From Candidatus Latescibacterota bacterium (GTDB lineage Bacteria; Latescibacterota; UBA2968; UBA8231): DNA of 64,000 nucleotides. Shown here piece after piece: positions 1 through 64,000 of this stretch (its first letter is position 1; each line of letters opens with the position of its first letter). The notes under the pieces were generated by a model. The model had not been told where the DNA came from. It worked only from the letters and a program-made list of their open reading frames with translations, and ran no database searches. Made by a program: the position numbers and the translations under genes. The DNA is taken from positions 800,001 to 864,000 of the forward strand of contig CBDCXV010000009.1 in the NCBI GenBank assembly GCA_965223905.1, read 5' to 3'.

Positions 1-395
1 TTGCGGGCCATCCATCCTGTGAGCGCCGCAGAGCTGCATGTGGGCTTTATGCGATCCTATCACTGCCCGGGTCTCCTTTTCCACGGAGTCTGTCGGGCAG
101 TCGCTGCGGCCGAAGGTGCAGGTGAGCAGCGTTTCCCTCCGCCGGCCTCGGTCAGCAGCGGTCATTCTCTCCTGAGATTCAGACAGGCCGGGTCGACGGA
201 CGCATCTGCCGGCACTGTATCCACACTGTCATCTTCGTAGATTAGCGACCGTGGGCAGAGCAACCCGGGGTCCATGGGTCCCTTCTTCGCATCCGCAGAT
301 CATGCTCTCGGGGAGGCCGGCCAGAGGCTGTCTGCTGCAACCGGTATCCACTGGGAATCCCCCAGAGAGCTGGTTTTTCAACACCCCCGAGCGAG

Positions 396-1208
396 ATGGC
401 GGATCCCTTCTACAAAAAGAGCATCATCACCACCGGGGCTTCCTCCGGGTTGGGGGCCGCCCTCGCCCTGGAGCTGGCCCGCCGCGGGGCGAACCTGGCG
501 CTGTTCTCCCCCGAGGCCGAGCAGCAGGAAGAGGTGGCCTCCCGCTGCCGGCAGCTGGGTGGGGAGGCGGTGGCCGTGATCGGCGACGTCACCAATCCGG
601 AGGACTGCAAGCGGTTGGCCGACGAGTGCGCCGGCCGCTTCGGCGGCGTCGACTACCTCGTCGCCAACGCCGGCATCAGCATGTGGACCTCCTTCGAGGA
701 GGTCGAGGACCTCGAGATCTTCCGCCGCCTCACCGAGGTCAACTACCTCGGCGCCGTCAACTGCATCTACCACGCCCTGCCCCATCTCAAGAACAGCCGC
801 GGCATGATCGTGGCGATCACCTCCATCCAGGCGAAGATCGGCGTGCCCAAGCACACCGGGTACGTCGCTTCCAAGCATGCCCTGCAGGGGTTCTGCGAGG
901 CGTTGCGCCTGGAGCTGAAAGACGCGGGGGTCGACATACTGACGGTGCTGCCCCACTGGATCTCCGGGACCGACCTGCGCAAGAGGGCGGTCGGCAGGGA
1001 CGGCGGCATCCTCGGACGGGCGGCCCGCAAGCACAGCGGGGACGCGATCCCGGTCGACGAGGCCTGCCGCGCCATTGTCAGGGCGATGGAGAAGCGGCAG
1101 CGGGAGCTCGTCATGCCGGCCAAGCTGAAGGTCCTGCTCTGGCTGAGCCTGCTCAGCCCCCGGATCGCCGATGTCCTGATAGAGAGGGCGGTCGGCAGGC
1201 AGCGCTAG
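396..1208 (+). CDS. short-chain dehydrogenase/reductase (SDR) family oxidoreductase
   Basis: TGASSGLG Rossmann motif, NAG motif and YVASK (YxxxK) catalytic motif; 270 aa. Confidence 0.93.
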   Translation: MADPFYKKSIITTGASSGLGAALALELARRGANLALFSPEAEQQEEVASRCRQLGGEAVAVIGDVTNPEDCKRLADECAGRFGGVDYLVANAGISMWTSFEEVEDLEIFRRLTEVNYLGAVNCIYHALPHLKNSRGMIVAITSIQAKIGVPKHTGYVASKHALQGFCEALRLELKDAGVDILTVLPHWISGTDLRKRAVGRDGGILGRAARKHSGDAIPVDEACRAIVRAMEKRQRELVMPAKLKVLLWLSLLSPRIADVLIERAVGRQR

Positions 1209-1341
1209 TGTCCTTTCCCTGGATGTTCCCTCATTTCGCTGCCGGCCCGTTTTGCTTCGAGGCGTATCCCGGGCTCGCCGTTGCGGCCGGTTGTAGAGCC
1301 CCGGGGAGCTCAGCTGCAACGCCAATCCACAGGAGAGACAG

Positions 1342-2394
1342 ATGACCCCGAACCCGGAACCGAACAGACCCCTGTTCTCAAGTGGATTCACCCACACCGT
1401 GGGTCCCAGTCCCGCCATCGTCACCGGGGAGCCCGGCTCGTGGGACGACCGCGTCCTCGAAAGCGGCGACTGCATCAGGGTGGATGGCACCTGTTACTGG
1501 TACTACCACTCGTACTCGACCTGGGCGGACACCGATTACCAGATCTTCGTCGCCGCCGCGTCTGACCCGCTCGGCCCGTGGCGGAAGCACGGAGAGCTTC
1601 CGATCCTGACCCGGTCGGGCCGCCCCCACGAGAGCGGGCTCGTCGCCTGTCCCAAGGTCGTCAGGGACGGCGGGCGCTTCTGCATGGTGTACCTCTCCTG
1701 CGGGGAAAGCCCCTTCGGCTGGGGGTGGTCGGTCTCGCTCGCCCGTGCCGACAGCCCGCTGGGCCCGTGGATCAAGTACGAAGGGAACCCGATCATCGGC
1801 CACCAGCGCATGTGCTACCCGGCAGGGCTGGTCAAAGTGGAGGACAGGTGGTTCATGTTCGGCACCGAGCCCGATACCGTTCAGCTCGATTTCGGCCGCA
1901 TGCACGTCGCCACCGCCGACCGCCTCGAGGGGCCCTGGCAAGTCGGGGAGGAGCCGGCGCTGATAGAGGGGGAGAAGGGTGCCTGGGACGAAGGCGGGTT
2001 CTCCGAGTTCGAGGTCCTCCATTTCAACGGCCTGTTCCACGCCTTTTACGGGGGCAGCGAGCTCGCCGAGGTCAGCGATCCCTCCCACCTCGGCAGCGGC
2101 CCCTACACGGAGGAGGCCGAGAAGGCGCGGCTGAGCGTGCGCGAGAGCATCGGCTACGCCTGGAGCGAGGACGGCTTCGTCTGGACCAAGTTCGAGGGCA
2201 ACCCGGTCGTCCCCTACGCCAGCGTCCCCAACTGCGCCGCCATGGCCGAGGTCCACGCGATCATCGAGTACCCGCGCGTCTACTGCTACCACACGCTGCG
2301 CTACCTCGAGTGCCCCGAAGGGGAGAACCCGGAGTGGTTCGACCGCGGCTGGATCGAGCACCTGGGGATCCAGGTGCTGGAGGACCTGCCGTGA
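1342..2394 (+). CDS. five-bladed beta-propeller glycoside hydrolase-like protein (GH32/43/130-like clan)
   Basis: Repeated 'A-x-S-x-x-GPW-x-K...NPI' blades, WDD and WDEGG motifs, SEDGFVWTKFEGNPV; RBS AGGAGA upstream. Confidence 0.7.
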   Translation: MTPNPEPNRPLFSSGFTHTVGPSPAIVTGEPGSWDDRVLESGDCIRVDGTCYWYYHSYSTWADTDYQIFVAAASDPLGPWRKHGELPILTRSGRPHESGLVACPKVVRDGGRFCMVYLSCGESPFGWGWSVSLARADSPLGPWIKYEGNPIIGHQRMCYPAGLVKVEDRWFMFGTEPDTVQLDFGRMHVATADRLEGPWQVGEEPALIEGEKGAWDEGGFSEFEVLHFNGLFHAFYGGSELAEVSDPSHLGSGPYTEEAEKARLSVRESIGYAWSEDGFVWTKFEGNPVVPYASVPNCAAMAEVHAIIEYPRVYCYHTLRYLECPEGENPEWFDRGWIEHLGIQVLEDLP

Positions 2395-2563
2395 ACCGGC
2401 GGCCCTGCGGAAAGAGCGGATTTCCGCGCGGTCTCCGGGTGGCTCCGGAATCGCCGAGCCTGTCTGGTCGCCCGCCCGTAGGGCTCGGACCCGCGGCAGG
2501 TGACCGGGTCTCGGTCCAAAGCGACTTTTTCGCGGACTGCCAGATAGAAAGGATTGCAAGAGC

Positions 2564-3976
2564 ATGGACGAGCTATCGCTTCTGAACGACGACCAGTTGC
2601 GGCACTTCATCGTCAACGGCTACGTGATCGTGCGCCCCGGGCTGCCCGCCGGCCTGCACGAGAGGATCTACCGCGAGACCGGGACGGTGTTCGAAAAGGA
2701 GGGCAACCCGGGCAACAACCTCCTGCCGAGGGTCCCGGCGGTGCAGCAGATCCTCGACGCCCCCGAGGTCCGGGGGGCGCTGACCAGCATCCTCGGGGAG
2801 GGCTACTACTCGCAGCCCCACCGCCACTGCCACTTCAATCCGCCCGGCAGCAAGGGGCAGAACCTGCACCAGGACGGCAGCAGCCGGTGGTCCCACCACA
2901 CGCGACGGATCCTGCTTTTCTACTACCCCCAGGATACCCCTGAGGAGCTGGGCCCGACCGCGATCGTGCCGGGAAGCCATTACTACGCCACCAGGGAAGG
3001 GGTGGCCGCCTCCGAGGAGCTGCCGCTGTGCGGCGCGGCCGGGACCGTGGCGATCGTCCACTACGACCTCTTCCACCGGGCCAGCCCCAACCGCAGCGAC
3101 CGCAAGCGCTTCATGATGAAGTTCCTGTTCGCGCGCACCTTGGAGCCGCGGTCGCCGAGCTGGGGAAACCAGGGCTCCGGCTGGCCGGGTGACGGCAGCC
3201 CGCTGCCCCTCGACGCACCCGGCGTCCCGGACCGGAAGATGTACGAGCACGTCTGGGACTGGCACTGCGGCAGGACGGCCAACGGCGCCGCGGGCAACGG
3301 GCAGGCTTCCCCGGATTCGGCGGAGCGGGTGCCGGAGTTGCTGGCCGAGCTCGGTGGCGGCTGCGAGTCCGCCAGACTGCGGGCCGCCTACGCCTTGAAA
3401 GGAGCAGGCTCCGCCGCGGTCCCCGGGCTGACGCGGCTGCTGCGCGCCGATTCGCAGGAGCTGCGTCGCAACGCCTGCCACGCCCTGAGCGCCATCGGGG
3501 AGGCAGCCGTCGAGCCCCTGATCGACTCGCTGCAGCGGGGTGATGCAGCCGCGCACGAGCGCGCCGAGGCGGCCGAGACCCTGGGGGACATCGGCCTGGC
3601 GGCGCGGCCGGCCATACCGGCCCTGACGCGGCGGCTGCAGGACGAGTCGGCCGAGGTCCGCGCCCAGGCCGCCGAAGCGCTGGGAACGGTCGCCCAGTCG
3701 GAGCCGGCCGCGGCCCCGGCGCTGGCCACGGCCCTCGGCGACGAAGAGGACCTGGTGCGCCGCAACGCCGCCTTCGCCCTGATCCGGCTGGGGCCGCACG
3801 CGGAGCCGGCGATTCCGGCGCTGCGGGACGTGCTCTATGACAGGGACCGGTACGTGCGCGGCGACGCGGCACAGGCCCTGCTGCGGATAGGAACCCGGCA
3901 GGCTTGGGAGGCGGTGCTGCCTTTCCTCGAGACCTCGAGGTGGTGCCCCCTGACGACGAAGGAGAGCACCTACTAG
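2564..3976 (+). CDS. phytanoyl-CoA dioxygenase (PhyH)-like 2OG-Fe(II) oxygenase fused to HEAT repeats
   Basis: LHQD (HxD), GPTAIVPGSH and distal FHRA-x-PNRS motifs, followed by about 6 PBS-lyase-type HEAT repeats (AAEALG, RRNAAFAL). Confidence 0.85.
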   Translation: MDELSLLNDDQLRHFIVNGYVIVRPGLPAGLHERIYRETGTVFEKEGNPGNNLLPRVPAVQQILDAPEVRGALTSILGEGYYSQPHRHCHFNPPGSKGQNLHQDGSSRWSHHTRRILLFYYPQDTPEELGPTAIVPGSHYYATREGVAASEELPLCGAAGTVAIVHYDLFHRASPNRSDRKRFMMKFLFARTLEPRSPSWGNQGSGWPGDGSPLPLDAPGVPDRKMYEHVWDWHCGRTANGAAGNGQASPDSAERVPELLAELGGGCESARLRAAYALKGAGSAAVPGLTRLLRADSQELRRNACHALSAIGEAAVEPLIDSLQRGDAAAHERAEAAETLGDIGLAARPAIPALTRRLQDESAEVRAQAAEALGTVAQSEPAAAPALATALGDEEDLVRRNAAFALIRLGPHAEPAIPALRDVLYDRDRYVRGDAAQALLRIGTRQAWEAVLPFLETSRWCPLTTKESTY

Positions 3977-4117
3977 GGCCGGGTGGTCCGGGCCCTCGCT
4001 GACATGCAGGTCCTAGTGAGATTCGCGGTGCCCCGCCGGCCCCTGTCTGCTCTCGACATCCTGCCGTCGTTGACGGTCCGTCCATCCCGCCGCGGTCCCA
4101 TTGGAGTGAACCACTGG

Positions 4118-6475
4118 ATGCTCAGGACAGCCATATCAGCGGTTCTGGTCATGGCCCTGACACTGCCGCCGCCGGCGTGCGCCCGGATTGAAAAGAGCGA
4201 CCTCCACATCGGGCTGTTGCTCGATACCCAGCCCCGCGAAACCGATTCCGGAAGCGATCTGGACTTCCTCAGGGAGGAGATCCACAAGGTGCTGGGGGCC
4301 GGCAGGTCGGTTCACTTCCTCCCGGAGCACCTGCGTTTCGGCGCGGGGCGCGCGGACTACCTGTCCCTGGCACACGACCCTGCGGTCGATCTGATCATTG
4401 CCGCGGGGCCGGCAGGCGCCGCGATGCTGGCCGCGGAGGGCGATCTGCCAAAACCGACGATCGCCGTGGGGATACTGGACGTGGAACTGCAGCGGATGCC
4501 GCTGGTCGAGCCCGGCGTATCCGGGGTGCCCAATTTCACCTATGTCCTCGGTACCCACTCGATCCGGAAGGACCTCGAAGCGTTCCACCGCATCCATCCC
4601 TTTGCCCATCTGGCCGTCATCGTCAGTGAAAGCCTGAAAGGCAAGCTGGATTTCGAGGGTTTCTTGCAACCCCTTGCCGCCCCTTTCGGGGCCCGGGTGG
4701 AGCTGGTCTTCTGGGGGGCGGAAGCGCCCCTCCCGGCGCTGAGCGACGCGGTCGATGCGGTCTATCTGGCGATGGTTTTCGAGCGCCGGCCCGAGGAGGT
4801 CGCCCCGCTGGCAGCGGCCCTTTCCGAGCGCAGGCTGCCTTCCTTTGCCATGAGCCGGTCTTATGTGGATGCGGGGATGATGGGCTGTATCGGCGACGAG
4901 AACGGCCGGGACCAGATCGTCCGCAGCCTTGCCCTGATCGTCGAGGGAGTCGTCCTGGGGGAGGAGCCGGCGGAGATGTCCCTGCGGCGCAATCTCGACG
5001 AGCAATGGGTGCTGAATGCCGAAACGGTCCGGAGGATCGGTCTCGACCTCTCTTTTGAAACGCTGTTTTCCGCCCGCTTCCTCAAAGCGGACGAACCGGC
5101 CGGGGATCGGCGCTTGAGTTTGCGGGAGATCATCGCGGAGGGTTTGCGGAGCAACCTCGACCTGCGCATCGAGAAGGCCAACGTCGACCTGGCAGGCCAG
5201 GATATGCGCCGGGCCAGGTTCTCCCTCCTGCCCACAGTAGAGGCCTCGGCCACCCTGTTGCAGATCGACCCGGACGCCGCGGAACGCGCTTTCGGTCAAC
5301 AGCCCGAGCGCACCGGCGCCGGCGCCGGCACCGTGCAGCAGGTACTGTTCTCCGAGCCGGTCCTGGCCAACCTCGAAATCCAGCGGTACCTCGCCGAGGC
5401 CGCCCGCCATCGAGCCGACCTGGTCGCCCTCGACGTGGTGCTGAACCTGGCGGCCGCCTACCTCGATATCCTGCTGGCCCGGACCGCGGGGCGGATTCAG
5501 GACGAGAACCTCGAAGCCTCGCGCCGCAACCTGAAGATCGCCCGCACCCGCCATGCCGTCGGCTATGCGGGCGTTGCCGACGTATTCCGCTGGGAAAGCG
5601 AAGTGGCCCGGGCAACCCAGGCCTCGATCGAGGCTTTCAACGCCCTGTACCTGGCCAAAGTGCAACTCAACCGATTGCTGAACCGGGCCGATATCGGCGA
5701 GGAGTTCGAAGTGGAGGATTCCCGGCTTTCCGACGATCTCTTCGGCGGCTTCGACCCGGCACGTATGGGGGATTTGATCGGCCGCGCAGGAGATGTGGAG
5801 ATCCTGACCGACTTCCTCGTCGAGGAGGCCCTGAAGAACATGCCTTCGCTGAAACAGCTGGAAGCCAACATGAAAGCGGCCGAACGCCGGCAGCGGATGA
5901 ACTACCGGCAATACTACCTGCCATCGGTGGCTTTGCGGGGGCAGGCCGACTACACCTTCTGGCGCGCCGGCAAGGGGATGCCGCCGGCCTCCGCGGCTCC
6001 CCTCGATGAAACCTGGAACCTCGCCCTTCACTTCACCTATCCCCTCTTCCAGGGCAACCAGCGCAAGGTTGCCGTCGACCAGACCGCGATCCAGCAGCGG
6101 CAGTTCCGACTCCGGGAAGAGAGCTTGCGCCAGCAGCTCTCCCAGGCCGTCCGGGTGCGCATGGCGAACCTGGTTTCCAGGAGCACCAACATACACTTTG
6201 CGAATGTGGCCGCTGCCAGCGCCCGCAAGAACTTCGAGCTGGTGCAGGATGCCTATGAAAAGGGCCAGCTGGGAATCGCCCAGCTGGTGGATGCGCAGCG
6301 AGCCGCCCTCTCCGCGCGCCAGGCGGAGGCCGGTGCGGTCTACGAGTACCTGGTCAGCTATCTGCAGCTGGAAAACAGCGTCGGGGGGTACACCATGTTC
6401 ATGACTCCCGAGGAGCAGGATGCCTTTGTCGGGCGCCTGACCGCCTTCTTCTCCGAAAGAAAAAGGGCACCATGA
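4118..6475 (+). CDS. TolC-family outer-membrane efflux protein with N-terminal substrate-binding-like domain
   Basis: Signal peptide; C-terminal half has OEP repeats (LSLREIIAEGLRSNLDL, SLLPTV, YEKG); first gene of an RND operon; start chosen at ATG 4118. Confidence 0.82.
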   Translation: MLRTAISAVLVMALTLPPPACARIEKSDLHIGLLLDTQPRETDSGSDLDFLREEIHKVLGAGRSVHFLPEHLRFGAGRADYLSLAHDPAVDLIIAAGPAGAAMLAAEGDLPKPTIAVGILDVELQRMPLVEPGVSGVPNFTYVLGTHSIRKDLEAFHRIHPFAHLAVIVSESLKGKLDFEGFLQPLAAPFGARVELVFWGAEAPLPALSDAVDAVYLAMVFERRPEEVAPLAAALSERRLPSFAMSRSYVDAGMMGCIGDENGRDQIVRSLALIVEGVVLGEEPAEMSLRRNLDEQWVLNAETVRRIGLDLSFETLFSARFLKADEPAGDRRLSLREIIAEGLRSNLDLRIEKANVDLAGQDMRRARFSLLPTVEASATLLQIDPDAAERAFGQQPERTGAGAGTVQQVLFSEPVLANLEIQRYLAEAARHRADLVALDVVLNLAAAYLDILLARTAGRIQDENLEASRRNLKIARTRHAVGYAGVADVFRWESEVARATQASIEAFNALYLAKVQLNRLLNRADIGEEFEVEDSRLSDDLFGGFDPARMGDLIGRAGDVEILTDFLVEEALKNMPSLKQLEANMKAAERRQRMNYRQYYLPSVALRGQADYTFWRAGKGMPPASAAPLDETWNLALHFTYPLFQGNQRKVAVDQTAIQQRQFRLREESLRQQLSQAVRVRMANLVSRSTNIHFANVAAASARKNFELVQDAYEKGQLGIAQLVDAQRAALSARQAEAGAVYEYLVSYLQLENSVGGYTMFMTPEEQDAFVGRLTAFFSERKRAP

Positions 6476-7578
6476 AGCGAGGTAGGGTTCAAAGGGGGAA
6501 TTCCGAAGCCGCGGGAGTTTGTGTCCTGGCGTTGGGTTTGTGGGTCGGGTGTGGGGGCGAGTCGCCGGTCCCGGAACCGGTCCGCCCGGTGAAGTACGCC
6601 GAGGTTCGCCCCGCAAGTGCCGTGCGGAGCCAGCGTTTTTCCGGCACCGCAAAAGCCGGCATCGAGGCCAAGCTCAGCTTCAGAACCGGAGGGCTCATCG
6701 AAGCGATCGACGTGAAGGCGGGCGACCGGGTCGAAACCGGCCAGCGCATGGCCGCCCTCGACAACCGGGATGCGGTTCTCGCCTACCAAAGGGCGAAGGC
6801 GGCGCTGGAGAACGCCCGGGTGCAGAAGGCCAATGCCCAGTCCAGTCTCACCCGTGTACGGCAGCTCTACCAGGCCGACAATGTATCCCTCGCCGAGTAC
6901 GAACAGGCCAAGACCGGCTTTGCCGCGGCCACCTCCAGCTACGAGTCGGCCGGGAAGAGCCTGGATCTGCAGGAGCGCCAGCTGAGATACAACGAGATAT
7001 ACGCCCCTGTCGCCGGCATCGTCTCCGCGGTCCGCTACGAGGTCAACGAGGTGATCCAGGCCGGGGCGCCGCTGGTGGAGCTGAGCGCGGGCGAGGATAT
7101 CGAAATGGAGGTGGGTGTGCCCGAGGGCTATATCGCCCTGATCGAGACCGGAGTGCCGGTGCGCGTGCGTTTCTCGGCCCTTCCCGGGGTGGATTTCGCC
7201 GCCCGGGTGCGCGAGATCCCCTACGCGCTCGACGCCTCCAGCACCTATCCCGTAAGAGTGCGTCTCGACGCCCCTTCCCCGTCCATCCGGCCCGGCATGG
7301 CCGGCGAGGTGGAGTTTCGCTTCGGCACCGGAGGGCCTTCGGATCCGCTCGTGGTACCGGTCAAGGCGGTGGGGGAAGACGCCCAGGGCAGGTATGTCTT
7401 TGTCATTGAGGGGGTCGACAACGGCCTGGGGACGATCCGCCGAAGGCCGGTCCGCATCGGCGGACTGGTGGCGGACGGTTTTGTCGTGGAAGAGGGGCTC
7501 GCCGAAGGGGAGCTGGTCGCGACTGCGGGCCTCGGATCCCTGATGAACGGGATGAAGGTGCGGCTCCTGGAAGAGTGA
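6472..7578 (+). CDS. RND efflux periplasmic adaptor (membrane fusion protein)
   Basis: Lipobox-like VGC, VRPVK, LSFRTGG..I..I.VK.GD.V..GQ, IYAPVAG.V, RPGM, GL.EGE.V motifs; ATGA overlap with upstream gene. Confidence 0.92.
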   Translation: MKRGRVQRGNSEAAGVCVLALGLWVGCGGESPVPEPVRPVKYAEVRPASAVRSQRFSGTAKAGIEAKLSFRTGGLIEAIDVKAGDRVETGQRMAALDNRDAVLAYQRAKAALENARVQKANAQSSLTRVRQLYQADNVSLAEYEQAKTGFAAATSSYESAGKSLDLQERQLRYNEIYAPVAGIVSAVRYEVNEVIQAGAPLVELSAGEDIEMEVGVPEGYIALIETGVPVRVRFSALPGVDFAARVREIPYALDASSTYPVRVRLDAPSPSIRPGMAGEVEFRFGTGGPSDPLVVPVKAVGEDAQGRYVFVIEGVDNGLGTIRRRPVRIGGLVADGFVVEEGLAEGELVATAGLGSLMNGMKVRLLEE

Positions 7579-7606
7579 GCCGCCCCAGGCCTGAACCCGA
7601 GATACA

Positions 7607-10600
7607 ATGAACCTCACCAGAATCGCACTGGACAACAGCCGCGTCACCATCGTGGCCCTGCTCGTCGTCGGGGTACTCGGTCTGGCCGGCTACCGGACGA
7701 TGCCGCGCGACAGCATGCCCCCCTACACGGTCCGGGCCGCCTCGGTAGTGACCACCTTCCCCGGGGCCGGTCCCGAGCGCGTCGAGGCCCTGATCACCAG
7801 CAGGATCGAGGAAGTCGCGCAGGAGTTGCCCGAGCTGAAGAACGTCTCCAGCGAGTCGCGGACCGGCCTGTCGGTAGTGGCGGTAGAGCTCGAACAGGGA
7901 GTACCGCCGGACGAGCTCCAGGCCGTGTGGGATCGATTGCGGCGCAGGATGGAGGCCATTCGCCCGGATTTGCCGGAAGGCACCTACGGCCCCGAGGTCC
8001 TGGACGATGGCATCGGGGCGGTGTACGGCATCGTGATCGGCCTGACCGGAGATGGTTTCACCTTTGCCGAACTCGAGGCCTGCGCCAGGGAACTGCGGGA
8101 CGACCTCATCAAGCTGCCGGGCGCCTCGGATGTGAGAACGGGCGGAATCCAGGAGGAGCGGATATACCTGCAGTTCAACGACGCCAGGATGGCGGAGCTG
8201 GGCCTCTCGGCCCAGAAGATCAAGAACGACATCGCCAGCACGAACATCGTTTTTGCCGGCGGCGAGGTCAGCCTGGAGGATGAACGCCTGGTGCTCGAAC
8301 CGACCGGCAGCTACGCCGATCTCGAGGACCTGGGGAGGACGTTGATAGCGGTGGGCAAGGGGGGGAGGGTGTACCTCGGGGACATTACCCGCATCGCGCG
8401 GGAGTACGAGACACCCAGGCAGCGCCTGGTCAGGATCGACGGACAGCCGGGGCTGTCTCTCTCGGTGGCGCTCAGTGAAGGGGCGAACATCATCGAGCTG
8501 GGAAAGGAGGTAGACCGACTGGTAGCCCTCCACCGGGCGCGGGCTCCCCTGGGGATAACCTTCAGCAGGGTGGCCTCCCAGGATATCGAGGTGGAGAAAT
8601 CGGTCGCCAACTTCACCAGCAACCTCCTGCAGGGCGTCGCCGTCGTGCTGGTTGCCATGCTGCTCTTCCTGGGGCTGCGCACCGGCCTGGTAGTGGCCAG
8701 CCTCATTCCCATGACCATTGTCGCGACCCTTTTCATCATGGGTGCTGCTCGATATCGGTCTCAACCAGGTGTCGCTGGCGGCGCTGATCATGGCGCTGGG
8801 CATGCTGGTGGACAATGCCATCGTGGTGTCGGAAGCGATCGTGGTGAAGATGGAAAGGGGCACCGAGGCCAGAGAGGCCGCCATCGAGTCGGCTCGCGAG
8901 CTGGCGGTGCCGCTCCTGGTCTCGTCGCTGACCACCTCGGCCGCCTTCCTTTCCTTCTTTCTGGCCCCGTCCATCATGGGCGAGATGATGGGTCCCCTGT
9001 TCAGCGTGATTTCCATAGCGCTGCTCTCATCCTGGCTGCTCTCCCTGACCATGGTCACGTTGCTGGCGGTGTTCTTCCTGCGGGTGAAACAGCAGGCCGC
9101 CCGGTCCGGGAGAAGCAACCTCATCGAGCGCTTGAACGGCTATTACGAAGAATTGCTGTTCAAGGCCCTTCAGCGCCCCTGGTCGTTTACGGCAATCATC
9201 GCCGGTTTGTTTGTAGTGTCGCTTCTGGGATTTGGTTTTTTGCCGTTCATCTTCTTTCCCGACAGCCAACGCAACCTGTTGACGTTGAACCTCAGTCTGC
9301 CATTGGGCACCAGGATCGAGACTACGACGGCCCGGGTGCAGATGCTCGAGTCGTATATCGCCGACAGTCTCCTGGTGAGCCCGCAACGACCGCGCGGGGG
9401 TAACCGACTGGGCGGCCTTCATCGGCGAGGGGCCCCCTTCCTACGATCTGGGTTACCAGCCGGGGGAGGGCAGTCCGGGTTCGGCCCACCTGTTGCTGAA
9501 CACCAGTTCGGGCGAGGACAACCAGTGGATAATCGACCGCCTGGACGGCTTCAGCTTCCGCTCCTTTCCCGATGCCGAGGCAAGGGTTTCGAGGCTGTCC
9601 GGCGGTAGCGGAGGAAGTGACGTGGCCGTGCGGATAACAGGACCTGATCCCGACGGACTGTTCGCCATCGCCGAGCGCATCAAGCAACGGCTCAACGGAA
9701 TGACCGGCACGAAGAACATCGGGGACGACTGGGGGCCGAAGATCAAGAAAGTCGTCGTCGACATCGACCCGTCCAGGACCCGGAAGGCCGGTCTGACCAA
9801 CCAGGATATCGCCCTTTCGCTGCAGGCCGCGCTCGCCGGGTTCGATATGGGTGCCTTCCGCGAGGGCGACCAGAGCATACCCATCGTGCTGCGCCACGAG
9901 AGCAGCCAGGAGGTCGATGTGCGCCAGCTGGAGAGCCTGAACATTTTCGCCCAGGGATCGGGGAAAAACGTTCCGTTGGGACAGGTGGCGCAGGTTGTTC
10001 CGCAGTGGCAGCTGCCCAGGATCAAACGGCGCGACTTGAACCGCACCATGACGGTGACCTGCGACGCCGGGAGCGGATTCACCGCGAAGGATGTCACCGA
10101 CGCCCTCGTCCCGTGGCTCGAGGAAGACAGCAGATCCTGGAAGCAGGGCTATCGCTACGAACTGGGCGGCGAGTCGGAGGAAAGCGGCGATGCCATGGGT
10201 GCCGTCATCTCGAAGCTGCCCCTGTCCGCCTTCATCATCCTGGGGCTGCTGATCCTCCAGTTCAACTCCATCCGCAAGACCTTCATCGTCCTGAGCACCA
10301 TCCCTCTCGGCCTGATCGGGGTGGTCGCCGGGTTGCTGGTCTTCGGCTCGTTCTTCGGCTTTTTCGCCTTTCTCGGGTTGATCTCCCTGGCGGGCATCGT
10401 CATCAACAACGCCATCGTTCTCCTGGACCGCATACAAACCGAACAGGACCGGTCCGGGCGGGCGTCCGTCGATGCGATTGTCGCCGCGGCGCAGCAGCGT
10501 TTCCGCCCCATCCTGTTGACCACCTGCACGACGACCCTTGGGCTCGTTCCCCTATACTTCGGCGGCGGCCTGATGTGGGAGCCGATGGCGGTGGCCATCA

Positions 10601-10683
10601 TGGTGGGCCTGCTCTTTGCTACAGTGATCACCTTGCTGTTCGTGCCGGTGCTGTACAAGATCCTCTTTGGCGTCAGAGACTGA
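7607..10683 (+). pseudogene. AcrB/AcrD/AcrF-family RND permease split by two 1-bp frameshifts (pseudogene or sequencing error)
   Basis: Three consecutive frames (7607-~8742, ~8743-~9400, ~9401-10683) join into one ~1020-aa RND permease with LGMLVDNAIVV, GIVINNAIVLLD and RFRPILLT; the second shift is in a G5 run. Confidence 0.9.
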
Positions 10684-10972
10684 CCTGCCGTTTTCAATCT
10701 ACAACGGAAAGATCGAGCCAAGGTGAGCCGGCCAGCTGCGGCGACCGGCACGAGTGGAAGCCTGACCCGGAGCGGCTGGCGCGGCGGTATGAGCGGTTCC
10801 GCACGCAGGTTTCGATGAACGCAGGGGCTTGGCCCCTCTATTGGCGTGGCCATCGTAGTGGGCTTGCTTCACCCACCGTGATTCACCATTCTGTCCGTTC
10901 CGGCCGTTCCGGTACTCAGCAAGATTCTCTTTGTCAACATTGAAAGTGAAACAGGTGATGAAAGGGGCTGAT

Positions 10973-11953
10973 ATGCTCGACAACATAATCGTCCGTCTCG
11001 TGGTTCACTATCTTGCCACATTCCTTTTTTTCGGGGGTCTTTGGGAGTTGCTTCCAGGGATCTTCCAGGAACAAGACATGGCAGAGAGAATTGGATCCGA
11101 CCCTTTGTCATCCCGGCAGTTCGAGCAACCCGAGCCTGATGCGGGACTGAGCCAGATGTTTGTGCCAGTGTCGACGTCCCTGCTGTTTTCGTTTCTCTTC
11201 GCCCTGCCCGTGACCTGGGTGTATCGCTGGACCCGGCCCCGCAAGAAATACAGCCAGGCCTTTGCCCAGACCCTCCTCGTCGTGCCCATTGCGATTGCCC
11301 TCGTCGTGTTTCTCGTCAAGGACAGTGTCGCCCTCGCCTTCAGTCTCGCGGGCATTGTCGCCGCGGTTCGCTTTCGCACGTCGTTGAACGAACCCATGGA
11401 TGCCACCTACATGTTCATCGTCATTGGCATCGGGTTGGCGGCCGGTATCCAGTACGGTTCAGTGGCGATCCTGGCATCGGTGGCTTTCAATACCGTTGCA
11501 CTCGGCGTCTGGCGCATGAACTGGGGAGCAGAGCCTGCGGTCATGTCCGGGTTCAGGTTGGTGCGTTCGGCCAAGGAGGGGTCGACCGGTGTGAGCTTTG
11601 CCCAGGCGGGTAAAGACCGCCGTCAAGTGCAGGCTCCGCCACGAGGACGAGGTGCGAGCGGGGCAAAGGCGGGTAAAGACCCCAAACCGTACAATGCCAG
11701 GCTCAGGGTACACACGACGCAGATCAAGGGGGCGCAGGAGGCCGCTGTTGCGCTCCTGCCGACCTATGCCACGCGCTGGGAGCAGATTGGGATTGTAAAA
11801 CATGAAGAGGGCGCTGCGATTGTCGAGTTTGACGTTCGGCTGAAGAAAAAAACGGATCCGGCCGCCTTCACCGCAGCGCTTGAAAAAAGCGCCGGGGGAC
11901 ATACCGACAAAGTGGAGTTGGAAAGGATTATGGATCATGGGCAGCCAGGGTAA
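10973..11953 (+). CDS. DUF4956-type membrane protein
   Basis: ALAFSLAGIVAAVRFRTSL and YMFIVIGIGLAAG signature; several TM helices. Confidence 0.8.
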   Translation: MLDNIIVRLVVHYLATFLFFGGLWELLPGIFQEQDMAERIGSDPLSSRQFEQPEPDAGLSQMFVPVSTSLLFSFLFALPVTWVYRWTRPRKKYSQAFAQTLLVVPIAIALVVFLVKDSVALAFSLAGIVAAVRFRTSLNEPMDATYMFIVIGIGLAAGIQYGSVAILASVAFNTVALGVWRMNWGAEPAVMSGFRLVRSAKEGSTGVSFAQAGKDRRQVQAPPRGRGASGAKAGKDPKPYNARLRVHTTQIKGAQEAAVALLPTYATRWEQIGIVKHEEGAAIVEFDVRLKKKTDPAAFTAALEKSAGGHTDKVELERIMDHGQPG

Positions 11954-13037
11954 CAAACTCCTGATAGGGTTTCTGGTCTTCAGCGGTTTGTTTTTTGCGG
12001 TGGCAACGCTCGTGCGGAAAGACGCCGCGGTCGATTCCGACGTGGACGCTGCGGACAGTCTGGCATCTGCATCCACTTCAGGGACGGCGCGCGGGGACCA
12101 TCTAACCCCGGCGAGTCGGCAGTTGCGGCTCGTGTCGACTGTGTGGTCGCCGTTCACCAACGCGCCAGGAGAGCCTCGGTTCGCCCTCGATCTGGTCGGC
12201 GAGGCTCTCCGACGCGCGGGGATCAGCGCCGAAACTGTCATCGTGGACGAGGCCAGGTTTACTTCCTCACTGCTGAGCGGCGAGTACGACGGAAGCGCCG
12301 CCGTGTGGAAGTACGCGGAGCGCGAACCGGTGCTGATTTACTCGCAGCCGTATCTCTGGAACCGGTTGATCCTCGTCGGGCGGCAGGGCAGCGACGTGTC
12401 GGCGACCTCGCTGGCCGACCTCGCCGGCAAGCGGATCGCCCTGGTCGCCGGGTACGTGTATGGCGAGGAAGTCGAGACGACGGACGGGCTGATCATCGTT
12501 GACTCGACCGGTGAAGAGGACAGCGTCGCAAAACTCCTCAACGGTGAGGTGGACTACACGCTGATGGACGATGTGGTCGTCCAGTACATCATCACCAACT
12601 ACGGAGAAGAAGCTCAAACGCGGCTGGCGTTCGGCTCGACGCCTCTGCTCACACGCTCGCTTCACCTCGCCGTCCGCCGCTCGCTTCCGGACGCCGAGTC
12701 GATCATCTCGCGGTTCAATGCCGGGCTGCGCGGCATGATCGCCGACCGCACCTACCATCGCCTGTTCCACCTCGACTGGATTCAAGCGGACGTCGACGGC
12801 GACGGTAGCAGCGAGTACGTGCCTCGCGTCGATCAAACCGGCCCGCGCCCGCCGGAGCGTTCCTACGTGCTCTCGGCGACGGGCAGCCCGACCACGAAGC
12901 CCGGCACGACGCAGCGCTTCTACTTCGACGGGGTCATCTACGAAGGCTGGTCAAACGTGCCCGAGCAGTACAAGGCCCCGGTCAGCAAACCCGAGCGGCG
13001 CCGGCACGCGGTCAGAATCTTCACCTTCACGTGGTAG
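11937..13037 (+). CDS. extracellular solute-binding protein (family 3-like) with N-terminal membrane anchor and EF-hand-like DVDGDG motif
   Basis: WSPF, YSQPY, SLADLAGKRIALVAGYVYG, KLLNGEVD and FNAGLRGM..D.TY motifs. Confidence 0.75.
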   Translation: MGSQGNKLLIGFLVFSGLFFAVATLVRKDAAVDSDVDAADSLASASTSGTARGDHLTPASRQLRLVSTVWSPFTNAPGEPRFALDLVGEALRRAGISAETVIVDEARFTSSLLSGEYDGSAAVWKYAEREPVLIYSQPYLWNRLILVGRQGSDVSATSLADLAGKRIALVAGYVYGEEVETTDGLIIVDSTGEEDSVAKLLNGEVDYTLMDDVVVQYIITNYGEEAQTRLAFGSTPLLTRSLHLAVRRSLPDAESIISRFNAGLRGMIADRTYHRLFHLDWIQADVDGDGSSEYVPRVDQTGPRPPERSYVLSATGSPTTKPGTTQRFYFDGVIYEGWSNVPEQYKAPVSKPERRRHAVRIFTFTW

Positions 13038-13137
13038 CGGGAGCGGGTCCACTGCGCTCGTGTGACGTGATCCCGTAGAAGGATCTCGGCCCGGTTCTCT
13101 TTGCCCGCAGCGAACTTAGTTGATTAAAGAAGCAAAT

Positions 13138-13239
13138 ATGCTCGACAACATAATCGTCCGTCTCGTGGTTCACTATCTTGCCACATTGCTTTTGTTCGGG
13201 GGCCTTTGGGTGTTGTTTCCAGGGGTCTTTCAACCTTGA
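13138..13239 (+). pseudogene. internally deleted second copy of the DUF4956-type gene (33-codon remnant)
   Basis: 13136-13187 is identical to 10971-11022; the sequence then jumps to a match with the 3' end of the 10973-11953 gene. Confidence 0.8.
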
Positions 13240-13252
13240 GGGGGTATGGATT

Positions 13253-14281
13253 GTGAGCAGTCCGGGTAACAACTTCCTGACAGGGTTTTTTATCTTCAGT
13301 GTTTTGTTTTTTGTGGTGGCATTGCTCGTTCGGCATGACGCGGCGATCGATTCCGACGTGGACGTGCAGCATCATGGCACATCAGGCGGCGCACATGCGA
13401 AGGAGGACGCCGCGATCGCTTCCGGCGTGGACGCCGCGGCCAACGCCGCGGAAAGTTTGCCATCCACATCCGCTTCAGGCACGGTGCGCGGGGACCATCT
13501 CACCCTCGCGAGTTACGACCTCGAAAAACCGGCGCGGCATTTCAAGCTGCCGAAGCGGTTGCGGGAGGTTTCCGGATTGGCCATGCTCGCCGGGAACCGA
13601 CTCCTCGCGCACGATGACGAAAGGGGCGTGGTAGTAGAGATCGGTTATCGCGATGGTTCGATTGTAAAGGCGTTCGCACTCGGCGCCGGGCGCGATCCGG
13701 TCGCCGACGACTTCGAAGGCATCGCCGCGGCTGAAGGTCACATATACCTTGTCTCGAGTTCAGGACGGTTGTACGAGTTTGGCGAAGGCGCCGACGGGGC
13801 AACCGTTCTCTACAAACTGTATGCAACCGGCATTGGACGAGATCACGAAATAGAGGGACTCGCCTACGACCCGGACCAACGAGTGCTGTTGCTTGTCAGC
13901 AAAAACCCCAGGAACCCCGGGCAGGCGGGCCTGATAGCGATATATCGCTGGTCCGTCGATACCAAACAGCTCGCCGAGGTTGGCCGTATCCTCCTGGAGG
14001 CCTCCGCGCTGGCGCGCCGCATCGGCAGCAAACGATTCCAACCTTCGGGCATCGAGCGGCACCCGGTATCGGGAAACTACTTTGTCGTGGCTGCCCGCCA
14101 GGGCGCCGTTGCCGAGATTACCCCACAGGGACAGGTCCTCGCCGTAGCGGAACTGGCGGCCCGCCGGCATCCGCAGGCCGAGGGCATTGCCTTTGCTTCC
14201 GACAATACCTTGGTCATAGCCGACGAAGGGGCGGGGAAGCGCGCGCGCCTGAGCTTCTACCCCGTTGCCAAGGGCCGCTAG
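13253..14281 (+). CDS. SdiA-regulated (YjiK-like) beta-propeller protein
   Basis: LREVSGLA, HDDERG, DFEGIA, EIEGLAYD, FQPSGI and QAEGIAF repeats; GTG start after GAGGGGG. Confidence 0.78.
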   Translation: MSSPGNNFLTGFFIFSVLFFVVALLVRHDAAIDSDVDVQHHGTSGGAHAKEDAAIASGVDAAANAAESLPSTSASGTVRGDHLTLASYDLEKPARHFKLPKRLREVSGLAMLAGNRLLAHDDERGVVVEIGYRDGSIVKAFALGAGRDPVADDFEGIAAAEGHIYLVSSSGRLYEFGEGADGATVLYKLYATGIGRDHEIEGLAYDPDQRVLLLVSKNPRNPGQAGLIAIYRWSVDTKQLAEVGRILLEASALARRIGSKRFQPSGIERHPVSGNYFVVAARQGAVAEITPQGQVLAVAELAARRHPQAEGIAFASDNTLVIADEGAGKRARLSFYPVAKGR

Positions 14282-14363
14282 CGGCGCGCAAAAGAGCGAC
14301 AATCTGCCGGCGCATTGGATGGGCAGGATGTACAGTTGACAACCCCGAAAGCGAAGGAGTTCC

Positions 14364-17075
14364 ATGATGACGCCTCCGAAGCGGCGCGCCATGTTTCTCT
14401 CGTTGGTGCTCGTTCTTTCCGTTCCGGCGGCATCGGCGTCCCAGGAAGACCCACCGGCTCCCGGGTCCATGATCCACCGGTCCATTCCTCCTCCGGGCGC
14501 GAGGACCCATGTCGTGATTCCGGGGGAGAGATTCCGGGTCTCGCCGTCCAACCGCTGGTTCTACGGCAGCAACTACCGCGACCTCTGGACTACGCCGATC
14601 GAGGTTGAGGTCCTTGACCTGGATCGGGTGGGAGGCGGCCTGACGCCGCTTCGCACCGGCGGCTTCGGACAGTCCATCTCGCTCCACTTCACCGGGCGGG
14701 ATGGCCGCCGCTATACGGTCCGTTCGCTGGACAAGGACGCCACCCGGCGGGTGCCGGACATCGTCAGGGAAACGGTCGTGGGCGAAGTCCTTCAGGACCT
14801 GATCAGCGCGATGCTGCCCACCGGGGCGCTCGTGGTCGATCCCCTGATGGAAGCTACCGGCATTCTCCATTCCGGGCACACGCTGGTTGTGATTCCGGAT
14901 GATCCCCGGCTCGGAGAGTACCGCGCTTCCTTTGCGGGCTTGATCGGACTGCTGCAGGAACATCCTTCCGAAGGCCCGGACGATACCCCCGGCTTCGCCG
15001 GTTCGCGGAAGGTGAGCGGCACGGACAAGATGCGGGACCGCCTGGAAGACGGCCCCTGCGACCGTGTCGATGCCCGAGCCTTTCTCAAGGCGCGACTCAT
15101 GGACTTTCTCATCGGCGACAAGGACCGTCATCACGGCCAGTGGCGATGGGCGCGGTTCCCCGACGGGGATTGCCATACCTGGCTCCCGATACCAGAGGAT
15201 CGCGACCAGGCCTTCATTGACTTCGACGGGTTTGCGATGGCGTTAGCGCGCCGAGCGATACCCATCCAGATCCGCTTCGAGGACACCTATCCAAATCTGG
15301 TTGGCCTGACCATGACCGGTTGGGAGTTGGATCGCGAGTTCCTGGCCGAACTCGACCGGACGGCGTGGGATGCGGTGGTAGCGGAATTTCGTGAGGACCT
15401 GCCGGATCCCGTCATCGAAGATGCAGTCCGCCGCCTCCCCCCGCCGTACTACGAGGGCGTCGGCGAAGCTCTTGCCAAGACCCTCAAGTCGCGTCGCGAC
15501 GCGCTGCCTGACTTTGCCGACAGATACTACGAGTCGATCACTCGCCAGGCCGAAATCCGGGCGACCGACCGGGACGAGTACCTCCACTGCGAGCACCTGC
15601 GGAACGGTAATCTCGTCGTCCGTATAGGTCTCGCCGAAGGACCCGGGGGAGAAAGAACGGCGCCCTGGTTCGAGCGGACGTTCCACGCCGAAGAAACGCG
15701 GGAGGTCCGCATAGCCCTCCGGGGGGGAGACGACAGCGTGGAGGTATCGGGGACGGACGGACGGATTTCCGTTCGCATCGATGGTGGCGGCGGGGATGAC
15801 ACCTTCGTCAACGCGTCCGGGGTTGGCGCTTCCAGAACGGCGTTCTACGACTCTCGCGGGAAGAATCGGTTCGTCGAGGGCAACGGAGCGCGAACCGACG
15901 AGCGTCCCTACCGACGCCCGCCCGCCACCCACACGCCCAATGCCAGGTACGCGCTGGATTGGGGCATGCTGACGTCAACCATCCCGATCGTGATGGTGGA
16001 TCGGGATCTGGGTGCGTTCCTCAGCCTGTCTCACAGCCGGCAGTATTTCGGCTATCGCCGAGACCCGTTCGCTGCACGGCATTCCTTCAGCCTCGGGTTC
16101 GCCAGTAGCGGTCTCAAGCCCTTTGCCTCCTATAGCGGCACCTTTCGCCGCCTTCTCCGCGGTCTCGACGCCACCGTTCACGCCGAGTACTCCGGTTTCG
16201 AGACGGTCCGTTTCACCGGCTTCGGCAACGACACGCAGCTTCTGGGTTCGTCCGACTTCTACAAGGTGGAACAGAAGTACTTTGTTTTCTCGCCCGCCAT
16301 CGAGCTTAGAAGGGAACAGCGTCATGGAGAGGCGCATGCTGGGGGGACGGAACCACGGCGCTCGGAAACAGCGATCAGTCTGGGGCCCATCGTCAAGTAC
16401 TCCAGCACGCCACTGGCTGCCAACCAGGACAAATACATCGCTTCTCTGGATCACCCGGTGTACGGCATGGGTTCCTTCGGCCAGGCAGGAGCGCAGGGAC
16501 GGGTCGAGTACGACACCCGCAACAATCCGGCGTACCCCACGAGCGGTCTCCTGGTCCGAGGCGCCGGAGCCATCTACCCCGGCGTCTGGGATGCGAAGTC
16601 GGCCTTCGGCACCGCAGAGGGAGCGGTGCATGCCTACCTGACGGCTCGTATTCCGACCACCCCCACCCTGGCCCTGAGAGCGGGCGGGAAGAAGGTGTGG
16701 GGGACCTTCCCCTTCCACGAGAGCGCCTTCCTCGGCGGGCCCGGCTTTGCCGGTGCCGGCACCTCCGGCGGTCAGGTCCGCGGTGTTCGCAAGGACCGGT
16801 TTGCGGGAGACGCCTCGGTGTATGCAAATGCCGAACTGCGTTTGGCGGTTGCCTCCTTGCAGCTCTTGATGCCGGGAGAGTTCGGCGTGTTTCTTGGCGC
16901 TGACACCGGCCGGGTATTCTTCGCGGGGGATCCGGCCGACGCCGGCAAATGGCACACCGGCGCCGGGGGTGGATTCTGGCTGTCGTTCCTCCACCGCCGG
17001 CGGTCCGTGAGCGTTGCGGTCATGGATGGCGCTGAAATGACGGGACTGTACGTGCGCGCCGGTTTCCTGTTCTAG
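14364..17075 (+). CDS. Omp85/BamA-TamA-like outer-membrane protein with N-terminal kinase-like domain
   Basis: Signal peptide; GGFGQS and DFLIGDKDRHHGQW in the N-domain; C-terminal barrel with YDTRNN..PTSG, VRGVRKDRFAG and terminal GFLF. Confidence 0.78.
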   Translation: MMTPPKRRAMFLSLVLVLSVPAASASQEDPPAPGSMIHRSIPPPGARTHVVIPGERFRVSPSNRWFYGSNYRDLWTTPIEVEVLDLDRVGGGLTPLRTGGFGQSISLHFTGRDGRRYTVRSLDKDATRRVPDIVRETVVGEVLQDLISAMLPTGALVVDPLMEATGILHSGHTLVVIPDDPRLGEYRASFAGLIGLLQEHPSEGPDDTPGFAGSRKVSGTDKMRDRLEDGPCDRVDARAFLKARLMDFLIGDKDRHHGQWRWARFPDGDCHTWLPIPEDRDQAFIDFDGFAMALARRAIPIQIRFEDTYPNLVGLTMTGWELDREFLAELDRTAWDAVVAEFREDLPDPVIEDAVRRLPPPYYEGVGEALAKTLKSRRDALPDFADRYYESITRQAEIRATDRDEYLHCEHLRNGNLVVRIGLAEGPGGERTAPWFERTFHAEETREVRIALRGGDDSVEVSGTDGRISVRIDGGGGDDTFVNASGVGASRTAFYDSRGKNRFVEGNGARTDERPYRRPPATHTPNARYALDWGMLTSTIPIVMVDRDLGAFLSLSHSRQYFGYRRDPFAARHSFSLGFASSGLKPFASYSGTFRRLLRGLDATVHAEYSGFETVRFTGFGNDTQLLGSSDFYKVEQKYFVFSPAIELRREQRHGEAHAGGTEPRRSETAISLGPIVKYSSTPLAANQDKYIASLDHPVYGMGSFGQAGAQGRVEYDTRNNPAYPTSGLLVRGAGAIYPGVWDAKSAFGTAEGAVHAYLTARIPTTPTLALRAGGKKVWGTFPFHESAFLGGPGFAGAGTSGGQVRGVRKDRFAGDASVYANAELRLAVASLQLLMPGEFGVFLGADTGRVFFAGDPADAGKWHTGAGGGFWLSFLHRRRSVSVAVMDGAEMTGLYVRAGFLF

Positions 17076-17192
17076 TGCCTGCGCGCGCAGTCTCGCGTGA
17101 ATTCGTTCGCCGATGCATCCCGCCTCGCTGCGTTGCGCTCTGTCGGTGGGTCCCCTACCCACCTCCGCACCCTGAAGCGTCGACTCGACAAT

Positions 17193-17468
17193 ATCCTTGC
17201 GGAAGCCCCGCAGGTTGCCGGAGCCGCCGACCGCGGCGGCTTCGTGGAACGGGCTGCCGTAGATCCACCGGTGCAAAAGGTTTGCCTTGAATCGCCCGCC
17301 TGGTACAACAAGGTGAGTCGTGTCGCCCTTCTCCGGGATAGAGCGGTAAATCAGCCGGCCGGCCTGTGCCGCTGCCCCGTCAGCACCCCAAAGAGGCAGG
17401 ACGACAACAAGCGGAGCGATCGCCAGGCGACGCAGCCGGGAACGGATGAAGCGCTCGTTTCGTCTCAT
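17193..17468 (-). pseudogene. inverted, internally deleted paralogue of the upstream Omp85-like gene
   Basis: Signal peptide plus RLIYRSIP..THLVVPGGRF..HRWIYGS (matches the N-terminus of 14364) fused directly to PFHEAAAVGG..LRGFRKD (matches its C-terminal barrel loop). Confidence 0.75.
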
Positions 17469-17507
17469 TCTTCAAGCTCCTTTTACTCGGTAACAGGGAG
17501 GAAGACC

Positions 17508-17915
17508 ATGCGATACTTTTCGGTAGGTGCGGCGGCACTGATCGCCCTTTCCGTTGCGTGTGACGACTCGGATCCTGTCGCAGGAAACAGCAATGGCGAA
17601 CAGCGGACCGAGGAAGGCGACCGCGCCCAGCTGGCGGAGATGCGACGGGAAATCGACGCGCTCGCCGGCGACGCAACGGGCGCGTCAATTGAGGATTGCC
17701 GCTACTCGGGCTTGGGTGCCAAGCCCTGCGGCGGTCCTTGGGAGTACGTGATTTATTCCACTTCATCAACCGATTCGATGGCACTGGCCGAGCAGCTGAC
17801 AGCGTACAACGCCTTTGAAGCCGGGATGAACGAGCGCTATCAGTATGTTTCGGACTGCTCATTGGCCGACGTGCCGGTGTTGGCGCACAGGGATGGGCGG
17901 TGCGTCGCCGAGTGA
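17508..17915 (+). CDS. small Cys-containing lipoprotein
   Basis: RBS GGGAGG; lipobox LSVA-C; G.KPCGGP.EY..YS motif. Confidence 0.78.
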   Translation: MRYFSVGAAALIALSVACDDSDPVAGNSNGEQRTEEGDRAQLAEMRREIDALAGDATGASIEDCRYSGLGAKPCGGPWEYVIYSTSSTDSMALAEQLTAYNAFEAGMNERYQYVSDCSLADVPVLAHRDGRCVAE

Positions 17916-18139
17916 CGCCTGGCCTCAAACGTGTATCTATATTCCCAAAAGAAAGCCACGCGCAAAAGAAAGCCACGCGATGCCACCTCCCGCGAAAGAA
18001 AGAAGATGTGAAGTGAAGCTCCGCTCCTTGCTGCTCCCGCTGGCCCTGGCGGCCGCCCAAGGGTAGTCGAAACCTGTGTCGGGCCTTGGTTGGAGCGAAA
18101 AACCAGGGAAAGGCGAAACAGAGCCGGGGGAATCGATCG

Positions 18140-19540
18140 ATGGATGGGAAAACAACCGCGGTGAGCTCGGCGGATGTAACTGTTCTGTGGGCGGTCGAAG
18201 CGGAACTTCACGGGAATCTCAAACCGACATCCGAGGAAGACGAAACTCAGGGCGAGCGGCCGCACCTGTGGACAGAGGGCTGGGAGAGAGTGGCCGACTA
18301 CCACAGCTGGAAGATCGAGGTCGCCGAGGCGCAGGATTTCCTCGTGTCGATGACCTGCTCCCGCGCCGGCGAGCCCGGCAGCATCGAAGTTGAAGTAATC
18401 GCGGAAGAGAGAAGCATCCCTCTGGCCGTCGCCCCCACACGGGGCTGGATACCGGAGTGGGGGGATGAATGGAGCAGCTTCGGCAAGGTCGACTTCGAAG
18501 GCAGGCTGCAACTGGACGCGGGCGTCGGCTCGATCGAGTTGCGCGCGAAGGAGGAGTCCGGGTCGGAGATCCTCCGCCTGTACACGCTCGAGCTGACTCC
18601 GGTGAGCGCCCTCGGTCGTCTGACCGCGGCAGCGGCGCGGGCCCGGCGCTTGCGTGCCGGCACCGACTGGTTCGTCGAAGCCCGCTACGGAGCGACCTTT
18701 CACTGGACTCCCCTCACTCAACCGCGACACGGCGCACGCAAACCGTTCTCGCAGGCTGTCAGCGATTTCGACGTCGAGAGCTTCGCCGGGATGGTGGAAG
18801 AGACCGGCGCGGGCTACGTCATCTTCACGTCGACTCACGCACCGCACTATTTCCCGGCGCCGATCCAGGCGATAGAGCGGCTCCTCCCCGGAAACACCTG
18901 CGAACGCGATCTCATCGGCGATCTGTCCCGGGCGCTGTGCCGGCGCGGGCTGCCGCTGATCCTCTACTATCCCGGCGGCAGAAGCACGGATGATACGGAC
19001 GAGATCCCGTGGGGGCAGGCGTCGGGATGGACCGGGGACAGGGAGCGGTACCACCGCAATTTCTGCGACATCCTCGCCGAGATCGGGCAGCGCTACGGCC
19101 GTGGGATCGCCGGCTTCTGGTTCGACTTCTGTCCCTTCAACGTCTCGCACCGTTTCGAGCCGCTGTACGCGGCAGCCAGGACCGGCCATTCCGGCCGCAT
19201 CATCGCCTGGAACAGCTGGATCAATCGCAAGCCGAGCGATTTTCAGGATTTCTGGGCGGGAGAGATCGGGGAGTTCCTGGCCCTTCCCGGCCCCGAGCAC
19301 TACGGTGAACTGCAGCCCCACGTCTGGTTCTTCCTCGACGATGAATGGACTCACGAAGAACCCGACACCGAGATTCCCCGGCCGCTCTACGACACCCCCG
19401 CATTGATCGACCACCTGAAGAGGGCGGTCGAGCGACGCATCCCGGTGTCCATGAACGTGGGAATCTATCAGGACGGCAGCGTGTCCGAGGCGACTCTGGA
19501 GCAGTTGCGCGCGGTCAAGGCCTCCATCAGAGCCGGCTGA
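18140..19540 (+). CDS. alpha-L-fucosidase (GH29)-like protein with N-terminal beta-sandwich domain
   Basis: WFVEARYGATFHW, GAGYVIFTSTH, RDLIGDL, RYG..IAGFWFD (nucleophile region) and MNVG..DG motifs. Confidence 0.8.
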   Translation: MDGKTTAVSSADVTVLWAVEAELHGNLKPTSEEDETQGERPHLWTEGWERVADYHSWKIEVAEAQDFLVSMTCSRAGEPGSIEVEVIAEERSIPLAVAPTRGWIPEWGDEWSSFGKVDFEGRLQLDAGVGSIELRAKEESGSEILRLYTLELTPVSALGRLTAAAARARRLRAGTDWFVEARYGATFHWTPLTQPRHGARKPFSQAVSDFDVESFAGMVEETGAGYVIFTSTHAPHYFPAPIQAIERLLPGNTCERDLIGDLSRALCRRGLPLILYYPGGRSTDDTDEIPWGQASGWTGDRERYHRNFCDILAEIGQRYGRGIAGFWFDFCPFNVSHRFEPLYAAARTGHSGRIIAWNSWINRKPSDFQDFWAGEIGEFLALPGPEHYGELQPHVWFFLDDEWTHEEPDTEIPRPLYDTPALIDHLKRAVERRIPVSMNVGIYQDGSVSEATLEQLRAVKASIRAG

Positions 19541-19770
19541 GCCGCCCGCCGTCAGGTCTGCCACCCCAGGTTCCGCGTCGCCGGGACGCGGGGTTTCGTT
19601 TATTTGTGCCGAAGAACATCGGAGGCGGAGCCATTGGCCGGGGAACCACTTTGTCTGCAAATCGGATTGGGATTGAAAGGAACCGGCGTTCGGGAGCTTT
19701 TCCCGACACCGGCGTCGAGGTTCAGTAACCGGCGGACGTAACGTCCACTGCTCTTGGCAGGAGGTTTTTT

Positions 19771-20643
19771 ATGCGATTATCGCTGGTCGTGATGCTGGCA
19801 CTCGGCTGCACCGCCGGGGCTGGGGGAGATGCCGATGCGGAAGCGGGACGGTCCGGTTGGTATTTCAGCGGCGCATCCGGTCTTGTCCTGAGCTCGGGGA
19901 TGGACCAATCCGGTTGGAATCGTGACACGGTGTGCTATCCCACGGACCCCTGTTTCGATGCCGACCCCGTCCCGGAGCTTTCCGGTTACCGCTGGGGCTA
20001 CGACATCGACGCGGATGCCGGCGCCGGGTTCGCATTCGCCCTGGGCCGCGGCATCGGCCGCCAGCGCCTCGAGGTTTCGTTCTCGCAGAGCAGGAACGAC
20101 ATCGACCAGGAATTCGCCTCTCTCGAGTATTTCGACGGCAGCCCCTGGATCGGACGGGAAGGAACGGTTGGGTCCAACGACGTGGCTTCCATCGGATCCG
20201 TCACTACCCGGATCCTGGCGCTCAACGTGTACCGGGACCTGGCCGCGACCCATCGTCTGACCACGTACGTCGGCGCCGGACTGGGCGCGGCCTTCGTCGA
20301 GGTCAGCGACCTGCAGTACTCAAACGACTACGAGGACACCGCGGAGTCGCCGCCTGTGTACGACCCGCCGCTGTCGTTCTACAACAGCATCCAGGATGTC
20401 GATCTATCCGACACGGTGCCGGCCGCCCGCCTGCACGCCGGGGCCGATTACGAGGTGAACGACCGGATGCTGCTCGGCGCCAAGCTGACCTGGTCCCTGC
20501 TCGGCGAGATTTCAGACACGGCGGTCTATTCCAGCCATCCGATGCAACAGGAGGGAGATCCTCCCTTCACCAACCAGACCAGTTTCGACGCGGCAGGTGG
20601 TTGGTCGCTGGCCCTCACGATCAAGCATCGGTTCGGCGGTTGA
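19771..20643 (+). CDS. outer-membrane beta-barrel protein (8-stranded opacity/OmpW-like)
   Basis: RBS AGGAGG; signal peptide; alternating beta-strand pattern; TYVGAGLG; C-terminal IKHRF. Confidence 0.7.
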   Translation: MRLSLVVMLALGCTAGAGGDADAEAGRSGWYFSGASGLVLSSGMDQSGWNRDTVCYPTDPCFDADPVPELSGYRWGYDIDADAGAGFAFALGRGIGRQRLEVSFSQSRNDIDQEFASLEYFDGSPWIGREGTVGSNDVASIGSVTTRILALNVYRDLAATHRLTTYVGAGLGAAFVEVSDLQYSNDYEDTAESPPVYDPPLSFYNSIQDVDLSDTVPAARLHAGADYEVNDRMLLGAKLTWSLLGEISDTAVYSSHPMQQEGDPPFTNQTSFDAAGGWSLALTIKHRFGG

Positions 20644-20764
20644 GAGGTCTTCAGGGGACGGGACACCCCGGAGCATGACCCGTGCATGATCAGTGACCGG
20701 TGGTTGCGGAGGTTTCGAACGGGGCCGGCAGAAACGAGCGGTTAGAAGGCAACCCGCAGGAAGG

Positions 20765-21190
20765 TCAGCCGCGCCAACCTTGGGCTGAAGCCCTGACGTA
20801 CAGGTGCCGGCCTATGGCTCCCAGTGCTGCGTCCAGCTGATCCATTCGCGAGTTGTGCTGGACATCCAACACCCGGTCCACCTGCGGCCGGTGCCAGCCG
20901 AGGCGGCGCGCCAGCTCTGCCTTGCCGATGCCCTGCTCGCGCATCCCCTGGTAGAGCATCACCTTGATGGCGGTGAGGGTCGGCAGCACGGCGATTTCCG
21001 GTCCTTGAGAAGGTGCAGGAATATCCCGACCGTCGTGGATACGGGCAGCTATCGCCTCTTCCAGCGCATCGACAGCCCGTGCCAGCGCTTCGTCTCGGTC
21101 CATCCCAAACGTGGTGAGTTCGGGGAAATCCGGTGACGTTGCCAACAGGGTGCCGTCGTCCTCTTCGAGCAGAATGAGATAGGTCAGCAT
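20765..21190 (-). CDS. hicB: HicB-family antitoxin
   Basis: PDFPELTTFG...EAL..A.DALE RNase-H-like fold plus C-terminal HTH (KAELARRLGWHRPQVDR). Confidence 0.9.
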   Translation of the reverse strand: MLTYLILLEEDDGTLLATSPDFPELTTFGMDRDEALARAVDALEEAIAARIHDGRDIPAPSQGPEIAVLPTLTAIKVMLYQGMREQGIGKAELARRLGWHRPQVDRVLDVQHNSRMDQLDAALGAIGRHLYVRASAQGWRG

Positions 21191-21321
21191 CAGTTCAACC
21201 CCAGGTCTTTCTTGATTTCGGCCACCAGCCCTCGGCCCAGTTCCTTGCTGCCGCCGTGCATGGGCAACTGAGTCGTGCGGTCACCGAGTCGGACTGTGAT
21301 ATGTCCACCACCGCCTTTGTG
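21190..21321 (-). pseudogene. hicA: 5'-truncated HicA toxin
   Basis: Reads HKGGGGHITVRLGDRTTQLPMHGGSKELGRGLVAEIKKDLGLN*, coupled to hicB by TGATG; an in-frame stop lies a few codons upstream with no start codon, where AT-rich DNA begins. Confidence 0.82.
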
Positions 21322-21519
21322 TGGGTCTATCCGGGTTTTTCAACGCCGAATCGGGACAATGCCTGCCAGGAGGGTTTACAGACGACGCTGGGGTTGTTAT
21401 TGGGCTTGTCAAACTGGTAGATAGCCATATTACCCCAGAGATCCAAGAAAAAGCAGAAAAAAGGCTGAGAGAATTTTTCCCGGACGAAGGTCCTCCACAA
21501 GCATAGAGAAAGGGAAACG

Positions 21520-21756
21520 ATGACACCACAAGAAGAACAGGAACTATTTGCCCGAATAGATGCCATTGAAGCGGTCTTAAATTCTGTCTCCTGGATGATT
21601 TTGAAAAGTCTAAACCCACAAGATACAAAGAGAGCATTTGCAGATATGTGCAATGAACTTAGAAAAGCACTGTCAGATCCCACATTCGGAGCACGGCAAA
21701 AAAGAGCAATAGAAAAGCAAATATCTATGCTTGAAAAACTGGGTGATTCTCTTTAG
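21520..21756 (+). CDS. hypothetical protein, AT-rich island
   Basis: ATG preceded by AAGGGA; 78 aa; low GC compared with flanks. Confidence 0.5.
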   Translation: MTPQEEQELFARIDAIEAVLNSVSWMILKSLNPQDTKRAFADMCNELRKALSDPTFGARQKRAIEKQISMLEKLGDSL

Positions 21757-21886
21757 AAGTCTCTTTGATGTATTCATTCAAAAAAAACCTAACGGCATTG
21801 ATTAAATCTTTTCTCTGAAAGCCGAAAGATTTATAGTCTTCCTCGCCCCCGGTTCCTTGTGAATCGGGGTTTTTTTGTTGTTCCAT
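21725..21886 (-). CDS. small hypothetical protein (53 aa, MEQQKNPDSQ...), not in the ORF track
   Basis: AAGGAG 6 nt before ATG; open for 53 codons; converges on and overlaps 21520-21756. Confidence 0.4.
   Translation of the reverse strand: MEQQKNPDSQGTGGEEDYKSFGFQRKDLINAVRFFLNEYIKETSKENHPVFQA
21847..21876 (+). terminator. intrinsic terminator
   Basis: CCCCGGTTC-CTTGT-GAATCGGGG stem-loop followed by T7. Confidence 0.55.
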
Positions 21887-22535
21887 TTCATACTCCTTGA
21901 AAGGGGGTTAAAATGTTGTATAAGTCCATCATTACAACCATCGGCGTTCTGATTTTCAGAGAGGCCGGGATCTACGTCTGCCGAAAGGCATCGGAAAGGC
22001 TGTATACGGAGAGGCTATTAGTTTAAAGAATCATTCTTCTGCAACTCCGTATCCCCCCCCTTGATCCACCTGAGTAAATCGGCGATCTGCTACGGCTCAC
22101 AGTGCTGTAGCCTGCAACTGCTGAAACCGGCAGGTTTCGGGCAAACAGCGCAAAACAGGCCGATTGTAGCGGGGTTTATAGTTACCATCTTGATCGCGCC
22201 GCCGGCTTCGGGGGCGCGGTGCGGTCGCTGTCCCGGATATGGGGCGCCGGAGCCCCGGGGCAGCGAAGGCGATGGCGCCGCCGGCTTCTCCAGTGGTTCC
22301 GGGCGGCCGCAGAAGATGGCCGGTCCCATGCGGCCGTTAAGCTACAGCCTTGTGCGTCTGTGCTTCCGGATCTTGTAATTCTTCTCTATCGAGATTGCCG
22401 TTACAACAAGACGTGCGGTAACGGTACGAGGCGATACTATTGAAATGCTCGGCGGCGTCTTGCTGTTTGACGCGGGGCTTCTCCCCTTCCAATGACAGAC
22501 GCAGGGCCGCGGGGGTTTTCCTCGTCAGCCTTGCT

Positions 22536-25450
22536 CTTCTCGAGCCCGTCGAGGAGGGGCTGCCGGGTTTCGCGGACCGCCTCCGGCCAGGTGCGACGCC
22601 GCCCCCTTGGCCCTGGTTGCCGCTGTTCCTCCCGGCCGGGCTTTCTGCCTGTCCGCGGGCTGCGGATCCCCGCTGAGATCCGACCGCACGGCCCCTTTCC
22701 AGTCTTGCCCTTTTGTGTCGCAAATTGAGACAGGCGTCGCATATCGCGACACATGGCCCTCACTGCCGCCCCTGGGTTTATATAACCCGTTTATAAACAG
22801 TTGGTTGAACAGTTGACCCCCCTTCAGGCGACCCCCGGGGCAGGCGCAGAAGTGTTTCAAAATGCGACACTCGCCCTCTTTTTCCTCGCTTCACTCCATA
22901 TGGGTTAACCCCTTTATATGCAAGTAGTTAGCTCCATTTCTTCCACGATGGCACAGTCTTTGCATACATCCACAGGATCCGAACGCGCAGGCACCCGGTG
23001 CGTTCCTGCCGGGGCTTCGGCAATCCCGGTCCTGCATGCGGCCGACCTTGCGACTGGAGAACCCCATCGATACTTCCCGCATCCTTGCCGCCCGTCGCTC
23101 CTGGGCCTCTTTCCCGGGTGCCGGCGGTTTCGGATGGCTGCTGGCGGTGCTCGGCTGTCTCGCGGCACCGGGGTCAGGCGCCGCCGCCGCCGCCGGGGCC
23201 GAGCCGCTGCTGGAGGGTCGGGTGCTTCTGTCTTCGGGCGCCCCGGCGGCCGGGGTGCGGGTGCGGCTGTTCGCCGAGCTGGGGCGTTCGCTGGGCGCCA
23301 CCGCGGATGAGAGCGGCTATTTCGCGCTGCCGCTGAACGCCCTGCGCAAGGCCGCGCCCCTTCCGGCGCGCCTGCGCCTGGGTCAGAACTACCCCAACCC
23401 GTTCAACCCCTCGACGATCATCCCGTATCAGCTGCCGGCCCCGGCGCGGGTGCGCCTGGAGGTGTTCAACATCCTGGGTCAGCGGGTGGCCACCCTGGTG
23501 GACGGGGCGCGGCCGGCCGGTTTTCACACGGCGACCTGGAACGGGACCGATGCCTCGGGGCGAGGCGTGGGCTCGGGGGTGTATCTGTACCGGCTTCTTG
23601 GGGGCGGGGAGCGCCTGACGCGGTCGATGGTGCTGCTGGACGGACCGGTGGTCCCGGCGGGTGGAGGGGGCTCCGGCGGGGCGGGGGATCCCTGGAGTGG
23701 AGGAGCCGACGGGGCGGGGGCACCCGCTGCAGGGACCGGCGCGGAGGCGGATGCAGGGAGCTTCGGCGGGGCCGACTCCTGGAGCGGGGCGGCAGGCACG
23801 GCGGGACACGCTGCGGAAAGCGAAGCGGATCCTTGGGGTGGGGCGGTGGGCTCGGCGGATGGGTTCGTTTCTGCGGGTCACCCTCCGGGGAGCGCCGCGG
23901 GTGGAGCGGTCTCCGGGGGTGCGGCCGATCCATCAGACAAGCCCGCAGGAGCAGGAGGTACCGGTCCGGAGAAGTGGGCTCCGGCCGGCGGAGCCGCCTC
24001 CGGGGGGGCGAGTGCAGCGGGTCCGACAGGCGGGATGGGAGCGAGGGCTTCGGCCCGCGGCGACGGGCGGGTCTACGGGCTGACGGTCTCGGGTCCGGGG
24101 CTGGTCCCCTGGGTCGACCCGGCCTTCCGGGTGGGAGCAGGACCGGTCGAGATTCAGGTTCAGCCGCTGTCATCCCGGCCTCGGGGCAAGGTGGCCGCAG
24201 GCGGCCTGCTGGGGGACGTCGACGGCAACGGCCGGGTCGATCTCGCCGACGCCCTGCTGGTCGCCTCGTACAGCGAGGACCCGACCCTGTCCCTGCCCAC
24301 CGGCGACATTTCTCTCGGCGACGTCAACGGGGACGGGCAGGTCAACCTGGCCGACGCCCGGCTCATCGAGGCCTACCACGCCGACCCGTCCGACCCGTCG
24401 CTGCCGGAAGGGATCGGCGCCCCGGTGGCCGCGGCGGATGCGCCGATGCTCTACTGGACGGACGCGGGCAGCGACCGGATTCAGCGGGCCCGCCTGGACG
24501 GCTCCGGGGTCGAGGACGTCGTCGACAGCGGCCTGGTCAACCCGCGCGGCCTGGCGGTGGACTCAGCGGCCGGCAAGCTCTACTGGAGCGACTACGGCAG
24601 CGACCGGATTCAGCGGTCCAACCTCGACGGCTCCGATATCGAGGACTTGGTGACCGCGGGCCTGCAGATCCCCCTGGCCCTGGCTCTGGACGCGGCCGGC
24701 GGCAAGCTCTACTGGACGGACAACGGCACCGACCGGATTCAACGGGCCAACCTCGACGGAACCGAAATCGAGGATCTCGTCACCGGCCTGCGGACCCCGT
24801 TGGGCCTGGCCCTCGACGCGGCCGCCGGCAAGCTCTACTGGACCGACAGCGGCGCCGACCGCATCCAGCGCGCTGAGCTCGACGGCAGCGAAATCGAAGA
24901 TCTGGTGACCGAGGGCCTGCAGATCCCCCGGGGGCTGGCCCTGGATACGGCCGGCGGCAAGCTCTACTGGGCCGACAGCGGCACAGATCGCATTCAACGC
25001 GCCAACCTCGACGGCACGGAAATCGAGGACCTGGTCACCACCGGTTTGGGCACGCCCCGGGGCCTGGCCCTCGACGTTTCTGCGGGCAAGCTCTACTGGG
25101 CCGACAGCAGCACCGACCGCATCCAGCGGTCCAACCTCGACGGCTCTGAAATCGAAGACCTGGTGACCGAGGGCTTGCTGAGCCCCCGGGGCCTGGCCCT
25201 TGCCCGGACTTTGTCCACGGACAACCAGGCCCCTGCCCTGGAGCCGCTGGCGGACCGCACCGCGGCAACCGGCGACTCGCTGACCCTCGAGCTTGCCGGC
25301 AGCGACCCGGACGGAGACGCCCTGACCTACACCGCTTCCTCCGGCGACGAAGCGGTGGCCACGGCGGAAGCCGCCGACTCCCTGGTGACTCTACGGCTGC
25401 TGGCCGTCGGCGAGACCGCCGTCACCGTGACCGCCCGCGACCCGGGGGGC
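22536..25450 (+). repeat. segmental duplication, copy 1 (promoter region plus 5' part of surface-protein gene); copy 2 at ~35103-37680
   Basis: Near-identical noncoding leader and coding start in both places; end coordinate approximate. Confidence 0.9.
22716..22964 (+). promoter_or_regulatory. sigma54 promoter with IHF-like site and three bEBP enhancer-like palindromes
   Basis: TGGCAC-AGTCT-TTGCA at 22949-22964; ATGCAAGTAGTTA at 22918-22930; TGTCGC-N5-GAGACA at 22716, CGTCGC-N5-GCGACA at 22735, TGTTTC-N5-GCGACA at 22853. Confidence 0.85.
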
Positions 25451-28400
25451 CTGCAGGCAACCCGAACCTTCACCGTCACCGTGCAGGCCTCCAACGAGCC
25501 CCCGCTCGCCGTGCCCTGGCTCTACTGGAGCGACGCGCGCACCGACCGCATCCAGCGCGCTGAGCTCGACGGCAGCGACATTCGCACCCTGGTCGGCGGC
25601 CTCGGACAGCCCCGGGACCTCGCCCTCGACCGGGACGGCGGCCGCATGTACTGGACCGACAGCGGCGCCGACAAGATCCAGCGCGCCCACCTCGACGGGT
25701 CGCGGGTCGAAGACCTGGTGACCGAGGGGTTGAAGGAGCCGTTCGGCCTCGCCCTCGATAAGGCCGGGGGCAAGATCTACTGGAGCGACTGGGGCACCGA
25801 CAAGATCCAGCGGTCCAACCTCGACGGCTCCGAAATCGAAGACCTCGTCGCCACCGGTCTGAACGAACCCTACGGCCTGGCCCTCGACCTGGAGGAAGGC
25901 AAGATCTACTGGACCGACTGGGGGGCGGACAAAATCCAACGGGCAAACCTCGACGGCTCCGAAGTCGAGGACCTGGTCACCGGCCTCAACCAGCCCCGGG
26001 GGATCGCCCTCGATCTGGAGGAGGGCCGCATGTACTGGCCCGACTGGGGCACGGACAAGATCCAGCGGGCGAATCTCGACGGCTCCGGTGTGGAAGACCT
26101 GGTCACCGAGGGCCTGAAGACCTCCCAGGCGATCGCCCTCGACCTGGAGGAGGGCCGCATGTACTGGACCGACTACGGCACCGACAAGATCCAGCGGGCC
26201 CACCTCGACGGCAGCCAGGTCGAAGACCTGGTCACTTCCGGCCTGAAGGAGCCCTACGGCCTGACCCTGGGCGCCGGCCTGCCGGCGCAGATCCTGAAAG
26301 TAGAGGGCGACGCGGCGACCCTGAACCTGGCCGGCCGTTTCCGCGACCCGGAGGGAGGCCCCCTGACCCTCACCGCCACTTCCAGCGACGAGGCGGTCGC
26401 CGCCGCGACTCTGGCCGACTCGGTGCTGACCATCGCCCCGGTCGCCCCCGGACAGGTGACCGTCGCGGTCACCGCCCGCGACCAAGGGGGCCGGCACACC
26501 ACTCTGCCGGTCCCGGTGACCGTGTATCCGGCCAACCGTCCCCCGGTGGCCCGGACCCTGGCCGACCGCAGGATCCGCATCGACCGGCCTGCCCGGGTCG
26601 ATCTGACAAGCGCCTTCACCGACCCGGACGAAACAGACGTGCTGACCTACACGGCCGCCTCGAGCAACGAGGCGGTGGCCACCGCAGCCGTCGAGGGGGT
26701 CGGGGTGCTGATCACCCCCAAGACCACCGGGCAGATGACCATCGCGGTGACCGCCCGCGACCCGGAGGGATTGGAGGCGAGCTTGAGCTTCAGAGTCACC
26801 GTCGAGCCCAAGCCGCCCCCCAAGCCGCCGCCCAGGCCTCCGTCGGACTCCAGCAGCAGCAACGACAGTGGCGGAGGAGGGGGTCCTGTAACCCCTCCGC
26901 GACCGCCGCCACCACCACCACCGCCGCCGCCGCCGCCCCCAGGTCCGAACAACGCCCCCACCTTCGACGAGGGCCCGGCCGCCACCCGCAGCGTCGCCGA
27001 AAACACCGGGGCGAACCGGAACATCCAGCACCCGGTCCGCGCCACCGACGACGGACACCGCCTGACCTACCGGCTCTCCGGCACTGACGAGGCCCGCTTC
27101 GCCGTCGTCTCCGGCAGCGGGCAGCTGCGCACCCGGTCCGGGGTCACCTACGACTTCGAAGCCAAGGACCGCTACGAGGTGACGGTGGAAGTCGACGACC
27201 CCTACGGCGGAACCGACGCCATCGACGTGACCGTGCACGTGGCCGACATCGACGAACCTCCCCAGGCCCCGGGCAGGCCTCAGGTCGACCCGGCTTCATC
27301 CACCAGCCTGACGGTAACCTGGACCGAGCCGGCCAACACCGGCCCCGACGTCCACGACTACGACGTGCAGTACCGCAAGAGCGGCAGCTTCCTCCCCTGG
27401 CCGCACACCGGCCCCGGCACCGCCGCCACGATCCCGGACCTGGAGGTCAACACCCGTTACGAGGTGCAGGTGCGGGCGCACAACGACGAAGGCGAGAGCT
27501 CCTGGTCCGCCTCCGGCTTCGGGACGACCAGCGCCAACCAGCGGCCGGTATTCGACGAATCCGCTCCGACGCGCAGCCTCGACGAGAACACCACCGGAAC
27601 ACAAGACATCGGCGCCCCGGTGAGGGCGACCGATCCGGAGAACACGGCGCTGACCTACCGCCTCTCCGGACGGGACGCGAGCTCCTTCACCCTCGACGAG
27701 AACAACGGCCAGCTGCGCACCCGCCCCGGCGTCGCCTACGACTTCGAAACCCGGAGTCGCTACTCGGTTACGGTGGAGGCAACCGACGAGCCGGGCGGCG
27801 GAACGACCGTCACCGTGACCATCGAACTGATCGACGACGACAACGAGCGGCCGGACCGGCCCGACCGGCCCACGGTGACAGCCTCGACGCTGAACAGTCT
27901 ATCCATTCGCTGGACCGCCCCGGCCAACACCGGTCCCGACATCCACGACTACGACGTGCAGTACAGCGAAGACGGCGGCACCTTCGGCGACTGGCCGCAC
28001 ACCGGACCGGGCACGAGCACGACGATCACCAGCCTGACCGCGGACACGCGCTACCAGGTGCAGGTGCTCGCGCGTAGCCCGGAAGGCGAGAGCCTCTGGT
28101 CCCAATCAGTTGAAGTGAGAACCGTCGCCAACCAGGCGCCCACGTTCAGCGAAGGATCGCGCACCTCGCGCAGTCTGGACGAGAACACCGCCGGGACGAA
28201 CGACATCGGCAACCCGGTGACCGCCACCGACAACGACGGAGGGACGCTGGACTACCGGCTCGCCGGCACCGACGCGGCCCACTTCGACCTCGACGCGAAC
28301 GACGGACAGCTCGAGACCCGATCAGGCGAGACCTACGACTTCGAGGAGAAGGCCCGCTACGAGGTGACGGTGCGCGTCGAGGACGGCCAGGGCGGCAGCA

Positions 28401-31400
28401 ACACCATCGAGGTGACGATCAATCTGAGAGACGAAACCGAACCGCCCGAGGACCCGGCAGCACCCAGCGTCTCGGCGGCCTCCTCGACCAGCCTGACGGT
28501 GACCTGGGCGGAGCCGGCCACTACCGGCCCCGACATCAGCGACTACGACGTGCAGTACCGCGAAGGGGACAGCGGCAGCTTTTCTTCCTGGTCCCACAAC
28601 AGCGCCGAGCGTACCGCCACCATCACCAGCCTGACCCCGGACACCGACTACCAGGTGCAGGTGCTGGCCCGCAACGCCGAAGGAGCCAGCGACTGGTCCT
28701 CCTCCGGCACGGGAAGCACCGACCCCAATCAGCTGCCGGTGTTCACCGACGGGTCGAGCGCCACCCGCCGCCTCGACGAGAACACCACCGGCGTTGAGGA
28801 CGTCGGCGATCTGGTCGGCGCTACCGACCCGGAGAACACCCCCCTGACCTACAGCCTCGAAGGCACGGATGCGGATGCCTTCGCCATTGACACACGCAGC
28901 GGCCAGTTGAGGACCGACGGGGACGAGACCTACGACTACGAGACGAAGCCCCGCTATGTTCTGAGGGTCAAAGCGACCGACGGGCATGGCCGCGATCGCA
29001 CCATCCCCGTGTTAATAAGCCTGAACGACCTCAACGAGGCTCCGGAGTTCATCAGCGACGCGGCCTTCGAGGCGGCGGAGAACCAGACCTTTGCCGGCCT
29101 GGTGGAAGCCGAGGACCTCGATGGCGCCGACCGCGTCACGAACTACACCCTCACCGGCGGGGCCGACCAGGACCGGTTCGAGATCAACAGCGCAGGGGTG
29201 CTGGCCTTCAAGGATGACCCCGACTTCGAGAAACCCGCGGATTCCGGGAGGAACAACACATACAATGTGGCGGTCACGGCCACCGGCGGCTCGGGAGGCC
29301 GCGCCCTGACCGCGGAACAAGCGATCACCGTCACCGTCACCGACGAGAACGAGCCGCCGGCTTTCACCAGCGACGATGCCTTCACGGTCAAGGAAAACGA
29401 GCGCTTCGCCGGCCGGGTTGCTGCCGGGGACGTCGATAGAGACGATGCCATCACCGGCTACGAGGTAACCGGCGGGGCCGACGGGAGCCGGTTCGAGATC
29501 GCCAATACCCACGAGTTGCGCTTCAAGGAGGATCCCGACTTCGAGCGGCCGGCGGATGCGGGAGGAAGCAACGAATACAGCGTGGTGGTAGAGGCCACCG
29601 GCGGCACCGGGATCCGGGAGCTGACCGCGACGCAGACGGTCACCGTCATCGTGGAGGATGTAGACGAGCCGCCGGGCAAGCCGGAGCCGCCGACCATAGC
29701 TGCCAGGAAGCGGAACAGTTTGACCGTGCGCTGGACGGCACCCGCCAACACCGGGCCGGACATTGCGGACTACGGGGGGCAATACGGAATAGCCGGCAGC
29801 GGTACCGTCGAGGGCGGCTGGGACCGCGTCGGCACGGCCACGGAGGCGACGGTCGACAATCTGTCTGCGGACACGGCCTACGAAATACAGGTGCGGGCGA
29901 CGAGTGCGGAAGGGAAGAGCGGCTGGTCGGAACCGGCGGAGGGACGGACCGAAGAGAACCGGGTTCCGGTTTTCGGCGAGGGGCCGAGCACGAGGCGCGA
30001 GCTCGCGGAGAACACGGCCGCCCATGTGAACGTCGGCCTGCCGGTGACGGCAACCGACGCCGACGCCGACAGGCTCATCTACAGCTTGGAACGCCCGGCA
30101 GAGAGCCCGTTCACCATCGATTCACCTAGCGGTCAACTCAAGACGAGAGACGGTGTGGCATACAATCACGAGGAGCAGTCCGAGCATGCGGTAACGGCGC
30201 GCGTGGAGGACGGCCATGGCGGCAGTGCGACGATTGTCGTGACCGTTGCCATTCTGGATGTCGAGAACTCCGCAATAACCGCGGATGCCGGATGGGACCT
30301 GACGGTGGCGGCCGGCGGAACCGGCTATCTGGACGGCACGGGCTCGAGCACCGAGGAAGGTGAGTTGAGCTGGTCCTGGTCGCTGCTCTCCTGGCCGGGA
30401 GACGACCCGCCGGCGCTGGACGACCCGGCCAGCCCGACCCCGTCGTTCGCCGCGGCCGCCGAGGGGACCTACGCCGTTCGGCTCGCGGTCAGCAACGGCA
30501 GCCAGAGCGCCAGCGACGAGGTGCTGGTCACGGTACGGCCATCGGCGGAGGCCGGCCTGCTGGTCACGGCCGACCTGTTGGCGGACACCAACCGGGACGG
30601 CCGGGTGGATCCGTCCGACGAGCCCGGCGAGAACACCTCGACCGAGGCTTCCGGAGCCCTGTTCGGTCTCAATGCGGATGATGATGACGGGGATGGGGTT
30701 CAGGACGGGTGGGACGATCGGGCGAACGGCGATGCGGACCTCCTGGACACGGCGCCCGTGGTGGTGAGGCGGATCTCCGGGCTGCACAGAAACCACTCCG
30801 TCGTGCTGGAAATGGCCTACCAGTCGGTGTTGCAGGACGAATTTGCCTGGACGTCCGTCGGCCCGCAATTGTTCTACCAACGGGCGGACGGCGACGTCGA
30901 GCTGTTGATTGCCGGCGGCGACCTGCGGGCGGAGCTACCGATCGATCAACTGGTTGCCGGCGACCTGCGCCTGTACATCGAGAGCCGGTTCGGACGACAC
31001 TTGCACTTCGATGGAAAGCTCTCGCTCACGCTGACCGTCCGGGACGGTGGATCCGCGATATCGCAGGACAGGGTCGTCCTGCGGGCGAGTCCGATCCTGT
31101 TCTCGCATCATCTGCAGCCCGCCGAGCGGGTGTTCGTGGTGGGAATCCCCGCCTGGGATTCTCTCTCCAACACGGCGCTCCTCGACGCCCTGGAGGCCCA
31201 TCTGCCCGCGTCGACCGAACTGTACCGGCTCGATTCCTCGACATACGATAACGACCGCTGGATTCAGGATTCCATGGAGACCGGCTATGTGCAGCGGCCT
31301 TCCGCCGCCGGAGTGGAGACGGCGGCGGTTCACACGCAGATGCTTCGCGGTCGCGGCCTCCATCGCTTCCTGCCGGAAGAGTATCTGAGCGCGGAAGTGG

Positions 31401-32251
31401 GCTATGTGTACCCCAGCGGCGTATCCGGCACCAGCTTCAACTACGGCGGCAACGTGGAGGTCATTCCACCGTATACACACAACGGCAGAACCTGGTCTTT
31501 CGGGCGCCTGGTGATCGGCGACAATCCAACCCGCCGGGACTGGGCAATGGACCGCTGGCAGTTTGCCTTCTTCGAGTCACAAGGTGTGCAGGGGCCGCCG
31601 ATCGAGGTAGACACGAGCTGGCTCACGGTCTCCCATGTCGATGAGCTGTTCTCGGCGCTTCCCAACCACAATGCGGCGCCGGGAGAGAGACCCTGGGTCA
31701 TCGCCATCGCCTCGCCCGCGCTGGCCGTCGAGTTGCTCGAGGAGGCAGTGGAGCAAGGCTACGGCGACGCGCCCGTATTCGAGGGCCGCGGGTCTGATGA
31801 AACCACGGCACAGGAGATGCTGGCCGACCGCCGCCTCATGGCCGCAAACGACGACGCACAGCGGCGGATCGACACCGTGCGGGAGCGATTGATGACGGAG
31901 GCGGGCCTTGCGGACAGCGACTTCCGGGAAGTGCCGGCCCTGTTCTACGAGTTTTTCCACAATGAACTGTCTTATGGAATGCTGGCTCTGGTTCCCAGCA
32001 TTCAGAACCTGCTCGTGGTCGACGACGTGCTGTTCGTCTCCGACCCGGAGGGGCCGGACGTGGACGGAACGGACATATTGCAACAGGCGACTCTCGATGC
32101 GGTGGAAGGCCTTGGCCTGGAAACCCATTTCGTCGACGTCTACCACAGCTACCACATCCTGGCCGGGGCCATCCACTGCGGGACCAACGCCGAGCGCGCA
32201 GCATCGACCACTTCCTGGTGGCTCGGCGTCGAAACGGAGGACTCCGAATGA
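23036..32251 (+). CDS. giant surface/secreted protein: FlgD-Ig/T9SS-CTD-like, dockerin-like, two YWTD (LDLR class B) propellers, Ig/cadherin/FN3/PKD repeats, C-terminal protein-arginine deiminase
   Basis: QNYPNPFNPST; GDVDGNGRVDLADAL x2; about 12 LYWTD repeats; cadherin (..EN...IG.PV.ATD) and FN3 (SLTVTW..P..Y.VQYR) repeats; PAD motifs DRWIQD, GGNVEVIPP, WLTVSHVDE and GAIHCGTN. Confidence 0.9.
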   Translation: MRPTLRLENPIDTSRILAARRSWASFPGAGGFGWLLAVLGCLAAPGSGAAAAAGAEPLLEGRVLLSSGAPAAGVRVRLFAELGRSLGATADESGYFALPLNALRKAAPLPARLRLGQNYPNPFNPSTIIPYQLPAPARVRLEVFNILGQRVATLVDGARPAGFHTATWNGTDASGRGVGSGVYLYRLLGGGERLTRSMVLLDGPVVPAGGGGSGGAGDPWSGGADGAGAPAAGTGAEADAGSFGGADSWSGAAGTAGHAAESEADPWGGAVGSADGFVSAGHPPGSAAGGAVSGGAADPSDKPAGAGGTGPEKWAPAGGAASGGASAAGPTGGMGARASARGDGRVYGLTVSGPGLVPWVDPAFRVGAGPVEIQVQPLSSRPRGKVAAGGLLGDVDGNGRVDLADALLVASYSEDPTLSLPTGDISLGDVNGDGQVNLADARLIEAYHADPSDPSLPEGIGAPVAAADAPMLYWTDAGSDRIQRARLDGSGVEDVVDSGLVNPRGLAVDSAAGKLYWSDYGSDRIQRSNLDGSDIEDLVTAGLQIPLALALDAAGGKLYWTDNGTDRIQRANLDGTEIEDLVTGLRTPLGLALDAAAGKLYWTDSGADRIQRAELDGSEIEDLVTEGLQIPRGLALDTAGGKLYWADSGTDRIQRANLDGTEIEDLVTTGLGTPRGLALDVSAGKLYWADSSTDRIQRSNLDGSEIEDLVTEGLLSPRGLALARTLSTDNQAPALEPLADRTAATGDSLTLELAGSDPDGDALTYTASSGDEAVATAEAADSLVTLRLLAVGETAVTVTARDPGGLQATRTFTVTVQASNEPPLAVPWLYWSDARTDRIQRAELDGSDIRTLVGGLGQPRDLALDRDGGRMYWTDSGADKIQRAHLDGSRVEDLVTEGLKEPFGLALDKAGGKIYWSDWGTDKIQRSNLDGSEIEDLVATGLNEPYGLALDLEEGKIYWTDWGADKIQRANLDGSEVEDLVTGLNQPRGIALDLEEGRMYWPDWGTDKIQRANLDGSGVEDLVTEGLKTSQAIALDLEEGRMYWTDYGTDKIQRAHLDGSQVEDLVTSGLKEPYGLTLGAGLPAQILKVEGDAATLNLAGRFRDPEGGPLTLTATSSDEAVAAATLADSVLTIAPVAPGQVTVAVTARDQGGRHTTLPVPVTVYPANRPPVARTLADRRIRIDRPARVDLTSAFTDPDETDVLTYTAASSNEAVATAAVEGVGVLITPKTTGQMTIAVTARDPEGLEASLSFRVTVEPKPPPKPPPRPPSDSSSSNDSGGGGGPVTPPRPPPPPPPPPPPPPGPNNAPTFDEGPAATRSVAENTGANRNIQHPVRATDDGHRLTYRLSGTDEARFAVVSGSGQLRTRSGVTYDFEAKDRYEVTVEVDDPYGGTDAIDVTVHVADIDEPPQAPGRPQVDPASSTSLTVTWTEPANTGPDVHDYDVQYRKSGSFLPWPHTGPGTAATIPDLEVNTRYEVQVRAHNDEGESSWSASGFGTTSANQRPVFDESAPTRSLDENTTGTQDIGAPVRATDPENTALTYRLSGRDASSFTLDENNGQLRTRPGVAYDFETRSRYSVTVEATDEPGGGTTVTVTIELIDDDNERPDRPDRPTVTASTLNSLSIRWTAPANTGPDIHDYDVQYSEDGGTFGDWPHTGPGTSTTITSLTADTRYQVQVLARSPEGESLWSQSVEVRTVANQAPTFSEGSRTSRSLDENTAGTNDIGNPVTATDNDGGTLDYRLAGTDAAHFDLDANDGQLETRSGETYDFEEKARYEVTVRVEDGQGGSNTIEVTINLRDETEPPEDPAAPSVSAASSTSLTVTWAEPATTGPDISDYDVQYREGDSGSFSSWSHNSAERTATITSLTPDTDYQVQVLARNAEGASDWSSSGTGSTDPNQLPVFTDGSSATRRLDENTTGVEDVGDLVGATDPENTPLTYSLEGTDADAFAIDTRSGQLRTDGDETYDYETKPRYVLRVKATDGHGRDRTIPVLISLNDLNEAPEFISDAAFEAAENQTFAGLVEAEDLDGADRVTNYTLTGGADQDRFEINSAGVLAFKDDPDFEKPADSGRNNTYNVAVTATGGSGGRALTAEQAITVTVTDENEPPAFTSDDAFTVKENERFAGRVAAGDVDRDDAITGYEVTGGADGSRFEIANTHELRFKEDPDFERPADAGGSNEYSVVVEATGGTGIRELTATQTVTVIVEDVDEPPGKPEPPTIAARKRNSLTVRWTAPANTGPDIADYGGQYGIAGSGTVEGGWDRVGTATEATVDNLSADTAYEIQVRATSAEGKSGWSEPAEGRTEENRVPVFGEGPSTRRELAENTAAHVNVGLPVTATDADADRLIYSLERPAESPFTIDSPSGQLKTRDGVAYNHEEQSEHAVTARVEDGHGGSATIVVTVAILDVENSAITADAGWDLTVAAGGTGYLDGTGSSTEEGELSWSWSLLSWPGDDPPALDDPASPTPSFAAAAEGTYAVRLAVSNGSQSASDEVLVTVRPSAEAGLLVTADLLADTNRDGRVDPSDEPGENTSTEASGALFGLNADDDDGDGVQDGWDDRANGDADLLDTAPVVVRRISGLHRNHSVVLEMAYQSVLQDEFAWTSVGPQLFYQRADGDVELLIAGGDLRAELPIDQLVAGDLRLYIESRFGRHLHFDGKLSLTLTVRDGGSAISQDRVVLRASPILFSHHLQPAERVFVVGIPAWDSLSNTALLDALEAHLPASTELYRLDSSTYDNDRWIQDSMETGYVQRPSAAGVETAAVHTQMLRGRGLHRFLPEEYLSAEVGYVYPSGVSGTSFNYGGNVEVIPPYTHNGRTWSFGRLVIGDNPTRRDWAMDRWQFAFFESQGVQGPPIEVDTSWLTVSHVDELFSALPNHNAAPGERPWVIAIASPALAVELLEEAVEQGYGDAPVFEGRGSDETTAQEMLADRRLMAANDDAQRRIDTVRERLMTEAGLADSDFREVPALFYEFFHNELSYGMLALVPSIQNLLVVDDVLFVSDPEGPDVDGTDILQQATLDAVEGLGLETHFVDVYHSYHILAGAIHCGTNAERAASTTSWWLGVETEDSE

Positions 32252-33327
32252 GGATTTTCGCATCCCCGTTGGCCGCCTCGCTCTGGGTTCTGTCTGCCGC
32301 TACGGCGATGGCCCAGGCACAGCCCGCCTCGGAATTGGTCGAAAGCCTGCTCGACGAGCGCGGAGACGCCTACGTGGCGGCCCGCGAGGCGTTGCTGGAC
32401 CGGCAGGACATCGTCGACGTGGCCCGGGCAGCCCTGGAATCGACGGCCTACGGACCTTCGACCTGGCTGCCCCTGGTCCTCACCGAGGCGCTGGCCATGC
32501 ACGTGACCCACCGGGAGGAAGCCGAACGCCTGCAGGACCTTGAGGGACTGGACAGCGGCCGCTACCTGCTGAGCAGAGTGCCGGCCCCCTCGGCGGCGCG
32601 CGAGCTGAGCCGGTTGCGGCACGTCGCCCCCCTCATGATCGAGCTCTTCTTGAAGGGCGTGGAGACCTATGAGTGGTCGAGCGCGGCCACCGCGGAAGCG
32701 GAGGAGGAGGCGCTGCGGCGGGACCTGCTCGTGGCCATCGGCCGATCGGACCACCCGGCGAGCGTCTACTTCCTGACGGATGTGATCGAAGGAGGATGCG
32801 CCTGTTGCGAGTCCTGCAACACGGCGGTCACTGCGCTTGGCGAAACCGGGTCCATCCAGGCTTTGCCGGTCTTGCTCGAATTCCTGGACGAAGCCCGCGG
32901 CGACAAGGACGTGGAAGAATACGCGACCGCGGTCGCAGCGCTCGGCAGGATACGAAATGCCCGGATCTGGCCTTATCTCGAGGTGGAATTGGACAGCGCC
33001 GACCCGCGCATACGAGAAGCGGCCGTTCGCAGCGCCGGCGCCTACGGAAGCCGCTGGTACTGGAGGGACAAGCCGGTCCAGGGTGCCGGGATCCGTGCCG
33101 CCATCGGGTCGTCCTTGCTCGACGTGCTCTCCGGGGCGGAAGACGAAGGGGTTGTTCTGGCGACACTGGAGTCGATCGGCAGCGTGGCAACGACGGAGCT
33201 TCGGGATCTGCTCGAACAGAAGCGGACCCGTTCGCGCGGGGTGGAACAACACCGGTTGCAACGGGCATTGGACCGGGTGAACCGGACCCTGGCAAGGGAG
33301 CAGGGCGGCATGGACGGGGCGCGTTAG
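32248..33327 (+). CDS. secreted HEAT-repeat protein
   Basis: ATGA overlap with the PAD gene; signal peptide ending AMA/AQA; HEAT repeats (AVTALGETG, AVAALGRI, IREAAVRS); CACCESC motif. Confidence 0.75.
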   Translation: MRIFASPLAASLWVLSAATAMAQAQPASELVESLLDERGDAYVAAREALLDRQDIVDVARAALESTAYGPSTWLPLVLTEALAMHVTHREEAERLQDLEGLDSGRYLLSRVPAPSAARELSRLRHVAPLMIELFLKGVETYEWSSAATAEAEEEALRRDLLVAIGRSDHPASVYFLTDVIEGGCACCESCNTAVTALGETGSIQALPVLLEFLDEARGDKDVEEYATAVAALGRIRNARIWPYLEVELDSADPRIREAAVRSAGAYGSRWYWRDKPVQGAGIRAAIGSSLLDVLSGAEDEGVVLATLESIGSVATTELRDLLEQKRTRSRGVEQHRLQRALDRVNRTLAREQGGMDGAR

Positions 33328-33525
33328 TCGATGGTACCCTTCCCCCGGAATTCAATCGTCCTTGAAGTAAAGCGCACCGGCAGAGGTTGTCGAGGAAAGG
33401 TCGAATTTGTAAAATTACTTATGAGCCAACATCGCTACTCACCAATTTTCCCATGACCCCCCCATGGCGCCCGTGACCCTATAGAAGAGCAACTGAAACA
33501 CGAAGGGCACCACAAGGAGAAGCAG

Positions 33526-34448
33526 ATGGCTAACCCTGAAATCGATGAAACGGAACCCCTGAAGGAAGTCGAAGACGAAGAAGATGATTCGGTAGCACCG
33601 GTACGCTATGGAATTACCAGCTTCGGGGTAGATTTCGATGTCGAGGGGCTGTGCCGCCGGATTGGACGTGGAGAAATCGTCGTTCCGCCTTTCCAACGAA
33701 GTTATGTCTGGAGTATGCGACAGGCATCGAGATTCATTGAATCCCTGCTGTTGGGCTTGCCGGTTCCCGAAATCTTTTTGTCACGTGACTTTGATTCAGA
33801 AAAATATGTGGTTATTGACGGGCAACAGCGCCTGAAAACCATACAGTTCTTCTACGACGGCAATTTCAGTCTATCCACTGAGGAAAATTCAGGGAAAACT
33901 TTCAAGTTGATAGGGGTCCAGCAGGAATTCGAAGGTCTAACGTACGAGCAACTGCCACCCGGCGACCAGTTTCGTCTCAACAACTCCGTCATTCACGCGA
34001 CAGTTGTGAAACAGGATGTGCCATCGAAGGACAATACGAGTGTGTACCACATCTTCGACAGGATCAACAGTCACGGAGTTCGCCTGACTCCCCAAGAGAT
34101 GCGCAGCGCTATTTATCACGGAAGGCTTATCGACAGATTGGGCACTCTTAACGATAACCCCATCTGGCGGTCTGTCTTCGGAAGAAGGAATTTGATCATG
34201 CGCTAGGAAGTGGCGCTTTCCGGCCCGACCGCGCCCTGAACGCCGCAGTGTTCGATTCAATGTCGGTCGCATTGGCTCAGAAAATAGTCTCATCGGAACG
34301 CGCTCCAAAGCCTGAAGATATAAAAATGGCACACGCTGATCTGCTAAGTGACCTCGAATACCAGGAGGCTGTATCCCGCACCACGGCAAACGAGCACTCT
34401 GTGAGAACACGCATGAAAAAAGCCATGGAACGCTTCGGGTCCTTGTAA
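33526..34448 (+). pseudogene. DUF262 (GmrS/ParB-like) domain protein with internal deletion
   Basis: PPFQRSYVW, SRFIESLLLGLPVP, VIDGQQRL and IFDRIN..G..LTPQE.R motifs; at ~34190 it jumps out of frame into a C-terminal piece AFRPDRALNAAVFDSM...RFGSL. Confidence 0.82.
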
Positions 34449-34449
34449 G

Positions 34450-34614
34450 ATGCGCAACCGTGAACTACTAAGCCAGCTTAATTCCCTGGAATCGTTGAGC
34501 AACCGCCACCAGATCGCGCATGGAAAAAATGGTCGAATTTCCGTTGTACGGGTAAGGAACTATCTGCTCGGCTGTGTGGAAGTGATTGAATTCATAGAGG
34601 GGCAATTGCAGTGA
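34450..34614 (+). pseudogene. HEPN-domain protein reduced to 54 aa by an apparent in-frame deletion
   Basis: MRNRELLSQLNSLESLS-NRHQIAHG-...IEFIEGQLQ*; Rx4H HEPN motif; starts 1 nt after the DUF262 stop. Confidence 0.7.
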
Positions 34615-35290
34615 ATCCGAAATGCGGTTTGTTCCGAGGATGGTTCGCCCTGTCTGGCTGGGTGCTAAACGATTTTCTCCCTGCACAGCCTGACCGGCCC
34701 TGATCTCCATAGCTTTGCCCATCCCCGATTTTCAAGGGGTCTGCTCAGCGGCTCAAAAGGCGGTAGGCGGAAGACTGCTGGAAGACCTGATTCCTCCTGT
34801 TCCTGCCAATCCCAAGAAATCGCACAACACCCTTCGTTTTTGATTTTGCTCCCGCCTCAGACCCGCTCCACCCGCGGCTGCGCCTTCCCGTGGGTGGGGT
34901 CCCAGAGGTAGCCGCGCCGCTTCTCTCCCTCCGTAGGTAGTCTCCAAGTAGACCGCCCGCACCGGCTCGCTAACGAGCGGGAAGTCGTGGTGGTGCCCCA
35001 TCCCGGTGGCCACGCCGTCCCCTGCGGACACCTCGTACTTCATCTCTTCCGAATACGGCGACGCCGCTGCCGGGAGAACAGGATCCAGTACTCGTCGCAG
35101 CCCTTCTCGAGTCCGTCGAGGAGGGGCTGCCGGGTTTCGCGGACCGCCTTTCGGCCGGGTGCGACGCCGGCCCCTTGCCCTGGTTGCTGCTGTTCCCCCC
35201 GGCCGGGCTGTCTGCCTGTCGGCGGGCTGCGGATGCGGGCCCTCCCCGCTGATTCGACCGCACGGGCCCACTTCCTGCCGTGCCCTTTTG

Positions 35291-35539
35291 TGTCGCAAAG
35301 TGAGACAGGCGTCGCATATCGCGACACATGGCCCTCCCTGCCGCCCCTGGGTTTATATAACCCGTTTATAAACAGTTGGTTGAACAGTTGACTCCCCTTC
35401 GTACAACCCCCGGAGCAGGCGCAGGAGTGTTTCAAAATGCGACACTCGACCCCTTTTCCCCGGCTTCTCCTGAATTTCTTCAACTCGTTTATCTGCAAGT
35501 AGTTAGCTTGATTTCTTCCCAGATGGCACAGTCTTTGCA
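35291..35539 (+). promoter_or_regulatory. second copy of sigma54 promoter, IHF-like site and enhancer boxes
   Basis: TGGCACAGTCTTTGCA at 35524-35539; boxes at 35291, 35310 and 35428; CAAGTAGTTA near 35496. Confidence 0.85.
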
Positions 35540-35610
35540 TACATCCACAGGATCCGAACGCGCAGGCCCCCGGTGCGTTCCTGCCGGGGCTTCGGCACCC
35601 CCGGTCCTGC

Positions 35611-37992
35611 ATGCGGCCGACCTTGCGACTGGAGAACCCCATCGATACCTCCCGCACTCTGGCGGCCCGGCGCTCCTCGGCCTTTTTCCCGGGTGCCGGC
35701 GGTTTCGGATGGCTGCTGGCGGTGCTCGGCAGTCTCGCGGCACCGGGGTCAGGCGCCGCCGACGCCGCCGGGGCCGAGCCGCTGCTGGAGGGTCGGGTGC
35801 TTCTGTCCTCGGGCCCCCCGGTGGCCGGGGCCCGGGTGCGGCTGTTCGTCCAGGGCGACCTGGGGCGCTCGCTGCGGGCCACGGCGGATGAGAGCGGCTA
35901 CTTCGCCTTTCCCCTGAAGGCCCTGCGCCGTGCCGCGCCCCTTCCGGCGCGCCTGCACCTGGGCCAGAACTACCCCAACCCGTTCAATCCCTCGACCATC
36001 ATCCCCTATCAGGTACCGGTGGCGACCCGTTTGCGCCTGGAGGTGTTCAACATCCTGGGTCAGCGGGTGGCGACCCTGGTCGACGGGGAGCGCCCGGCCG
36101 GTTTCCACACGGCGACCTGGAACGCGACCGATGCCTCGGGGCGAGGCGTGGGCTCGGGGGTGTACCTGTACCGTCTGCTGGGGGGCGGGGAGCGCCTGAC
36201 GCGGTCGATGGTGCTGCTGGACGGACCGGGGGTCCCGGGGGGTGGAGGGGGTTCGGGCGGGGCGAGGGCTTCGGCCCGCGGCGAGGAGAAGCTCTACGGA
36301 CTAATAATCTCGGGTCCTGGGCTGGTCCCCTACGTCGACCCGGCCTTCCGGGTGGGGGCCGGTCCGGTCGAGATCCAGGTCGAAACGCTGTCCCGCCTGC
36401 CCCGCGCAAAGGTGGCCTCCGGGGGTCTGCTGGGCGACGTCAACCGGGACGGCCGGGTCGACCTCGCCGACGCCCTGCTCATCGCCTCCTACAGCGAGGA
36501 TCCGACCCTGTCCCTTGCCAACGGCGACATCACCCTGGGAGACGTCAACGGGGACGGCCAGGTCGATCTCGCCGACGCCCGGCTCATCGAGGCCTACCAC
36601 GCCGATCCGTCCGACCCGTCGCTGCCGGAAGGGATCGGCGCCCCGGTGGCCGCGGCGGATGCGCCGATGCTCTACTGGACGGACGCGGACGGCGACCGCA
36701 TTCAGCGCGCAAACCTGGACGGCTCCGGGATCGAGGATGTCGTCGACAGCGGCCTGGTCAATCCGCGCGGCCTGGCCGTGGACTCAGCGGCCGGCCAGCT
36801 CTACTGGACCGACTACGGCAGCGACCGCATCCAGCGGTCCAACCTCGACGGCTCCGAAGTGGAGGACCTGGTGACCACCGGTCTGCGCATCCCCTTGGGG
36901 CTGGCCCTGGACACGGTCGCGGGCCAGCTCTACTGGACCGACAATGGCACGGACAAGATCCAGCGCGCCAATCTCGACGGCTCCGAAGTGGAAGACCTCG
37001 TCACCGGCCTGCAGACGCCGTTGAGCCTGGCTCTCGACACGGCCGCGGGCAAGCTCTACTGGACCGACAGCGGCAGCGACCGGATCCAGCGGGCCAACCT
37101 CGACGGCTCCGAAGTGGAGGACCTGGTGACCACCGGCCTGGACCTTCCCCGGGGGCTGGCCGTGGACGCAGCCGGCGGCAAGCTCTACTGGACGGACAAC
37201 GGCACCGACCGGATCCAGCGCGCCAACCTCGACGGCTCCGAGGTGGAAGAGCTGGTGACCGAGGGACTGCACACGCCCCGGGGCCTGGCCCTCGATCCGG
37301 ACGCGGGCAAGCTCTACTGGACGGACAGCGGCACCGGCAAGATCCAGCGGTCCAACCTCGACGGCTCCGGAATCGAAGACCTGGTGACCGAGGGCCTGCT
37401 GAGTCCGCGGGGCCTGGCCCTGGTGCGAACCGCTGGGGCGGTCGGCAACCGGGCCCCCACCTTGGCGCCACTGGCCGACCGGACCGCGGCGGCCGGCGAC
37501 ACCCTGACCCTGGCGGCGGCCGCCAGCGACCCGGACGGCGACGCCCTGACCTACGCGGCTTCATCGAGCGACGAGGCGGTAGCCCGGGTCGAGGCGGCCG
37601 ATTCCCTGGTGACCGTCTACCCGCTGTCCGCGGGCCGGGCCACGATTGCGGTGACCGCCCGCGACCCGGAGGGCCTGGAGGCGGTGCAGCGCTTCGCCGT
37701 CCTCGTCGGAGCCGCGAACCTCGGGCCCGTCCACCGGCTCTACTGGACGGACGCGGAGGCGGACCGGATCCGGCGGTCTCACCTGGACGGCTCCGGGGTG
37801 GAGGACGTCGTCGACAGCGGCCTGGTCAACCCGCGCGGCCTGGCTCTGGACGCAGTCGCCGGCAAGCTCTACTGGACCGACTACGGCAGCGACCGGATTC
37901 AACGGTCCAACCTCGACGGCTCTCAAGTGGAAGACCTGTCCACTGTTTTGGTATTTCATACCATTTCCTACCCAACCGTAAAGTTTCTGTAA
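35611..37992 (+). pseudogene. paralogous YWTD-repeat surface protein, interrupted at ~37938 by the integrated element
   Basis: Same N-terminal architecture as 23036; the YWTD repeat breaks at ..NLDGSQVEDL| into AT-rich unrelated sequence. Confidence 0.85.
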
Positions 37993-38052
37993 TCGACTGT
38001 ATTTAAATCGTTTACGGCTTATACGTAGTTTCCTGACGTTTCATAAGATCCC

Positions 38053-38081
38053 TTGACATGGCGGTAATTTTGTGATAACGT
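38053..38081 (+). promoter_or_regulatory. sigma70-type promoter of the integrase
   Basis: TTGACA-17 nt-TAACGT with TGn extension; RBS AAGGA before ATG 38124. Confidence 0.55.
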
Positions 38082-38123
38082 GGGACATAACTCACGGACG
38101 CCAACAAGGAAGAACATCGACCC

Positions 38124-39293
38124 ATGCAACGTCCCAAAATGCTCTCGGCAACCTTCGTGCGAAACGTGAACCGGTCCGGCCGCTACGGCGACGGGCGCGG
38201 CGGCTTCGGGCTCTCGCTGCTGGTCAAGCCTAGGGAGGACAACGGGCGGCTGTCCAAGACGTGGAGCCAGCGGCTGCGAATCGACGGGGAGCTGACCAAC
38301 GTCGGGCTCGGGCCGTATCCGCTAGTGACGCTCAAGGAGGCGCGGGACAAGGCGCTGACCAATCGCCGCGCCGTCGAGCAGGGCTCAGACCCCCGCGCCC
38401 AACGCGCCGCCTCCCGCGTTCCCACCTTCGCCGCCGCCGCCGAGGCCGTCATCCGGATTCACGCCGAGACCTGGAAGAACGGGGGCCGGTCGGAGGACAA
38501 CTGGCGCAAGAGTCTCGGCGAGTACGCCATGCCGAAGCTCGGGCGCAAGCCGGTGGACAAGATCACCACGTCGGACGTGCTGGCCGTCATCACGCCGATC
38601 TGGTCGTCGCGGCGGGAGACGGCCAAGCGGGTGCGCCAGCGCATCTCGGCGGTGATGAAGTGGGCGGTTGCCGAGGGCCACCGCGAGGACAACCCGGCCG
38701 GCGACGCCATCCAGGCGGCCTTGCCGAAGAACGAGACGGTGAAGGTCCACTACAAAGCCTTGCCGCACGGCGAGGTAGGCGCGGCCCTGCGCACGATGCG
38801 GGGCGTCGACACCTGGCCGCTGAAGAAGCTGGCTCTCGAGTTCCTCGTGCTCACGGCGACGCGCTCCAATGAAGTCCGGGGGGCGCGCTGGGACGAAATC
38901 GACGGGGAGGCGTGGACGATCCCGGCCGAGCGCATGAAAAAGGGCAGGGAGCACCGGGTGCCGCTGGCTCGGCGAGCCCTGGCGGTGCTGGAAGAGGCGC
39001 GCGCCTTCGACGACGGCTCGGGGCTGGTGTTCCCCAGCTCGCGCGGCGGCAAACAGTCGGATGGGTCGCTGTCGCAGTTCGTCAAGCACCTGGGCATTGC
39101 CGCGGTGCCGCACGGGTTCCGGAGCAGCTTCCGCGATTGGGCCGCCGAGTGCTCGGCCGCGCCCCGGGAGGTCTGCGAACTCGCCCTGGCCCACGTCAAC
39201 GACGACCAGACGGAAGCGGCCTACCGGAGAAGCGATCTGTTCGATCTGCGCCGCAAGCTGATGGAGGATTGGGAGGCGTATCTGGAGGTCTGA
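38124..39293 (+). CDS. tyrosine integrase, P4/IntA-like with arm-binding domain
   Basis: YGDG..GLSL.V, GLGPYPLVTL.EAR arm domain; catalytic ATRSNE, MKKG.EH.VPL, PHGFRSSF, LAH and AY.R. Confidence 0.95.
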   Translation: MQRPKMLSATFVRNVNRSGRYGDGRGGFGLSLLVKPREDNGRLSKTWSQRLRIDGELTNVGLGPYPLVTLKEARDKALTNRRAVEQGSDPRAQRAASRVPTFAAAAEAVIRIHAETWKNGGRSEDNWRKSLGEYAMPKLGRKPVDKITTSDVLAVITPIWSSRRETAKRVRQRISAVMKWAVAEGHREDNPAGDAIQAALPKNETVKVHYKALPHGEVGAALRTMRGVDTWPLKKLALEFLVLTATRSNEVRGARWDEIDGEAWTIPAERMKKGREHRVPLARRALAVLEEARAFDDGSGLVFPSSRGGKQSDGSLSQFVKHLGIAAVPHGFRSSFRDWAAECSAAPREVCELALAHVNDDQTEAAYRRSDLFDLRRKLMEDWEAYLEV

Positions 39294-39621
39294 CCCCGCA
39301 AAGTGATAACCACCTTGGAATCTGAACGCCTCTGAAATGTTTTTTTTAATGCCATACAATTTCGTACCTAATACGGGGAGATTTTCGGCCATTTTTCCCT
39401 TGACGTATCCGCGCGCAGTATTTTCGTTTTATTCCGTAGCATAAGCTGTAAAGGTGTTTCGGGGTTAAGACGCTCAGAGAGCCTCTCTGCTTTCCCCCCC
39501 CTGAAGCAGCTACCTCTCCGGAGATCCCAGCGCCACAACACAACGACAAACTGTCAGGCTTTAATCGACACCCGATTAAGCCTGACTTGGGATAGGTATG
39601 CCCAAAAAGGAGAAATGTGCA

Positions 39622-39840
39622 ATGGCGGAAGAAAAAAGATTCCTTCGTCTTCCGGAGGTTCTTAAGCGCACTGCTCTGAGCCGGACGTCGATCTGGCGGA
39701 TGATGAAGCGGAACGAGTTTCCCAGAAACGTGCGGCTGGGGGCTCGCGCGGTTGCTTGGAGGGAGTCGGACGTCGAGAAGTGGATGGACACCCGCCCGCC
39801 GACGAAGCCTCGGAAAAAAACCGCCAGTCGTCCTGAGTGA
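39622..39840 (+). CDS. AlpA-family regulator / recombination directionality factor
   Basis: FLRLPEV..RT.LSRTSIWR.....FP..V.LG.RAVAW.ESDV..W; RBS AAGGAG. Confidence 0.9.
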   Translation: MAEEKRFLRLPEVLKRTALSRTSIWRMMKRNEFPRNVRLGARAVAWRESDVEKWMDTRPPTKPRKKTASRPE

Positions 39841-39893
39841 ATGAACTGCCTTCGTCGCTAGCCGTTTCGGACACGGTGCGTGAGTTCATATGG

Positions 39894-39974
39894 CCACGTC
39901 AGCGACGACCAGACGGAAGCGGCCTATCGGAGAAGCGATCTGTTCGATCTGCGCCGCAAGCTGATGGAGGATTG
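39894..39974 (+). repeat. 81-bp direct repeat of the integrase 3' end (39191-39271)
   Basis: Two mismatches over 81 bp. Confidence 0.9.
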
Positions 39975-40623
39975 CTGGTAGAGCTGGTACTATTGGCCCT
40001 ACAACAGATCGGGGCCGGAGGCAACAGCGATCCGGTCACACCAATATGGGAAAGGACAACCTCATGGATTCGAAAGTATCTGGGGACCGCGCTCTGGCTG
40101 ACTACTTACAGCATAAAAAGCCACCTACCGGCAGGAAGAATAAAATTAAATTCACCTCCCGTCGCGCGGATCAAGTAAAAACAGGGAGGGTATAGTGACA
40201 CCACAAAAGGGGTATTGTGACACCACTCCAAAAAATAAAATTTGGTTGGTTTGTTTCAAAGCCGTTGCAATGGCCCATTTTCCTCTTGACCCGTCGATCA
40301 ACTACCCCCAATTTTATGTCGTTGCAAAAGAATTTCGTACGTCTCAGGCGGGGCCGGGAGGCTCGGCTCCTCCTGCGGCTAGCTCGGTGCCGCAGTTCGC
40401 ACCGGGAATCGACAGGAAAATATACCGAACGGTTCAGTCGTTTCAGGAACGCCACACTTAGGCCGGAGAAAGTAGAGCCCGAAACCAACCCTCTTCGGGT
40501 TCCTCCTGGAGCCAGCCCGGCGCCGCTTTTTTAAGCACCGGGAATCCAATAGCCACCACACAACGTCACTTGGCGTCGGGACAGGTATGTCCGACGCCAA
40601 GTGAAGAACGGAGTCATGTGGTT

Positions 40624-40812
40624 ATGGACGAATCCAGGAGGATTCTCCGTGAGCGAGAAGTTATCGAGATGACCGGCGTGAGCCGGAGCAGCCTGCGGCG
40701 CTGGGAGAAGAAGGGCGACTTCCCCAAACGCCTGAAACTGGGTCCCCGCGCCGTTGGCTGGCGGGGCTCGGACATCCACAGGTGGCTTCGTAACCGGAAG
40801 CCCACCGGTTGA
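40624..40812 (+). CDS. second AlpA-family regulator
   Basis: ILREREV.EMTGVSRSSL.RWEK.G.FPKRLKLGPRAVGW. Confidence 0.88.
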   Translation: MDESRRILREREVIEMTGVSRSSLRRWEKKGDFPKRLKLGPRAVGWRGSDIHRWLRNRKPTG

Positions 40813-40889
40813 AGTCCCACCGCCCGGCCGTTTTCGGCCTGGCGGTGGGTCCGGCTCGGGGGAGGTTGAGCAGCCTGACCCCCCGGGAG

Positions 40890-41790
40890 GCGGAAAGCAG
40901 CTGCTTTCCGCCTCCCGGTCGGCGCACACTCGCCGGGCCTACAAAGCGGCGCTGAGGGCGTTCGACGAGGCGGCGGCCGGCCATGAAATCACGGATGATT
41001 TGGTGGCCGACTACCTGTCTGGAAAGTTCCCCGCCGACAAATCGCCGTCGACCTGCGGCCAGATCGTGGCCGGGCTCCGGTTTCGTGCCAAGCTGCGCGG
41101 AACCCGAGCGCCGATCGGTCGCCTGGCCGATCGGTCGCCTGACCGAACGGGTGCTTGTGGGCATCCGCCGACTGGGCCACGACCGGGGACGGGGCCAGGT
41201 GGCCGGAGTCGACTTTCCCCAAGCCGCGGCCGTGGCCGCCACAGCGACCGCCTTGCGGTGACCTAGCGGGTCTGCGCGATGCGGCCCTGATCGACACCAT
41301 GTCGGACGGGCTGCTGCGCCTGAACGAGGCGGCCGCGCTCCTGATCGAGGACCTCACCTTCCAACCCGACGGCTCGGGACCTCTCCTGATCCGGTCGAGC
41401 AAGAATGATCCGCAAAGAACCGGTGCGGTGGTGTATCTGGGTTCTCCGACGGTGGCCCGGACCCGGGCTTGGCTGGAAGCCTCCGGCATCCAGGAAGGGC
41501 CGTTGTTCCGCCGTTTGCATCGGGGCGGAACGGTCGGCCAAACCGGCCTGAGGACGGTGTCTGTGCGCAACATCATCAAGTGCAGGTGCCCCGAGGCCGG
41601 GGATCGAGGGGCCTATCTCCGGCCACTCGCTGAGGGTCGGGGGCGCCCAGTCGCTGGCGGCCTGCGGGGGCCGACTTGGTCGAAATGCATGCAGACGGGC
41701 GGCTGGACGTCGCTGCAGATGCCGGTCACTACGCACGCGGTCAGCTGGCCGCCCAGGGAGCGTGGCGCGGATCAAGTACGGGAGGGGCTG
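40890..41790 (+). pseudogene. Cre-like tyrosine recombinase with multiple frameshifts
   Basis: LRDAALI..MSDGLLR..EAAAL, I.SSKND, GPLFRR, (other frame) SGHSLRVGGAQSL and MQTGGW.S..MP; short tandem duplication at ~41113-41144; bounds approximate. Confidence 0.78.
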
Positions 41791-41933
41791 ATGAAAAGGG
41801 TCAAGTATTCAACAGGGGTTAGTTTCACCCCGCCCTTCTCTTGGGAAAAGACGCCTCACTTCTCCCCAGGTCACCACCTCAAACCCTTCCTTTTCCCGGG
41901 CGGGAGGCACGGCCCGCACAATCCGCCATTCGG

Positions 41934-42242
41934 TCAGGGCCACAGCCCATCTGCGATGTTCGGGCAGGCGGTCAGACAGGTCTCGTCGTTGACTATAAAA
42001 CCAGACTCCGAGTCGAGGACCAGGCGCATTTGGACCCAGCCGCACACGACCAGGCACCCATGGTCGGCTTCCTCGCGAACGTCGCCGTACAGACCGAAGT
42101 CAATGTCGCGATAGGTGTTGAATACACGCTCTACCGTATTGCCCTCCTGCTCTCGGCCTACCGTTTCGGTCAGGGTGGTCTCATCGACAAACCTGAAGTC
42201 AGGGGACAACAATTCAGGATACTTTGTTGTCTGACTCGCCAA
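41934..42242 (-). CDS. hypothetical protein
   Basis: Last ORF of the minus-strand operon; GGAGGG upstream; start uncertain. Confidence 0.45.
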   Translation of the reverse strand: MASQTTKYPELLSPDFRFVDETTLTETVGREQEGNTVERVFNTYRDIDFGLYGDVREEADHGCLVVCGWVQMRLVLDSESGFIVNDETCLTACPNIADGLWP

Positions 42243-42309
42243 ACAGAGGGACGCGCCCTATTCCCTCCAAAAAAACGGGGTCAACAACTGCCCCCGCAGC
42301 AGCTGGCTT

Positions 42310-42810
42310 TTACCCCTGGGTCAACGCCTCCCTCCGTTCCTCCAACGCCTCCTGCAGTTCCTCCAGATACGGAAACCGCCTTTCCTCGAGCTCGGAGGCC
42401 AGGGTCTGATACTCGGCCCATTCGGGCGGCAGGACGGCTATCTGAGCGCCGGCCAACCGGGTGTCGGAGGTGACTTTCATTCCGGGGTCCCATTCGCTGG
42501 CGGGGCAGGCATGAATCGCCCTGCCCTCCTTCGTAGCGCGCACTACCACGGCCAGTTGCCACCTGCCCCCTTCGGGTTGCTTCACGCCGACGACGTGGCC
42601 CTTGCGGACTTTCAGTTCGGTGCCGTCGACCAGGGGCACGTGCTTGATCTCCCCGAGGTTTTTCCGAAGGCGCTGATAGTAGGACTTCCAGCGATTGTTG
42701 GCCTTGTTCCCCTGTCGTATCCCTGAGCAGGCCTCGGAGCAGGTCTTGACGTTCGGCTTTTCTCTCAGCCGGGCGGCTGGAATGGTTTTTGGACACACAC
42801 TGCACTTCAT
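42310..42810 (-). CDS. hypothetical protein with N-terminal Zn-finger (CxxC...TCSxxC)
   Basis: MKCSVC...TCSEAC; purine-rich RBS. Confidence 0.6.
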   Translation of the reverse strand: MKCSVCPKTIPAARLREKPNVKTCSEACSGIRQGNKANNRWKSYYQRLRKNLGEIKHVPLVDGTELKVRKGHVVGVKQPEGGRWQLAVVVRATKEGRAIHACPASEWDPGMKVTSDTRLAGAQIAVLPPEWAEYQTLASELEERRFPYLEELQEALEERREALTQG

Positions 42811-42873
42811 GGTCTTTCCCTTTCCCTCTTTGGTATCCACTCCCTGGTATACTGGGGCGGTCCTGCTCCCCGT

Positions 42874-43065
42874 TCACAGCAGCCCCCTCAGGACACGGAG
42901 GAGGCGATTGAGGATGCGCCAGCCCAGGGCGGCTTTCCTGTTGCGCTCGATCCACTCGGCTTTGAGGCGCCCGTTTTCCCGGCGTCGCTCGTCGGCCGCC
43001 TCCTGGTCGACCGCGGCGGCGGCCTCGAAATCCCGTGGCGTCAGGGGTTTCCGTTCCTCCTCCAT
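42874..43065 (-). CDS. small hypothetical protein
   Basis: RBS GGAGG; 63 aa; co-oriented with the operon. Confidence 0.5.
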   Translation of the reverse strand: MEEERKPLTPRDFEAAAAVDQEAADERRRENGRLKAEWIERNRKAALGWRILNRLLRVLRGLL

Positions 43066-43120
43066 TTCGTCATCGCCTCCCCGGTGTTCCCCTAAAGATT
43101 GTCTGCCTGCGGGCCGGTAC

Positions 43121-43611
43121 TCAAGCCGGCGGCCCGCTTCTCAGCACGGTCACGGTCCCTTCCTCGTCGGTGAGGGTCAGGGTGTCCCCTGCGACCTCGA
43201 AGAAAAGCGGCGTGTCCTCGATGAGGCCGGCCTCCATGTCGGCGAGGATCTCCTCCCGCGCGGCGGCGATCTCCTCGCCGGTCAGCTTCTCGCCGGTGAT
43301 CTCCTCCATCGCGGCCACCAGCAGGGCCACCAGCTCGTCGACCAGCTCCTCCTGCGTCTGCCCGTTGAAGGTCAGGGTGGAAGGATCGACGGTGACCCGC
43401 AGGGAGTCCCCGTCCGTCTCCCACGTCCCCGAGTACTCGACGGTCAGGGTGTCGGTGCCCAGGGGGATCGTGGCGGACACCGACATACGGCATCGTCGCC
43501 CAGGTGCAGGATCAGGCCCTCGCCGTCCTGTTCGGTCTCCCACGTCCCGACCTGCGCCGTGCTTGCGCCGGCCAGCATCCCGACGAGGGCGAGGGTGATA
43601 GCTGCTCTCAT
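43121..43611 (-). CDS. acidic exported protein (lipocalin-like GTW motifs), one frameshift near 43490
   Basis: RBS AAGGAG; signal peptide MRAAITLALVGMLAGASTA; GTWETE/GTWETD; continues in a second frame. Confidence 0.6.
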
Positions 43612-43625
43612 GATGATTCTCCTTG

Positions 43626-43684
43626 CGGTTTCTTGGACGCGGCGGAAGTGCCGCGCCCTCATCAGCCCGTTGATTCGGGGACCG
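43626..43684 (-). ncRNA. type III hammerhead-ribozyme-like RNA (AA-insertion variant), copy 1
   Basis: CGGUC|CCCG-AAUCAA-CGGG-CUGAUGA-GGGCGCGGC-ACUUCC-GCCGCGUCC-AA-GAAA-CCG. Confidence 0.75.
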
Positions 43685-43721
43685 ATTCAGGGGGAGCGCC
43701 GGCAAACGCTCCCCCTTGCCA

Positions 43722-45745
43722 TCAACCGCCGTCGCCGGGGTTGGGATCGAAGCCGGGAGGCGTCCAGCGCCGCACGCGATCCTTGGCCCGGTCGGACAGC
43801 ACTTCGCCGTCCGGGTTGCGGAAGATCGCCTCTGCGTGCTCGGCCAGCTCGCCCTTCTTGTAGCCCCTGAACCCATCGGCCCATTCCTCGTCGCCGGTTT
43901 CGGCCATCGTCGTGAGGATGGCTTTTTTGGGGATGCGGTTCCAGAACACCTCCTTGGACAGCCGGACCTCGGCAAACGGCGGCCCGAGGCGCTCGATGGC
44001 GGCTTCCAGCTCGACGGCCCTGCCGGTCTCGATGCCGAGTTGGTTGGTCAGCATCGAGGCGACGCAGAAGGCGAGCACGTCCTGCTTGTCGTTCTCGGGG
44101 ACCTCGCAGAAGGCTTGCCAGCACTCCCGCACCGTGCGCTCCTCCTTCGTGGCCAGCCACGGCTCGTGGCGTTGGGTGAGGGCCGCCGCGATCTCCCGAA
44201 ACCGCGCCTCGCCGGGGTTGTTTTGGGCGAACCCGTCGTCGTTGGTGCGCGGCGGCGGATGCGTCGCCGTGACCTCTGCGGAAAGCTCCAGCGCGCGGCG
44301 GTCGTAGTAGAGGCGGTCGCCCAGCATCTGCCGGCCAAGCTGGAAGATGAGCAGGTCCACCGCAACGAGGGGCCGGGTGGCCAGTTCCGCCTTGACTATT
44401 GAGGTTCGGATGTGCTTCAGGTCGTCGGCCAGCGCCTGCGACACCCCGGCGTCCTTGCGGGCCTCGGCCTCCGGGTTGGACGCTGAGGGGGCCTTCGTCC
44501 GGGGCTTCACGGTGCCGTTGCCGGCGTGGCCGTTGCTGCCCGTTTCGACCACCGCCTGAGCGGCCGCCGCGTCGTCGGGACGGATCAGGCCGCTTTCCGC
44601 CCGGACCGTGCCCCCGTGGGCCAGGTAGATGCACACGCCGGACGCGGCCATCTGCTCGGGAAGGAACGCGGTCCGCTGCTCGACGGCGCCGGTGATCTCG
44701 TTGTGCTGCCGCTCCAGCCTTTCGTATTCGTCCTCGTCCCACTCGTCGCCGCCGTCGTCCTCGTTGTCGTCGTACGCCTCGTGCAAGGTGCCCATCTTCT
44801 CCTCAAGCTCTTCCAGCTTGGCGGCCTCCTCGGGCGTAGGCTCCGGCTCGGGGCGTGAAAGCGGCCGTAGCCGGCCAGCGCGGTGTAGTCGTACTCGAGC
44901 AGCACGTCGACCCACTTCCAGCCCTCCTTTTTCAACTCGGCGGCGACCTCGTTCAGCTTGCTTGTCGCCAGCGTTTTGAGCAGTTGCGGGTCGTCGATGT
45001 AGACGCCGGCCTCGTCGTTTTCCGCGAACAGGTCCCGCGTGACGGTGCCGCCTGCGGCCTCGTACGCCTCGACGCCGACGAACTGCACCGCCGCCGATCC
45101 GCCGTTCAGTTTCTCCTCGACCAGCGCCGAGCGGATCGAGCGCGGGTTGACGTGATAGTGGCCCTCTACCGCCTTGAAACACGTCAACTGCGCCTCGGGG
45201 TCCGGCGACACGGTGAAGGCCATCAGGGCCTCCAGGTTGAGCTCCTCGTCCCGGTAGGCTTGCAGCAGGTCGGGGTGGACGGTCGCCAGCCGCAGCCGCT
45301 TCTCGACGGTTACCGGGGTCACGCCGAAGCGCTCGGCGATCTCCTCGACGGTATGCCCGGCCTCGTGCAGCCCGCGGAAGGCTTCCACCTGGTCGGCGGG
45401 GTGCATGTCGGCGCGCACCACGTTCTCGACAAGGCTGATCTCCCCGATCTCGTCCTTGTCGCCCATGATGAGGCACGGTACCGGGTAGGTGTCGCGGTCG
45501 ATCTTGCCGGCTGCGGCCAAGCGCGTCAGCGCCCCGAGGCGACGGCCCCCGGCCACGACCTCGTAGGCGTCGTCGGCCTCGGGGTGTCCGGACAGCAGGA
45601 CGTTGAGGTTCTGACGGACCCCATGAGCCTCGATGGACGCTTCGAGCGAATCGTCGTCAGCCTGCGACGCGGGGGTGGTGCGGACGTTGTGTTGAGACAG
45701 GCACAGCTGTCTCAGCGGAATCATCTCGATGTGGGATACGGTCAT
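43722..45745 (-). CDS. long ParB/RepB/Spo0J-family protein (plasmid leading-region type), one frameshift at ~44852
   Basis: L.ASI.AHGVRQNL.V, YEVVAGGRRL.AL, SL.EN..RADMHPADQ.EAF, IAERFG...V.KRL.LA; the shift lies in a C4 run. Confidence 0.85.
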
Positions 45746-45824
45746 GATTCGAATTCTCACCTCTCAGAGTCGTTAAGAGGGGCGGACGCGCCCTGGTATA
45801 CTCGGGCACGTCCGCCCCCCCGGT

Positions 45825-46205
45825 TTAGTCCAGCGGTTGCAGCCGCCGCGCCTCGATCTCGACGATCGAGTGCGGGTTGTCGTCGTCGTCCCGCCACGAG
45901 TGCGACGCCAGCCTGCCGGTGACGAACACCGGCGACTGCTTGCGGAGGCCGCAGGCGCCGTATTCGGCCTCCTTGCCGCGAGCGATGACGTTGAAGTAGT
46001 GGCATTCGTCCTGCCATTCGCCGTCGCGGTCGCGGTAGGAGCGGTGGACGACGAGCCGCAGGGACAGACGCGGCTGGCCCTCGTCGGTGATGCGGTACTC
46101 GGGGTCCATGTGCAGCCTGCCGGCGATGCACACCTGATTGACGGCGGGCATGGGCAGGGCCGGACGCGGCTCCTGTCGGGTCTGTTCGGTCATGGGGTTC
46201 TCCAT
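45825..46205 (-). CDS. ssb: single-stranded DNA-binding protein
   Basis: N.V.IAGRL..DPE.R, DGEWQDE..YFNV, LRK.S.VFVTGRL...SW, VEI.A..LQ.L; lacks the acidic tail. Confidence 0.88.
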   Translation of the reverse strand: MENPMTEQTRQEPRPALPMPAVNQVCIAGRLHMDPEYRITDEGQPRLSLRLVVHRSYRDRDGEWQDECHYFNVIARGKEAEYGACGLRKQSPVFVTGRLASHSWRDDDDNPHSIVEIEARRLQPLD

Positions 46206-46321
46206 TTGGGTAAGGGGGGACAGAAGCGCACAGGCGAGCCCGTGCGCCCCTCTCGTTGGGATTCAGCCGGTTCTCCGGTATTTGTCCGGCAGCCGCCTGA
46301 TGGCTTTCTGGCCCCGGTGCA

Positions 46322-46873
46322 TCACGAAGTCGGCCCCGGCCTCAGCTGCCTGCCGGTAGACGTCGGCGATAGTCGGCCCGGCCCCGTGCCGATAGCGTCC
46401 GAACCGCCACTTGAAATGGAGGTTGCGGCCCGCGAAGCCTTCGACGGCGGGGTGGGGTCGACCTCGATGATCTGCGCGACGGACAGGTAGACTTCCGCCG
46501 CGTCGGCCAGCATCTCCCGCACTTGAGGGTCATAGGTCCGCTTGGTGAAGTCCGTCACCCGGTACAGGTCCAGCGGGAAGTCCAACGGGGCGGGGTCATG
46601 GTACACGAGCCCGTTCCGCTGCTCGTCGAAGCGGGCGATCCACACCCGCGCCTCGGCGGGAAGCAGCCCGGCCAGCAGGTTGCTGTTCTCGATGAATTGC
46701 CCGTTGTCGTAGGCGATCAGGTGAACGCCGCCGGTATCGCAGAAACAGCCGGTGGCCCGGTTCGCGGCCAGCGCCGCAGGGCAGGAGCGGCACTTGGCGA
46801 TCTGCCCGTGCTTGATGTCCCCGTCCCGGATCTCGACGGTGACACTCAGCGCGGGGGTCAGGTTGTTGCCCAT
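46322..46873 (-). CDS. hypothetical protein
   Basis: RBS GAGGAGG; C..CP.ALA motif; the 3' end may be frameshifted. Confidence 0.55.
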   Translation of the reverse strand: MGNNLTPALSVTVEIRDGDIKHGQIAKCRSCPAALAANRATGCFCDTGGVHLIAYDNGQFIENSNLLAGLLPAEARVWIARFDEQRNGLVYHDPAPLDFPLDLYRVTDFTKRTYDPQVREMLADAAEVYLSVAQIIEVDPTPPSKASRAATSISSGGSDAIGTGPGRLSPTSTGRQLRPGPTS

Positions 46874-46937
46874 TCCGTTCTTTCCTCCTCAGCGTGATGG
46901 GCAGGGGGGCCGGCCCCAAACCGGCCCCCCTTGCCCT

Positions 46938-47117
46938 CTATGCAGCCGTGCGGCGAGCGGTGCGCCGCTGACGGGGGGTCGGGATGCCGTAGCGCCGGCA
47001 GAGCCGCCCGAAGCTGGACGGGGCGATCCCGAGGGCAGCGGCCGCGTCGCCGGTCGTGCGGTAGATCCGCGCCGCTTTCTCGATGCGCTCGGGCGGGTAG
47101 GCGGTTTGTTTGCTCAT
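46938..47117 (-). CDS. small Fis-like HTH protein
   Basis: MSKQTAYPPERIEKAARIYRTTGDAAAALGIAPSSFGRLCRRYGI; ATGA overlap with radC. Confidence 0.65.
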   Translation of the reverse strand: MSKQTAYPPERIEKAARIYRTTGDAAAALGIAPSSFGRLCRRYGIPTPRQRRTARRTAA

Positions 47118-47845
47118 ACGATGCCCGTCTCCTTCAGGCTGCAGAAATCCGAGCGGGCGATGATGATGTGATCGAGGACCTCGATGCCCATGATGAGCCC
47201 GGCCTCCCGGAGCCTGTGCGTCAGGTCGATGTCGTCCTTGGAGGGCGACACGTCCCCGGAGGGGTGATTGTGGGCGAGGATGACCGACGCCGCGCACTTG
47301 GCCACGCCGACCCGGAACACTTCGCGGGGGTGGACGATGGAGGCCGACAGCGAGCCGATGCTTACGACCTCCTTGTGGATCACCTGATTGCGGGCGTTCA
47401 GATACAGGCAGACGAAGAACTCTTTCGGTTCGTCCTTGATGTCGGCCAGCAGCGGAATCGTCTCGGTGGGGGTGCTGATGACGGGCAGGATGCCGATGCC
47501 GCGATCCAGCGCACGGCGGGCGATCTCGACGGCGGCCAGCAGACGCGCCGCGCGGCAGGACGTGACGCCGCGCAAGGCAGCCAGCTTGTCGACGCTCAGG
47601 TTGACCAGCTCACCGAAGTCGAAGCGCTCGGCGATCTCGCGGGCGTCCTCCTCGGTGCTGCCCAAGGCCACGGCGAGCAGCTCCGAATCGCGCATGGACT
47701 CGGCACCGTCCGAAATCAGCCGCTCGCGGCACGTAGGAGTCGCCAGAGGGCCGTCGTACACCGGGCCGGTCTCTGCTGATACCCTGTCGGCCCCGTGCGC
47801 CGGACGGGCGCAGGTGACGCGGTCTGCGGGGGTGTGCATCTTCAT
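47114..47845 (-). CDS. radC: RadC-family JAB/MPN-domain protein
   Basis: RERL...G.E...D.ELLA, KEFF..LYLN..NQVI, VHPREVF, AHNHPSGD.SPS..D and VLDHIII motifs. Confidence 0.93.
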   Translation of the reverse strand: MKMHTPADRVTCARPAHGADRVSAETGPVYDGPLATPTCRERLISDGAESMRDSELLAVALGSTEEDAREIAERFDFGELVNLSVDKLAALRGVTSCRAARLLAAVEIARRALDRGIGILPVISTPTETIPLLADIKDEPKEFFVCLYLNARNQVIHKEVVSIGSLSASIVHPREVFRVGVAKCAASVILAHNHPSGDVSPSKDDIDLTHRLREAGLIMGIEVLDHIIIARSDFCSLKETGIV

Positions 47846-47928
47846 GGCTATCCATTCTCCTTGACAGAGGGTGATGGTGTGTTGTGGGAGGGGGGGACCT
47901 TGCGCGGTCCTCCCCTCCCTTTTTGTGC

Positions 47929-48708
47929 CTACTCCAACAGCCGGCAGGCGATGCGGCCCAAGACTTCGCGGACCGCGTTCGTCGGCTCGGCGTGGATGAT
48001 CTCCTGCAGCTCGGCGGCGACCTCGGCCCGGACCTCGACGCAGACCTCGCCGCGCACTTCGTCGCGGATCCGCTGCCTGTGCCGGGTGGCCTCGGCGATG
48101 CGCTCCTGTTCCTCGACCACATCCCGCGCCCGCCGTACCTGTGCCTTCCAGTGCTCGCCGTTGAGGGTGTGCAGCCCGTTCTCGTACTGCGCCCGCGCCG
48201 GATGGCGGAAGCGCCGGAAGTCGAACGGTACCCAGTTGGCGAAGTCGGCCGCCGCCGCCTTCAGGATTTTCCCGGCGTCCATGCCGTGCTCGGGGTGCAA
48301 CTGAACCTCCAGCCGCTTGTCGAGAGGACGGGCGGCCAGTTCCAGCGCCACCCGCTCCAGCACGTCGAAGTCGCCGGCCCGGTCATAGGCGTCGATGGCG
48401 TTCTGAATCCAGTACTTGCACTGCACGTCGTCGGCCATCTTCACGGCGGTATCAAACTCGATGTCGTCCAGATCGCCGCCGGCGCGGATCTCGGCAGCCC
48501 GCCGCAGCCGCACCTTGCCCCCGTCGAAGCGGAACAGGTAGGCCGGCAGGGTCCACGGTTTCGCCTCGGCCGCCAGCGCGATGCAGGCCATCCGATCCCC
48601 GGCCAGCACGGCGGTGCGGTGCAGCTTGAGGAGCGTGTTATACGACCGCTTCACGGCGTCCCCTTGCCTGTCGTCAGCCCCGGCCCCGTTGCCGTTGGTG
48701 TGCTTCAT
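47929..48708 (-). CDS. hypothetical protein
   Basis: ATG after AAAGGA directly downstream of hammerhead-like copy 2; 259 aa with C-terminal coiled coil. Confidence 0.6.
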   Translation of the reverse strand: MKHTNGNGAGADDRQGDAVKRSYNTLLKLHRTAVLAGDRMACIALAAEAKPWTLPAYLFRFDGGKVRLRRAAEIRAGGDLDDIEFDTAVKMADDVQCKYWIQNAIDAYDRAGDFDVLERVALELAARPLDKRLEVQLHPEHGMDAGKILKAAAADFANWVPFDFRRFRHPARAQYENGLHTLNGEHWKAQVRRARDVVEEQERIAEATRHRQRIRDEVRGEVCVEVRAEVAAELQEIIHAEPTNAVREVLGRIACRLLE

Positions 48709-48723
48709 CGGTTTTCGTCCTTT

Positions 48724-48784
48724 CCGGTTTCTTGCCCCCCGCCCGATTGCAGGAGGCTCGTCAGCCCGTCGATTCGGGGACCGA
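48724..48784 (-). ncRNA. type III hammerhead-ribozyme-like RNA (AA-insertion variant), copy 2
   Basis: UCGGUC|CCCG-AAUCGA-CGGG-CUGACGA-GCCUCCUGC-AAUCGG-GCGGGGGGC-AA-GAAA-CCGG. Confidence 0.75.
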
Positions 48785-48830
48785 GCAGCGCCGGTGCCTG
48801 AGAGGGAGACAGGCCCCGGCGCTGAGATGC

Positions 48831-49472
48831 CTACCGGTACTTCAGATAGGCCGGTTTTCCGACCGAAACGGGCGGACCGAGCTTGAGGGGGAAGGATTCG
48901 CCGGCAAACTCCCGGCAGGGCGCGCACAGGCCGTCCGCATCGTCGGTGCCAGCAAGGCGGGTGTCGCAGCGAGGGCAGACCTTGCGCGAGCTGGCAGGGT
49001 CGGCAGCGCCGTCGACGAGGCCGACGGCCGTCAGGCCGGTCAGGTCCTCCAGCAGCGGCACCGCGGCGCGGTAGCGCTCGATCTTCATGGCCATCATCAA
49101 CGCAAGGCACTTGCCCTTTTCGCCGATCAGGTCCAACAGCGCTAGCACGATGGGCGCCTCGCAATCCTCCTCGGCCCATCCCGAGCCATTCAGGAAGCCC
49201 ATGAGCAGGTGAGCCGGCAGACGGTCCTGAACCTCGACGGACAGCCGCAGGCCGCCGTGGGAAGCCGTAGCGACGAGGTCGACGCCATCGGCGAGGGTGT
49301 CCGTGTGCTCGATCAAGCCCCACGGCGAAGACTTCGAGCAGCGGACAGGGTTGGAGAACTCGCTGTGCGAGGATCTTGTCGCCTTCGGCCAGGCCGACGA
49401 GGCAGGACACACCAGCATGTCGGCGCGCTCAATGAGCTTCAGGCCGCAAGTGCAGTGTCCGGGTTTACGCAT
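48831..49472 (-). CDS. DUF7007-like mobile-element protein
   Basis: SPWG.I......ADG...V.TASHGG..LS and W.EEDCE motifs; flanking Cys pairs. Confidence 0.65.
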   Translation of the reverse strand: MRKPGHCTCGLKLIERADMLVCPASSAWPKATRSSHSEFSNPVRCSKSSPWGLIEHTDTLADGVDLVATASHGGLRLSVEVQDRLPAHLLMGFLNGSGWAEEDCEAPIVLALLDLIGEKGKCLALMMAMKIERYRAAVPLLEDLTGLTAVGLVDGAADPASSRKVCPRCDTRLAGTDDADGLCAPCREFAGESFPLKLGPPVSVGKPAYLKYR

Positions 49473-49682
49473 GGTTTCAATCCTTTTCCGGTTGTGAGAC
49501 TCACGATGCCGCAGCGCCGGCATCGCAGGGTGTAGACGTTGGCCGGCACGCTGACCGAAGCCCAATCGCTAACCGTCCCGGCACAGGCAGGACCACACCC
49601 AACCGGGAACAGCGGCCCGCTTGCGCTCCATCGCATCGCGGGAGCGCCGCAGGGTTACGAGGGGTTTGTTGTCCATTCGGGA

Positions 49683-49877
49683 TCAGACCATGAAGTCGAG
49701 GTCGCCGCGAGCGACCGCAGCCATCAGCCGCAGCCGCTCCAAGCGAACGCGAAACACGAAGCGCCGGATGAAGGCATCGTGGCCGTCCGCCGTGTAGCCC
49801 GACAGCGGATAGAGCCGGACTACACGACGGACCGTGATCCCGTAGACCATCCATTCGAGATCGCGGGACACAGGCAT
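49683..49877 (-). CDS. small hypothetical protein
   Basis: TGATG coupling to the upstream ORF. Confidence 0.45.
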   Translation of the reverse strand: MPVSRDLEWMVYGITVRRVVRLYPLSGYTADGHDAFIRRFVFRVRLERLRLMAAVARGDLDFMV

Positions 49878-50332
49878 CAGGCCACCGCCGCCTCGACGAA
49901 GGGTTGAGCATCGATGAAGGCGCGCCTCATGCCTTGCGCCTTGGCCATGCGGAACAGGAAACCCGGATCCAACATCTCGCAGCACTTCGATACTTCGATT
50001 TCACGCCGGAAGGTGTCCGCATCGAGACCGGACAGGGTGTCGTGCATTTCCCTTAAGCACGCCTCGACGCCGACCGCATTTACGGTAGGGTCCATCGAGC
50101 ACACGATGGCCGCCCCGAGGTGCTCGACGAACACGGGAGGGGTCAGCCCCTTCAGGTAGTCGACGAGGTTCCAATCGTCTTGTCGCGATGCAGCCTGCGA
50201 GAGCGTCAGTAGGTCCGAAACCGGCAGGTCCCGAAGGGCCACCGCCTCGCCGTCGTCGAGCACGGCCACGTCCTGCTGCAAGTCGACGGCGCGGAGGTTG
50301 TCATAGGTCAAACCGTTCGTGATCTGAATCAT
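49877..50332 (-). CDS. hypothetical protein
   Basis: RBS GGAGG; 151 aa; near the start of the minus-strand operon. Confidence 0.55.
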   Translation of the reverse strand: MIQITNGLTYDNLRAVDLQQDVAVLDDGEAVALRDLPVSDLLTLSQAASRQDDWNLVDYLKGLTPPVFVEHLGAAIVCSMDPTVNAVGVEACLREMHDTLSGLDADTFRREIEVSKCCEMLDPGFLFRMAKAQGMRRAFIDAQPFVEAAVA

Positions 50333-50530
50333 GGCGCCGCCCTCCATGCCTGAAAGGCCGCATCGAGCGCACCGCCCGTCAGCCGGTTGACGGCGAGCAG
50401 GGCGAACATCACGGCCATGAAAGCCGCGAACACATAGTCCTCCTTGCCCAACCGGAACCGACCCCGAGTGCATCGGTTGGCCATGTCTCTTGTCGTCCTG
50501 TTGGGGTGAGTGAAAGCATCTTGCCCCGGG

Positions 50531-50559
50531 ATAATACGTAACTACCCCACGTAGGGCAA
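50531..50559 (-). promoter_or_regulatory. sigma70-type promoter for the minus-strand operon, embedded in inverted repeats
   Basis: TTGCCC-17 nt-TATTAT; nested TACGT/ACGTA and TTGCCC/GGGCAA inverted repeats. Confidence 0.55.
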
Positions 50560-51148
50560 CTCTTTTTTCGTAAGGGTGCAGGACGTTTCGCGAAACCGGC
50601 CACATAAAGGCTCAGGCGGTTTCGCTGAATAGCGGGGCGGTGCTGGACAATGCAAGCGCCGCCAGGACGTTTCATTAAGTTGCGAATTTAGCCCGGACAG
50701 CGCCGCGTCCGCCCGCCTCGGGACCGCTTGCCCCTGCTGGACCCCGTTCCGGGAGAAAGGAGGAACGCTCGAAGGAGAGCCCGATCACAAGGCCGGGGGC
50801 CTATCCTTGCGCTGCTTTATAGCGCCAGGATAGAGAGAAGGGGGACGCTCTTCCTCAAAGATCGTCCTTGGTACCTGGGCGGTTTTCAGTGCAACAACCA
50901 ACACCCGGGGGGGGGGTGAACAATTGAGACACCCCCGGTCAGGGGGGTATCCTCACGCTGTTTTTTGACCCGTCGCAGAAACGAATCCAACTTATGACAA
51001 TACTATGGCCATTTTGATTATCCCTATACTTCATAAGGAGTTATCAGAGTTTTCAGGATTGGACTCCTTTTCTCGTTTTTGTCACATATTCCATTCGAAC
51101 GTCGATTTGCACCTGGAAATAGGGAAATCCACGAAAAAGGGGTGAACA

Positions 51149-51457
51149 ATGGCTCGAGGACGCCTCTGGACGCCGGAAGAGGACGCACAAATCCGCCGGA
51201 TTGCCGGTTCGGATCCTGGCTACCTGGACCGTGTTGGGCAGCTCGCCGACGAGTTCGGCCGAACCCCCGAGGCCGTGCGCCGACGTGCTCAGCGCATCGG
51301 CGTTCACCGGCAGCAGTCAAACCCCACCCAAGAGAAGACGGCGCCTGTGCCCAGGGCGCCCGCACCTCCGCCTCCGCAGCCTGTTGAGGAGCCGATCGGC
51401 GCCCCTTACCCGGATGGTGAGATCGTCTACTGGAACGAGTTCGATACCATGGTCTGA
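51149..51457 (+). CDS. Myb/SANT-like HTH protein
   Basis: WTPEED....LADEFGRTPEAVRRRA.RIG. Confidence 0.65.
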   Translation: MARGRLWTPEEDAQIRRIAGSDPGYLDRVGQLADEFGRTPEAVRRRAQRIGVHRQQSNPTQEKTAPVPRAPAPPPPQPVEEPIGAPYPDGEIVYWNEFDTMV

Positions 51458-51459
51458 GA

Positions 51460-52050
51460 ATGGCACGCGGTCGCATTTGGACACCCGAAGAAGATGATCG
51501 CCTTCGCGCCCTTGCGAAGGAGAACGCCAAGGGGATTTCGATACGGGGGCACCGCCGCCGGTATCATGGCCGTTTCAGGCAGATCGCCGAAGAGTTGGGG
51601 CGGTCCTACGCGGCCGTGTTGAAGCGCGCCAGTCGTATCGGCGCCGACAGTTACCGTCCACGCCGATCTCCCGAATTGCGGAGATTATTGAAGGGAATAA
51701 GAGCGATGCCGCCGAAGGAGAGAGCGAAACGGCGATGCGGAGGACGCGGCCGGCCCTGGACCGAAGCCGAGGACGAGGAAATACGCCGGGCGGCGCGTTT
51801 CAACGCAACGCAAGGCCCCTTCCTCTTGTGCCTGGACGACGACGGGAAGTATGTGTGGATCAGCCGCTTGAAGGACCTCGCCGATCAGATGAGGCGGACC
51901 CCTGCGGCGGTGCGCAAGCGAGCCAGCCGCCTCGGTGCGAGAAGTCTTCCCCGACACTACGATTCGACCGATCCTACCAGCGTCTGGCGCAGGTCCTCCA
52001 CGTCGTCGAATCGCCCATCAGCGAACGCGGCAAGCAGCGCCCCAGCCTGA
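51460..52050 (+). CDS. protein with two Myb/SANT-like HTH repeats
   Basis: WTPEED...IAEELGRSYAAV.KRA.RIG and WTEAED...LADQM.RTPAAVRKRA.RLG. Confidence 0.65.
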   Translation: MARGRIWTPEEDDRLRALAKENAKGISIRGHRRRYHGRFRQIAEELGRSYAAVLKRASRIGADSYRPRRSPELRRLLKGIRAMPPKERAKRRCGGRGRPWTEAEDEEIRRAARFNATQGPFLLCLDDDGKYVWISRLKDLADQMRRTPAAVRKRASRLGARSLPRHYDSTDPTSVWRRSSTSSNRPSANAASSAPA

Positions 52051-53059
52051 ATCCCCTGGCCCATAGCAACCTGCAAGGCCCACCTGAAAAGGTGCTCGGG
52101 CGTGCACCCTTTTGGCGGGGTTTTAACTTCGCATATTTGTGTTTATCGAAAGTAAAACGGGGTGAATGGCCCGTGGCATCAGTGCACGTTCGTTCAGTTG
52201 GGCAAGGGGAGCGAAGGGGGCGACAAGCGAGATCTGCGGAAGCAACGGAGGGCGACGCCCGCCGCACCGCCCCCCGCTTCAGCTCGGCGCGCGGGACGCC
52301 GCCCGCGCGGGAGGTGCGTCGGCACCAGGCGCGAAGGAACGCGCGAGGGGGGGACCGTCCGGGGGTGCCCAAGCGCCGGAGTCCCGCGCGACCGGTGCGG
52401 ATCTCAGCGAGTCAGCCCCCTCGCTGTGATCGCGGGGTTTGAATTTTTTTCAAAAAAAAAGCGGCGGAAGCCAGCTTTCCGAAAGAGCTTATCCCAGGGT
52501 TAAAGATCTGTTTGGAAAGGGAAGCAAAGTGATCCCACCGAACCGCTCGACGAAAATCGCACGAGAGCTCTGACAAGAAAGCACCGCCTCCTCGTGCGCG
52601 TCCGTGCTTGGTGCCTTTATCCGACTTAGGTCCAAGGTCGGGGACCACTTCCTGCCCTTCGACCCGGACCCTGCTCCTGGTCGCCGATAAGCACCGCGAA
52701 CCGGCTGGACTCGCCATCCAATCAGGACCGCCTGGGTTGAGGGGGTAAGGCCGGCCGAGACGATTCGTGGTCCAGCGTTCAGGCGGTGGGCCTTAGCCAC
52801 GGCCTGTTTCCTGGGTCATCCCCTTGTTCTGGAGGCGTTTCTTCGTCTTGAACCGCCTATCATCGCAGCGACCATTTTCTGGTTGTCTCCTGTTGTCTCC
52901 TAATATTCGTTATGATCCGCTTCCTGTAGAGGGGTCCATCCGTATTCCCAGTCCTCCACATTTGGATCGGCTCCGGCGTTCAGAAGTGCGGCAACGACAG
53001 CCAGGTCGTTTCCCTGTACCGCAAGGTGCAGGAAAGTTTCTCCGGAAAAGGGATTTGGG

Positions 53060-53180
53060 TCGGCCCCCGCATTCAAAAAGCACGGTGACGGCAGCCAAGT
53101 CCCCTCGGTCTACCGCATGGTACAAGGGAGTTTCGCCGGTGTCGTCCGACGCATTAGGATCAGCTCCAGCGGCTAAACCC
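53060..53180 (-). pseudogene. ankyrin-repeat gene fragment
   Basis: LAAGADPNASDDTGETPLYHAVDRGDLAAVTVLF; no credible start; bounds approximate. Confidence 0.65.
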
Positions 53181-53471
53181 GACCGGCAGGGGAGGAAGCT
53201 CGTATGGGCTGCCGCCGCATCCTCTGGTTCCTGGTCAAATGCGCCGAGTAGGGATGGAAACGCCCGACTTGGTATTTTTTTTGAGCGGATTGAGCGGGAC
53301 CTCCCGGAATATCCTGGAAAACTATGGTTCCTAATGAAACCTGACTGCTCGGAAGCTTTATTTTTCCCCTGGTCAGAACCATGTTGACAACTAAACAAAG
53401 ACGCGGTTGCATAGGAGGTGTGAGATGTAAAGCTCAGTTGTTTGTGAACCCGTTCCATTACCCCCCCTTCA

Positions 53472-53660
53472 ATGGAGCAACCTGGAATGCCCCCCAAACC
53501 GTATTCCTTCATCGAGCAGGTCTGGTCCCGTGTCTCCCCGAGGCTTCTCCGGAGAATGCATCAGGCGATAGAAAAAGACGAGTCCGTCGACTCGCTGGCC
53601 GCGTGGGTTCGTTTGGCCATCGTCGAGAAGCTCGAGCGCGACGAACGGTTTCACGTTTGA
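53472..53660 (+). CDS. small putative DNA-binding (RHH-like) protein
   Basis: 62 aa; V.SRVS...SLAAWVRLAIVEKLER; immediately upstream of the primase-like gene. Confidence 0.5.
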   Translation: MEQPGMPPKPYSFIEQVWSRVSPRLLRRMHQAIEKDESVDSLAAWVRLAIVEKLERDERFHV

Positions 53661-53671
53661 GGACTACCCTG

Positions 53672-54901
53672 TTGAGCAGCGCGGACAACATCGACTTCGC
53701 CGCCCTGATGGCGGAGGTGGCCCGCCGCCTGTTGGGAGAACCTACGTCGGTCGACAACGGCGGGAACACCTGGCGGTATCGAGGGAAGGGTTCGCTGGCG
53801 GTTCATGTTGGCGGTGACCGGGCTGGCACCTTCAAGGACTGGGAAAGCGGCGACTCCGGCGGCGTGCTGAAGCTGATCAAAAAACAGAAGGATTGCGACC
53901 GCGCCGCGGCCATGGCCTGGCTGGAACGCGAAGGGCGGATACCGGCCAAGTCAGACCGACGTCGGACCGGAGCACCCCCGTCGAACCGCACCAGAACCGC
54001 TCAGAAGCCCGCCAAGCCTCGATCCACGACCTCCACCTCGACACCTGTCCACAAAGAGGAAGACCCTCAGGCGATTGCCTACGCAGGCCAGCTGTGGGAT
54101 GCCGGGGTCCGGGCCGACGACACCCCCGGACGTGTCTACCTGTCCAGGCGTTGGATCTGGCCCGGCGTCGATTTGGCCGGATCCCCGAATCTGCCCTTCG
54201 AGACCGTGCGCTGGCTGTCCCGCCAGGCCGCGCACCAGGTCCCCGTCCCCCAAACTGAACAACCCTTGAAGCTGCCCGGAGACGCCGACGGAGCCCTGCT
54301 GTTCGCGTTCACCGACGCGGCCGGCAACGTGGTCGCGGTGCAGGTCGAGGCCCTGACCGCGGCTGGGAAACGCACCCGAAAGCGATTACGGCCAAACCGG
54401 GGACGCATGGAGGAGGTCATGCGATTGTCCCCTCGAGGATCCCGCCAGCCCCTGCTTGTCCTGATCGAGGGCCCTGTGGACGCTTTGGCGGCAATCTGGT
54501 TATATCCTGGTGCTGTGGCGTGGTGTTGTGGCGGCCGCCTGAAGCCTCCGGCGGATTTGCCGGACGGCTACGCCGTGCTCATTGAAGCAGACGGCGATGG
54601 TTCCGGACGAACGGCAGCGGCCGAAGTGCGCGATGCTCTGGAGCTCAAGGGCGTACCGGTGAGGGTGAACTGGCGAACCCAGGGAGACTTGGCAGAAGGA
54701 TGGGCTGACACGGTTCGCTACGAGCGTATTGAGCGTGCGGCCCTTCTGGAGATCGACGGAGAGCTGACCCGAGAAGAAGCCGAAGCCGCCGCCGCCGAAG
54801 CCTGGCCGCCAAGCCGGCTATGGGCGCCCTGGATAGCAGGCGAAGGCGTGCCCTTTTTCAACCAAGTGACGTTGAACGTCGAGAAAGGACCTGAAAAATG
54901 A
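53672..54901 (+). CDS. Toprim-domain primase-like protein
   Basis: WRY..KGSLAV....GTF.DWE....GGVL.LI N-domain; VLIEGPVDALA and LIEADGDGSG Toprim motifs; TTG start after GAGGA. Confidence 0.75.
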   Translation: MSSADNIDFAALMAEVARRLLGEPTSVDNGGNTWRYRGKGSLAVHVGGDRAGTFKDWESGDSGGVLKLIKKQKDCDRAAAMAWLEREGRIPAKSDRRRTGAPPSNRTRTAQKPAKPRSTTSTSTPVHKEEDPQAIAYAGQLWDAGVRADDTPGRVYLSRRWIWPGVDLAGSPNLPFETVRWLSRQAAHQVPVPQTEQPLKLPGDADGALLFAFTDAAGNVVAVQVEALTAAGKRTRKRLRPNRGRMEEVMRLSPRGSRQPLLVLIEGPVDALAAIWLYPGAVAWCCGGRLKPPADLPDGYAVLIEADGDGSGRTAAAEVRDALELKGVPVRVNWRTQGDLAEGWADTVRYERIERAALLEIDGELTREEAEAAAAEAWPPSRLWAPWIAGEGVPFFNQVTLNVEKGPEK

Positions 54902-56166
54902 ACGACAATCCGACCACCGCCCAGCCTTGGCGAGCCGTCATACGCGATTTGTTCACTGAGTGGGAAACGCGACGTAATGATGAGCCCAACCCAGCTCTGG
55001 AGATGCTGGAACGCCTGCGCAACTTTTTTGAGCCCTCTGAAGACGTCCCGACTGAACAGGAACCGCCGGCCGCCGAAATCCTGGATGCAGCCCACAAGGC
55101 ATGGAAAGAAAACCCTGACGACCCGGCAGTTCTACACAACCTGCTCGAAAAAAAGAAACCGCAGCTGTTTCAACCCGCGTCCGTATGGAAAGACGCCGTA
55201 GACCCGGCCCCCATACTGTGGCGTGACAACCCGGAGGACCGTTATGCCCACAGCGTAGTGTCAGAGGGGGAAGTCGGCATCCTGAGCAGCGCCGGAGGAA
55301 CCGGCAAATCCTACCTGTCCCTGGCGTGGGCTCAGGCGGCCTGCAAGGCTCATGCGGCGCTTCCCCCGGTAAGCCACGGAGCCGCCTGTGGTCTGCGAGT
55401 AGCTGCCGGCCCGGTGGCCCTGATCAGCTACGAGGATACCCCGGAGCGCATTGCGGTGCGCCTCGGGAACATAGGCTCGATTCCGGACGACCTGTACGTG
55501 TGGCCCGACCCGGCCCCCTTGTGGCACGGAGAAGCCGAGGTAGGCGGCGTAAGCCTCCCGGCTCCACAATGGTCCGACGTGTGGGAACAGATCCGTCAGA
55601 TCGGAGCAAAGCTGCTGATAGTTGACCCGGCATCGGCCGCTCTCGCCGACGTGTCTACGTCAGAAACCGGTCCCGTGCGCGCCTTTCTGCGCGCGATGAC
55701 CTTGGAAGCGAAACGCGCCGGATGCGGTGTCCTGATCGTGGCCCACAATACCAAAGCCGCCCGCATAGCCATAGCGCAAGGCGACCTGGAGACGGGGGCC
55801 GCGGATCCAGTGGCCGGTTCGTCGGTGTGGCATGACGGTGCCCGCGGCGTGCTCGTGTTGACGCGCGATCGGCTATCCAAAACCGATCGCGTATTGGTTC
55901 TTGCCAAGTCGAACTACGGTCGTACTGGCTGGGGGGCCCGGTTGAAGGAACGGTTCCTTGACGAAAACAAACAACATTTTGCCGGCTTGGAACTGGGGAC
56001 CGTCATGGATTCGGATGCAGTAAACGCATGGAGCGAGTCCGTTGCGACGAGCAAGAGAAGAACCAATCAGGAAAAGAAGGAAAAACCAACCTCCAGCCGG
56101 ATTGCCGACTCCGGTTCACAAGACCCAGAAGATTGGACAGTAGAAGAGGATGAACAACAACAGTAA
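54898..56166 (+). CDS. RepA-like SF4/AAA_25 helicase
   Basis: Walker A SAGGTGKS, ISYED, Walker B LLIVDP, VLIVAHNTK, GSS.W.DGAR and KSNYG. Confidence 0.85.
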   Translation: MNDNPTTAQPWRAVIRDLFTEWETRRNDEPNPALEMLERLRNFFEPSEDVPTEQEPPAAEILDAAHKAWKENPDDPAVLHNLLEKKKPQLFQPASVWKDAVDPAPILWRDNPEDRYAHSVVSEGEVGILSSAGGTGKSYLSLAWAQAACKAHAALPPVSHGAACGLRVAAGPVALISYEDTPERIAVRLGNIGSIPDDLYVWPDPAPLWHGEAEVGGVSLPAPQWSDVWEQIRQIGAKLLIVDPASAALADVSTSETGPVRAFLRAMTLEAKRAGCGVLIVAHNTKAARIAIAQGDLETGAADPVAGSSVWHDGARGVLVLTRDRLSKTDRVLVLAKSNYGRTGWGARLKERFLDENKQHFAGLELGTVMDSDAVNAWSESVATSKRRTNQEKKEKPTSSRIADSGSQDPEDWTVEEDEQQQ

Positions 56167-57943
56167 ATGTCGAAAGGAAGAAAACCCTGTCCTCGTAGTC
56201 TGTTCTGCCCTTGCAAACCGGGATCGTCAAGAACGATGGAAAAGGTTGGGGAATTCCAAAACCAAGGCTCTGGCCTTCTGTTTGCAAGGCGTCGAGTTCG
56301 GCGGTAGGCGCTATGTCTCTCCAGAACCCTTTCGCCCTTCGGAATTGCTTGACGTCCCTGCTTTGCCGGGACGATACCGGATCCAGGACGGTTTGTTTCT
56401 ACTATCCGGGACTTGGGGGAAGAAAAACGAGGGAGAGCCCGGAATCATAGGCAGAAAGTCGCCCCCCGAACCCCCCGACCATCAACCGCCAGGGAAACGG
56501 CTAAGCCCGGATCATTTCTCGATTTCTACTCCTGACCCTGACCCTGATCCTTTTTTTGACCCGGACATCGCATGGAAAAGCCTTCGTGCCGCGATGTGGA
56601 ACCTTGTGCGCAGCTATTTACCAGAGGAGATGGTTCCACAAGACTGGCCGCCCAAGAACCGAGACCTCGCCCAATTTCTGTGGAGAGAAGCATCTAGGCG
56701 GAGCCTTGCGCCTGTTTTTGACGAAATGGGCAGACGATGGTGTCCCAATCCATTTCCGATTGCATGGATTATCGACGCCTTAAAACAAACACCGGTAGGA
56801 CCGGGAGTATCAGCCTATGCCGAGGTAGTTGAACAACTACAACCCTCCCCTCCGATAAGAGAGGCGAGCCTGCTTGCAAATAGAGAAAAGCGGAAAACAA
56901 CAGGACCGGGAATCGTCCTAGTTCGATTTCCGGGGGTGATGAGCCTTCTTGACGCCCCCCTGGTGAAAGTAGCTTGTGAAAGTGACCCTGAATTAGTAGC
57001 TACCGCACCTTTTGATCGCCCATTACGGCGTTATCGGGTAGAAATCCCCCTCCAACGGACTCTTTTTCCAGGACCGATGACGCTGGAGGGAAATCCAACG
57101 GAGGGGACATGGATAGATGCTTTAGCAGAATTAGACCTCTTGGACAATCGTTCGCCGATCAGAAGCGACCTCTTCCGGTTTGCCCTCATTGTCTATGCCT
57201 TGCCTGGCCCCGTCACAATTACTGAAGACGTGGGCGCCATTCTGGTAGGTGGACGCGACACGCCATCGAATCGGATCCGCTTTTGGACGCTTTATGAAGT
57301 CATGCGGTACCTGCATGGAAAAGTCGGCCGTCACGGTGGACGGTATGACTTCTTTGATACCGAAGCCGCTGGCAATGTGGCCAGAATTGGCGCGCCGGCT
57401 TGGTGGATCAACCAAACCAATCTGAGACACTACAAGCTGTCAGGTGGACTACTTCGTTTGCCAGATGCCAGAGCAGGGAACCAATGGAAGGGCGGACTCT
57501 TTCGATCCTTGAATGGAATCGAAACCGCATTGCTGTACGGTCCGACCTCAGGCAAAAAGAAGGGAGGGCGAATGTCTCATTACTTTCAGGCCACGACGCC
57601 TGGAGGTCCCGGCCCGGAGGTATTCGTCCGACAATGGCAGGTGCTCCGATTTGCAGGCGAAAATGTGACCGAAAACAGCATAAAGGAAAGCAGCAAAGAT
57701 CGGAATCGATACATGAGACGGTTAGAAGCGATGTACGAGAAAGGCTATGTCTGTACAGATGGGAAACCGGCCCCTGCCGGAGATACCATTGAAATCACAC
57801 GTCAAGTGAAGGGCGGCGGAAATCATCCCAGTGGGTTGTTTGTTCGCGCCTCGGCTCGCGGCTGCGCATTGCACACCCGCAATGGCTCAGAGGAGTTTCG
57901 GTTGCCAGGGTCGCATTTGGTTGAAAAGCTGAAAAACCGCTGA
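56150..57943 (+). CDS. hypothetical protein, candidate replication initiator
   Basis: 597-aa ORF overlapping the helicase; iteron-like array begins at the base after its stop; no recognised motif. Confidence 0.6.
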   Translation: MNNNSKCRKEENPVLVVCSALANRDRQERWKRLGNSKTKALAFCLQGVEFGGRRYVSPEPFRPSELLDVPALPGRYRIQDGLFLLSGTWGKKNEGEPGIIGRKSPPEPPDHQPPGKRLSPDHFSISTPDPDPDPFFDPDIAWKSLRAAMWNLVRSYLPEEMVPQDWPPKNRDLAQFLWREASRRSLAPVFDEMGRRWCPNPFPIAWIIDALKQTPVGPGVSAYAEVVEQLQPSPPIREASLLANREKRKTTGPGIVLVRFPGVMSLLDAPLVKVACESDPELVATAPFDRPLRRYRVEIPLQRTLFPGPMTLEGNPTEGTWIDALAELDLLDNRSPIRSDLFRFALIVYALPGPVTITEDVGAILVGGRDTPSNRIRFWTLYEVMRYLHGKVGRHGGRYDFFDTEAAGNVARIGAPAWWINQTNLRHYKLSGGLLRLPDARAGNQWKGGLFRSLNGIETALLYGPTSGKKKGGRMSHYFQATTPGGPGPEVFVRQWQVLRFAGENVTENSIKESSKDRNRYMRRLEAMYEKGYVCTDGKPAPAGDTIEITRQVKGGGNHPSGLFVRASARGCALHTRNGSEEFRLPGSHLVEKLKNR

Positions 57944-58024
57944 GACCGTGACGCAGAACCCCTTGGACCGTGACGCAGAACCCCTTGGACCGTGACGCAG
58001 AACCCCTTGGACCGTGACGCAGAA
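57944..58024 (+). repeat. 22-bp tandem repeat x3.7 (iteron-like, putative oriV)
   Basis: GACCGTGACGCAGAACCCCTTG at 57944, 57966 and 57988, plus a 15-bp partial copy at 58010. Confidence 0.92.
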
Positions 58025-58622
58025 ACCTCCTGATTTCGTCGTAACTCGTTGTAAAACAATCGGGTTCTCGATTTCCCAAGACCCCCTACGCCCCTACGTC
58101 CCTAATAGTAGGGGAGGACACCGAGAAGGGGCCTCTATCGGCCTTCTCGGTGTCTCCCTTTTCCAATATTCCAATGCTCGTCGAGGTGCGAGGAGTATCA
58201 TCCAAGCCTGATTCGGGCCTTGGATCGGCCCGCCGGTCGAGAACCATCCAGAGGACCACGCCGGCAGCGCATGCGGCGGCCAGCCCCAGCACGGCCGCGC
58301 AGCCGAAATCCCGAAATCGTGGAAGATCCGCCCAAGAGGGAACGTCCGGGATTTGCTCTCAACTTGGAGGATAGGTACGATTCCCTTCCCTATCCGACAC
58401 GCGAAGAAATCGCCACCACGGTTGAGGAATATTGCGCTGCCGAGACCAGGCTTTCGACTCTCCAAAAAGAGCTGGAAAACCACCTCCCTTAGCGGATGAT
58501 GGCCTTGGCCTTCTCGGCCCCCTGCCTCCTCGACGGTCTGCCAAACCGGCCGCGGCCGCGCACTTTCCACCGAGCTCTTGTCGCCGCGGGCAAAAATATC
58601 GTCGCTGGCACGATGGAGAACG

Positions 58623-58979
58623 CTAGAGGGGGGCCGAGCAATCGTCGAGCAGCCCGTCCCTCCGTAGCGCTTCCCGGTGACGTTCAACGCTTTCCTTCCG
58701 TAGTTCCTCAGCGGTCTTTTTCGGTCCGTGAACCCAGCCGATAAGCCCCCCGATCAACGCCGCTGCGACAAAACCGATCAGGTGGAACAGGCTCCAAAAG
58801 TCCCAGCTCAGGAAGTAGCAGGCCGGGGCAAACAAGGCGCCGCCCAAGGCCGCGTTGAGCAGTCTGGGCTTTTGCATCCAATCGTCCAGCGCCTCGAGGA
58901 CGCAGCCGGGTCCCAGGCCGAGAATGGCGCCGATCAGGGCCACCCCCGCGTAGACCTGCCAGGTCGGTATCGTTTCCAT
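58623..58979 (-). CDS. small 3-TM membrane protein, paralogue A
   Basis: RBS AAGGAG; Gly-rich TM helices; AALIGGLIGWVHGPKKT. Confidence 0.65.
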   Translation of the reverse strand: METIPTWQVYAGVALIGAILGLGPGCVLEALDDWMQKPRLLNAALGGALFAPACYFLSWDFWSLFHLIGFVAAALIGGLIGWVHGPKKTAEELRKESVERHREALRRDGLLDDCSAPL

Positions 58980-59073
58980 TTTCGGCTCCTTCACGTTTCC
59001 TCGGTCCGTTGGCGACGGCCCGGTTTTCGGACAAGGACAGGCTGTGGTAAACCGCGTCCCCATCTTCGTCCTC

Positions 59074-59648
59074 CTACTCCTTCCACATCAGCGCCATCTC
59101 GATTAATTCCTCGCACTCCATCGCCACATCCGGGTCGGCTCCCGCGTCCAGAAACACAGCGACCACGGCCAGGATCTCTTCGACAGGAAAATCGACCGAA
59201 TCGGTCACCCTTTGGACCACCTTGTAAAAGGGAGATTCTTCGAGTTGGTCCTGCACATTCGGGTCGGCTCGGGCGGCCAGGAGCACAAGTGATTTACTGG
59301 CAGGATGTCTCGGACCGAATATCCGTCGTCCGGGTCCAGAATCCTGTGAAGGGGGAAATCCCCTGAATGGTCCTGAACATTTTAGGATCGGCCCCGGCTG
59401 CCAGGAGCGCGGTGACGAATCGCCAGACGATTAAACCACACCGTCAGGTGAAGAGGGGTTCGACCGAAATTGTTCCGAACATTCGGGTCGGCTCCGGCCT
59501 GCAGGAGTGCGACGACAACCGGCAGATCGTTTCTTGCTACCGCCTCGTGTAGGGGATGGCGACCGTTTTCGCCCGGTGCGTTCGGGTTGGCTCCGGCATT
59601 CAGGAGGGCGGCGATGAGGGCGGCCGGGTTTGTTTCATAATGTTGCAT
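59074..59648 (-). pseudogene. ankyrin-repeat protein with frameshifts
   Basis: LLNAGANPN..G.HPLH.A, LLQAGADPN..GRTPLH, LLAARADPN and FLDAGADP spread over different frames. Confidence 0.78.
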
Positions 59649-60037
59649 TCTAATCGCTACCCGATTAGAATTTGTGCTGCCACACATCAACGAGAAACCC
59701 GATGTGCCGGGTTTTTCGCTGAATACAACAGCCAGAAATTCCCGGCATAGGGGTAGCTCCCCGGTGCTTGGCGAATAGGCGGAACCACATCGTTCTCGTT
59801 GATGGTGGCAGGGCCCGGCAACCCTTTTTTAACAGCCGGGCTTCCTCTCATCCTTTCAGGAGGACGACCCATGCGCTGTGATCTCGTACCCCCCCCCTTC
59901 CGCACCACCCGCTGAACCCGCTCAACAGCTAACGAGAGGCCGGTCCCCTCCGGTCCTTTCTCGCACGTCCCTGCCTTTCGATGCCCCCCTTCGGGCGCGC
60001 CGTCGAACGACCCTTTGAGAACGTGAGGTAAGCGAAA

Positions 60038-60379
60038 ATGGAAACGGCTCAAACAGCCTGGGTGGGCGTGGGCCTGTTCGGCGCCTTTATCGGCTTCGCG
60101 GTGGGTTCTTTTTGCGAATGGATGGAAGGTTGGAGGGACAAACTCCGAATGCTCACCGCGGCTCTGGGCGGCGCCCTCGGCACCCTGACCTACTTCTTGA
60201 TCTGGACCCCGTGGACAATCGACGAAATCTGCGGCTTCCACCCGGTCGTCTTGCTCCTGGCAGCGTTGATCGGGGGGCTTATCGGCTGGGTTCACGGACC
60301 GAAAAAGACCGATGAGGAACGATGCAAGGCCTCCGTAGAAGCCCACCGGGAGGCGCTGGGGAGGGACGGGCTGATGTAA
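60038..60379 (+). CDS. small 3-TM membrane protein, paralogue B
   Basis: Inverted paralogue of 58623-58979; shares a perfect 49-bp block. Confidence 0.65.
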   Translation: METAQTAWVGVGLFGAFIGFAVGSFCEWMEGWRDKLRMLTAALGGALGTLTYFLIWTPWTIDEICGFHPVVLLLAALIGGLIGWVHGPKKTDEERCKASVEAHREALGRDGLM

Positions 60380-60380
60380 A

Positions 60381-60686
60381 ATGGGGCAAGCCGATCAGAG
60401 ACGGAAAGAAAACCAAGCCCGCCGGCAGATGCTGCCGCTAGCGTGGGAATTGAAGCACCAGTGGACGCAGGCCCGCCCGAAGATGGTGGAGGAGATGAGG
60501 GCGGGGGGGGTCTTGTTCCAGTTATTGGAACAGGCCGGGGAGAGGGGGGCCCGGATGTACGACCACCTCCGGGACAACAAGGGCCTGACACACGAAGAGG
60601 CGATGGAGCTGGTCCTGGACGACCTGGAGAAGCTCCCCGAGGAGAACCAGCCGGAGATCGGGGGGCCGGTGCTCCCCTACAGCTAA
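60381..60686 (+). CDS. TnpV-like small mobile-element protein
   Basis: W...RP.M..E....G.L...L and EA.ELVL pattern; starts 1 nt after the upstream stop. Confidence 0.5.
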   Translation: MGQADQRRKENQARRQMLPLAWELKHQWTQARPKMVEEMRAGGVLFQLLEQAGERGARMYDHLRDNKGLTHEEAMELVLDDLEKLPEENQPEIGGPVLPYS

Positions 60687-60795
60687 AACGGCTACTAACC
60701 GGAAGCCTCTCCAAATTCGGACAAGGCTTGGGTGGGGGGGCCGCGCCCGCGTGGCGGCATCCCCCCCACCACTTCCAAGGAGAGGGAGGGAAGAA

Positions 60796-63384
60796 TTGAC
60801 CACGAAAAAACGGGGCATCGAGCCTTACGAGCACACAGATAAGACCCGCGCGAACAATCCGGACGTCGGCCTCGTCACCCCGTCGACGGATCCGGACGCG
60901 GACGCGAAGACCTACGACCACGACCCCCACCTCGACCCGCAGCTGTCCTGGGCCGGCAAGGCGGAGAACACCTCGTTCGAGGTGCCCACCGTCTCCCTGC
61001 ACGTGCACGAGCGCATCGAGCCGCGCACCATCATCGAAGCCGTGCGCAAGGGCAACGGCCGGCCGGAAGATCAACTCTCGTTCTTCTCCCGGCCGGAGGA
61101 GAACCGCCCGCTCCGCGAGGCCATCGACTTCTACCGCCACCGACGCAACTGGAGCAACCGCCTCATCGCCGGCGACAGCCTGCTGGTGATGAACAGCCTG
61201 CTGGAGAAGGAGGGCCTGGGCGGACAGGTGCAGATGGTCTACGTCGACCCGCCCTACGGCATCAACTACGGCTCGAACTTCCAGCCTTTCGTCAACAAGC
61301 GGGACGTGCCCTCCAGCGACAAGGACGAGGATTTGACAACCGAACCGGAGCAGATCCGCGCCTTCCGGGATACCTGGGAGCTGGGCATCCACTCCTATCT
61401 CTCCTGCCTGCGGGACCGCCTGTTGCTGGCCCGCGAGCTGCTGCACGAAAGCGGCAGCTGCTTCGTGCAGATCGGCGATGAGAACGTGCACCTGCTCGGC
61501 GCCGCGATGGACGAAATCTTCTGTCCCGAGAACCGCGTGGCCACCATCACCTACGCAACGACGGGCGGCAGCTCCGCCAAGACGTTGCCGGAGGTCGCCG
61601 ACTACCTGCTCTGGTACGCGAAAGACAAGAACCAGGTGAAGTTTCGGCAGCTGTACGAACCGCTCACACGGAGAGAAACCATCGATTTTTTCAGTTCGTA
61701 TGCGGGCGTCGAGTTGCCAGACGGTCAAAGCCGCAAACTGACACCGGAAGAGCGTTTTGATCCGGACAAGCATTTACCGGAGGGCGCGCGGATTTATCGG
61801 CGCATGAACCTGGCTTCCCGAGGTGCTTCAACTACAGGCCGTTCGGATCCTTACGAACATGAGGGCCGAGTCTTTGATGTAAGTTTCGGGGGAAATCTTC
61901 AGTGGAGAGTTTCTCCGGAGGGACTAGACCGCCTCGCGGAGCTAAGCCGACTGGAGGCGAAAGGGCAGGGATCGCTGGGGTGGAAACTGTACGAAGACGA
62001 GGTTCCGGGCCGGCGAATCCACAACGTCTGGTCCGCCCAGATGTCGGAGAAGAACAAAGGCTACGTCGTCCAGACCGCGGCGAAAGCGATTCAGCGTTGT
62101 ATCCTGATGACTACCGACCCGGGGGACCTGGTCTTCGACCCCACCTGCGGCGGCGGTACCACCGCCTACGTCGCCGAGCAGTGGGGCCGTCGCTGGATCA
62201 CCTGCGACACGTCCCGGGTGGCGGTCTTCGCCGCGCGAGCGCGACTGATGACCGCCCATTTCGACTACTATCAGCTGGCCCATCCCGCCGAGGGCGTCGG
62301 GGCGGGTTTTCGATACCGAAGCGTCGATACCGTGTCCGCCAGAACCCTGGCCTACGACGAACCGCCCAACAAAACCTTCCTCTACGACAAGCCGCACGTC
62401 GATCGCAAGAAAGCCCGCGTCACCGGCCCGTTCATGGTCGAGGCGGTGCCTCCGCCGGCGGCACCGGCGCAGGTAACGTCGCTGGACGAAATCGGCGAAG
62501 TGGCCGCGCCACCTGCTGTCTCCCCCGATTCGGCTGCCCGCAGCGGCCCGACCGTGAGCCAGGCCGACTGGCGCGACGAACTGCTGAAAACCGGCATCCG
62601 CTGCAGGGCCGGGCAGCGCCTCTCCTTCACGCGGCTCGAGCCCCTGCCGGCGACCCGATGGCTGCACGCGGACGGCGAGACCTCCGACCCCGATTCCGGA
62701 TCCACCCGGATCGTGGTCTCCTTCGGGCCGGATCATGCTCCCCTGGAACAGCGCCAGGTCGCCCGCGCCATTGAGGAAGCACAGAGGCTCGTTCCCGAGC
62801 CCGGAGTCATCGTCTTCGCCGCCTTCCAGTTCGACCCCGAGGCGGCCAAGGACATCGACGAAACCCACTGGCCCGGCGTCACCCTGCTCAAGGCGCAGAT
62901 GAACGCCGATCTGCTGACCGACGATCTCAAGAAGAAACGCGCCAGCAACGAGACCTTCTGGCTGATCGGGCAGCCCGACGTGGCAGTCGAGAAAATCGCG
63001 GAAAACGGAATGCTGCAAATCTCCGTTCAGGGCTTCGACTACTACAACACCCGGACCGGCACCGTCGAACCCGGAGGCGCTGACCGAATCGCCGTGTGGA
63101 TGCTCGACCCCGACTACGACGGCCGTAGCGTGTTTCCCCGGCAGGTGTTCTTTCCGATGGCCGACCCGAAATACAATTGGGACGTGCTTGCCCGCATCCT
63201 CAAGGCCGAAATAGACGCCGACCGGATTGTAGCCTACCGCGGCACCACCTCCTTGCCGTTCGAGTCCGGAGAACACGGCCGGGCGGCCGTCAAGATCGTC
63301 GACGACCGGGGGATCGAGAGTCTCAAGGTGATCGTGCTCGAGGAAGAGCAGTTCCAGGGCGGCGACCGAGTGAGCCCCGGATAG
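60796..63384 (+). CDS. mod: type III restriction-modification methyltransferase (Mod, beta class)
   Basis: NRLIAGDSL, YVDPPY catalytic motif, VFDPTCGGGTT SAM motif, C-terminal AVKIVDDRGIE; TTG start after GGGAGG. Confidence 0.9.
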   Translation: MTTKKRGIEPYEHTDKTRANNPDVGLVTPSTDPDADAKTYDHDPHLDPQLSWAGKAENTSFEVPTVSLHVHERIEPRTIIEAVRKGNGRPEDQLSFFSRPEENRPLREAIDFYRHRRNWSNRLIAGDSLLVMNSLLEKEGLGGQVQMVYVDPPYGINYGSNFQPFVNKRDVPSSDKDEDLTTEPEQIRAFRDTWELGIHSYLSCLRDRLLLARELLHESGSCFVQIGDENVHLLGAAMDEIFCPENRVATITYATTGGSSAKTLPEVADYLLWYAKDKNQVKFRQLYEPLTRRETIDFFSSYAGVELPDGQSRKLTPEERFDPDKHLPEGARIYRRMNLASRGASTTGRSDPYEHEGRVFDVSFGGNLQWRVSPEGLDRLAELSRLEAKGQGSLGWKLYEDEVPGRRIHNVWSAQMSEKNKGYVVQTAAKAIQRCILMTTDPGDLVFDPTCGGGTTAYVAEQWGRRWITCDTSRVAVFAARARLMTAHFDYYQLAHPAEGVGAGFRYRSVDTVSARTLAYDEPPNKTFLYDKPHVDRKKARVTGPFMVEAVPPPAAPAQVTSLDEIGEVAAPPAVSPDSAARSGPTVSQADWRDELLKTGIRCRAGQRLSFTRLEPLPATRWLHADGETSDPDSGSTRIVVSFGPDHAPLEQRQVARAIEEAQRLVPEPGVIVFAAFQFDPEAAKDIDETHWPGVTLLKAQMNADLLTDDLKKKRASNETFWLIGQPDVAVEKIAENGMLQISVQGFDYYNTRTGTVEPGGADRIAVWMLDPDYDGRSVFPRQVFFPMADPKYNWDVLARILKAEIDADRIVAYRGTTSLPFESGEHGRAAVKIVDDRGIESLKVIVLEEEQFQGGDRVSPG

Positions 63385-64000
63385 TGCCCCCCCGAAAAAA
63401 TATCGATCAGTTGATCGTCAACTCCCCCTATGAGGAGCCGACGAGATATTGGGACCAGGACCGAAAGTCGCGGCTGTTCGACCTGAAAGATGGCCGGCGT
63501 CCGGCCGGGTACGTCGTTTCCTCCAACGGAGCCGATGCCTTCGACGATCCCGGCAGGTTCATTGAGATTCCGCTGGTCAACCGCATCCGTCCTCGCGTCA
63601 AAGCCTGGCGTGAGGCCGGGTACCCGGGCGTGACCGGAATCACCAAGCGCCTGTTGGAGTACTGGACCGACGAGCCGGAAATGCGGGGCGATCACCGGTT
63701 CTTTTTCTGCCAGCTGGAGGCCGTCGAAACGCTGATCTGGCTCACCGAGGGGCCGGAGGTCGAGAAGGTCGGCATCGAGATCCCCTCCGATGGAGGGGCG
63801 TTCCGGCGCTTGTGCGAGAAGATGGCGACCGGCACCGGCAAGACGGTCGTCATGGCGATGGTCATCGCCTGGCAGATCCTCAACAAGGTCGCCTACCCGC
63901 AGGACGCCCGGTTTTCCAGGCACGTCCTGGTCATCGCGCCCGGGCTCACCGTCAGGAGCCGGTTGGGGGTGTTGGTTCCACCCGATCCGAACAACTGCTA
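63384..64000 (+). CDS. res: type III restriction endonuclease Res subunit (partial, runs off the window)
   Basis: GTG overlapping the mod stop; reads ..LIVNSPYEEP..W, FFFCQLEAVETLIWL, KMATGTGKT (Walker A), VIAPGLTV. Confidence 0.88.
   Translation, partial: MPPRKNIDQLIVNSPYEEPTRYWDQDRKSRLFDLKDGRRPAGYVVSSNGADAFDDPGRFIEIPLVNRIRPRVKAWREAGYPGVTGITKRLLEYWTDEPEMRGDHRFFFCQLEAVETLIWLTEGPEVEKVGIEIPSDGGAFRRLCEKMATGTGKTVVMAMVIAWQILNKVAYPQDARFSRHVLVIAPGLTVRSRLGVLVPPDPNNC

What the first reader, a model, noticed from the sequence alone, without database searches (positions are those of the whole stretch)
30560..32251. Animal-type peptidylarginine deiminase at the tip of a 3071-aa adhesin-like protein
Seen: DRWIQD (Asp codon 31268), NYGGNVEVIPP, WLTVSHVDE (His 31634, Asp 31640) and GAIHCGTN (Cys 32177). 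These are preceded by acidic Ca-binding-like segments (ADTNRDG, LNADDDDGDG, DLLD, DRVVLRASP). Established: they correspond in order to vertebrate PAD motifs (PAD4 catalytic D350, H471, D473, C645 and its second Ig domain), not to the Porphyromonas PPAD/agmatine-deiminase type. Inference: a Ca-dependent citrullinating enzyme displayed on a long stalk of YWTD propellers, cadherin, FN3 and PKD repeats. It could modify host matrix proteins or cationic antimicrobial peptides.
Basis: partly seen in the sequence, partly recalled or inferred. Interest (0 to 1): 0.8.

Follow-up and report, generated by a model that had tools for sequence, protein, structure and literature searches.

The report
Arginine deiminase on giant surface protein
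An uncultured bacterium encodes a 3071-residue exported stalk protein that ends in a complete, apparently active protein-arginine deiminase of the bacterial two-domain kind, next to a conserved helper gene, which suggests that this microbe citrullinates proteins outside the cell.

Summary
ORF 23036..32251 (+) encodes 3071 aa. Its last 563 aa are a full PAD_M + PAD_C module: Pfam PF03068 E 5.6e-79, PAD1/PAD4 by sequence E 1e-57 to 1e-53, AlphaFold pLDDT 94.7, Foldseek best hits all human PADs with TM 0.82-0.86. Catalytic D/H/D/C, W347/R372/R374 and the Ca1, Ca3-5 ligands are kept. There is no PPAD signal.

"Animal-type" holds only at family level. The module has no PAD_N and no Ca2 site, and it sits in a separate, well-supported bacterial clade. 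It is therefore the two-domain type of Cummings et al.

The architecture is real. Independent contigs bridge the junctions, and 44 of 204 related modules also carry N-terminal extensions of 300 aa or more. The stalk and its N-terminal leader are a lineage trait: 13 or more paralogs in this genome carry other C-terminal enzyme domains. The PAD was found in only 1 of 168 genomes of the phylum, which suggests a grafted cassette.

New here: a signal-peptide HEAT-repeat gene overlaps the PAD stop (ATGA), and its family lies directly downstream of the PAD in 12 of 36 other loci across three PAD clades.

Best reading: a displayed, Ca-dependent extracellular citrullinating enzyme with a dedicated partner. 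Substrate and activity are untested. This is a new variant of a known kind, of moderate interest.

The parts
23036..32251 (+). Whole gene: 3071-aa exported multidomain protein with a C-terminal PAD
   Evidence: Single open frame. Domain content from Pfam and NCBIfam.
23036..23647 (+). Conserved N-terminal leader, aa 1-204: signal-peptide-like hydrophobic stretch, CarboxypepD_reg-like region, and a FlgD_ig / T9SS type-A-sorting-like domain (aa 119-196)
   Evidence: TIGR04183 28.4 bits (cut-off 23) and PF13860 35.7 bits. The same leader starts 13 or more large frames in G000 at 62-93% identity. It also occurs in 4 of 24 relatives. The signal peptide was judged by eye only.
24209..24373 (+). Dockerin type I, aa 392-446
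   Evidence: PF00404 34.8 bits, cut-off 22.9. G000 encodes an 873-aa cohesin protein with a C-terminal T9SS-like domain.
24437..26260 (+). Two six-blade YWTD (LDL-receptor class B) propellers, aa 468-715 and 826-1075, separated by a PKD domain (aa 730-816)
   Evidence: PF00058 E 7.5e-103, 12 stretches; PF00801/PF18911. YWTD/YWSD/YWAD repeats are visible.
26819..26944 (+). Proline-rich hinge, aa 1262-1303
   Evidence: Read from the translation.
26948..30265 (+). Alternating cadherin-like, Big_9 and FN3 repeats, aa 1305-2410
   Evidence: Cadherin 7 stretches, fn3 4 stretches, Big_9 5 stretches.
30287..30535 (+). K319L-like PKD domain, aa 2418-2500, directly before the PAD module
   Evidence: PF22352 34.6 bits. 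The same PKD-PAD junction occurs in relatives of 48-69% identity.
30560..31057 (+). PAD_M-like Ig domain with Ca3/4/5 ligands, aa 2509-2674
   Evidence: Aligned to PAD4 115-~295 and PAD1. Ligands N153, D155, D157, D165, D168, D176, D179 conserved. Modelled at pLDDT >90 and superposed on PAD structures. No Pfam PAD_M hit.
31058..32221 (+). PAD catalytic domain, aa 2675-3062, with D2745, H2867, D2869, C3048
   Evidence: PF03068 266 bits, profile 2-394/395. Catalytic and substrate residues conserved.
32248..33327 (+). Partner gene: 359-aa HEAT-repeat protein with a Sec signal peptide. Its start ATG overlaps the giant gene's TGA (ATGA), with GGAGG 7-11 nt upstream.
   Evidence: The same family lies immediately downstream of the PAD in 12 of 36 other loci and nowhere else in those loci.

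Best explanation
The gene encodes a Sec-exported giant surface or extracellular protein of an uncultured FCB-group bacterium. Its nearest named RpoB relatives are MAGs labelled Latescibacterota or Gemmatimonadetes. The C-terminal 563 aa form a two-domain (PAD_M + PAD_C) protein-arginine deiminase, which I expect to be catalytically active and Ca-dependent.

Proposed working (inferred):
1. The conserved N-terminal leader and the dockerin hold the protein at the cell, possibly on a T9SS-anchored cohesin protein.
2. The propellers and the cadherin/FN3/PKD repeats form a long stalk.
3. The PAD at the distal end converts peptidyl-arginine to citrulline on proteins the cell touches, removing positive charge.

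A secreted HEAT-repeat protein is translationally coupled to the PAD and belongs to a family that accompanies PADs in three major clades. It is a dedicated partner (regulator, inhibitor or chaperone) acting in the same compartment.

The stalk scaffold is native to the lineage. The FN3-cadherin-PKD-PAD(+partner) cassette was probably acquired horizontally and grafted on.

Shown: family, fold, residue conservation, architecture, gene pairing, distribution. Inferred: activity, Ca dependence, export route, orientation, substrates.
For: Family and fold:
- PF03068 E 5.6e-79, full length.
- PAD1/PAD4 E 2.9e-57 / 2.2e-53 across PAD_M + PAD_C.
- AF2 with a 75-row alignment: pLDDT 94.7, pTM 0.93.
- Foldseek top hit PAD4 8r8u_A, E 7e-55, TMq 0.84; PAD1 TMq 0.86; all 50 listed hits are PADs.

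Active site:
- D350/H471/D473/C645, H644, W347, R372, R374 and the Ca1 ligands Q349/E353/E411 are conserved.
- Ca3-5 ligands are conserved.
- The Ca2 ligands are also not conserved in the two Streptomyces rows. A Streptomyces PF03068 PAD works in vivo on citrulassin (Harris et al. preprint 10.1101/2020.07.16.207027, passages seen).

Export and display:
- N-terminal hydrophobic leader; dockerin above cut-off.
- PorU above cut-off in G000, 617 against 420 bits.
- An 873-aa protein with cohesin plus a C-terminal FlgD_ig domain.
- The PAD module is C-terminal in 201 of 204 related modules, and 44 of 204 have N-terminal extensions of 300 aa or more.

Architecture is real:
- Contigs from runs X1, X3 and X5 (three studies) bridge the PKD/PAD and PAD/partner junctions.
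- A 2116-aa relative, P0235, has the same C-terminal order.

Partner:
- ATGA overlap, RBS and signal peptide.
- An iterated HMM hits 12 of 36 loci, always the frame immediately downstream of the PAD, and 0 of the other 1254 frames.
- Background in G000 is 7 of 35869 frames; the next best scores 41 bits against 224 for the partner.
- The 8 partner-bearing loci placed on the tree fall in three major PAD clades.

Grafting:
- PAD found in 1 of 168 genomes of the phylum and 0 of 40 relatives.
- The leader is found in both same-genus genomes and in 5 of 25 genomes overall.
- P0235 is 95-100% identical over aa 2105-3071 but 60-86% over aa 1305-2104.
Against: - There are no biochemical data for this clade.
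- The Ca2 site is absent and D388 is E, so Ca regulation may differ from PAD4.
- Pfam PAD_M is not detected.
- The T9SS-like domain is near the N-terminus, not at the C-terminus where T9SS signals work. The route across the outer membrane and the orientation (which end is anchored) are therefore guesses.
- The signal peptide was judged by eye; no predictor was available.
- The partner family is a divergent HEAT-repeat family (14-24% identity). In the large database its profile also matches generic HEAT proteins, and no PAD-HEAT fusion was among the 66 longer hits.
- 24 of 36 loci show no partner. Some have too little downstream sequence, and 12 of the 15 partner-less loci on the tree sit in one clade.
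- GC of the PAD module (0.642) equals the genome's (0.638), so composition gives no sign of recent transfer.
- No substrate is identified.
Confidence: 0.7

Rival explanations
1. Effector-immunity system. The giants with a shared leader are polymorphic-toxin-like contact-dependent weapons. The PAD tip citrullinates surface or periplasmic proteins of competing cells or a host, and the secreted HEAT protein is the cognate immunity protein or inhibitor that protects the producer.
For: The N-terminal leader is conserved (62-93% identity) on 13 or more giants with variable C-terminal enzyme domains: PAD, Peptidase_M8 x2, PPDK_N x2. The downstream gene is tightly coupled and carries a signal peptide, which matches the PAD's compartment. 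Where both N-termini can be read, the PAD and its partner share a compartment in 5 of 6 pairs; L027 is ambiguous (by eye). The tip cassette is near-identical between diverged giants, which suggests cassette exchange.
Against: Only 2 of 5 enzyme-tipped giants (PAD, one M8) have a coupled downstream ORF. The partner also accompanies stand-alone PADs, and it lacks a signal peptide in 4 of 12 loci. This fits a general PAD accessory better than an immunity protein. No known toxin-trafficking domain (RHS, filamentous haemagglutinin, PT-TG and the like) appeared in Pfam. Two literature searches gave no precedent for PF03068 as a polymorphic toxin.
Confidence: 0.15
2. The PAD acts on a small, specific substrate such as a secreted ribosomal peptide or a single partner protein (possibly the HEAT protein itself), as Streptomyces PADs do with citrulassin. 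It does not act broadly on foreign proteins, and the stalk only localises it.
For: The only bacterial two-domain PAD with a shown in vivo role modifies a lasso peptide encoded elsewhere in the genome (passages). A conserved, co-translated partner could be the substrate or a substrate adaptor.
Against: No RiPP-like genes were recognised among the 20 neighbouring ORFs scanned with Pfam. A 2500-aa adhesin-like stalk is hard to explain for a private substrate. R374 and W347, which hold a peptide backbone in PAD4, are conserved, but that does not separate the two readings.
Confidence: 0.1
3. The PAD tip is a non-catalytic binding module or a decaying relic, or the fusion is an assembly artefact.
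For: Some family members have lost catalytic residues: P0067, P0160, P0205 and L026, L033. PADI6 is an inactive animal paralog (PDB titles).
Against: All catalytic and substrate residues are intact. The frame is open for 3071 aa. Only in-frame indels were seen in other runs' contigs, and 9 of the 19 listed variants I checked in the module are synonymous. Contigs from three studies bridge the junctions. Homologs at 48-98% identity share the architecture.
Confidence: 0.03

Closest known systems
Human PAD1 / PAD4 (PDB 5hp5, 8r8u, 1wda)
   Same: Same Pfam family (PF03068) and the same PAD_M + PAD_C fold (TMq 0.84-0.86). Identical catalytic D/H/D/C, W347, R372, R374, and Ca1 and Ca3-5 ligands.
   Different: 26-30% identity across the listed Foldseek PAD hits. 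No PAD_N, no Ca2 site, D388 is E. Exported and fused to a 2500-aa stalk rather than a cytosolic or nuclear 663-aa enzyme.
Two-domain bacterial/fungal PADI type (Cummings et al. 2021, PMC8826395) and the Streptomyces PAD that makes citrulassin (Harris et al. 2020 preprint, 10.1101/2020.07.16.207027)
   Same: PAD_M + PAD_C only, and the Ca2 ligands are not conserved. The PAD_M/PAD_C linker reads SHH where the two Streptomyces rows have HHH. Catalytic residues are kept. The Streptomyces enzyme is active in vivo.
   Different: The window's module is in a different clade from the Streptomyces rows. Its only named clade member is a Pseudoteredinibacter isoporae protein with a CBM96 domain. The Streptomyces rows seen here are about 600 aa with little N-terminal extension (12-40 aa). 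Harris et al. report highly diverse gene contexts and name no conserved neighbour in the passages I saw; their supplementary Figure S10 could not be opened.
Cyanothece sp. 8801 cyanoPADI / three-domain animal-cyanobacterial type (Cummings et al. 2021, section 9 read)
   Same: Same family. Shown to be Ca-dependent and able to citrullinate foreign proteins, which supports the expectation of activity in bacterial PADs.
   Different: cyanoPADI has a degenerate PAD_N and the Ca2/Ca4 switch residues. The window's module lacks both and does not group with the three-domain clade.
Porphyromonas gingivalis PPAD (PF04371)
   Same: The concept of a surface or extracellular bacterial peptidyl-arginine deiminase in a T9SS-bearing FCB-group organism. 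PPAD biology is recalled, not from a call.
   Different: Different family: no PF04371 hit even at E <= 10. PPAD is Ca-independent (Harris passage) and carries a C-terminal T9SS domain (recalled). Here the T9SS-like domain is N-terminal.

Membership tests
PAD family, PF03068 (protein-arginine deiminase) | Full-length match to the PAD catalytic-domain profile above the curated cut-off | tested here: met
   266.4 bits against 25, E 5.6e-79, profile 2-394/395. Same result on the genome.
PAD family, PF03068 (protein-arginine deiminase) | Catalytic Cys645 with Asp350-His471-Asp473, and substrate residues W347, R372, R374 | tested here: met
   All are identical when aligned to PAD4.
PAD family, PF03068 (protein-arginine deiminase) | Preceding Ig-like PAD_M domain carrying the Ca3-5 ligands | tested here: met
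   phmmer aligns query 4-555 to PAD4 chain 118-663. N153, D155, D157, D165, D168, D176 and D179 are conserved. The model superposes over about 575 columns. However, Pfam PF08527 gives no hit.
PAD family, PF03068 (protein-arginine deiminase) | Ca-dependent conversion of peptidyl-arginine to citrulline | not testable with these tools
   Needs an enzyme assay.
Three-domain (animal / late cyanobacterial) PADI type | PAD_N cupredoxin-like domain | tested here: not met
   No PF08526 hit. A PKD domain precedes PAD_M.
Three-domain (animal / late cyanobacterial) PADI type | Ca2 site (E351, D369, S370, N373) and the switch residue D388 | tested here: not met
   These positions read S, Q, M, G; D388 is E. 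Rows with the animal signature read E, D, S, N/D, D.
Three-domain (animal / late cyanobacterial) PADI type | Placement inside the animal + cyanobacterial clade | tested here: not met
   FastTree of 205 modules: the window lies in a clade of 73 (support 99) that has none of the 7 three-domain-clade rows. The result was the same with 228 rows. Rooting was at midpoint only.
Two-domain PADI type (fungi, actinobacteria, proteobacteria; Cummings et al.) | PAD_M + PAD_C without PAD_N; Ca2/Ca4 motif divergent; HHH linker motif; Ca6 with D125N/E131D | tested here: inconclusive
   PAD_N is absent and Ca2 is lost. The linker is SHH, 2 of 3 His. The DTNRDGRVD segment fits D-x-N...D, but I had no PADI2 alignment to map Ca6. 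The module is not in the Streptomyces clade.
PPAD / agmatine deiminase family, PF04371 | Match to the PAD_porph profile | tested here: not met
   PF03068 is the only family listed at E <= 10.
T9SS cargo with a type A sorting domain | Sorting domain at the extreme C-terminus, in a genome with PorU | tested here: not met
   The domain is present (TIGR04183 28.4 bits, cut-off 23) but at aa 119-196 of 3071. PorU is present. The C-terminus is the PAD.
Dockerin-cohesin (cellulosome-like) display | Dockerin on the displayed protein and a cohesin-bearing anchor in the same genome | tested here: met
   Dockerin_1 34.8 bits, cut-off 22.9. Cohesin 29-33 bits, cut-off 24.1, in an 873-aa protein with a C-terminal FlgD_ig domain. 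Binding itself is not testable here.
Polymorphic toxin system | Shared N-terminal trafficking part, variable C-terminal toxin domains, each followed by its own immunity gene | tested here: inconclusive
   Shared leader and variable enzyme domains: met. A coupled downstream ORF was found at 2 of 5 enzyme-tipped giants. Toxicity and immunity are not testable here.

The most novel reading that the evidence does not exclude
The PAD tip and its co-translated secreted HEAT-repeat protein form an ancient enzyme-inhibitor (or effector-immunity) pair, conserved across three major PF03068 clades. In this lineage a horizontally acquired FN3-cadherin-PKD-PAD-partner cassette was grafted onto a native family of giant, leader-tagged, dockerin-bearing stalk proteins. 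The result is a contact-dependent extracellular citrullination device aimed at other organisms' surface or matrix proteins. This would be the first such system outside the unrelated Porphyromonas PPAD, and a handle on what bacterial PADs were doing before animals acquired them.
Probability: 0.2. Interest if true: 0.8.

Novelty: new variant of a known kind. Interest (0 to 1): 0.55.

Why it matters
[quoted passage not shown] Their biology is almost blank. One lasso-peptide substrate is known, and one cyanobacterial enzyme has been assayed on mammalian proteins.

This locus adds three testable points:
1. A PAD can be exported and mounted at the end of a 2500-aa adhesin-like stalk. That implies extracellular citrullination by an environmental, non-pathogenic bacterium, in a setting where Ca is not limiting.
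2. Many bacterial PADs come with a dedicated HEAT-repeat partner gene, which the literature I could search does not mention. It is an obvious candidate regulator or inhibitor.
3. The PAD arrived as a cassette in a phylum that otherwise lacks it, on a scaffold family that also carries M8 peptidase and PPDK_N-like domains at the C-terminus. This is a natural example of modular enzyme display.

If activity and partner binding are confirmed, the pair could also serve as a Ca-tunable citrullination tool with a built-in inhibitor.

Tried and rejected
- Single-sequence AlphaFold gave pLDDT 35 and was unusable. It was replaced by the run with an alignment.
- Complex prediction on the PAD module plus the partner (aa 24-359) returned no answer (score 0.02, mark 0.32). 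I count this neither for nor against binding.
- The look-up of sequencing runs listed no RNA holder, so I say nothing about expression. Habitat names were coded and none is claimed.
- The Rosetta-stone search for PAD-HEAT fusions found none among 66 longer hits, which were all generic HEAT proteins. This is weak evidence only.
- The protein-atlas search on the partner returned only generic HEAT clusters.
- I considered that partner-less PADs might be pseudo-enzymes. This is rejected: 13 of the 15 partner-less loci aligned keep D/H/D/C.
- GC and GC3 of the PAD module do not differ from the genome or the stalk.
- The genome-contig scan found only 3 distant loci, and the metagenome scan found only relatives of 37% identity or less. 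The gene neighbourhoods of the close FN3-cadherin-PKD-PAD relatives (48-69% identity) could therefore not be seen.
- The listing of cluster members gave no names for the close relatives.
- Literature searches found no paper on stalk-fused or HEAT-partnered PF03068 PADs. The main text of Cummings et al. has 0 occurrences of signal peptide, secreted, fusion, fibronectin, cadherin or operon. The supplements of both key papers are closed and may hold domain-architecture or neighbourhood tables.
- Loci L034, L036, L037, L045 and L046 were left out of the downstream-ORF listing but were included in the all-frames control.
- L022 (internal stop in the match), L031, L038 and L040 were left out of the 228-row tree.
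Full report
**1. The observation**

The window holds one open frame, 23036..32251 on the + strand, of 3071 aa. With the module starting at 30560, D237, H359, D361 and C540 lie at 31268, 31634, 31640 and 32177. In protein numbering these are D2745, H2867, D2869 and C3048.

Pfam puts PF03068 (PAD) on aa 2675-3062 at E 5.6e-79, 266 bits against a cut-off of 25, covering profile positions 2-394 of 395. Scanning the last 563 aa alone at E <= 10 returns PF03068 and nothing else, so there is no PPAD/agmatine-deiminase signal. phmmer against all PDB chains finds only PADs among its 27 distinct sequences. PAD1 scores E 2.9e-57 over query 6-555, and PAD4 scores E 2.2e-53 over query 4-555 aligned to chain 118-663. 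The match therefore runs through the PAD_M Ig domain as well as the catalytic domain.

**2. Structure**

A single-sequence AlphaFold run failed, with pLDDT 35. With a 75-row alignment (A1) the model has mean pLDDT 94.7 and pTM 0.93. Foldseek against PDB ranks human PAD4 first (8r8u_A, E 7.2e-55, TMq 0.84). PAD1 gives TMq 0.86 over about 575 aligned columns. All 50 listed hits are PAD1, 2, 3, 4 or 6.

**3. Residues**

I used the PAD4 alignment, in which the 3apn_A chain index equals the PAD4 number plus 3, checked at C645. The results are:
- Conserved catalytic and substrate residues: D350, H471, D473, C645, H644, W347, R372, R374.
- Conserved Ca1 ligands: Q349, E353, E411.
- Conserved PAD_M ligands of Ca3-5: N153, D155, D157, D165, D168, D176, D179.
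- Ca2 ligands not conserved: E351, D369, S370 and N373 read S, Q, M and G.
- D388 is E.

In alignment A1, the four rows with about 113 extra N-terminal residues, one of them named Microcebus murinus PAD, read E/D/S/N-or-D/D at these positions. The two Streptomyces rows have also lost Ca2.

**4. Which kind of PAD**

Cummings et al. 2021 (PMC8826395; abstract and sections 5, 7 and 9 read, plus passages of section 10) separate two types:
- A three-domain type, in animals and late-diverging cyanobacteria, with PAD_N and the Ca2/Ca4 switch.
- A two-domain type, in fungi, actinobacteria and proteobacteria.

I cut the PAD_M + PAD_C module out of 204 collected homologs and built a FastTree with the window's module, 205 rows and 548 columns. 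The window falls in a clade of 73 with support 99. That clade contains none of the three animal-signature rows, the two Streptomyces rows, the Lyngbya row or the Polyangiaceae row. Its only named member is a Pseudoteredinibacter isoporae protein.

The animal-signature rows sit in a 7-row clade with support 100. Those 7 rows score 426-574 bits on PAD and 102-184 bits on PAD_M, and 2 of the 7 have PAD_N. The window scores 266 bits on PAD and does not reach threshold on PAD_M.

So "animal-type" is right at the level of family and fold, and wrong at the level of subtype. This is a two-domain bacterial PAD of a clade of its own. Rooting was at midpoint only, so I make no claim about the order of branching.

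**5. The protein around it**

From Pfam and NCBIfam and the sequence, from N- to C-terminus:
- A hydrophobic signal-like segment.
- A CarboxypepD_reg-like region.
- A FlgD_ig / T9SS type-A-sorting-like domain at aa 119-196 (28.4 bits, cut-off 23).
- A Gly/Ala/Ser-rich linker.
- A type I dockerin (aa 392-446).
- A six-blade YWTD propeller, a PKD domain, and a second six-blade propeller.
- Ig-like Big_9 domains.
- A proline-rich hinge.
- Alternating cadherin-like and FN3 domains.
- A K319L-like PKD domain.
- The PAD module, with 9 residues after it.

The T9SS-like domain is at the wrong end for a T9SS signal. The genome does have a PorU above cut-off, 617 against 420 bits. The genome also encodes an 873-aa protein with a lamin-tail domain, a cohesin (aa 216-320) and a C-terminal FlgD_ig domain (aa 805-855). 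That protein is a plausible cell-surface anchor for dockerin-bearing proteins. The orientation "anchored near the N-terminus, PAD distal" is therefore an inference, not a result.

**6. Is the fusion real and is it common?**

Logan contigs from runs X1, X3 and X5 (three studies) bridge both the PKD/PAD junction and the PAD/partner junction. Ten runs from at least four studies hold half or more of the sampled words. Indels seen in other runs are in frame in sum, and 9 of the 19 listed variants I checked in the module are synonymous.

A HMMER search of 1.84 billion representatives gives 1953 hits at E <= 1e-3 and 459 at E <= 1e-30. Among 204 full modules, 201 have fewer than 50 residues after the module and 44 have 300 or more residues before it. 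The nearest relatives, at 48-69% identity and about 950-1480 aa, share FN3-cadherin-PKD-PAD. Other clades fuse the PAD to S8 subtilases, an amine oxidase, OmpA/PG-binding domains or a lipase-like domain. The window's protein has the longest extension seen, 2508 aa; the next is 2309 aa.

**7. Native scaffold, foreign tip**

PF03068 was found in 1 of 41 genomes (G000 only) among relatives, which included 2 of the same genus. It was found in 1 of 168 genomes of the phylum, of which 52 are of high quality.

The first 118 aa of the leader, in contrast, are found at the start of large frames in both same-genus genomes and in 5 of 25 genomes overall. Within G000 the 204-aa leader starts 13 or more large frames of 471-4128 aa at 62-93% identity. 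The C-terminal 700 aa of nine of these were scanned:
- Two end in Peptidase_M8 (leishmanolysin-like).
- Two end in a PPDK_N domain.
- Five hold only YWTD or CARDB repeats.

A 2116-aa relative from another assembly, P0235, is 95-100% identical to the window's protein over aa 2105-3071 but only 60-86% identical over aa 1305-2104. Together this points to a lineage-specific display scaffold that received a PAD cassette. GC content gives no support either way: 0.642 for the module and 0.638 for the genome.

The organism's RpoB is 80-84% identical to MAG proteins labelled Candidatus Latescibacterota or Gemmatimonadetes.

**8. The partner gene**

The ATG at 32248 overlaps the giant gene's TGA (ATGA), and GGAGG lies 7-11 nt upstream. 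The product is 359 aa, begins with a clear Sec signal peptide (MRIFASPLAASLWVLSAATAMA/QA) and has HEAT_2 repeats.

I listed the ORF just downstream of the PAD in 31 of the 36 loci fetched from genome and metagenome collections. Of these, 21 had a same-strand ORF of 100 aa or more starting within -80 to +400 nt of the PAD stop. An HMM iterated from the window's partner recruits 12 of those 21.

As a control, the final HMM was run on all 1266 stop-to-stop frames of 100 aa or more in all 36 loci (291,745 bases). It hits those 12 frames and no other. In G000 it hits 7 of 35,869 frames; the partner scores 224 bits and the next best 41 bits.

The closest locus, L015, has a PAD 37% identical to the window's. 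It encodes a stand-alone lipoprotein-like PAD followed, with a 19-nt overlap, by a signal-peptide HEAT protein.

On a 228-row tree, the 8 partner-bearing loci placed there fall in three major clades: the window's clade, the one containing the three-domain rows, and the one containing Streptomyces and Polyangiaceae. Twelve of the 15 partner-less loci fall in a single clade of 27. Partner-less PADs are mostly catalytically intact, 13 of 15.

Where both N-termini are readable, the PAD and its partner agree in having or lacking a signal peptide in 5 of 6 pairs, judged by eye.

There are caveats. The family is very divergent, at 14-24% identity. Its profile matches generic HEAT proteins in the large database, and no PAD-HEAT fusion was seen among 66 longer hits.

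Harris et al. (preprint 10.1101/2020.07.16.207027, passages seen) surveyed 837 bacterial PF03068 PADs and describe their contexts as highly diverse, without naming a conserved neighbour. Their supplementary figure could not be opened.

**9. Mechanism and rivals**

The best-supported reading (about 0.7) is an exported, stalk-mounted, Ca-dependent peptidyl-arginine deiminase with a dedicated co-exported HEAT partner.

Activity is inferred from complete conservation of the catalytic machinery, and from the fact that Ca2-less Streptomyces PADs work in vivo. The cyanobacterial enzyme, which is of the other type, is also Ca-dependent and promiscuous (Cummings, section 9).

Substrates are unknown. 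Candidates are proteins of particles, prey, competitors or a host. Loss of arginine charge could loosen protein matrices for the M8-peptidase-tipped paralogs, blunt cationic peptides, or release ammonia. None of this was tested.

Rivals:
- An effector-immunity reading (0.15). It is helped by the shared-leader, variable-enzyme-domain family. It is hurt because only 2 of 5 enzyme-tipped giants have a coupled downstream gene, and because the partner also accompanies stand-alone and apparently cytoplasmic PADs.
- A private small substrate, as with citrulassin (0.1).
- A dead domain or an artefact (0.03).

**10. Novelty**

PF03068 PADs in bacteria are known, and databases already label such proteins protein-arginine deiminase. 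I found nothing in print on three points: mounting on a giant adhesin-like stalk, the clade, and above all the conserved HEAT partner (searches; text checks).

I rate this a new variant of a known kind, interest 0.55. It is above routine because of the partner gene and the cassette-on-scaffold picture.

Noticed in passing
window 35100-37992 (ORF 35611..37992) compared with window 22533-25458: The promoter-proximal 500 bp and the first ~2.4 kb of the giant gene are duplicated 12.5 kb downstream at 83-89% nucleotide identity. The copy is a 793-aa truncated paralog (leader 88% identical, dockerin, one YWTD propeller, start of a second).
   Followed up: yes
window 37870-~49300; also G000 C9:417116-429292 and C10:96721-87130: An ~11.5-kb element starts with a tyrosine integrase (38124..39293; Arm-DNA-bind_3, Phage_int_M, Phage_integrase). 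It occurs three times in the genome at 78-97% identity. Each copy lies directly after a truncated leader/YWTD paralog that ends in the same ...EDLSTVL(V/A)FHTISYPTV(K/A)FL tail. It looks like an integrative element that targets the YWTD-repeat coding sequence.
   Followed up: partly
G000 C2:125216-137599, C2:179633-191926, C11:56777-64255, C2:173017-178341: Other giants with the same N-terminal leader end in a leishmanolysin-like Peptidase_M8 domain (4128 and 4098 aa) or in a PPDK_N (PEP/pyruvate-dikinase nucleotide-binding) domain (2493 and 1775 aa). An exported PPDK_N tip is odd and unexplained.
   Followed up: partly
G000 C2:137596 onward (downstream of the first M8 giant): This giant also has an ATGA-overlapping downstream ORF, of 209 aa with a signal peptide. 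The second M8 giant and both PPDK_N giants have none.
   Followed up: no
L048:604-3222 (-) = G000 C11:1257103-1259721: An 873-aa protein with a lamin-tail domain, a cohesin domain and a C-terminal FlgD_ig/T9SS-like domain. It is a candidate surface anchor for the dockerin-bearing giants.
   Followed up: partly
window 23390-23623 and about 149 places in G000: The FlgD_ig/T9SS-sorting-like domain matches about 149 places in the genome. In the leader family it sits near the N-terminus, not at the C-terminus, which no known T9SS mechanism explains.
   Followed up: no
window 33526-34206: A gene with a GmrSD_N restriction-endonuclease N-terminal domain (E 6.7e-31) lies between the PAD-partner pair and the truncated paralog. 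A weak HicB-like hit lies at 20765..21190 (-). No tRNA gene is present in the window.
   Followed up: no
window 50915-52000 and G000 C11:375909-376994: A further 1.1-kb repeat at 95% identity elsewhere in the genome, not characterised.
   Followed up: no
proteins P0067, P0160, P0205; loci L026, L033: Some PF03068 homologs have lost catalytic residues (HSYT, HSHR or MDHR instead of HDHC; L026 reads D-H-T-N; L033 reads D-Q-D-S). They are possible bacterial pseudo-PADs.
   Followed up: no
L016:1-777 and L020:1-1600: Two metagenomic PADs with a signal-peptide-less HEAT partner carry an unrecognised Cys-rich N-terminal extension (...CCF(I/A)TRN...) upstream of PAD_M. The frames run to the contig edge.
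   Followed up: no

Follow-up and report, generated by a model that had tools for sequence, protein, structure and literature searches.

A repeated, strand-specific RNA motif of type III hammerhead plan in the intergenic spacers of an integrated mobile element

The spacers between genes of an integrated mobile element carry a repeated RNA fold of 59-61 bases, which is strand-specific, has a covarying stem II and follows the plan of a type III hammerhead ribozyme. Two copies (A and B) lie on the minus strand of the window, the 64,000-nucleotide stretch of DNA analysed here, and five are known. We regard the motif as a real, selected RNA of hammerhead design. It combines the hammerhead core, complete in all copies but one, with two extra bases beside the catalytic G, and therefore may be an unusual self-cutting RNA. 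In our reading it is a cis-acting RNA of the element's polycistronic mRNA, most likely still cleaving itself 3' of the C that follows CGGU; judged from the sequence such cleavage is plausible, with a probability of roughly 45%.

Anatomy and genomic setting

On the minus strand, read 5' to 3', copies A and B both consist of CGGU, C, CCCG, a 6-nt loop, CGGG and CUGA(U/C)GA, followed by a 9-bp hairpin with a 6-nt loop, AA, GAAA and CCG (Table 1). This re-reading gives the same order as the preliminary description had given for both segments, and the cut sites predicted there (43680/43679 and 48779/48778) are consistent with it. The difference between the window copies at core position 7 was also found, but not as the only one, since loop I position 5 is likewise A in one and G in the other. 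Additionally, the search for related copies that had been proposed yielded three more, C and D from a paralogous element in this genome and E from a congener, so that the family has 5 copies in 2 genomes belonging to a single genus. Further members were found neither in about 170 genomes of the phylum nor in genome, metagenome, viral, plasmid and phage collections. Across the five copies stem II has 8-10 bp and loop II 5-9 nt, and loop I is invariant except for one A/G site.

Table 1. Positions of the window copies of the motif and of neighbouring features.
Feature	Position	Strand	Basis or remark
Copy A, hammerhead-like motif	43626..43684	-	sequence; descriptor match; covariance model R1, 91.3 bits
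Copy A, stem III 5' arm	43684-43681	-	
Copy A, C17	43680	-	predicted cut between 43680 and 43679
Copy A, stem I	43679-43676 / 43669-43666	-	loop 43675-43670
Copy A, CUGAUGA	43665-43659	-	
Copy A, stem II	43658-43650 / 43643-43635	-	loop 43649-43644
Copy A, inserted AA	43634-43633	-	
Copy A, GAAA	43632-43629	-	
Copy A, stem III 3' arm	43629-43626	-	
Copy B, hammerhead-like motif	48783-48725, or 48724..48784 with a fifth, U-G pair in stem III	-	covariance model R1, 87.1 bits
Copy B, stem III 5' arm	48783-48780 (+ U 48784)	-	
Copy B, C17	48779	-	predicted cut between 48779 and 48778; stem I from 48778
Copy B, core CUGACGA		-	then 9-bp stem II, AA, GAAA and CCG(G) to 48724
Gene 3' of copy A, 163 aa	43121..43612	-	ORF list; sub-threshold Pfam DUF5640 only
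Gene 3' of copy B, 259 aa	47929..48708	-	no Pfam family
DUF7007 gene, upstream of copy B	48831..49565	-	Pfam
SSB gene	45825-46205	-	Pfam
RadC gene	47114-47845	-	Pfam
Tyrosine integrase with arm-binding domain	38124..39293	+	Pfam
G+C-rich hairpin without U tract	43689..43716	-	between upstream stop codon (43724-43722) and copy A
G+C-rich hairpin with C/U-rich loop	48786..48824	-	between DUF7007 stop codon (48833-48831) and copy B

The genes form a long array on the same strand, and the motif occupies spacers between them. Copies B and A flank a block of five genes, with the SSB gene, a 183-aa ORF and the RadC gene (45825..47845, minus strand) all between them, and in the paralogous element copies D (5') and C (3') flank one gene, an orthologue of the DUF7007 gene. 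The 259-aa protein encoded 3' of copy B has 14 homologues among 5.8 billion proteins, its relatives include proteins 70-76% identical to it, and orthologues of its gene follow copies C and E. The 163-aa gene 3' of copy A, preceded by a Shine-Dalgarno-like AGGAG 4 nt after the motif, occurs together with copy A in the window element only and is missing from two related elements; by eye, its product has a signal-peptide-like N-terminus. In each of the copies the 3' end of the motif stands 2-8 nt before a Shine-Dalgarno-like run, and both its orientation and its distance to the start codon are fixed. The integrase identifies this part of the DNA as an integrated mobile element. The label 'leading region' of the preliminary description, in its conjugative sense, is not borne out. 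Pfam shows SSB, RadC, DUF7007, a tyrosine integrase and the HTH domain of ParB in the region, and no relaxase or type IV secretion gene was noticed among these findings.

No terminator-like or promoter-like site was detected at the motif. The G+C-rich hairpins upstream of the window copies have similar counterparts in every intergenic spacer of the array, with or without the motif. The one at copy A was not scored as a terminator, and for the one at copy B pairing of the loop to the Shine-Dalgarno sequence was no better than with shuffled loops. The CcsR1 sRNA model (RF02791), which covers only the hairpin upstream of copy B, was rejected at 22.5 bits against a gathering threshold of 65.3.

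Sequence constraint, pairing and strand

The part of the motif outside stem II is under strong sequence constraint. Its 35 positions show 0-2 differences per pair of copies, whereas stem II and its loop show 5-17 differences over 24-30 positions; the contrast is significant at p <0.001 (Fisher) in 6 of the 10 pairs and persists between copies whose flanking coding sequences are unrelated, at about 0.53 identity. In stem II both sides have changed at 5 of 9 pairs and 97.7-98.8% of the cells pair, a level reached by none of 500 shuffles, and slid registers pair at 32-46%. Its first pair, G10.1-C11.1, is G-C in all five copies. All 8 pairs of stems I and III are possible in every copy, without any variation. 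The fold had been described as covarying, which holds for stem II but not for the invariant stems I and III, and because only stem II covaries the three-way junction lacks covariation support.

All 6 G-U pairs among the stem II cells, one of them in copy A and two in copy B, are on the mRNA-sense strand, and the opposite strand has A-C mismatches in their place. The fold therefore belongs to the mRNA-sense strand and the motif is an RNA element. A site acting on folded single- or double-stranded DNA, such as a recombination or cassette-junction site, a single-strand origin or a promoter/operator, could be suggested by the coincidence of copies A and D with gene cassettes present or absent between related elements, and by the SSB and integrase that the mobile element encodes. 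However, the hairpin is specific to one strand, the orientation and spacing to the start codon are fixed, copies A and B give no sigma-70-like promoter match, and neither an inverted-repeat partner nor a target duplication was noticed, so we regard a DNA-level role as highly improbable. All these data support a genuine RNA structure that is repeated, specific to one strand and kept in stem II by covariation.

The motif was also compared with chance expectation and with existing models. A home-made, relaxed descriptor of type III hammerheads (stems of at least 4 bp, 0-2 nt permitted before GAAA) gave 3 matches in the 7.9-Mb genome, each a copy of the motif with its 2-nt insertion. It gave none when the genome was reversed, and none in 48 Mb of sequence simulated with a Markov model. 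The joint pattern occurs twice in the window and not once in 100 dinucleotide shuffles, as does its 26-nt 5' half (2 in the window, 0 in the shuffles), and a chance match to the descriptor is unlikely. No Rfam 15 hammerhead model matched at the gathering threshold, or at E<=10 in 6.5 kb or in 91 nt, a result to which HMM filters may contribute, and RF00008 had 0 matches in the genome; with no model matching at any threshold tried, the earlier suggestion of a variant outside existing families stands. Regarding the predicted folds, copies C and D have the hammerhead-like junction as their MFE structure, as does copy B if one more stem III pair is allowed; in copies A and E this junction is 2.1-2.3 kcal/mol above the MFE. 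For copy A the values are -27.2 and -29.3 kcal/mol, and the MFE structure contains an alternative GGUCC/GGGCU hairpin.

The motif might instead be a structured regulatory RNA of a 5'-UTR or intergenic region that is unrelated to hammerheads and resembles one by coincidence; its parts would be a stem-loop, a variable hairpin and a short helix that closes the structure. The lack of an Rfam match, the junction without covariation and the alternative hairpin of copy A would be compatible with this, and rare look-alikes are expected somewhere because very many windows were screened at the first stage. Nevertheless, neither the reversed genome nor the 48 Mb of simulated sequence contained a single case that combines CUGANGA directly before a hairpin, GAAA at 2 nt beyond the hairpin, closure by an A-U pair, an unpaired C and flanking arms that are complementary, and the context is typical of bacterial hammerheads, which makes a coincidental resemblance unlikely in our view.

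Possible self-cleavage and its consequences

The core letters stand in hammerhead order and are complete in 4 of the 5 copies (C3 U4 G5 A6 N7 G8 A9, G12 A13 A14, C17), with C3-A9 directly between stems I and II; the exception is copy D, with A at position 5. The A15.1-U16.1 pair and C17 are present in all five. Every copy also carries AA between C11.1 and G12, the general base of the hammerhead, instead of the canonical G12 directly after C11.1. From these features we infer a type III junction within the polycistronic mRNA that would cleave 3' of the C after CGGU, perhaps slowly or only under particular conditions, and in which the two inserted A would need to bulge from the stack of stem II on G12-A9. 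The upstream message would then end in the G+C hairpin and a 2',3'-cyclic phosphate, and the downstream one would begin with a 5'-OH, followed by two compact hairpins immediately ahead of the ribosome-binding site. Since cleavage would produce separate messages with these ends, stability and translation of the neighbouring genes would be uncoupled.

It is also possible, though somewhat doubtful, that an ancestral intergenic hammerhead gained the AA and became catalytically crippled or inactive, in which case only its fold would matter. It could, for instance, stabilise the 5' end, provide the downstream gene with a structure for ribosome standby or insulation, or bind a protein of the element or host or an RNase. 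G5 is essential by established mutagenesis. Copy D reads CUAACGA but retains stem II, including a compensatory C-G to A-U change, and together with the AA of all five copies this would agree with a loss of activity. In this regard, the preliminary description had counted homologues without the pairing or the core as evidence against its proposal; copy D keeps the pairing and differs from the core at G5, and the other copies have both. Furthermore, the invariant stems I and III and loop I fit sequence-specific recognition better than mere pairing, the motif always lies close to the Shine-Dalgarno-like run, and hammerhead-like RNAs without activity occur in nature, as PMC3088659 mentions with reference to its Figure S7. 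On the other hand, eleven catalytic letters have been kept while flanks and stem II diverged, for which there is no obvious cause without catalysis, and no candidate binding protein was found.

If the RNA does cleave, the accepted hammerhead core would be extended, and two residues would be shown to be able to separate stem II from the general base. Published surveys used strict-core filters, according to the relevant part of PMC3088659, and such filters would be shown to discard functional members. In addition, an uncultivated lineage and an integrase/SSB/RadC-type element would join the ribozyme-cut mobile DNAs, helping with the question of what bacterial hammerheads are for. Without cleavage, the motif would be a clear case from nature in which the scaffold of a ribozyme has been kept for a different purpose. 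We consider it quite unlikely that hammerheads with the AA insertion form a subclass with a function of its own, in which the bulged A would either dock on the short stem I in place of the missing loop-loop contact or tie cleavage to a protein or small molecule, so that the element could time the processing of its early operon.

Comparison with hammerheads and other mobile-element RNAs

With the type III hammerhead (RF00008, clan CL00010) the motif shares an open stem III and closed stems I and II, CUGANGA 5' of stem II with the G10.1-C11.1 pair, GAAA leading into the A15.1-U16.1 pair, the GUC cleavage triplet and, in 4 of 5 copies, core variation confined to position 7. It differs by the AA between C11.1 and G12 of every copy, the lack of an Rfam match, a 4-bp stem I with an invariant hexaloop, the long stem II, the A at G5 of one copy and the lack of a recognisable loop-loop contact. 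By eye, loops I and II show no consistent complementarity in the five copies, and natural fast hammerheads depend on loop-loop contacts, as stated in a section of PMC3088659.

The core variants given in PMC3088659 comprise A6C, A6a, U13a, 2a/2b, U15.1-A16.1, U3-A8 and U10.1-U11.1, and in its section 8 and nearby text an 11.1/12 insertion is absent from them; we found no described natural precedent for an AA insertion beside G12. An irregular border between stem II and G12-A9 is nevertheless shared with hammerheads of viroids and Penelope-like elements, many natural hammerheads having an extra nucleotide between A9 and 10.1 (PMC4209133, relevant passages), and with minizymes, which remain active with stem II replaced by a flexible linker between A9 and G12 (PMC544870, relevant passages). 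In these cases the irregularity affects the 5' strand after A9, or stem II is removed, whereas our motif has a 2-nt bulge in the 3' strand directly before G12. Unpaired or irregular residues at this border are tolerated in these other cases.

RiboJ-type synthetic insulators place a type III hammerhead directly 5' of a ribosome-binding site, and the cleaved mRNA begins with a defined structured leader. They are engineered and their cleavage is proven, while the motif is natural and its cleavage predicted from sequence. The radC RNA motif (RF01754; Weinberg et al. 2010, PMC2864571) is likewise a structured RNA. It lies near radC, ssb and integrase-type genes of mobile DNA, has a different fold and is not ribozyme-like. 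The window contains no Rfam match to it.

Lastly, the hammerheads surveyed by Perreault and colleagues are said to be mostly of type II with pseudoknots. The sections of Perreault et al. 2011 (PMC3088659) considered here attribute to them consensus cores and in vitro cleavage, in contrast to the AA insertion and sequence-predicted cleavage of our motif. In the same sections, multiple copies flank single genes or short blocks near integrases, and a triple arrangement around ardA of Agrobacterium cleaved in vitro. The two groups share several copies in one transcript direction, flanked genes or short blocks that vary in identity, proximity to integrase and anti-restriction or DNA-handling genes, and a proposed processing of long transcripts into shorter mRNAs. 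The context of the motif corresponds to that of published active bacterial and prophage hammerheads.

The motif, its copies and their elements

The preliminary description had claimed two minus-strand segments with hammerhead-like anatomy, and reading of the sequence bore this out (copies A and B in the table). From 5' to 3', both carry CGGU, one unpaired C, and then CCCG and CGGG on either side of a six-base loop. CUGA(U/C)GA comes next, then a hairpin of nine pairs whose loop is again six bases long, and finally AA, GAAA and CCG. The joined pattern (stem I 3' arm, core, free hairpin and AAGAAACCG) occurred twice in the window and in none of 100 shuffles, and the 26-nt 5' half of the motif gave the same counts, two against none. 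A relaxed type III descriptor, requiring three stems of at least 4 bp each, CUGANGA, GAAA 0-2 nt past stem II, A15.1-U16.1 and any base but G at position 17, gave only three matches in the 7.9-Mb host genome, each of them a motif copy with a 2-nt insertion, and none in the reversed genome or in first-order Markov sequence totalling 48 Mb. The motif is confirmed as real in this genome and is not a chance alignment.

Two further copies, C and D, lie on the same contig about 415 kb away. A covariance model built from these four copies (R1), with which they scored 81.8-97.7 bits in the host genome (G000), detected a fifth, copy E, at 65.8 bits in a congeneric genome (G002). The five copies are spread over three colinear mobile elements, paralogous or orthologous to one another. 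Copies B, C and E share one junction, between the DUF7007 gene and a gene for a 259-aa protein of no known family, while copy A occurs only in the window's element, alongside a 163-aa gene missing from the other two, and copy D only in the second element, alongside an extra 116-codon gene and with copies D and C flanking the DUF7007 gene. This second element is a colinear copy of the whole element on the same contig, with 68-97% identity in blocks, and the cassette differences between the two fall at the junctions holding copies A and D.

Coordinates of the motif copies, genes and neighbouring features (window positions unless a contig or locus is named)
Feature	Position	Strand	Basis or remark
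Motif copy A	43684-43626	-	Sequence reading
Motif copy B	48784-48724	-	Sequence reading
Element in window	~35,100-61,900		
Second element	Contig C9 ~415,500-441,200		G000
Tyrosine integrase	38124-39293	+	Pfam
Overlapping ORF pair	43722-45760	-	Overlap ~890 nt, different frames
ORF of the pair	43722-45476	-	No Pfam family
Protein with ParB HTH domain, ORF of the pair	44585-45760	-	Pfam
SSB	45825-46205	-	Pfam
RadC	47114-47845	-	Pfam
DUF7007	48831-49565	-	Pfam
Cysteine-rich stretch of DUF7007 gene	49330-49470	-	Differs from paralogue
DUF7146, AAA_25 ATPase, DNA methylase	Further along element		Pfam
Spacer hairpins	47846-47928, 46874-47113, 46206-46321, 45761-45824	-	No sense-strand U tract
Hairpin 5' of copy B	48786-48824	-	C/U-rich loop
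Hairpin 5' of copy C	L001 ~1536-1576	-	C/U-rich loop
Hairpin 5' of copy E	L010 ~1575-1612	-	C/U-rich loop
Open frame, 3071 codons	23036-32251	+	Upstream of element
~129-bp tandem repeats	36798-37423	+	In 793-aa ORF
Rejected motif candidate	60235-60307		11.1 bits
Type II hammerhead	L061 1501-1573	-	49.8 bits
Type II hammerhead	L062 1501-1563	-	36.9 bits

The gene content identifies the region holding copies A and B as an integrated mobile element. Its earlier designation as a "leading region" remains an assumption, since the ORFs scanned showed neither a relaxase nor a gene for type IV secretion. Several other features of the locus were recorded. The DUF7007 gene shares its first six codons with its paralogue and then contains about 40 extra cysteine-rich codons before an SPWG motif, where the paralogue resumes. 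The long open frame upstream of the element spans 9 kb, and the tandem repeats, visible as staggered BLAST matches to the paralogous region, lie in an ORF with LDL-receptor class B, NHL and dockerin domains.

Predictions of sigma-70-like promoters and intrinsic terminators gave nothing at the motif copies; the idea of either at the motif was therefore discarded, and the result fits a long polycistronic RNA. In every copy the motif ends 2-8 nt upstream of a purine run resembling a Shine-Dalgarno sequence and 13-20 nt upstream of the start codon. All the intergenic spacers of the minus-strand array also contain, just past the stop codon, a strong G+C hairpin lacking a U tract; those tabulated are very stable, and such hairpins could act as mRNA 3'-end protectors or attenuators independently of the motif. 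The hairpin upstream of the motif was rejected as part of it because a hairpin of this kind occurs in spacers with and without the motif. Upstream of copies B, C and E the hairpin loops are C/U-rich and conserved, and one of these hairpins resembled CcsR1 weakly in Rfam, at 22.5 bits where the gathering score is 65.3. A role for these loops as anti-Shine-Dalgarno partners of the downstream ribosome binding site was discarded, as duplex energies were no better than those of shuffled loops.

Constraint, covariation and folding

Variation among the copies was concentrated in stem II. Pairwise differences between copies number 0-2 over the 35 positions outside stem II and loop, and 5-17 over the 24-30 positions within them. 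The constraint outside stem II holds although the flanks of copies A and D are unrelated to the others, with an identity of about 0.53 that corresponds to unrelated sequence in that flank alignment. In stem II both sides have changed at five of the nine pairs and 98.8% of all cells pair, values reached by none of 500 shuffles, with 32-46% pairing in slid registers. G10.1-C11.1 does not vary between the copies, all five copies have AA between C11.1 and G12, and N7 is the sole variable core site in four copies. Copy C has a canonical core, and that of copy D reads CUAACGA, with A replacing G5.

Six stem II cells are G-U pairs, which would become A-C mismatches on the opposite strand, so the structure belongs to the sense strand of all the neighbouring genes. 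The alternative that the motif acts as a DNA-level element, against which this strand asymmetry speaks, appears very improbable to us.

Stems I and III can form in every copy and never vary, and therefore provide no covariation evidence. Copies C and D, and copy B once an extra pair is added, have the three-way junction as their thermodynamic optimum; in copies A and E it lies 2.1-2.3 kcal/mol above an alternative fold. Three features count against the hammerhead reading: the AA insertion in all five copies, the loss of G5 in copy D, and a very short stem I beside a long stem II for which no tertiary partner is evident. Copy D and the invariant stems point towards a fold derived from a hammerhead and retained for some role other than catalysis; we consider this explanation unlikely, if the most serious of the alternatives.

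Distribution in other genomes

A covariance-model search of related genomes had been proposed for the motif; it yielded copy E and nothing beyond the one genus. Across 101 relatives and 151 genomes of the phylum, R1 gave strong scores only in the two genomes already named, and the remaining matches at E ≤ 0.01 reached 22.5-23.6 bits in three of the relatives and six of the phylum genomes. Among these weak matches, the core, hairpin and GAAA arrangement was present in none of the four inspected (L009, L011, L012 and L013), and L012 by eye falls inside an apparent coding region. One candidate within the window was also rejected, as it lies inside long ORFs and lacks the core.

Pattern scanning of the genome contig collection returned one locus (L014), and the 18-base stem I pattern returned 18 loci in metagenome contigs, none of which scored above 25 bits with R1 or had the motif's downstream half. 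Viral contigs gave no locus with the stem I pattern and 25 with the core pattern, none confirmed by R1; plasmids gave neither DNA nor protein matches, and phages two trivial matches (E = 0.9). The 259-aa protein encoded downstream of copies B, C and E was found in two of 168 phylum genomes and had only 14 homologues among 5.8 billion proteins, of which P0004-P0014 are 55-76% identical to it; a viral search guided by the protein gave no confirmed loci.

Canonical hammerheads at homologous places were not found, the type III model RF00008 matching none of the 151 phylum genomes. The type II model RF02276 matched three of them at E ≤ 0.01, one above the cut-off and none in this genus. Two canonical type II hammerheads in other phylum genomes (L061 and L062) scored on either side of the cut-off of 37 bits, and in L062 a single U seems to be added between A9 and G10.1.

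Relation to known hammerheads

Coverage by existing Rfam families, also raised in the preliminary description, was not found: no Rfam 15 hammerhead family matched over the window at gathering thresholds, nor at E ≤ 10 over 6.5 kb or over a 91-nt stretch with copy A at its centre. RF00008 had no match in the whole host genome, and the radC motif of Rfam, though known near similar genes, did not match either, which places the motif outside any curated family. Even so, in the portions of PMC3088659 drawn on here the hammerhead consensus (C3 U4 G5 A6 N7 G8 A9, G12 A13 A14, A15.1-U16.1, H17) has the same letters in the same order as the motif. The same portions describe many active bacterial hammerheads near integrases, with several copies flanking single genes or short, variable blocks, and a triple arrangement around ardA in Agrobacterium that cleaves in vitro (PMC3088659); this is the genomic setting of the motif.

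The strong position-specific constraint on hammerhead letters, together with this hammerhead-typical setting, argues that the motif RNA is a hammerhead or was one until very recently. A coincidental resemblance seems improbable to us, as constraint on exactly these letters would then be hard to explain. That the RNA still self-cleaves at the predicted C (43680/43679 in copy A, 48779/48778 in copy B) is our leading reading, at slightly under even odds (about 0.45). Cleavage would leave an upstream product carrying a hairpin and a downstream product with a structured 5'-OH leader, and the two would meet different fates. Polycistronic processing by hammerheads is treated as a suggestion awaiting proof in the part of a review used here (PMC6765202).

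The role put forward in the preliminary description, ribozymes that punctuate a mobile-element operon, has been published before for canonical hammerheads; open-access literature yielded nothing relevant on hammerheads in ICE, RadC or SSB contexts. What would be new is a core architecture with AA before G12, which lies outside every curated model, and the presence of such a core in this lineage and in a mobile element of this type. In the open-access literature, leaving aside supplementary figures S6/S7 of PMC3088659, we found no description of an 11.1/G12 insertion in hammerheads. The AA insertion between C11.1 and G12 differs from the natural core variants in section 8 of that paper (A6C, A6a, U13a, U15.1-A16.1, U3-A8, U10.1-U11.1) and, as far as the portions drawn on extend, from its 2a/2b insertion in a saltern hammerhead (PMC3088659). 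Partial precedents for an irregular stem II border are nevertheless provided, in the excerpts of the two papers used, by the extra residue between A9 and 10.1 in many natural hammerheads (PMC4209133) and by minizymes, in which an unpaired linker joins A9 to G12 and cleavage is retained (PMC544870).
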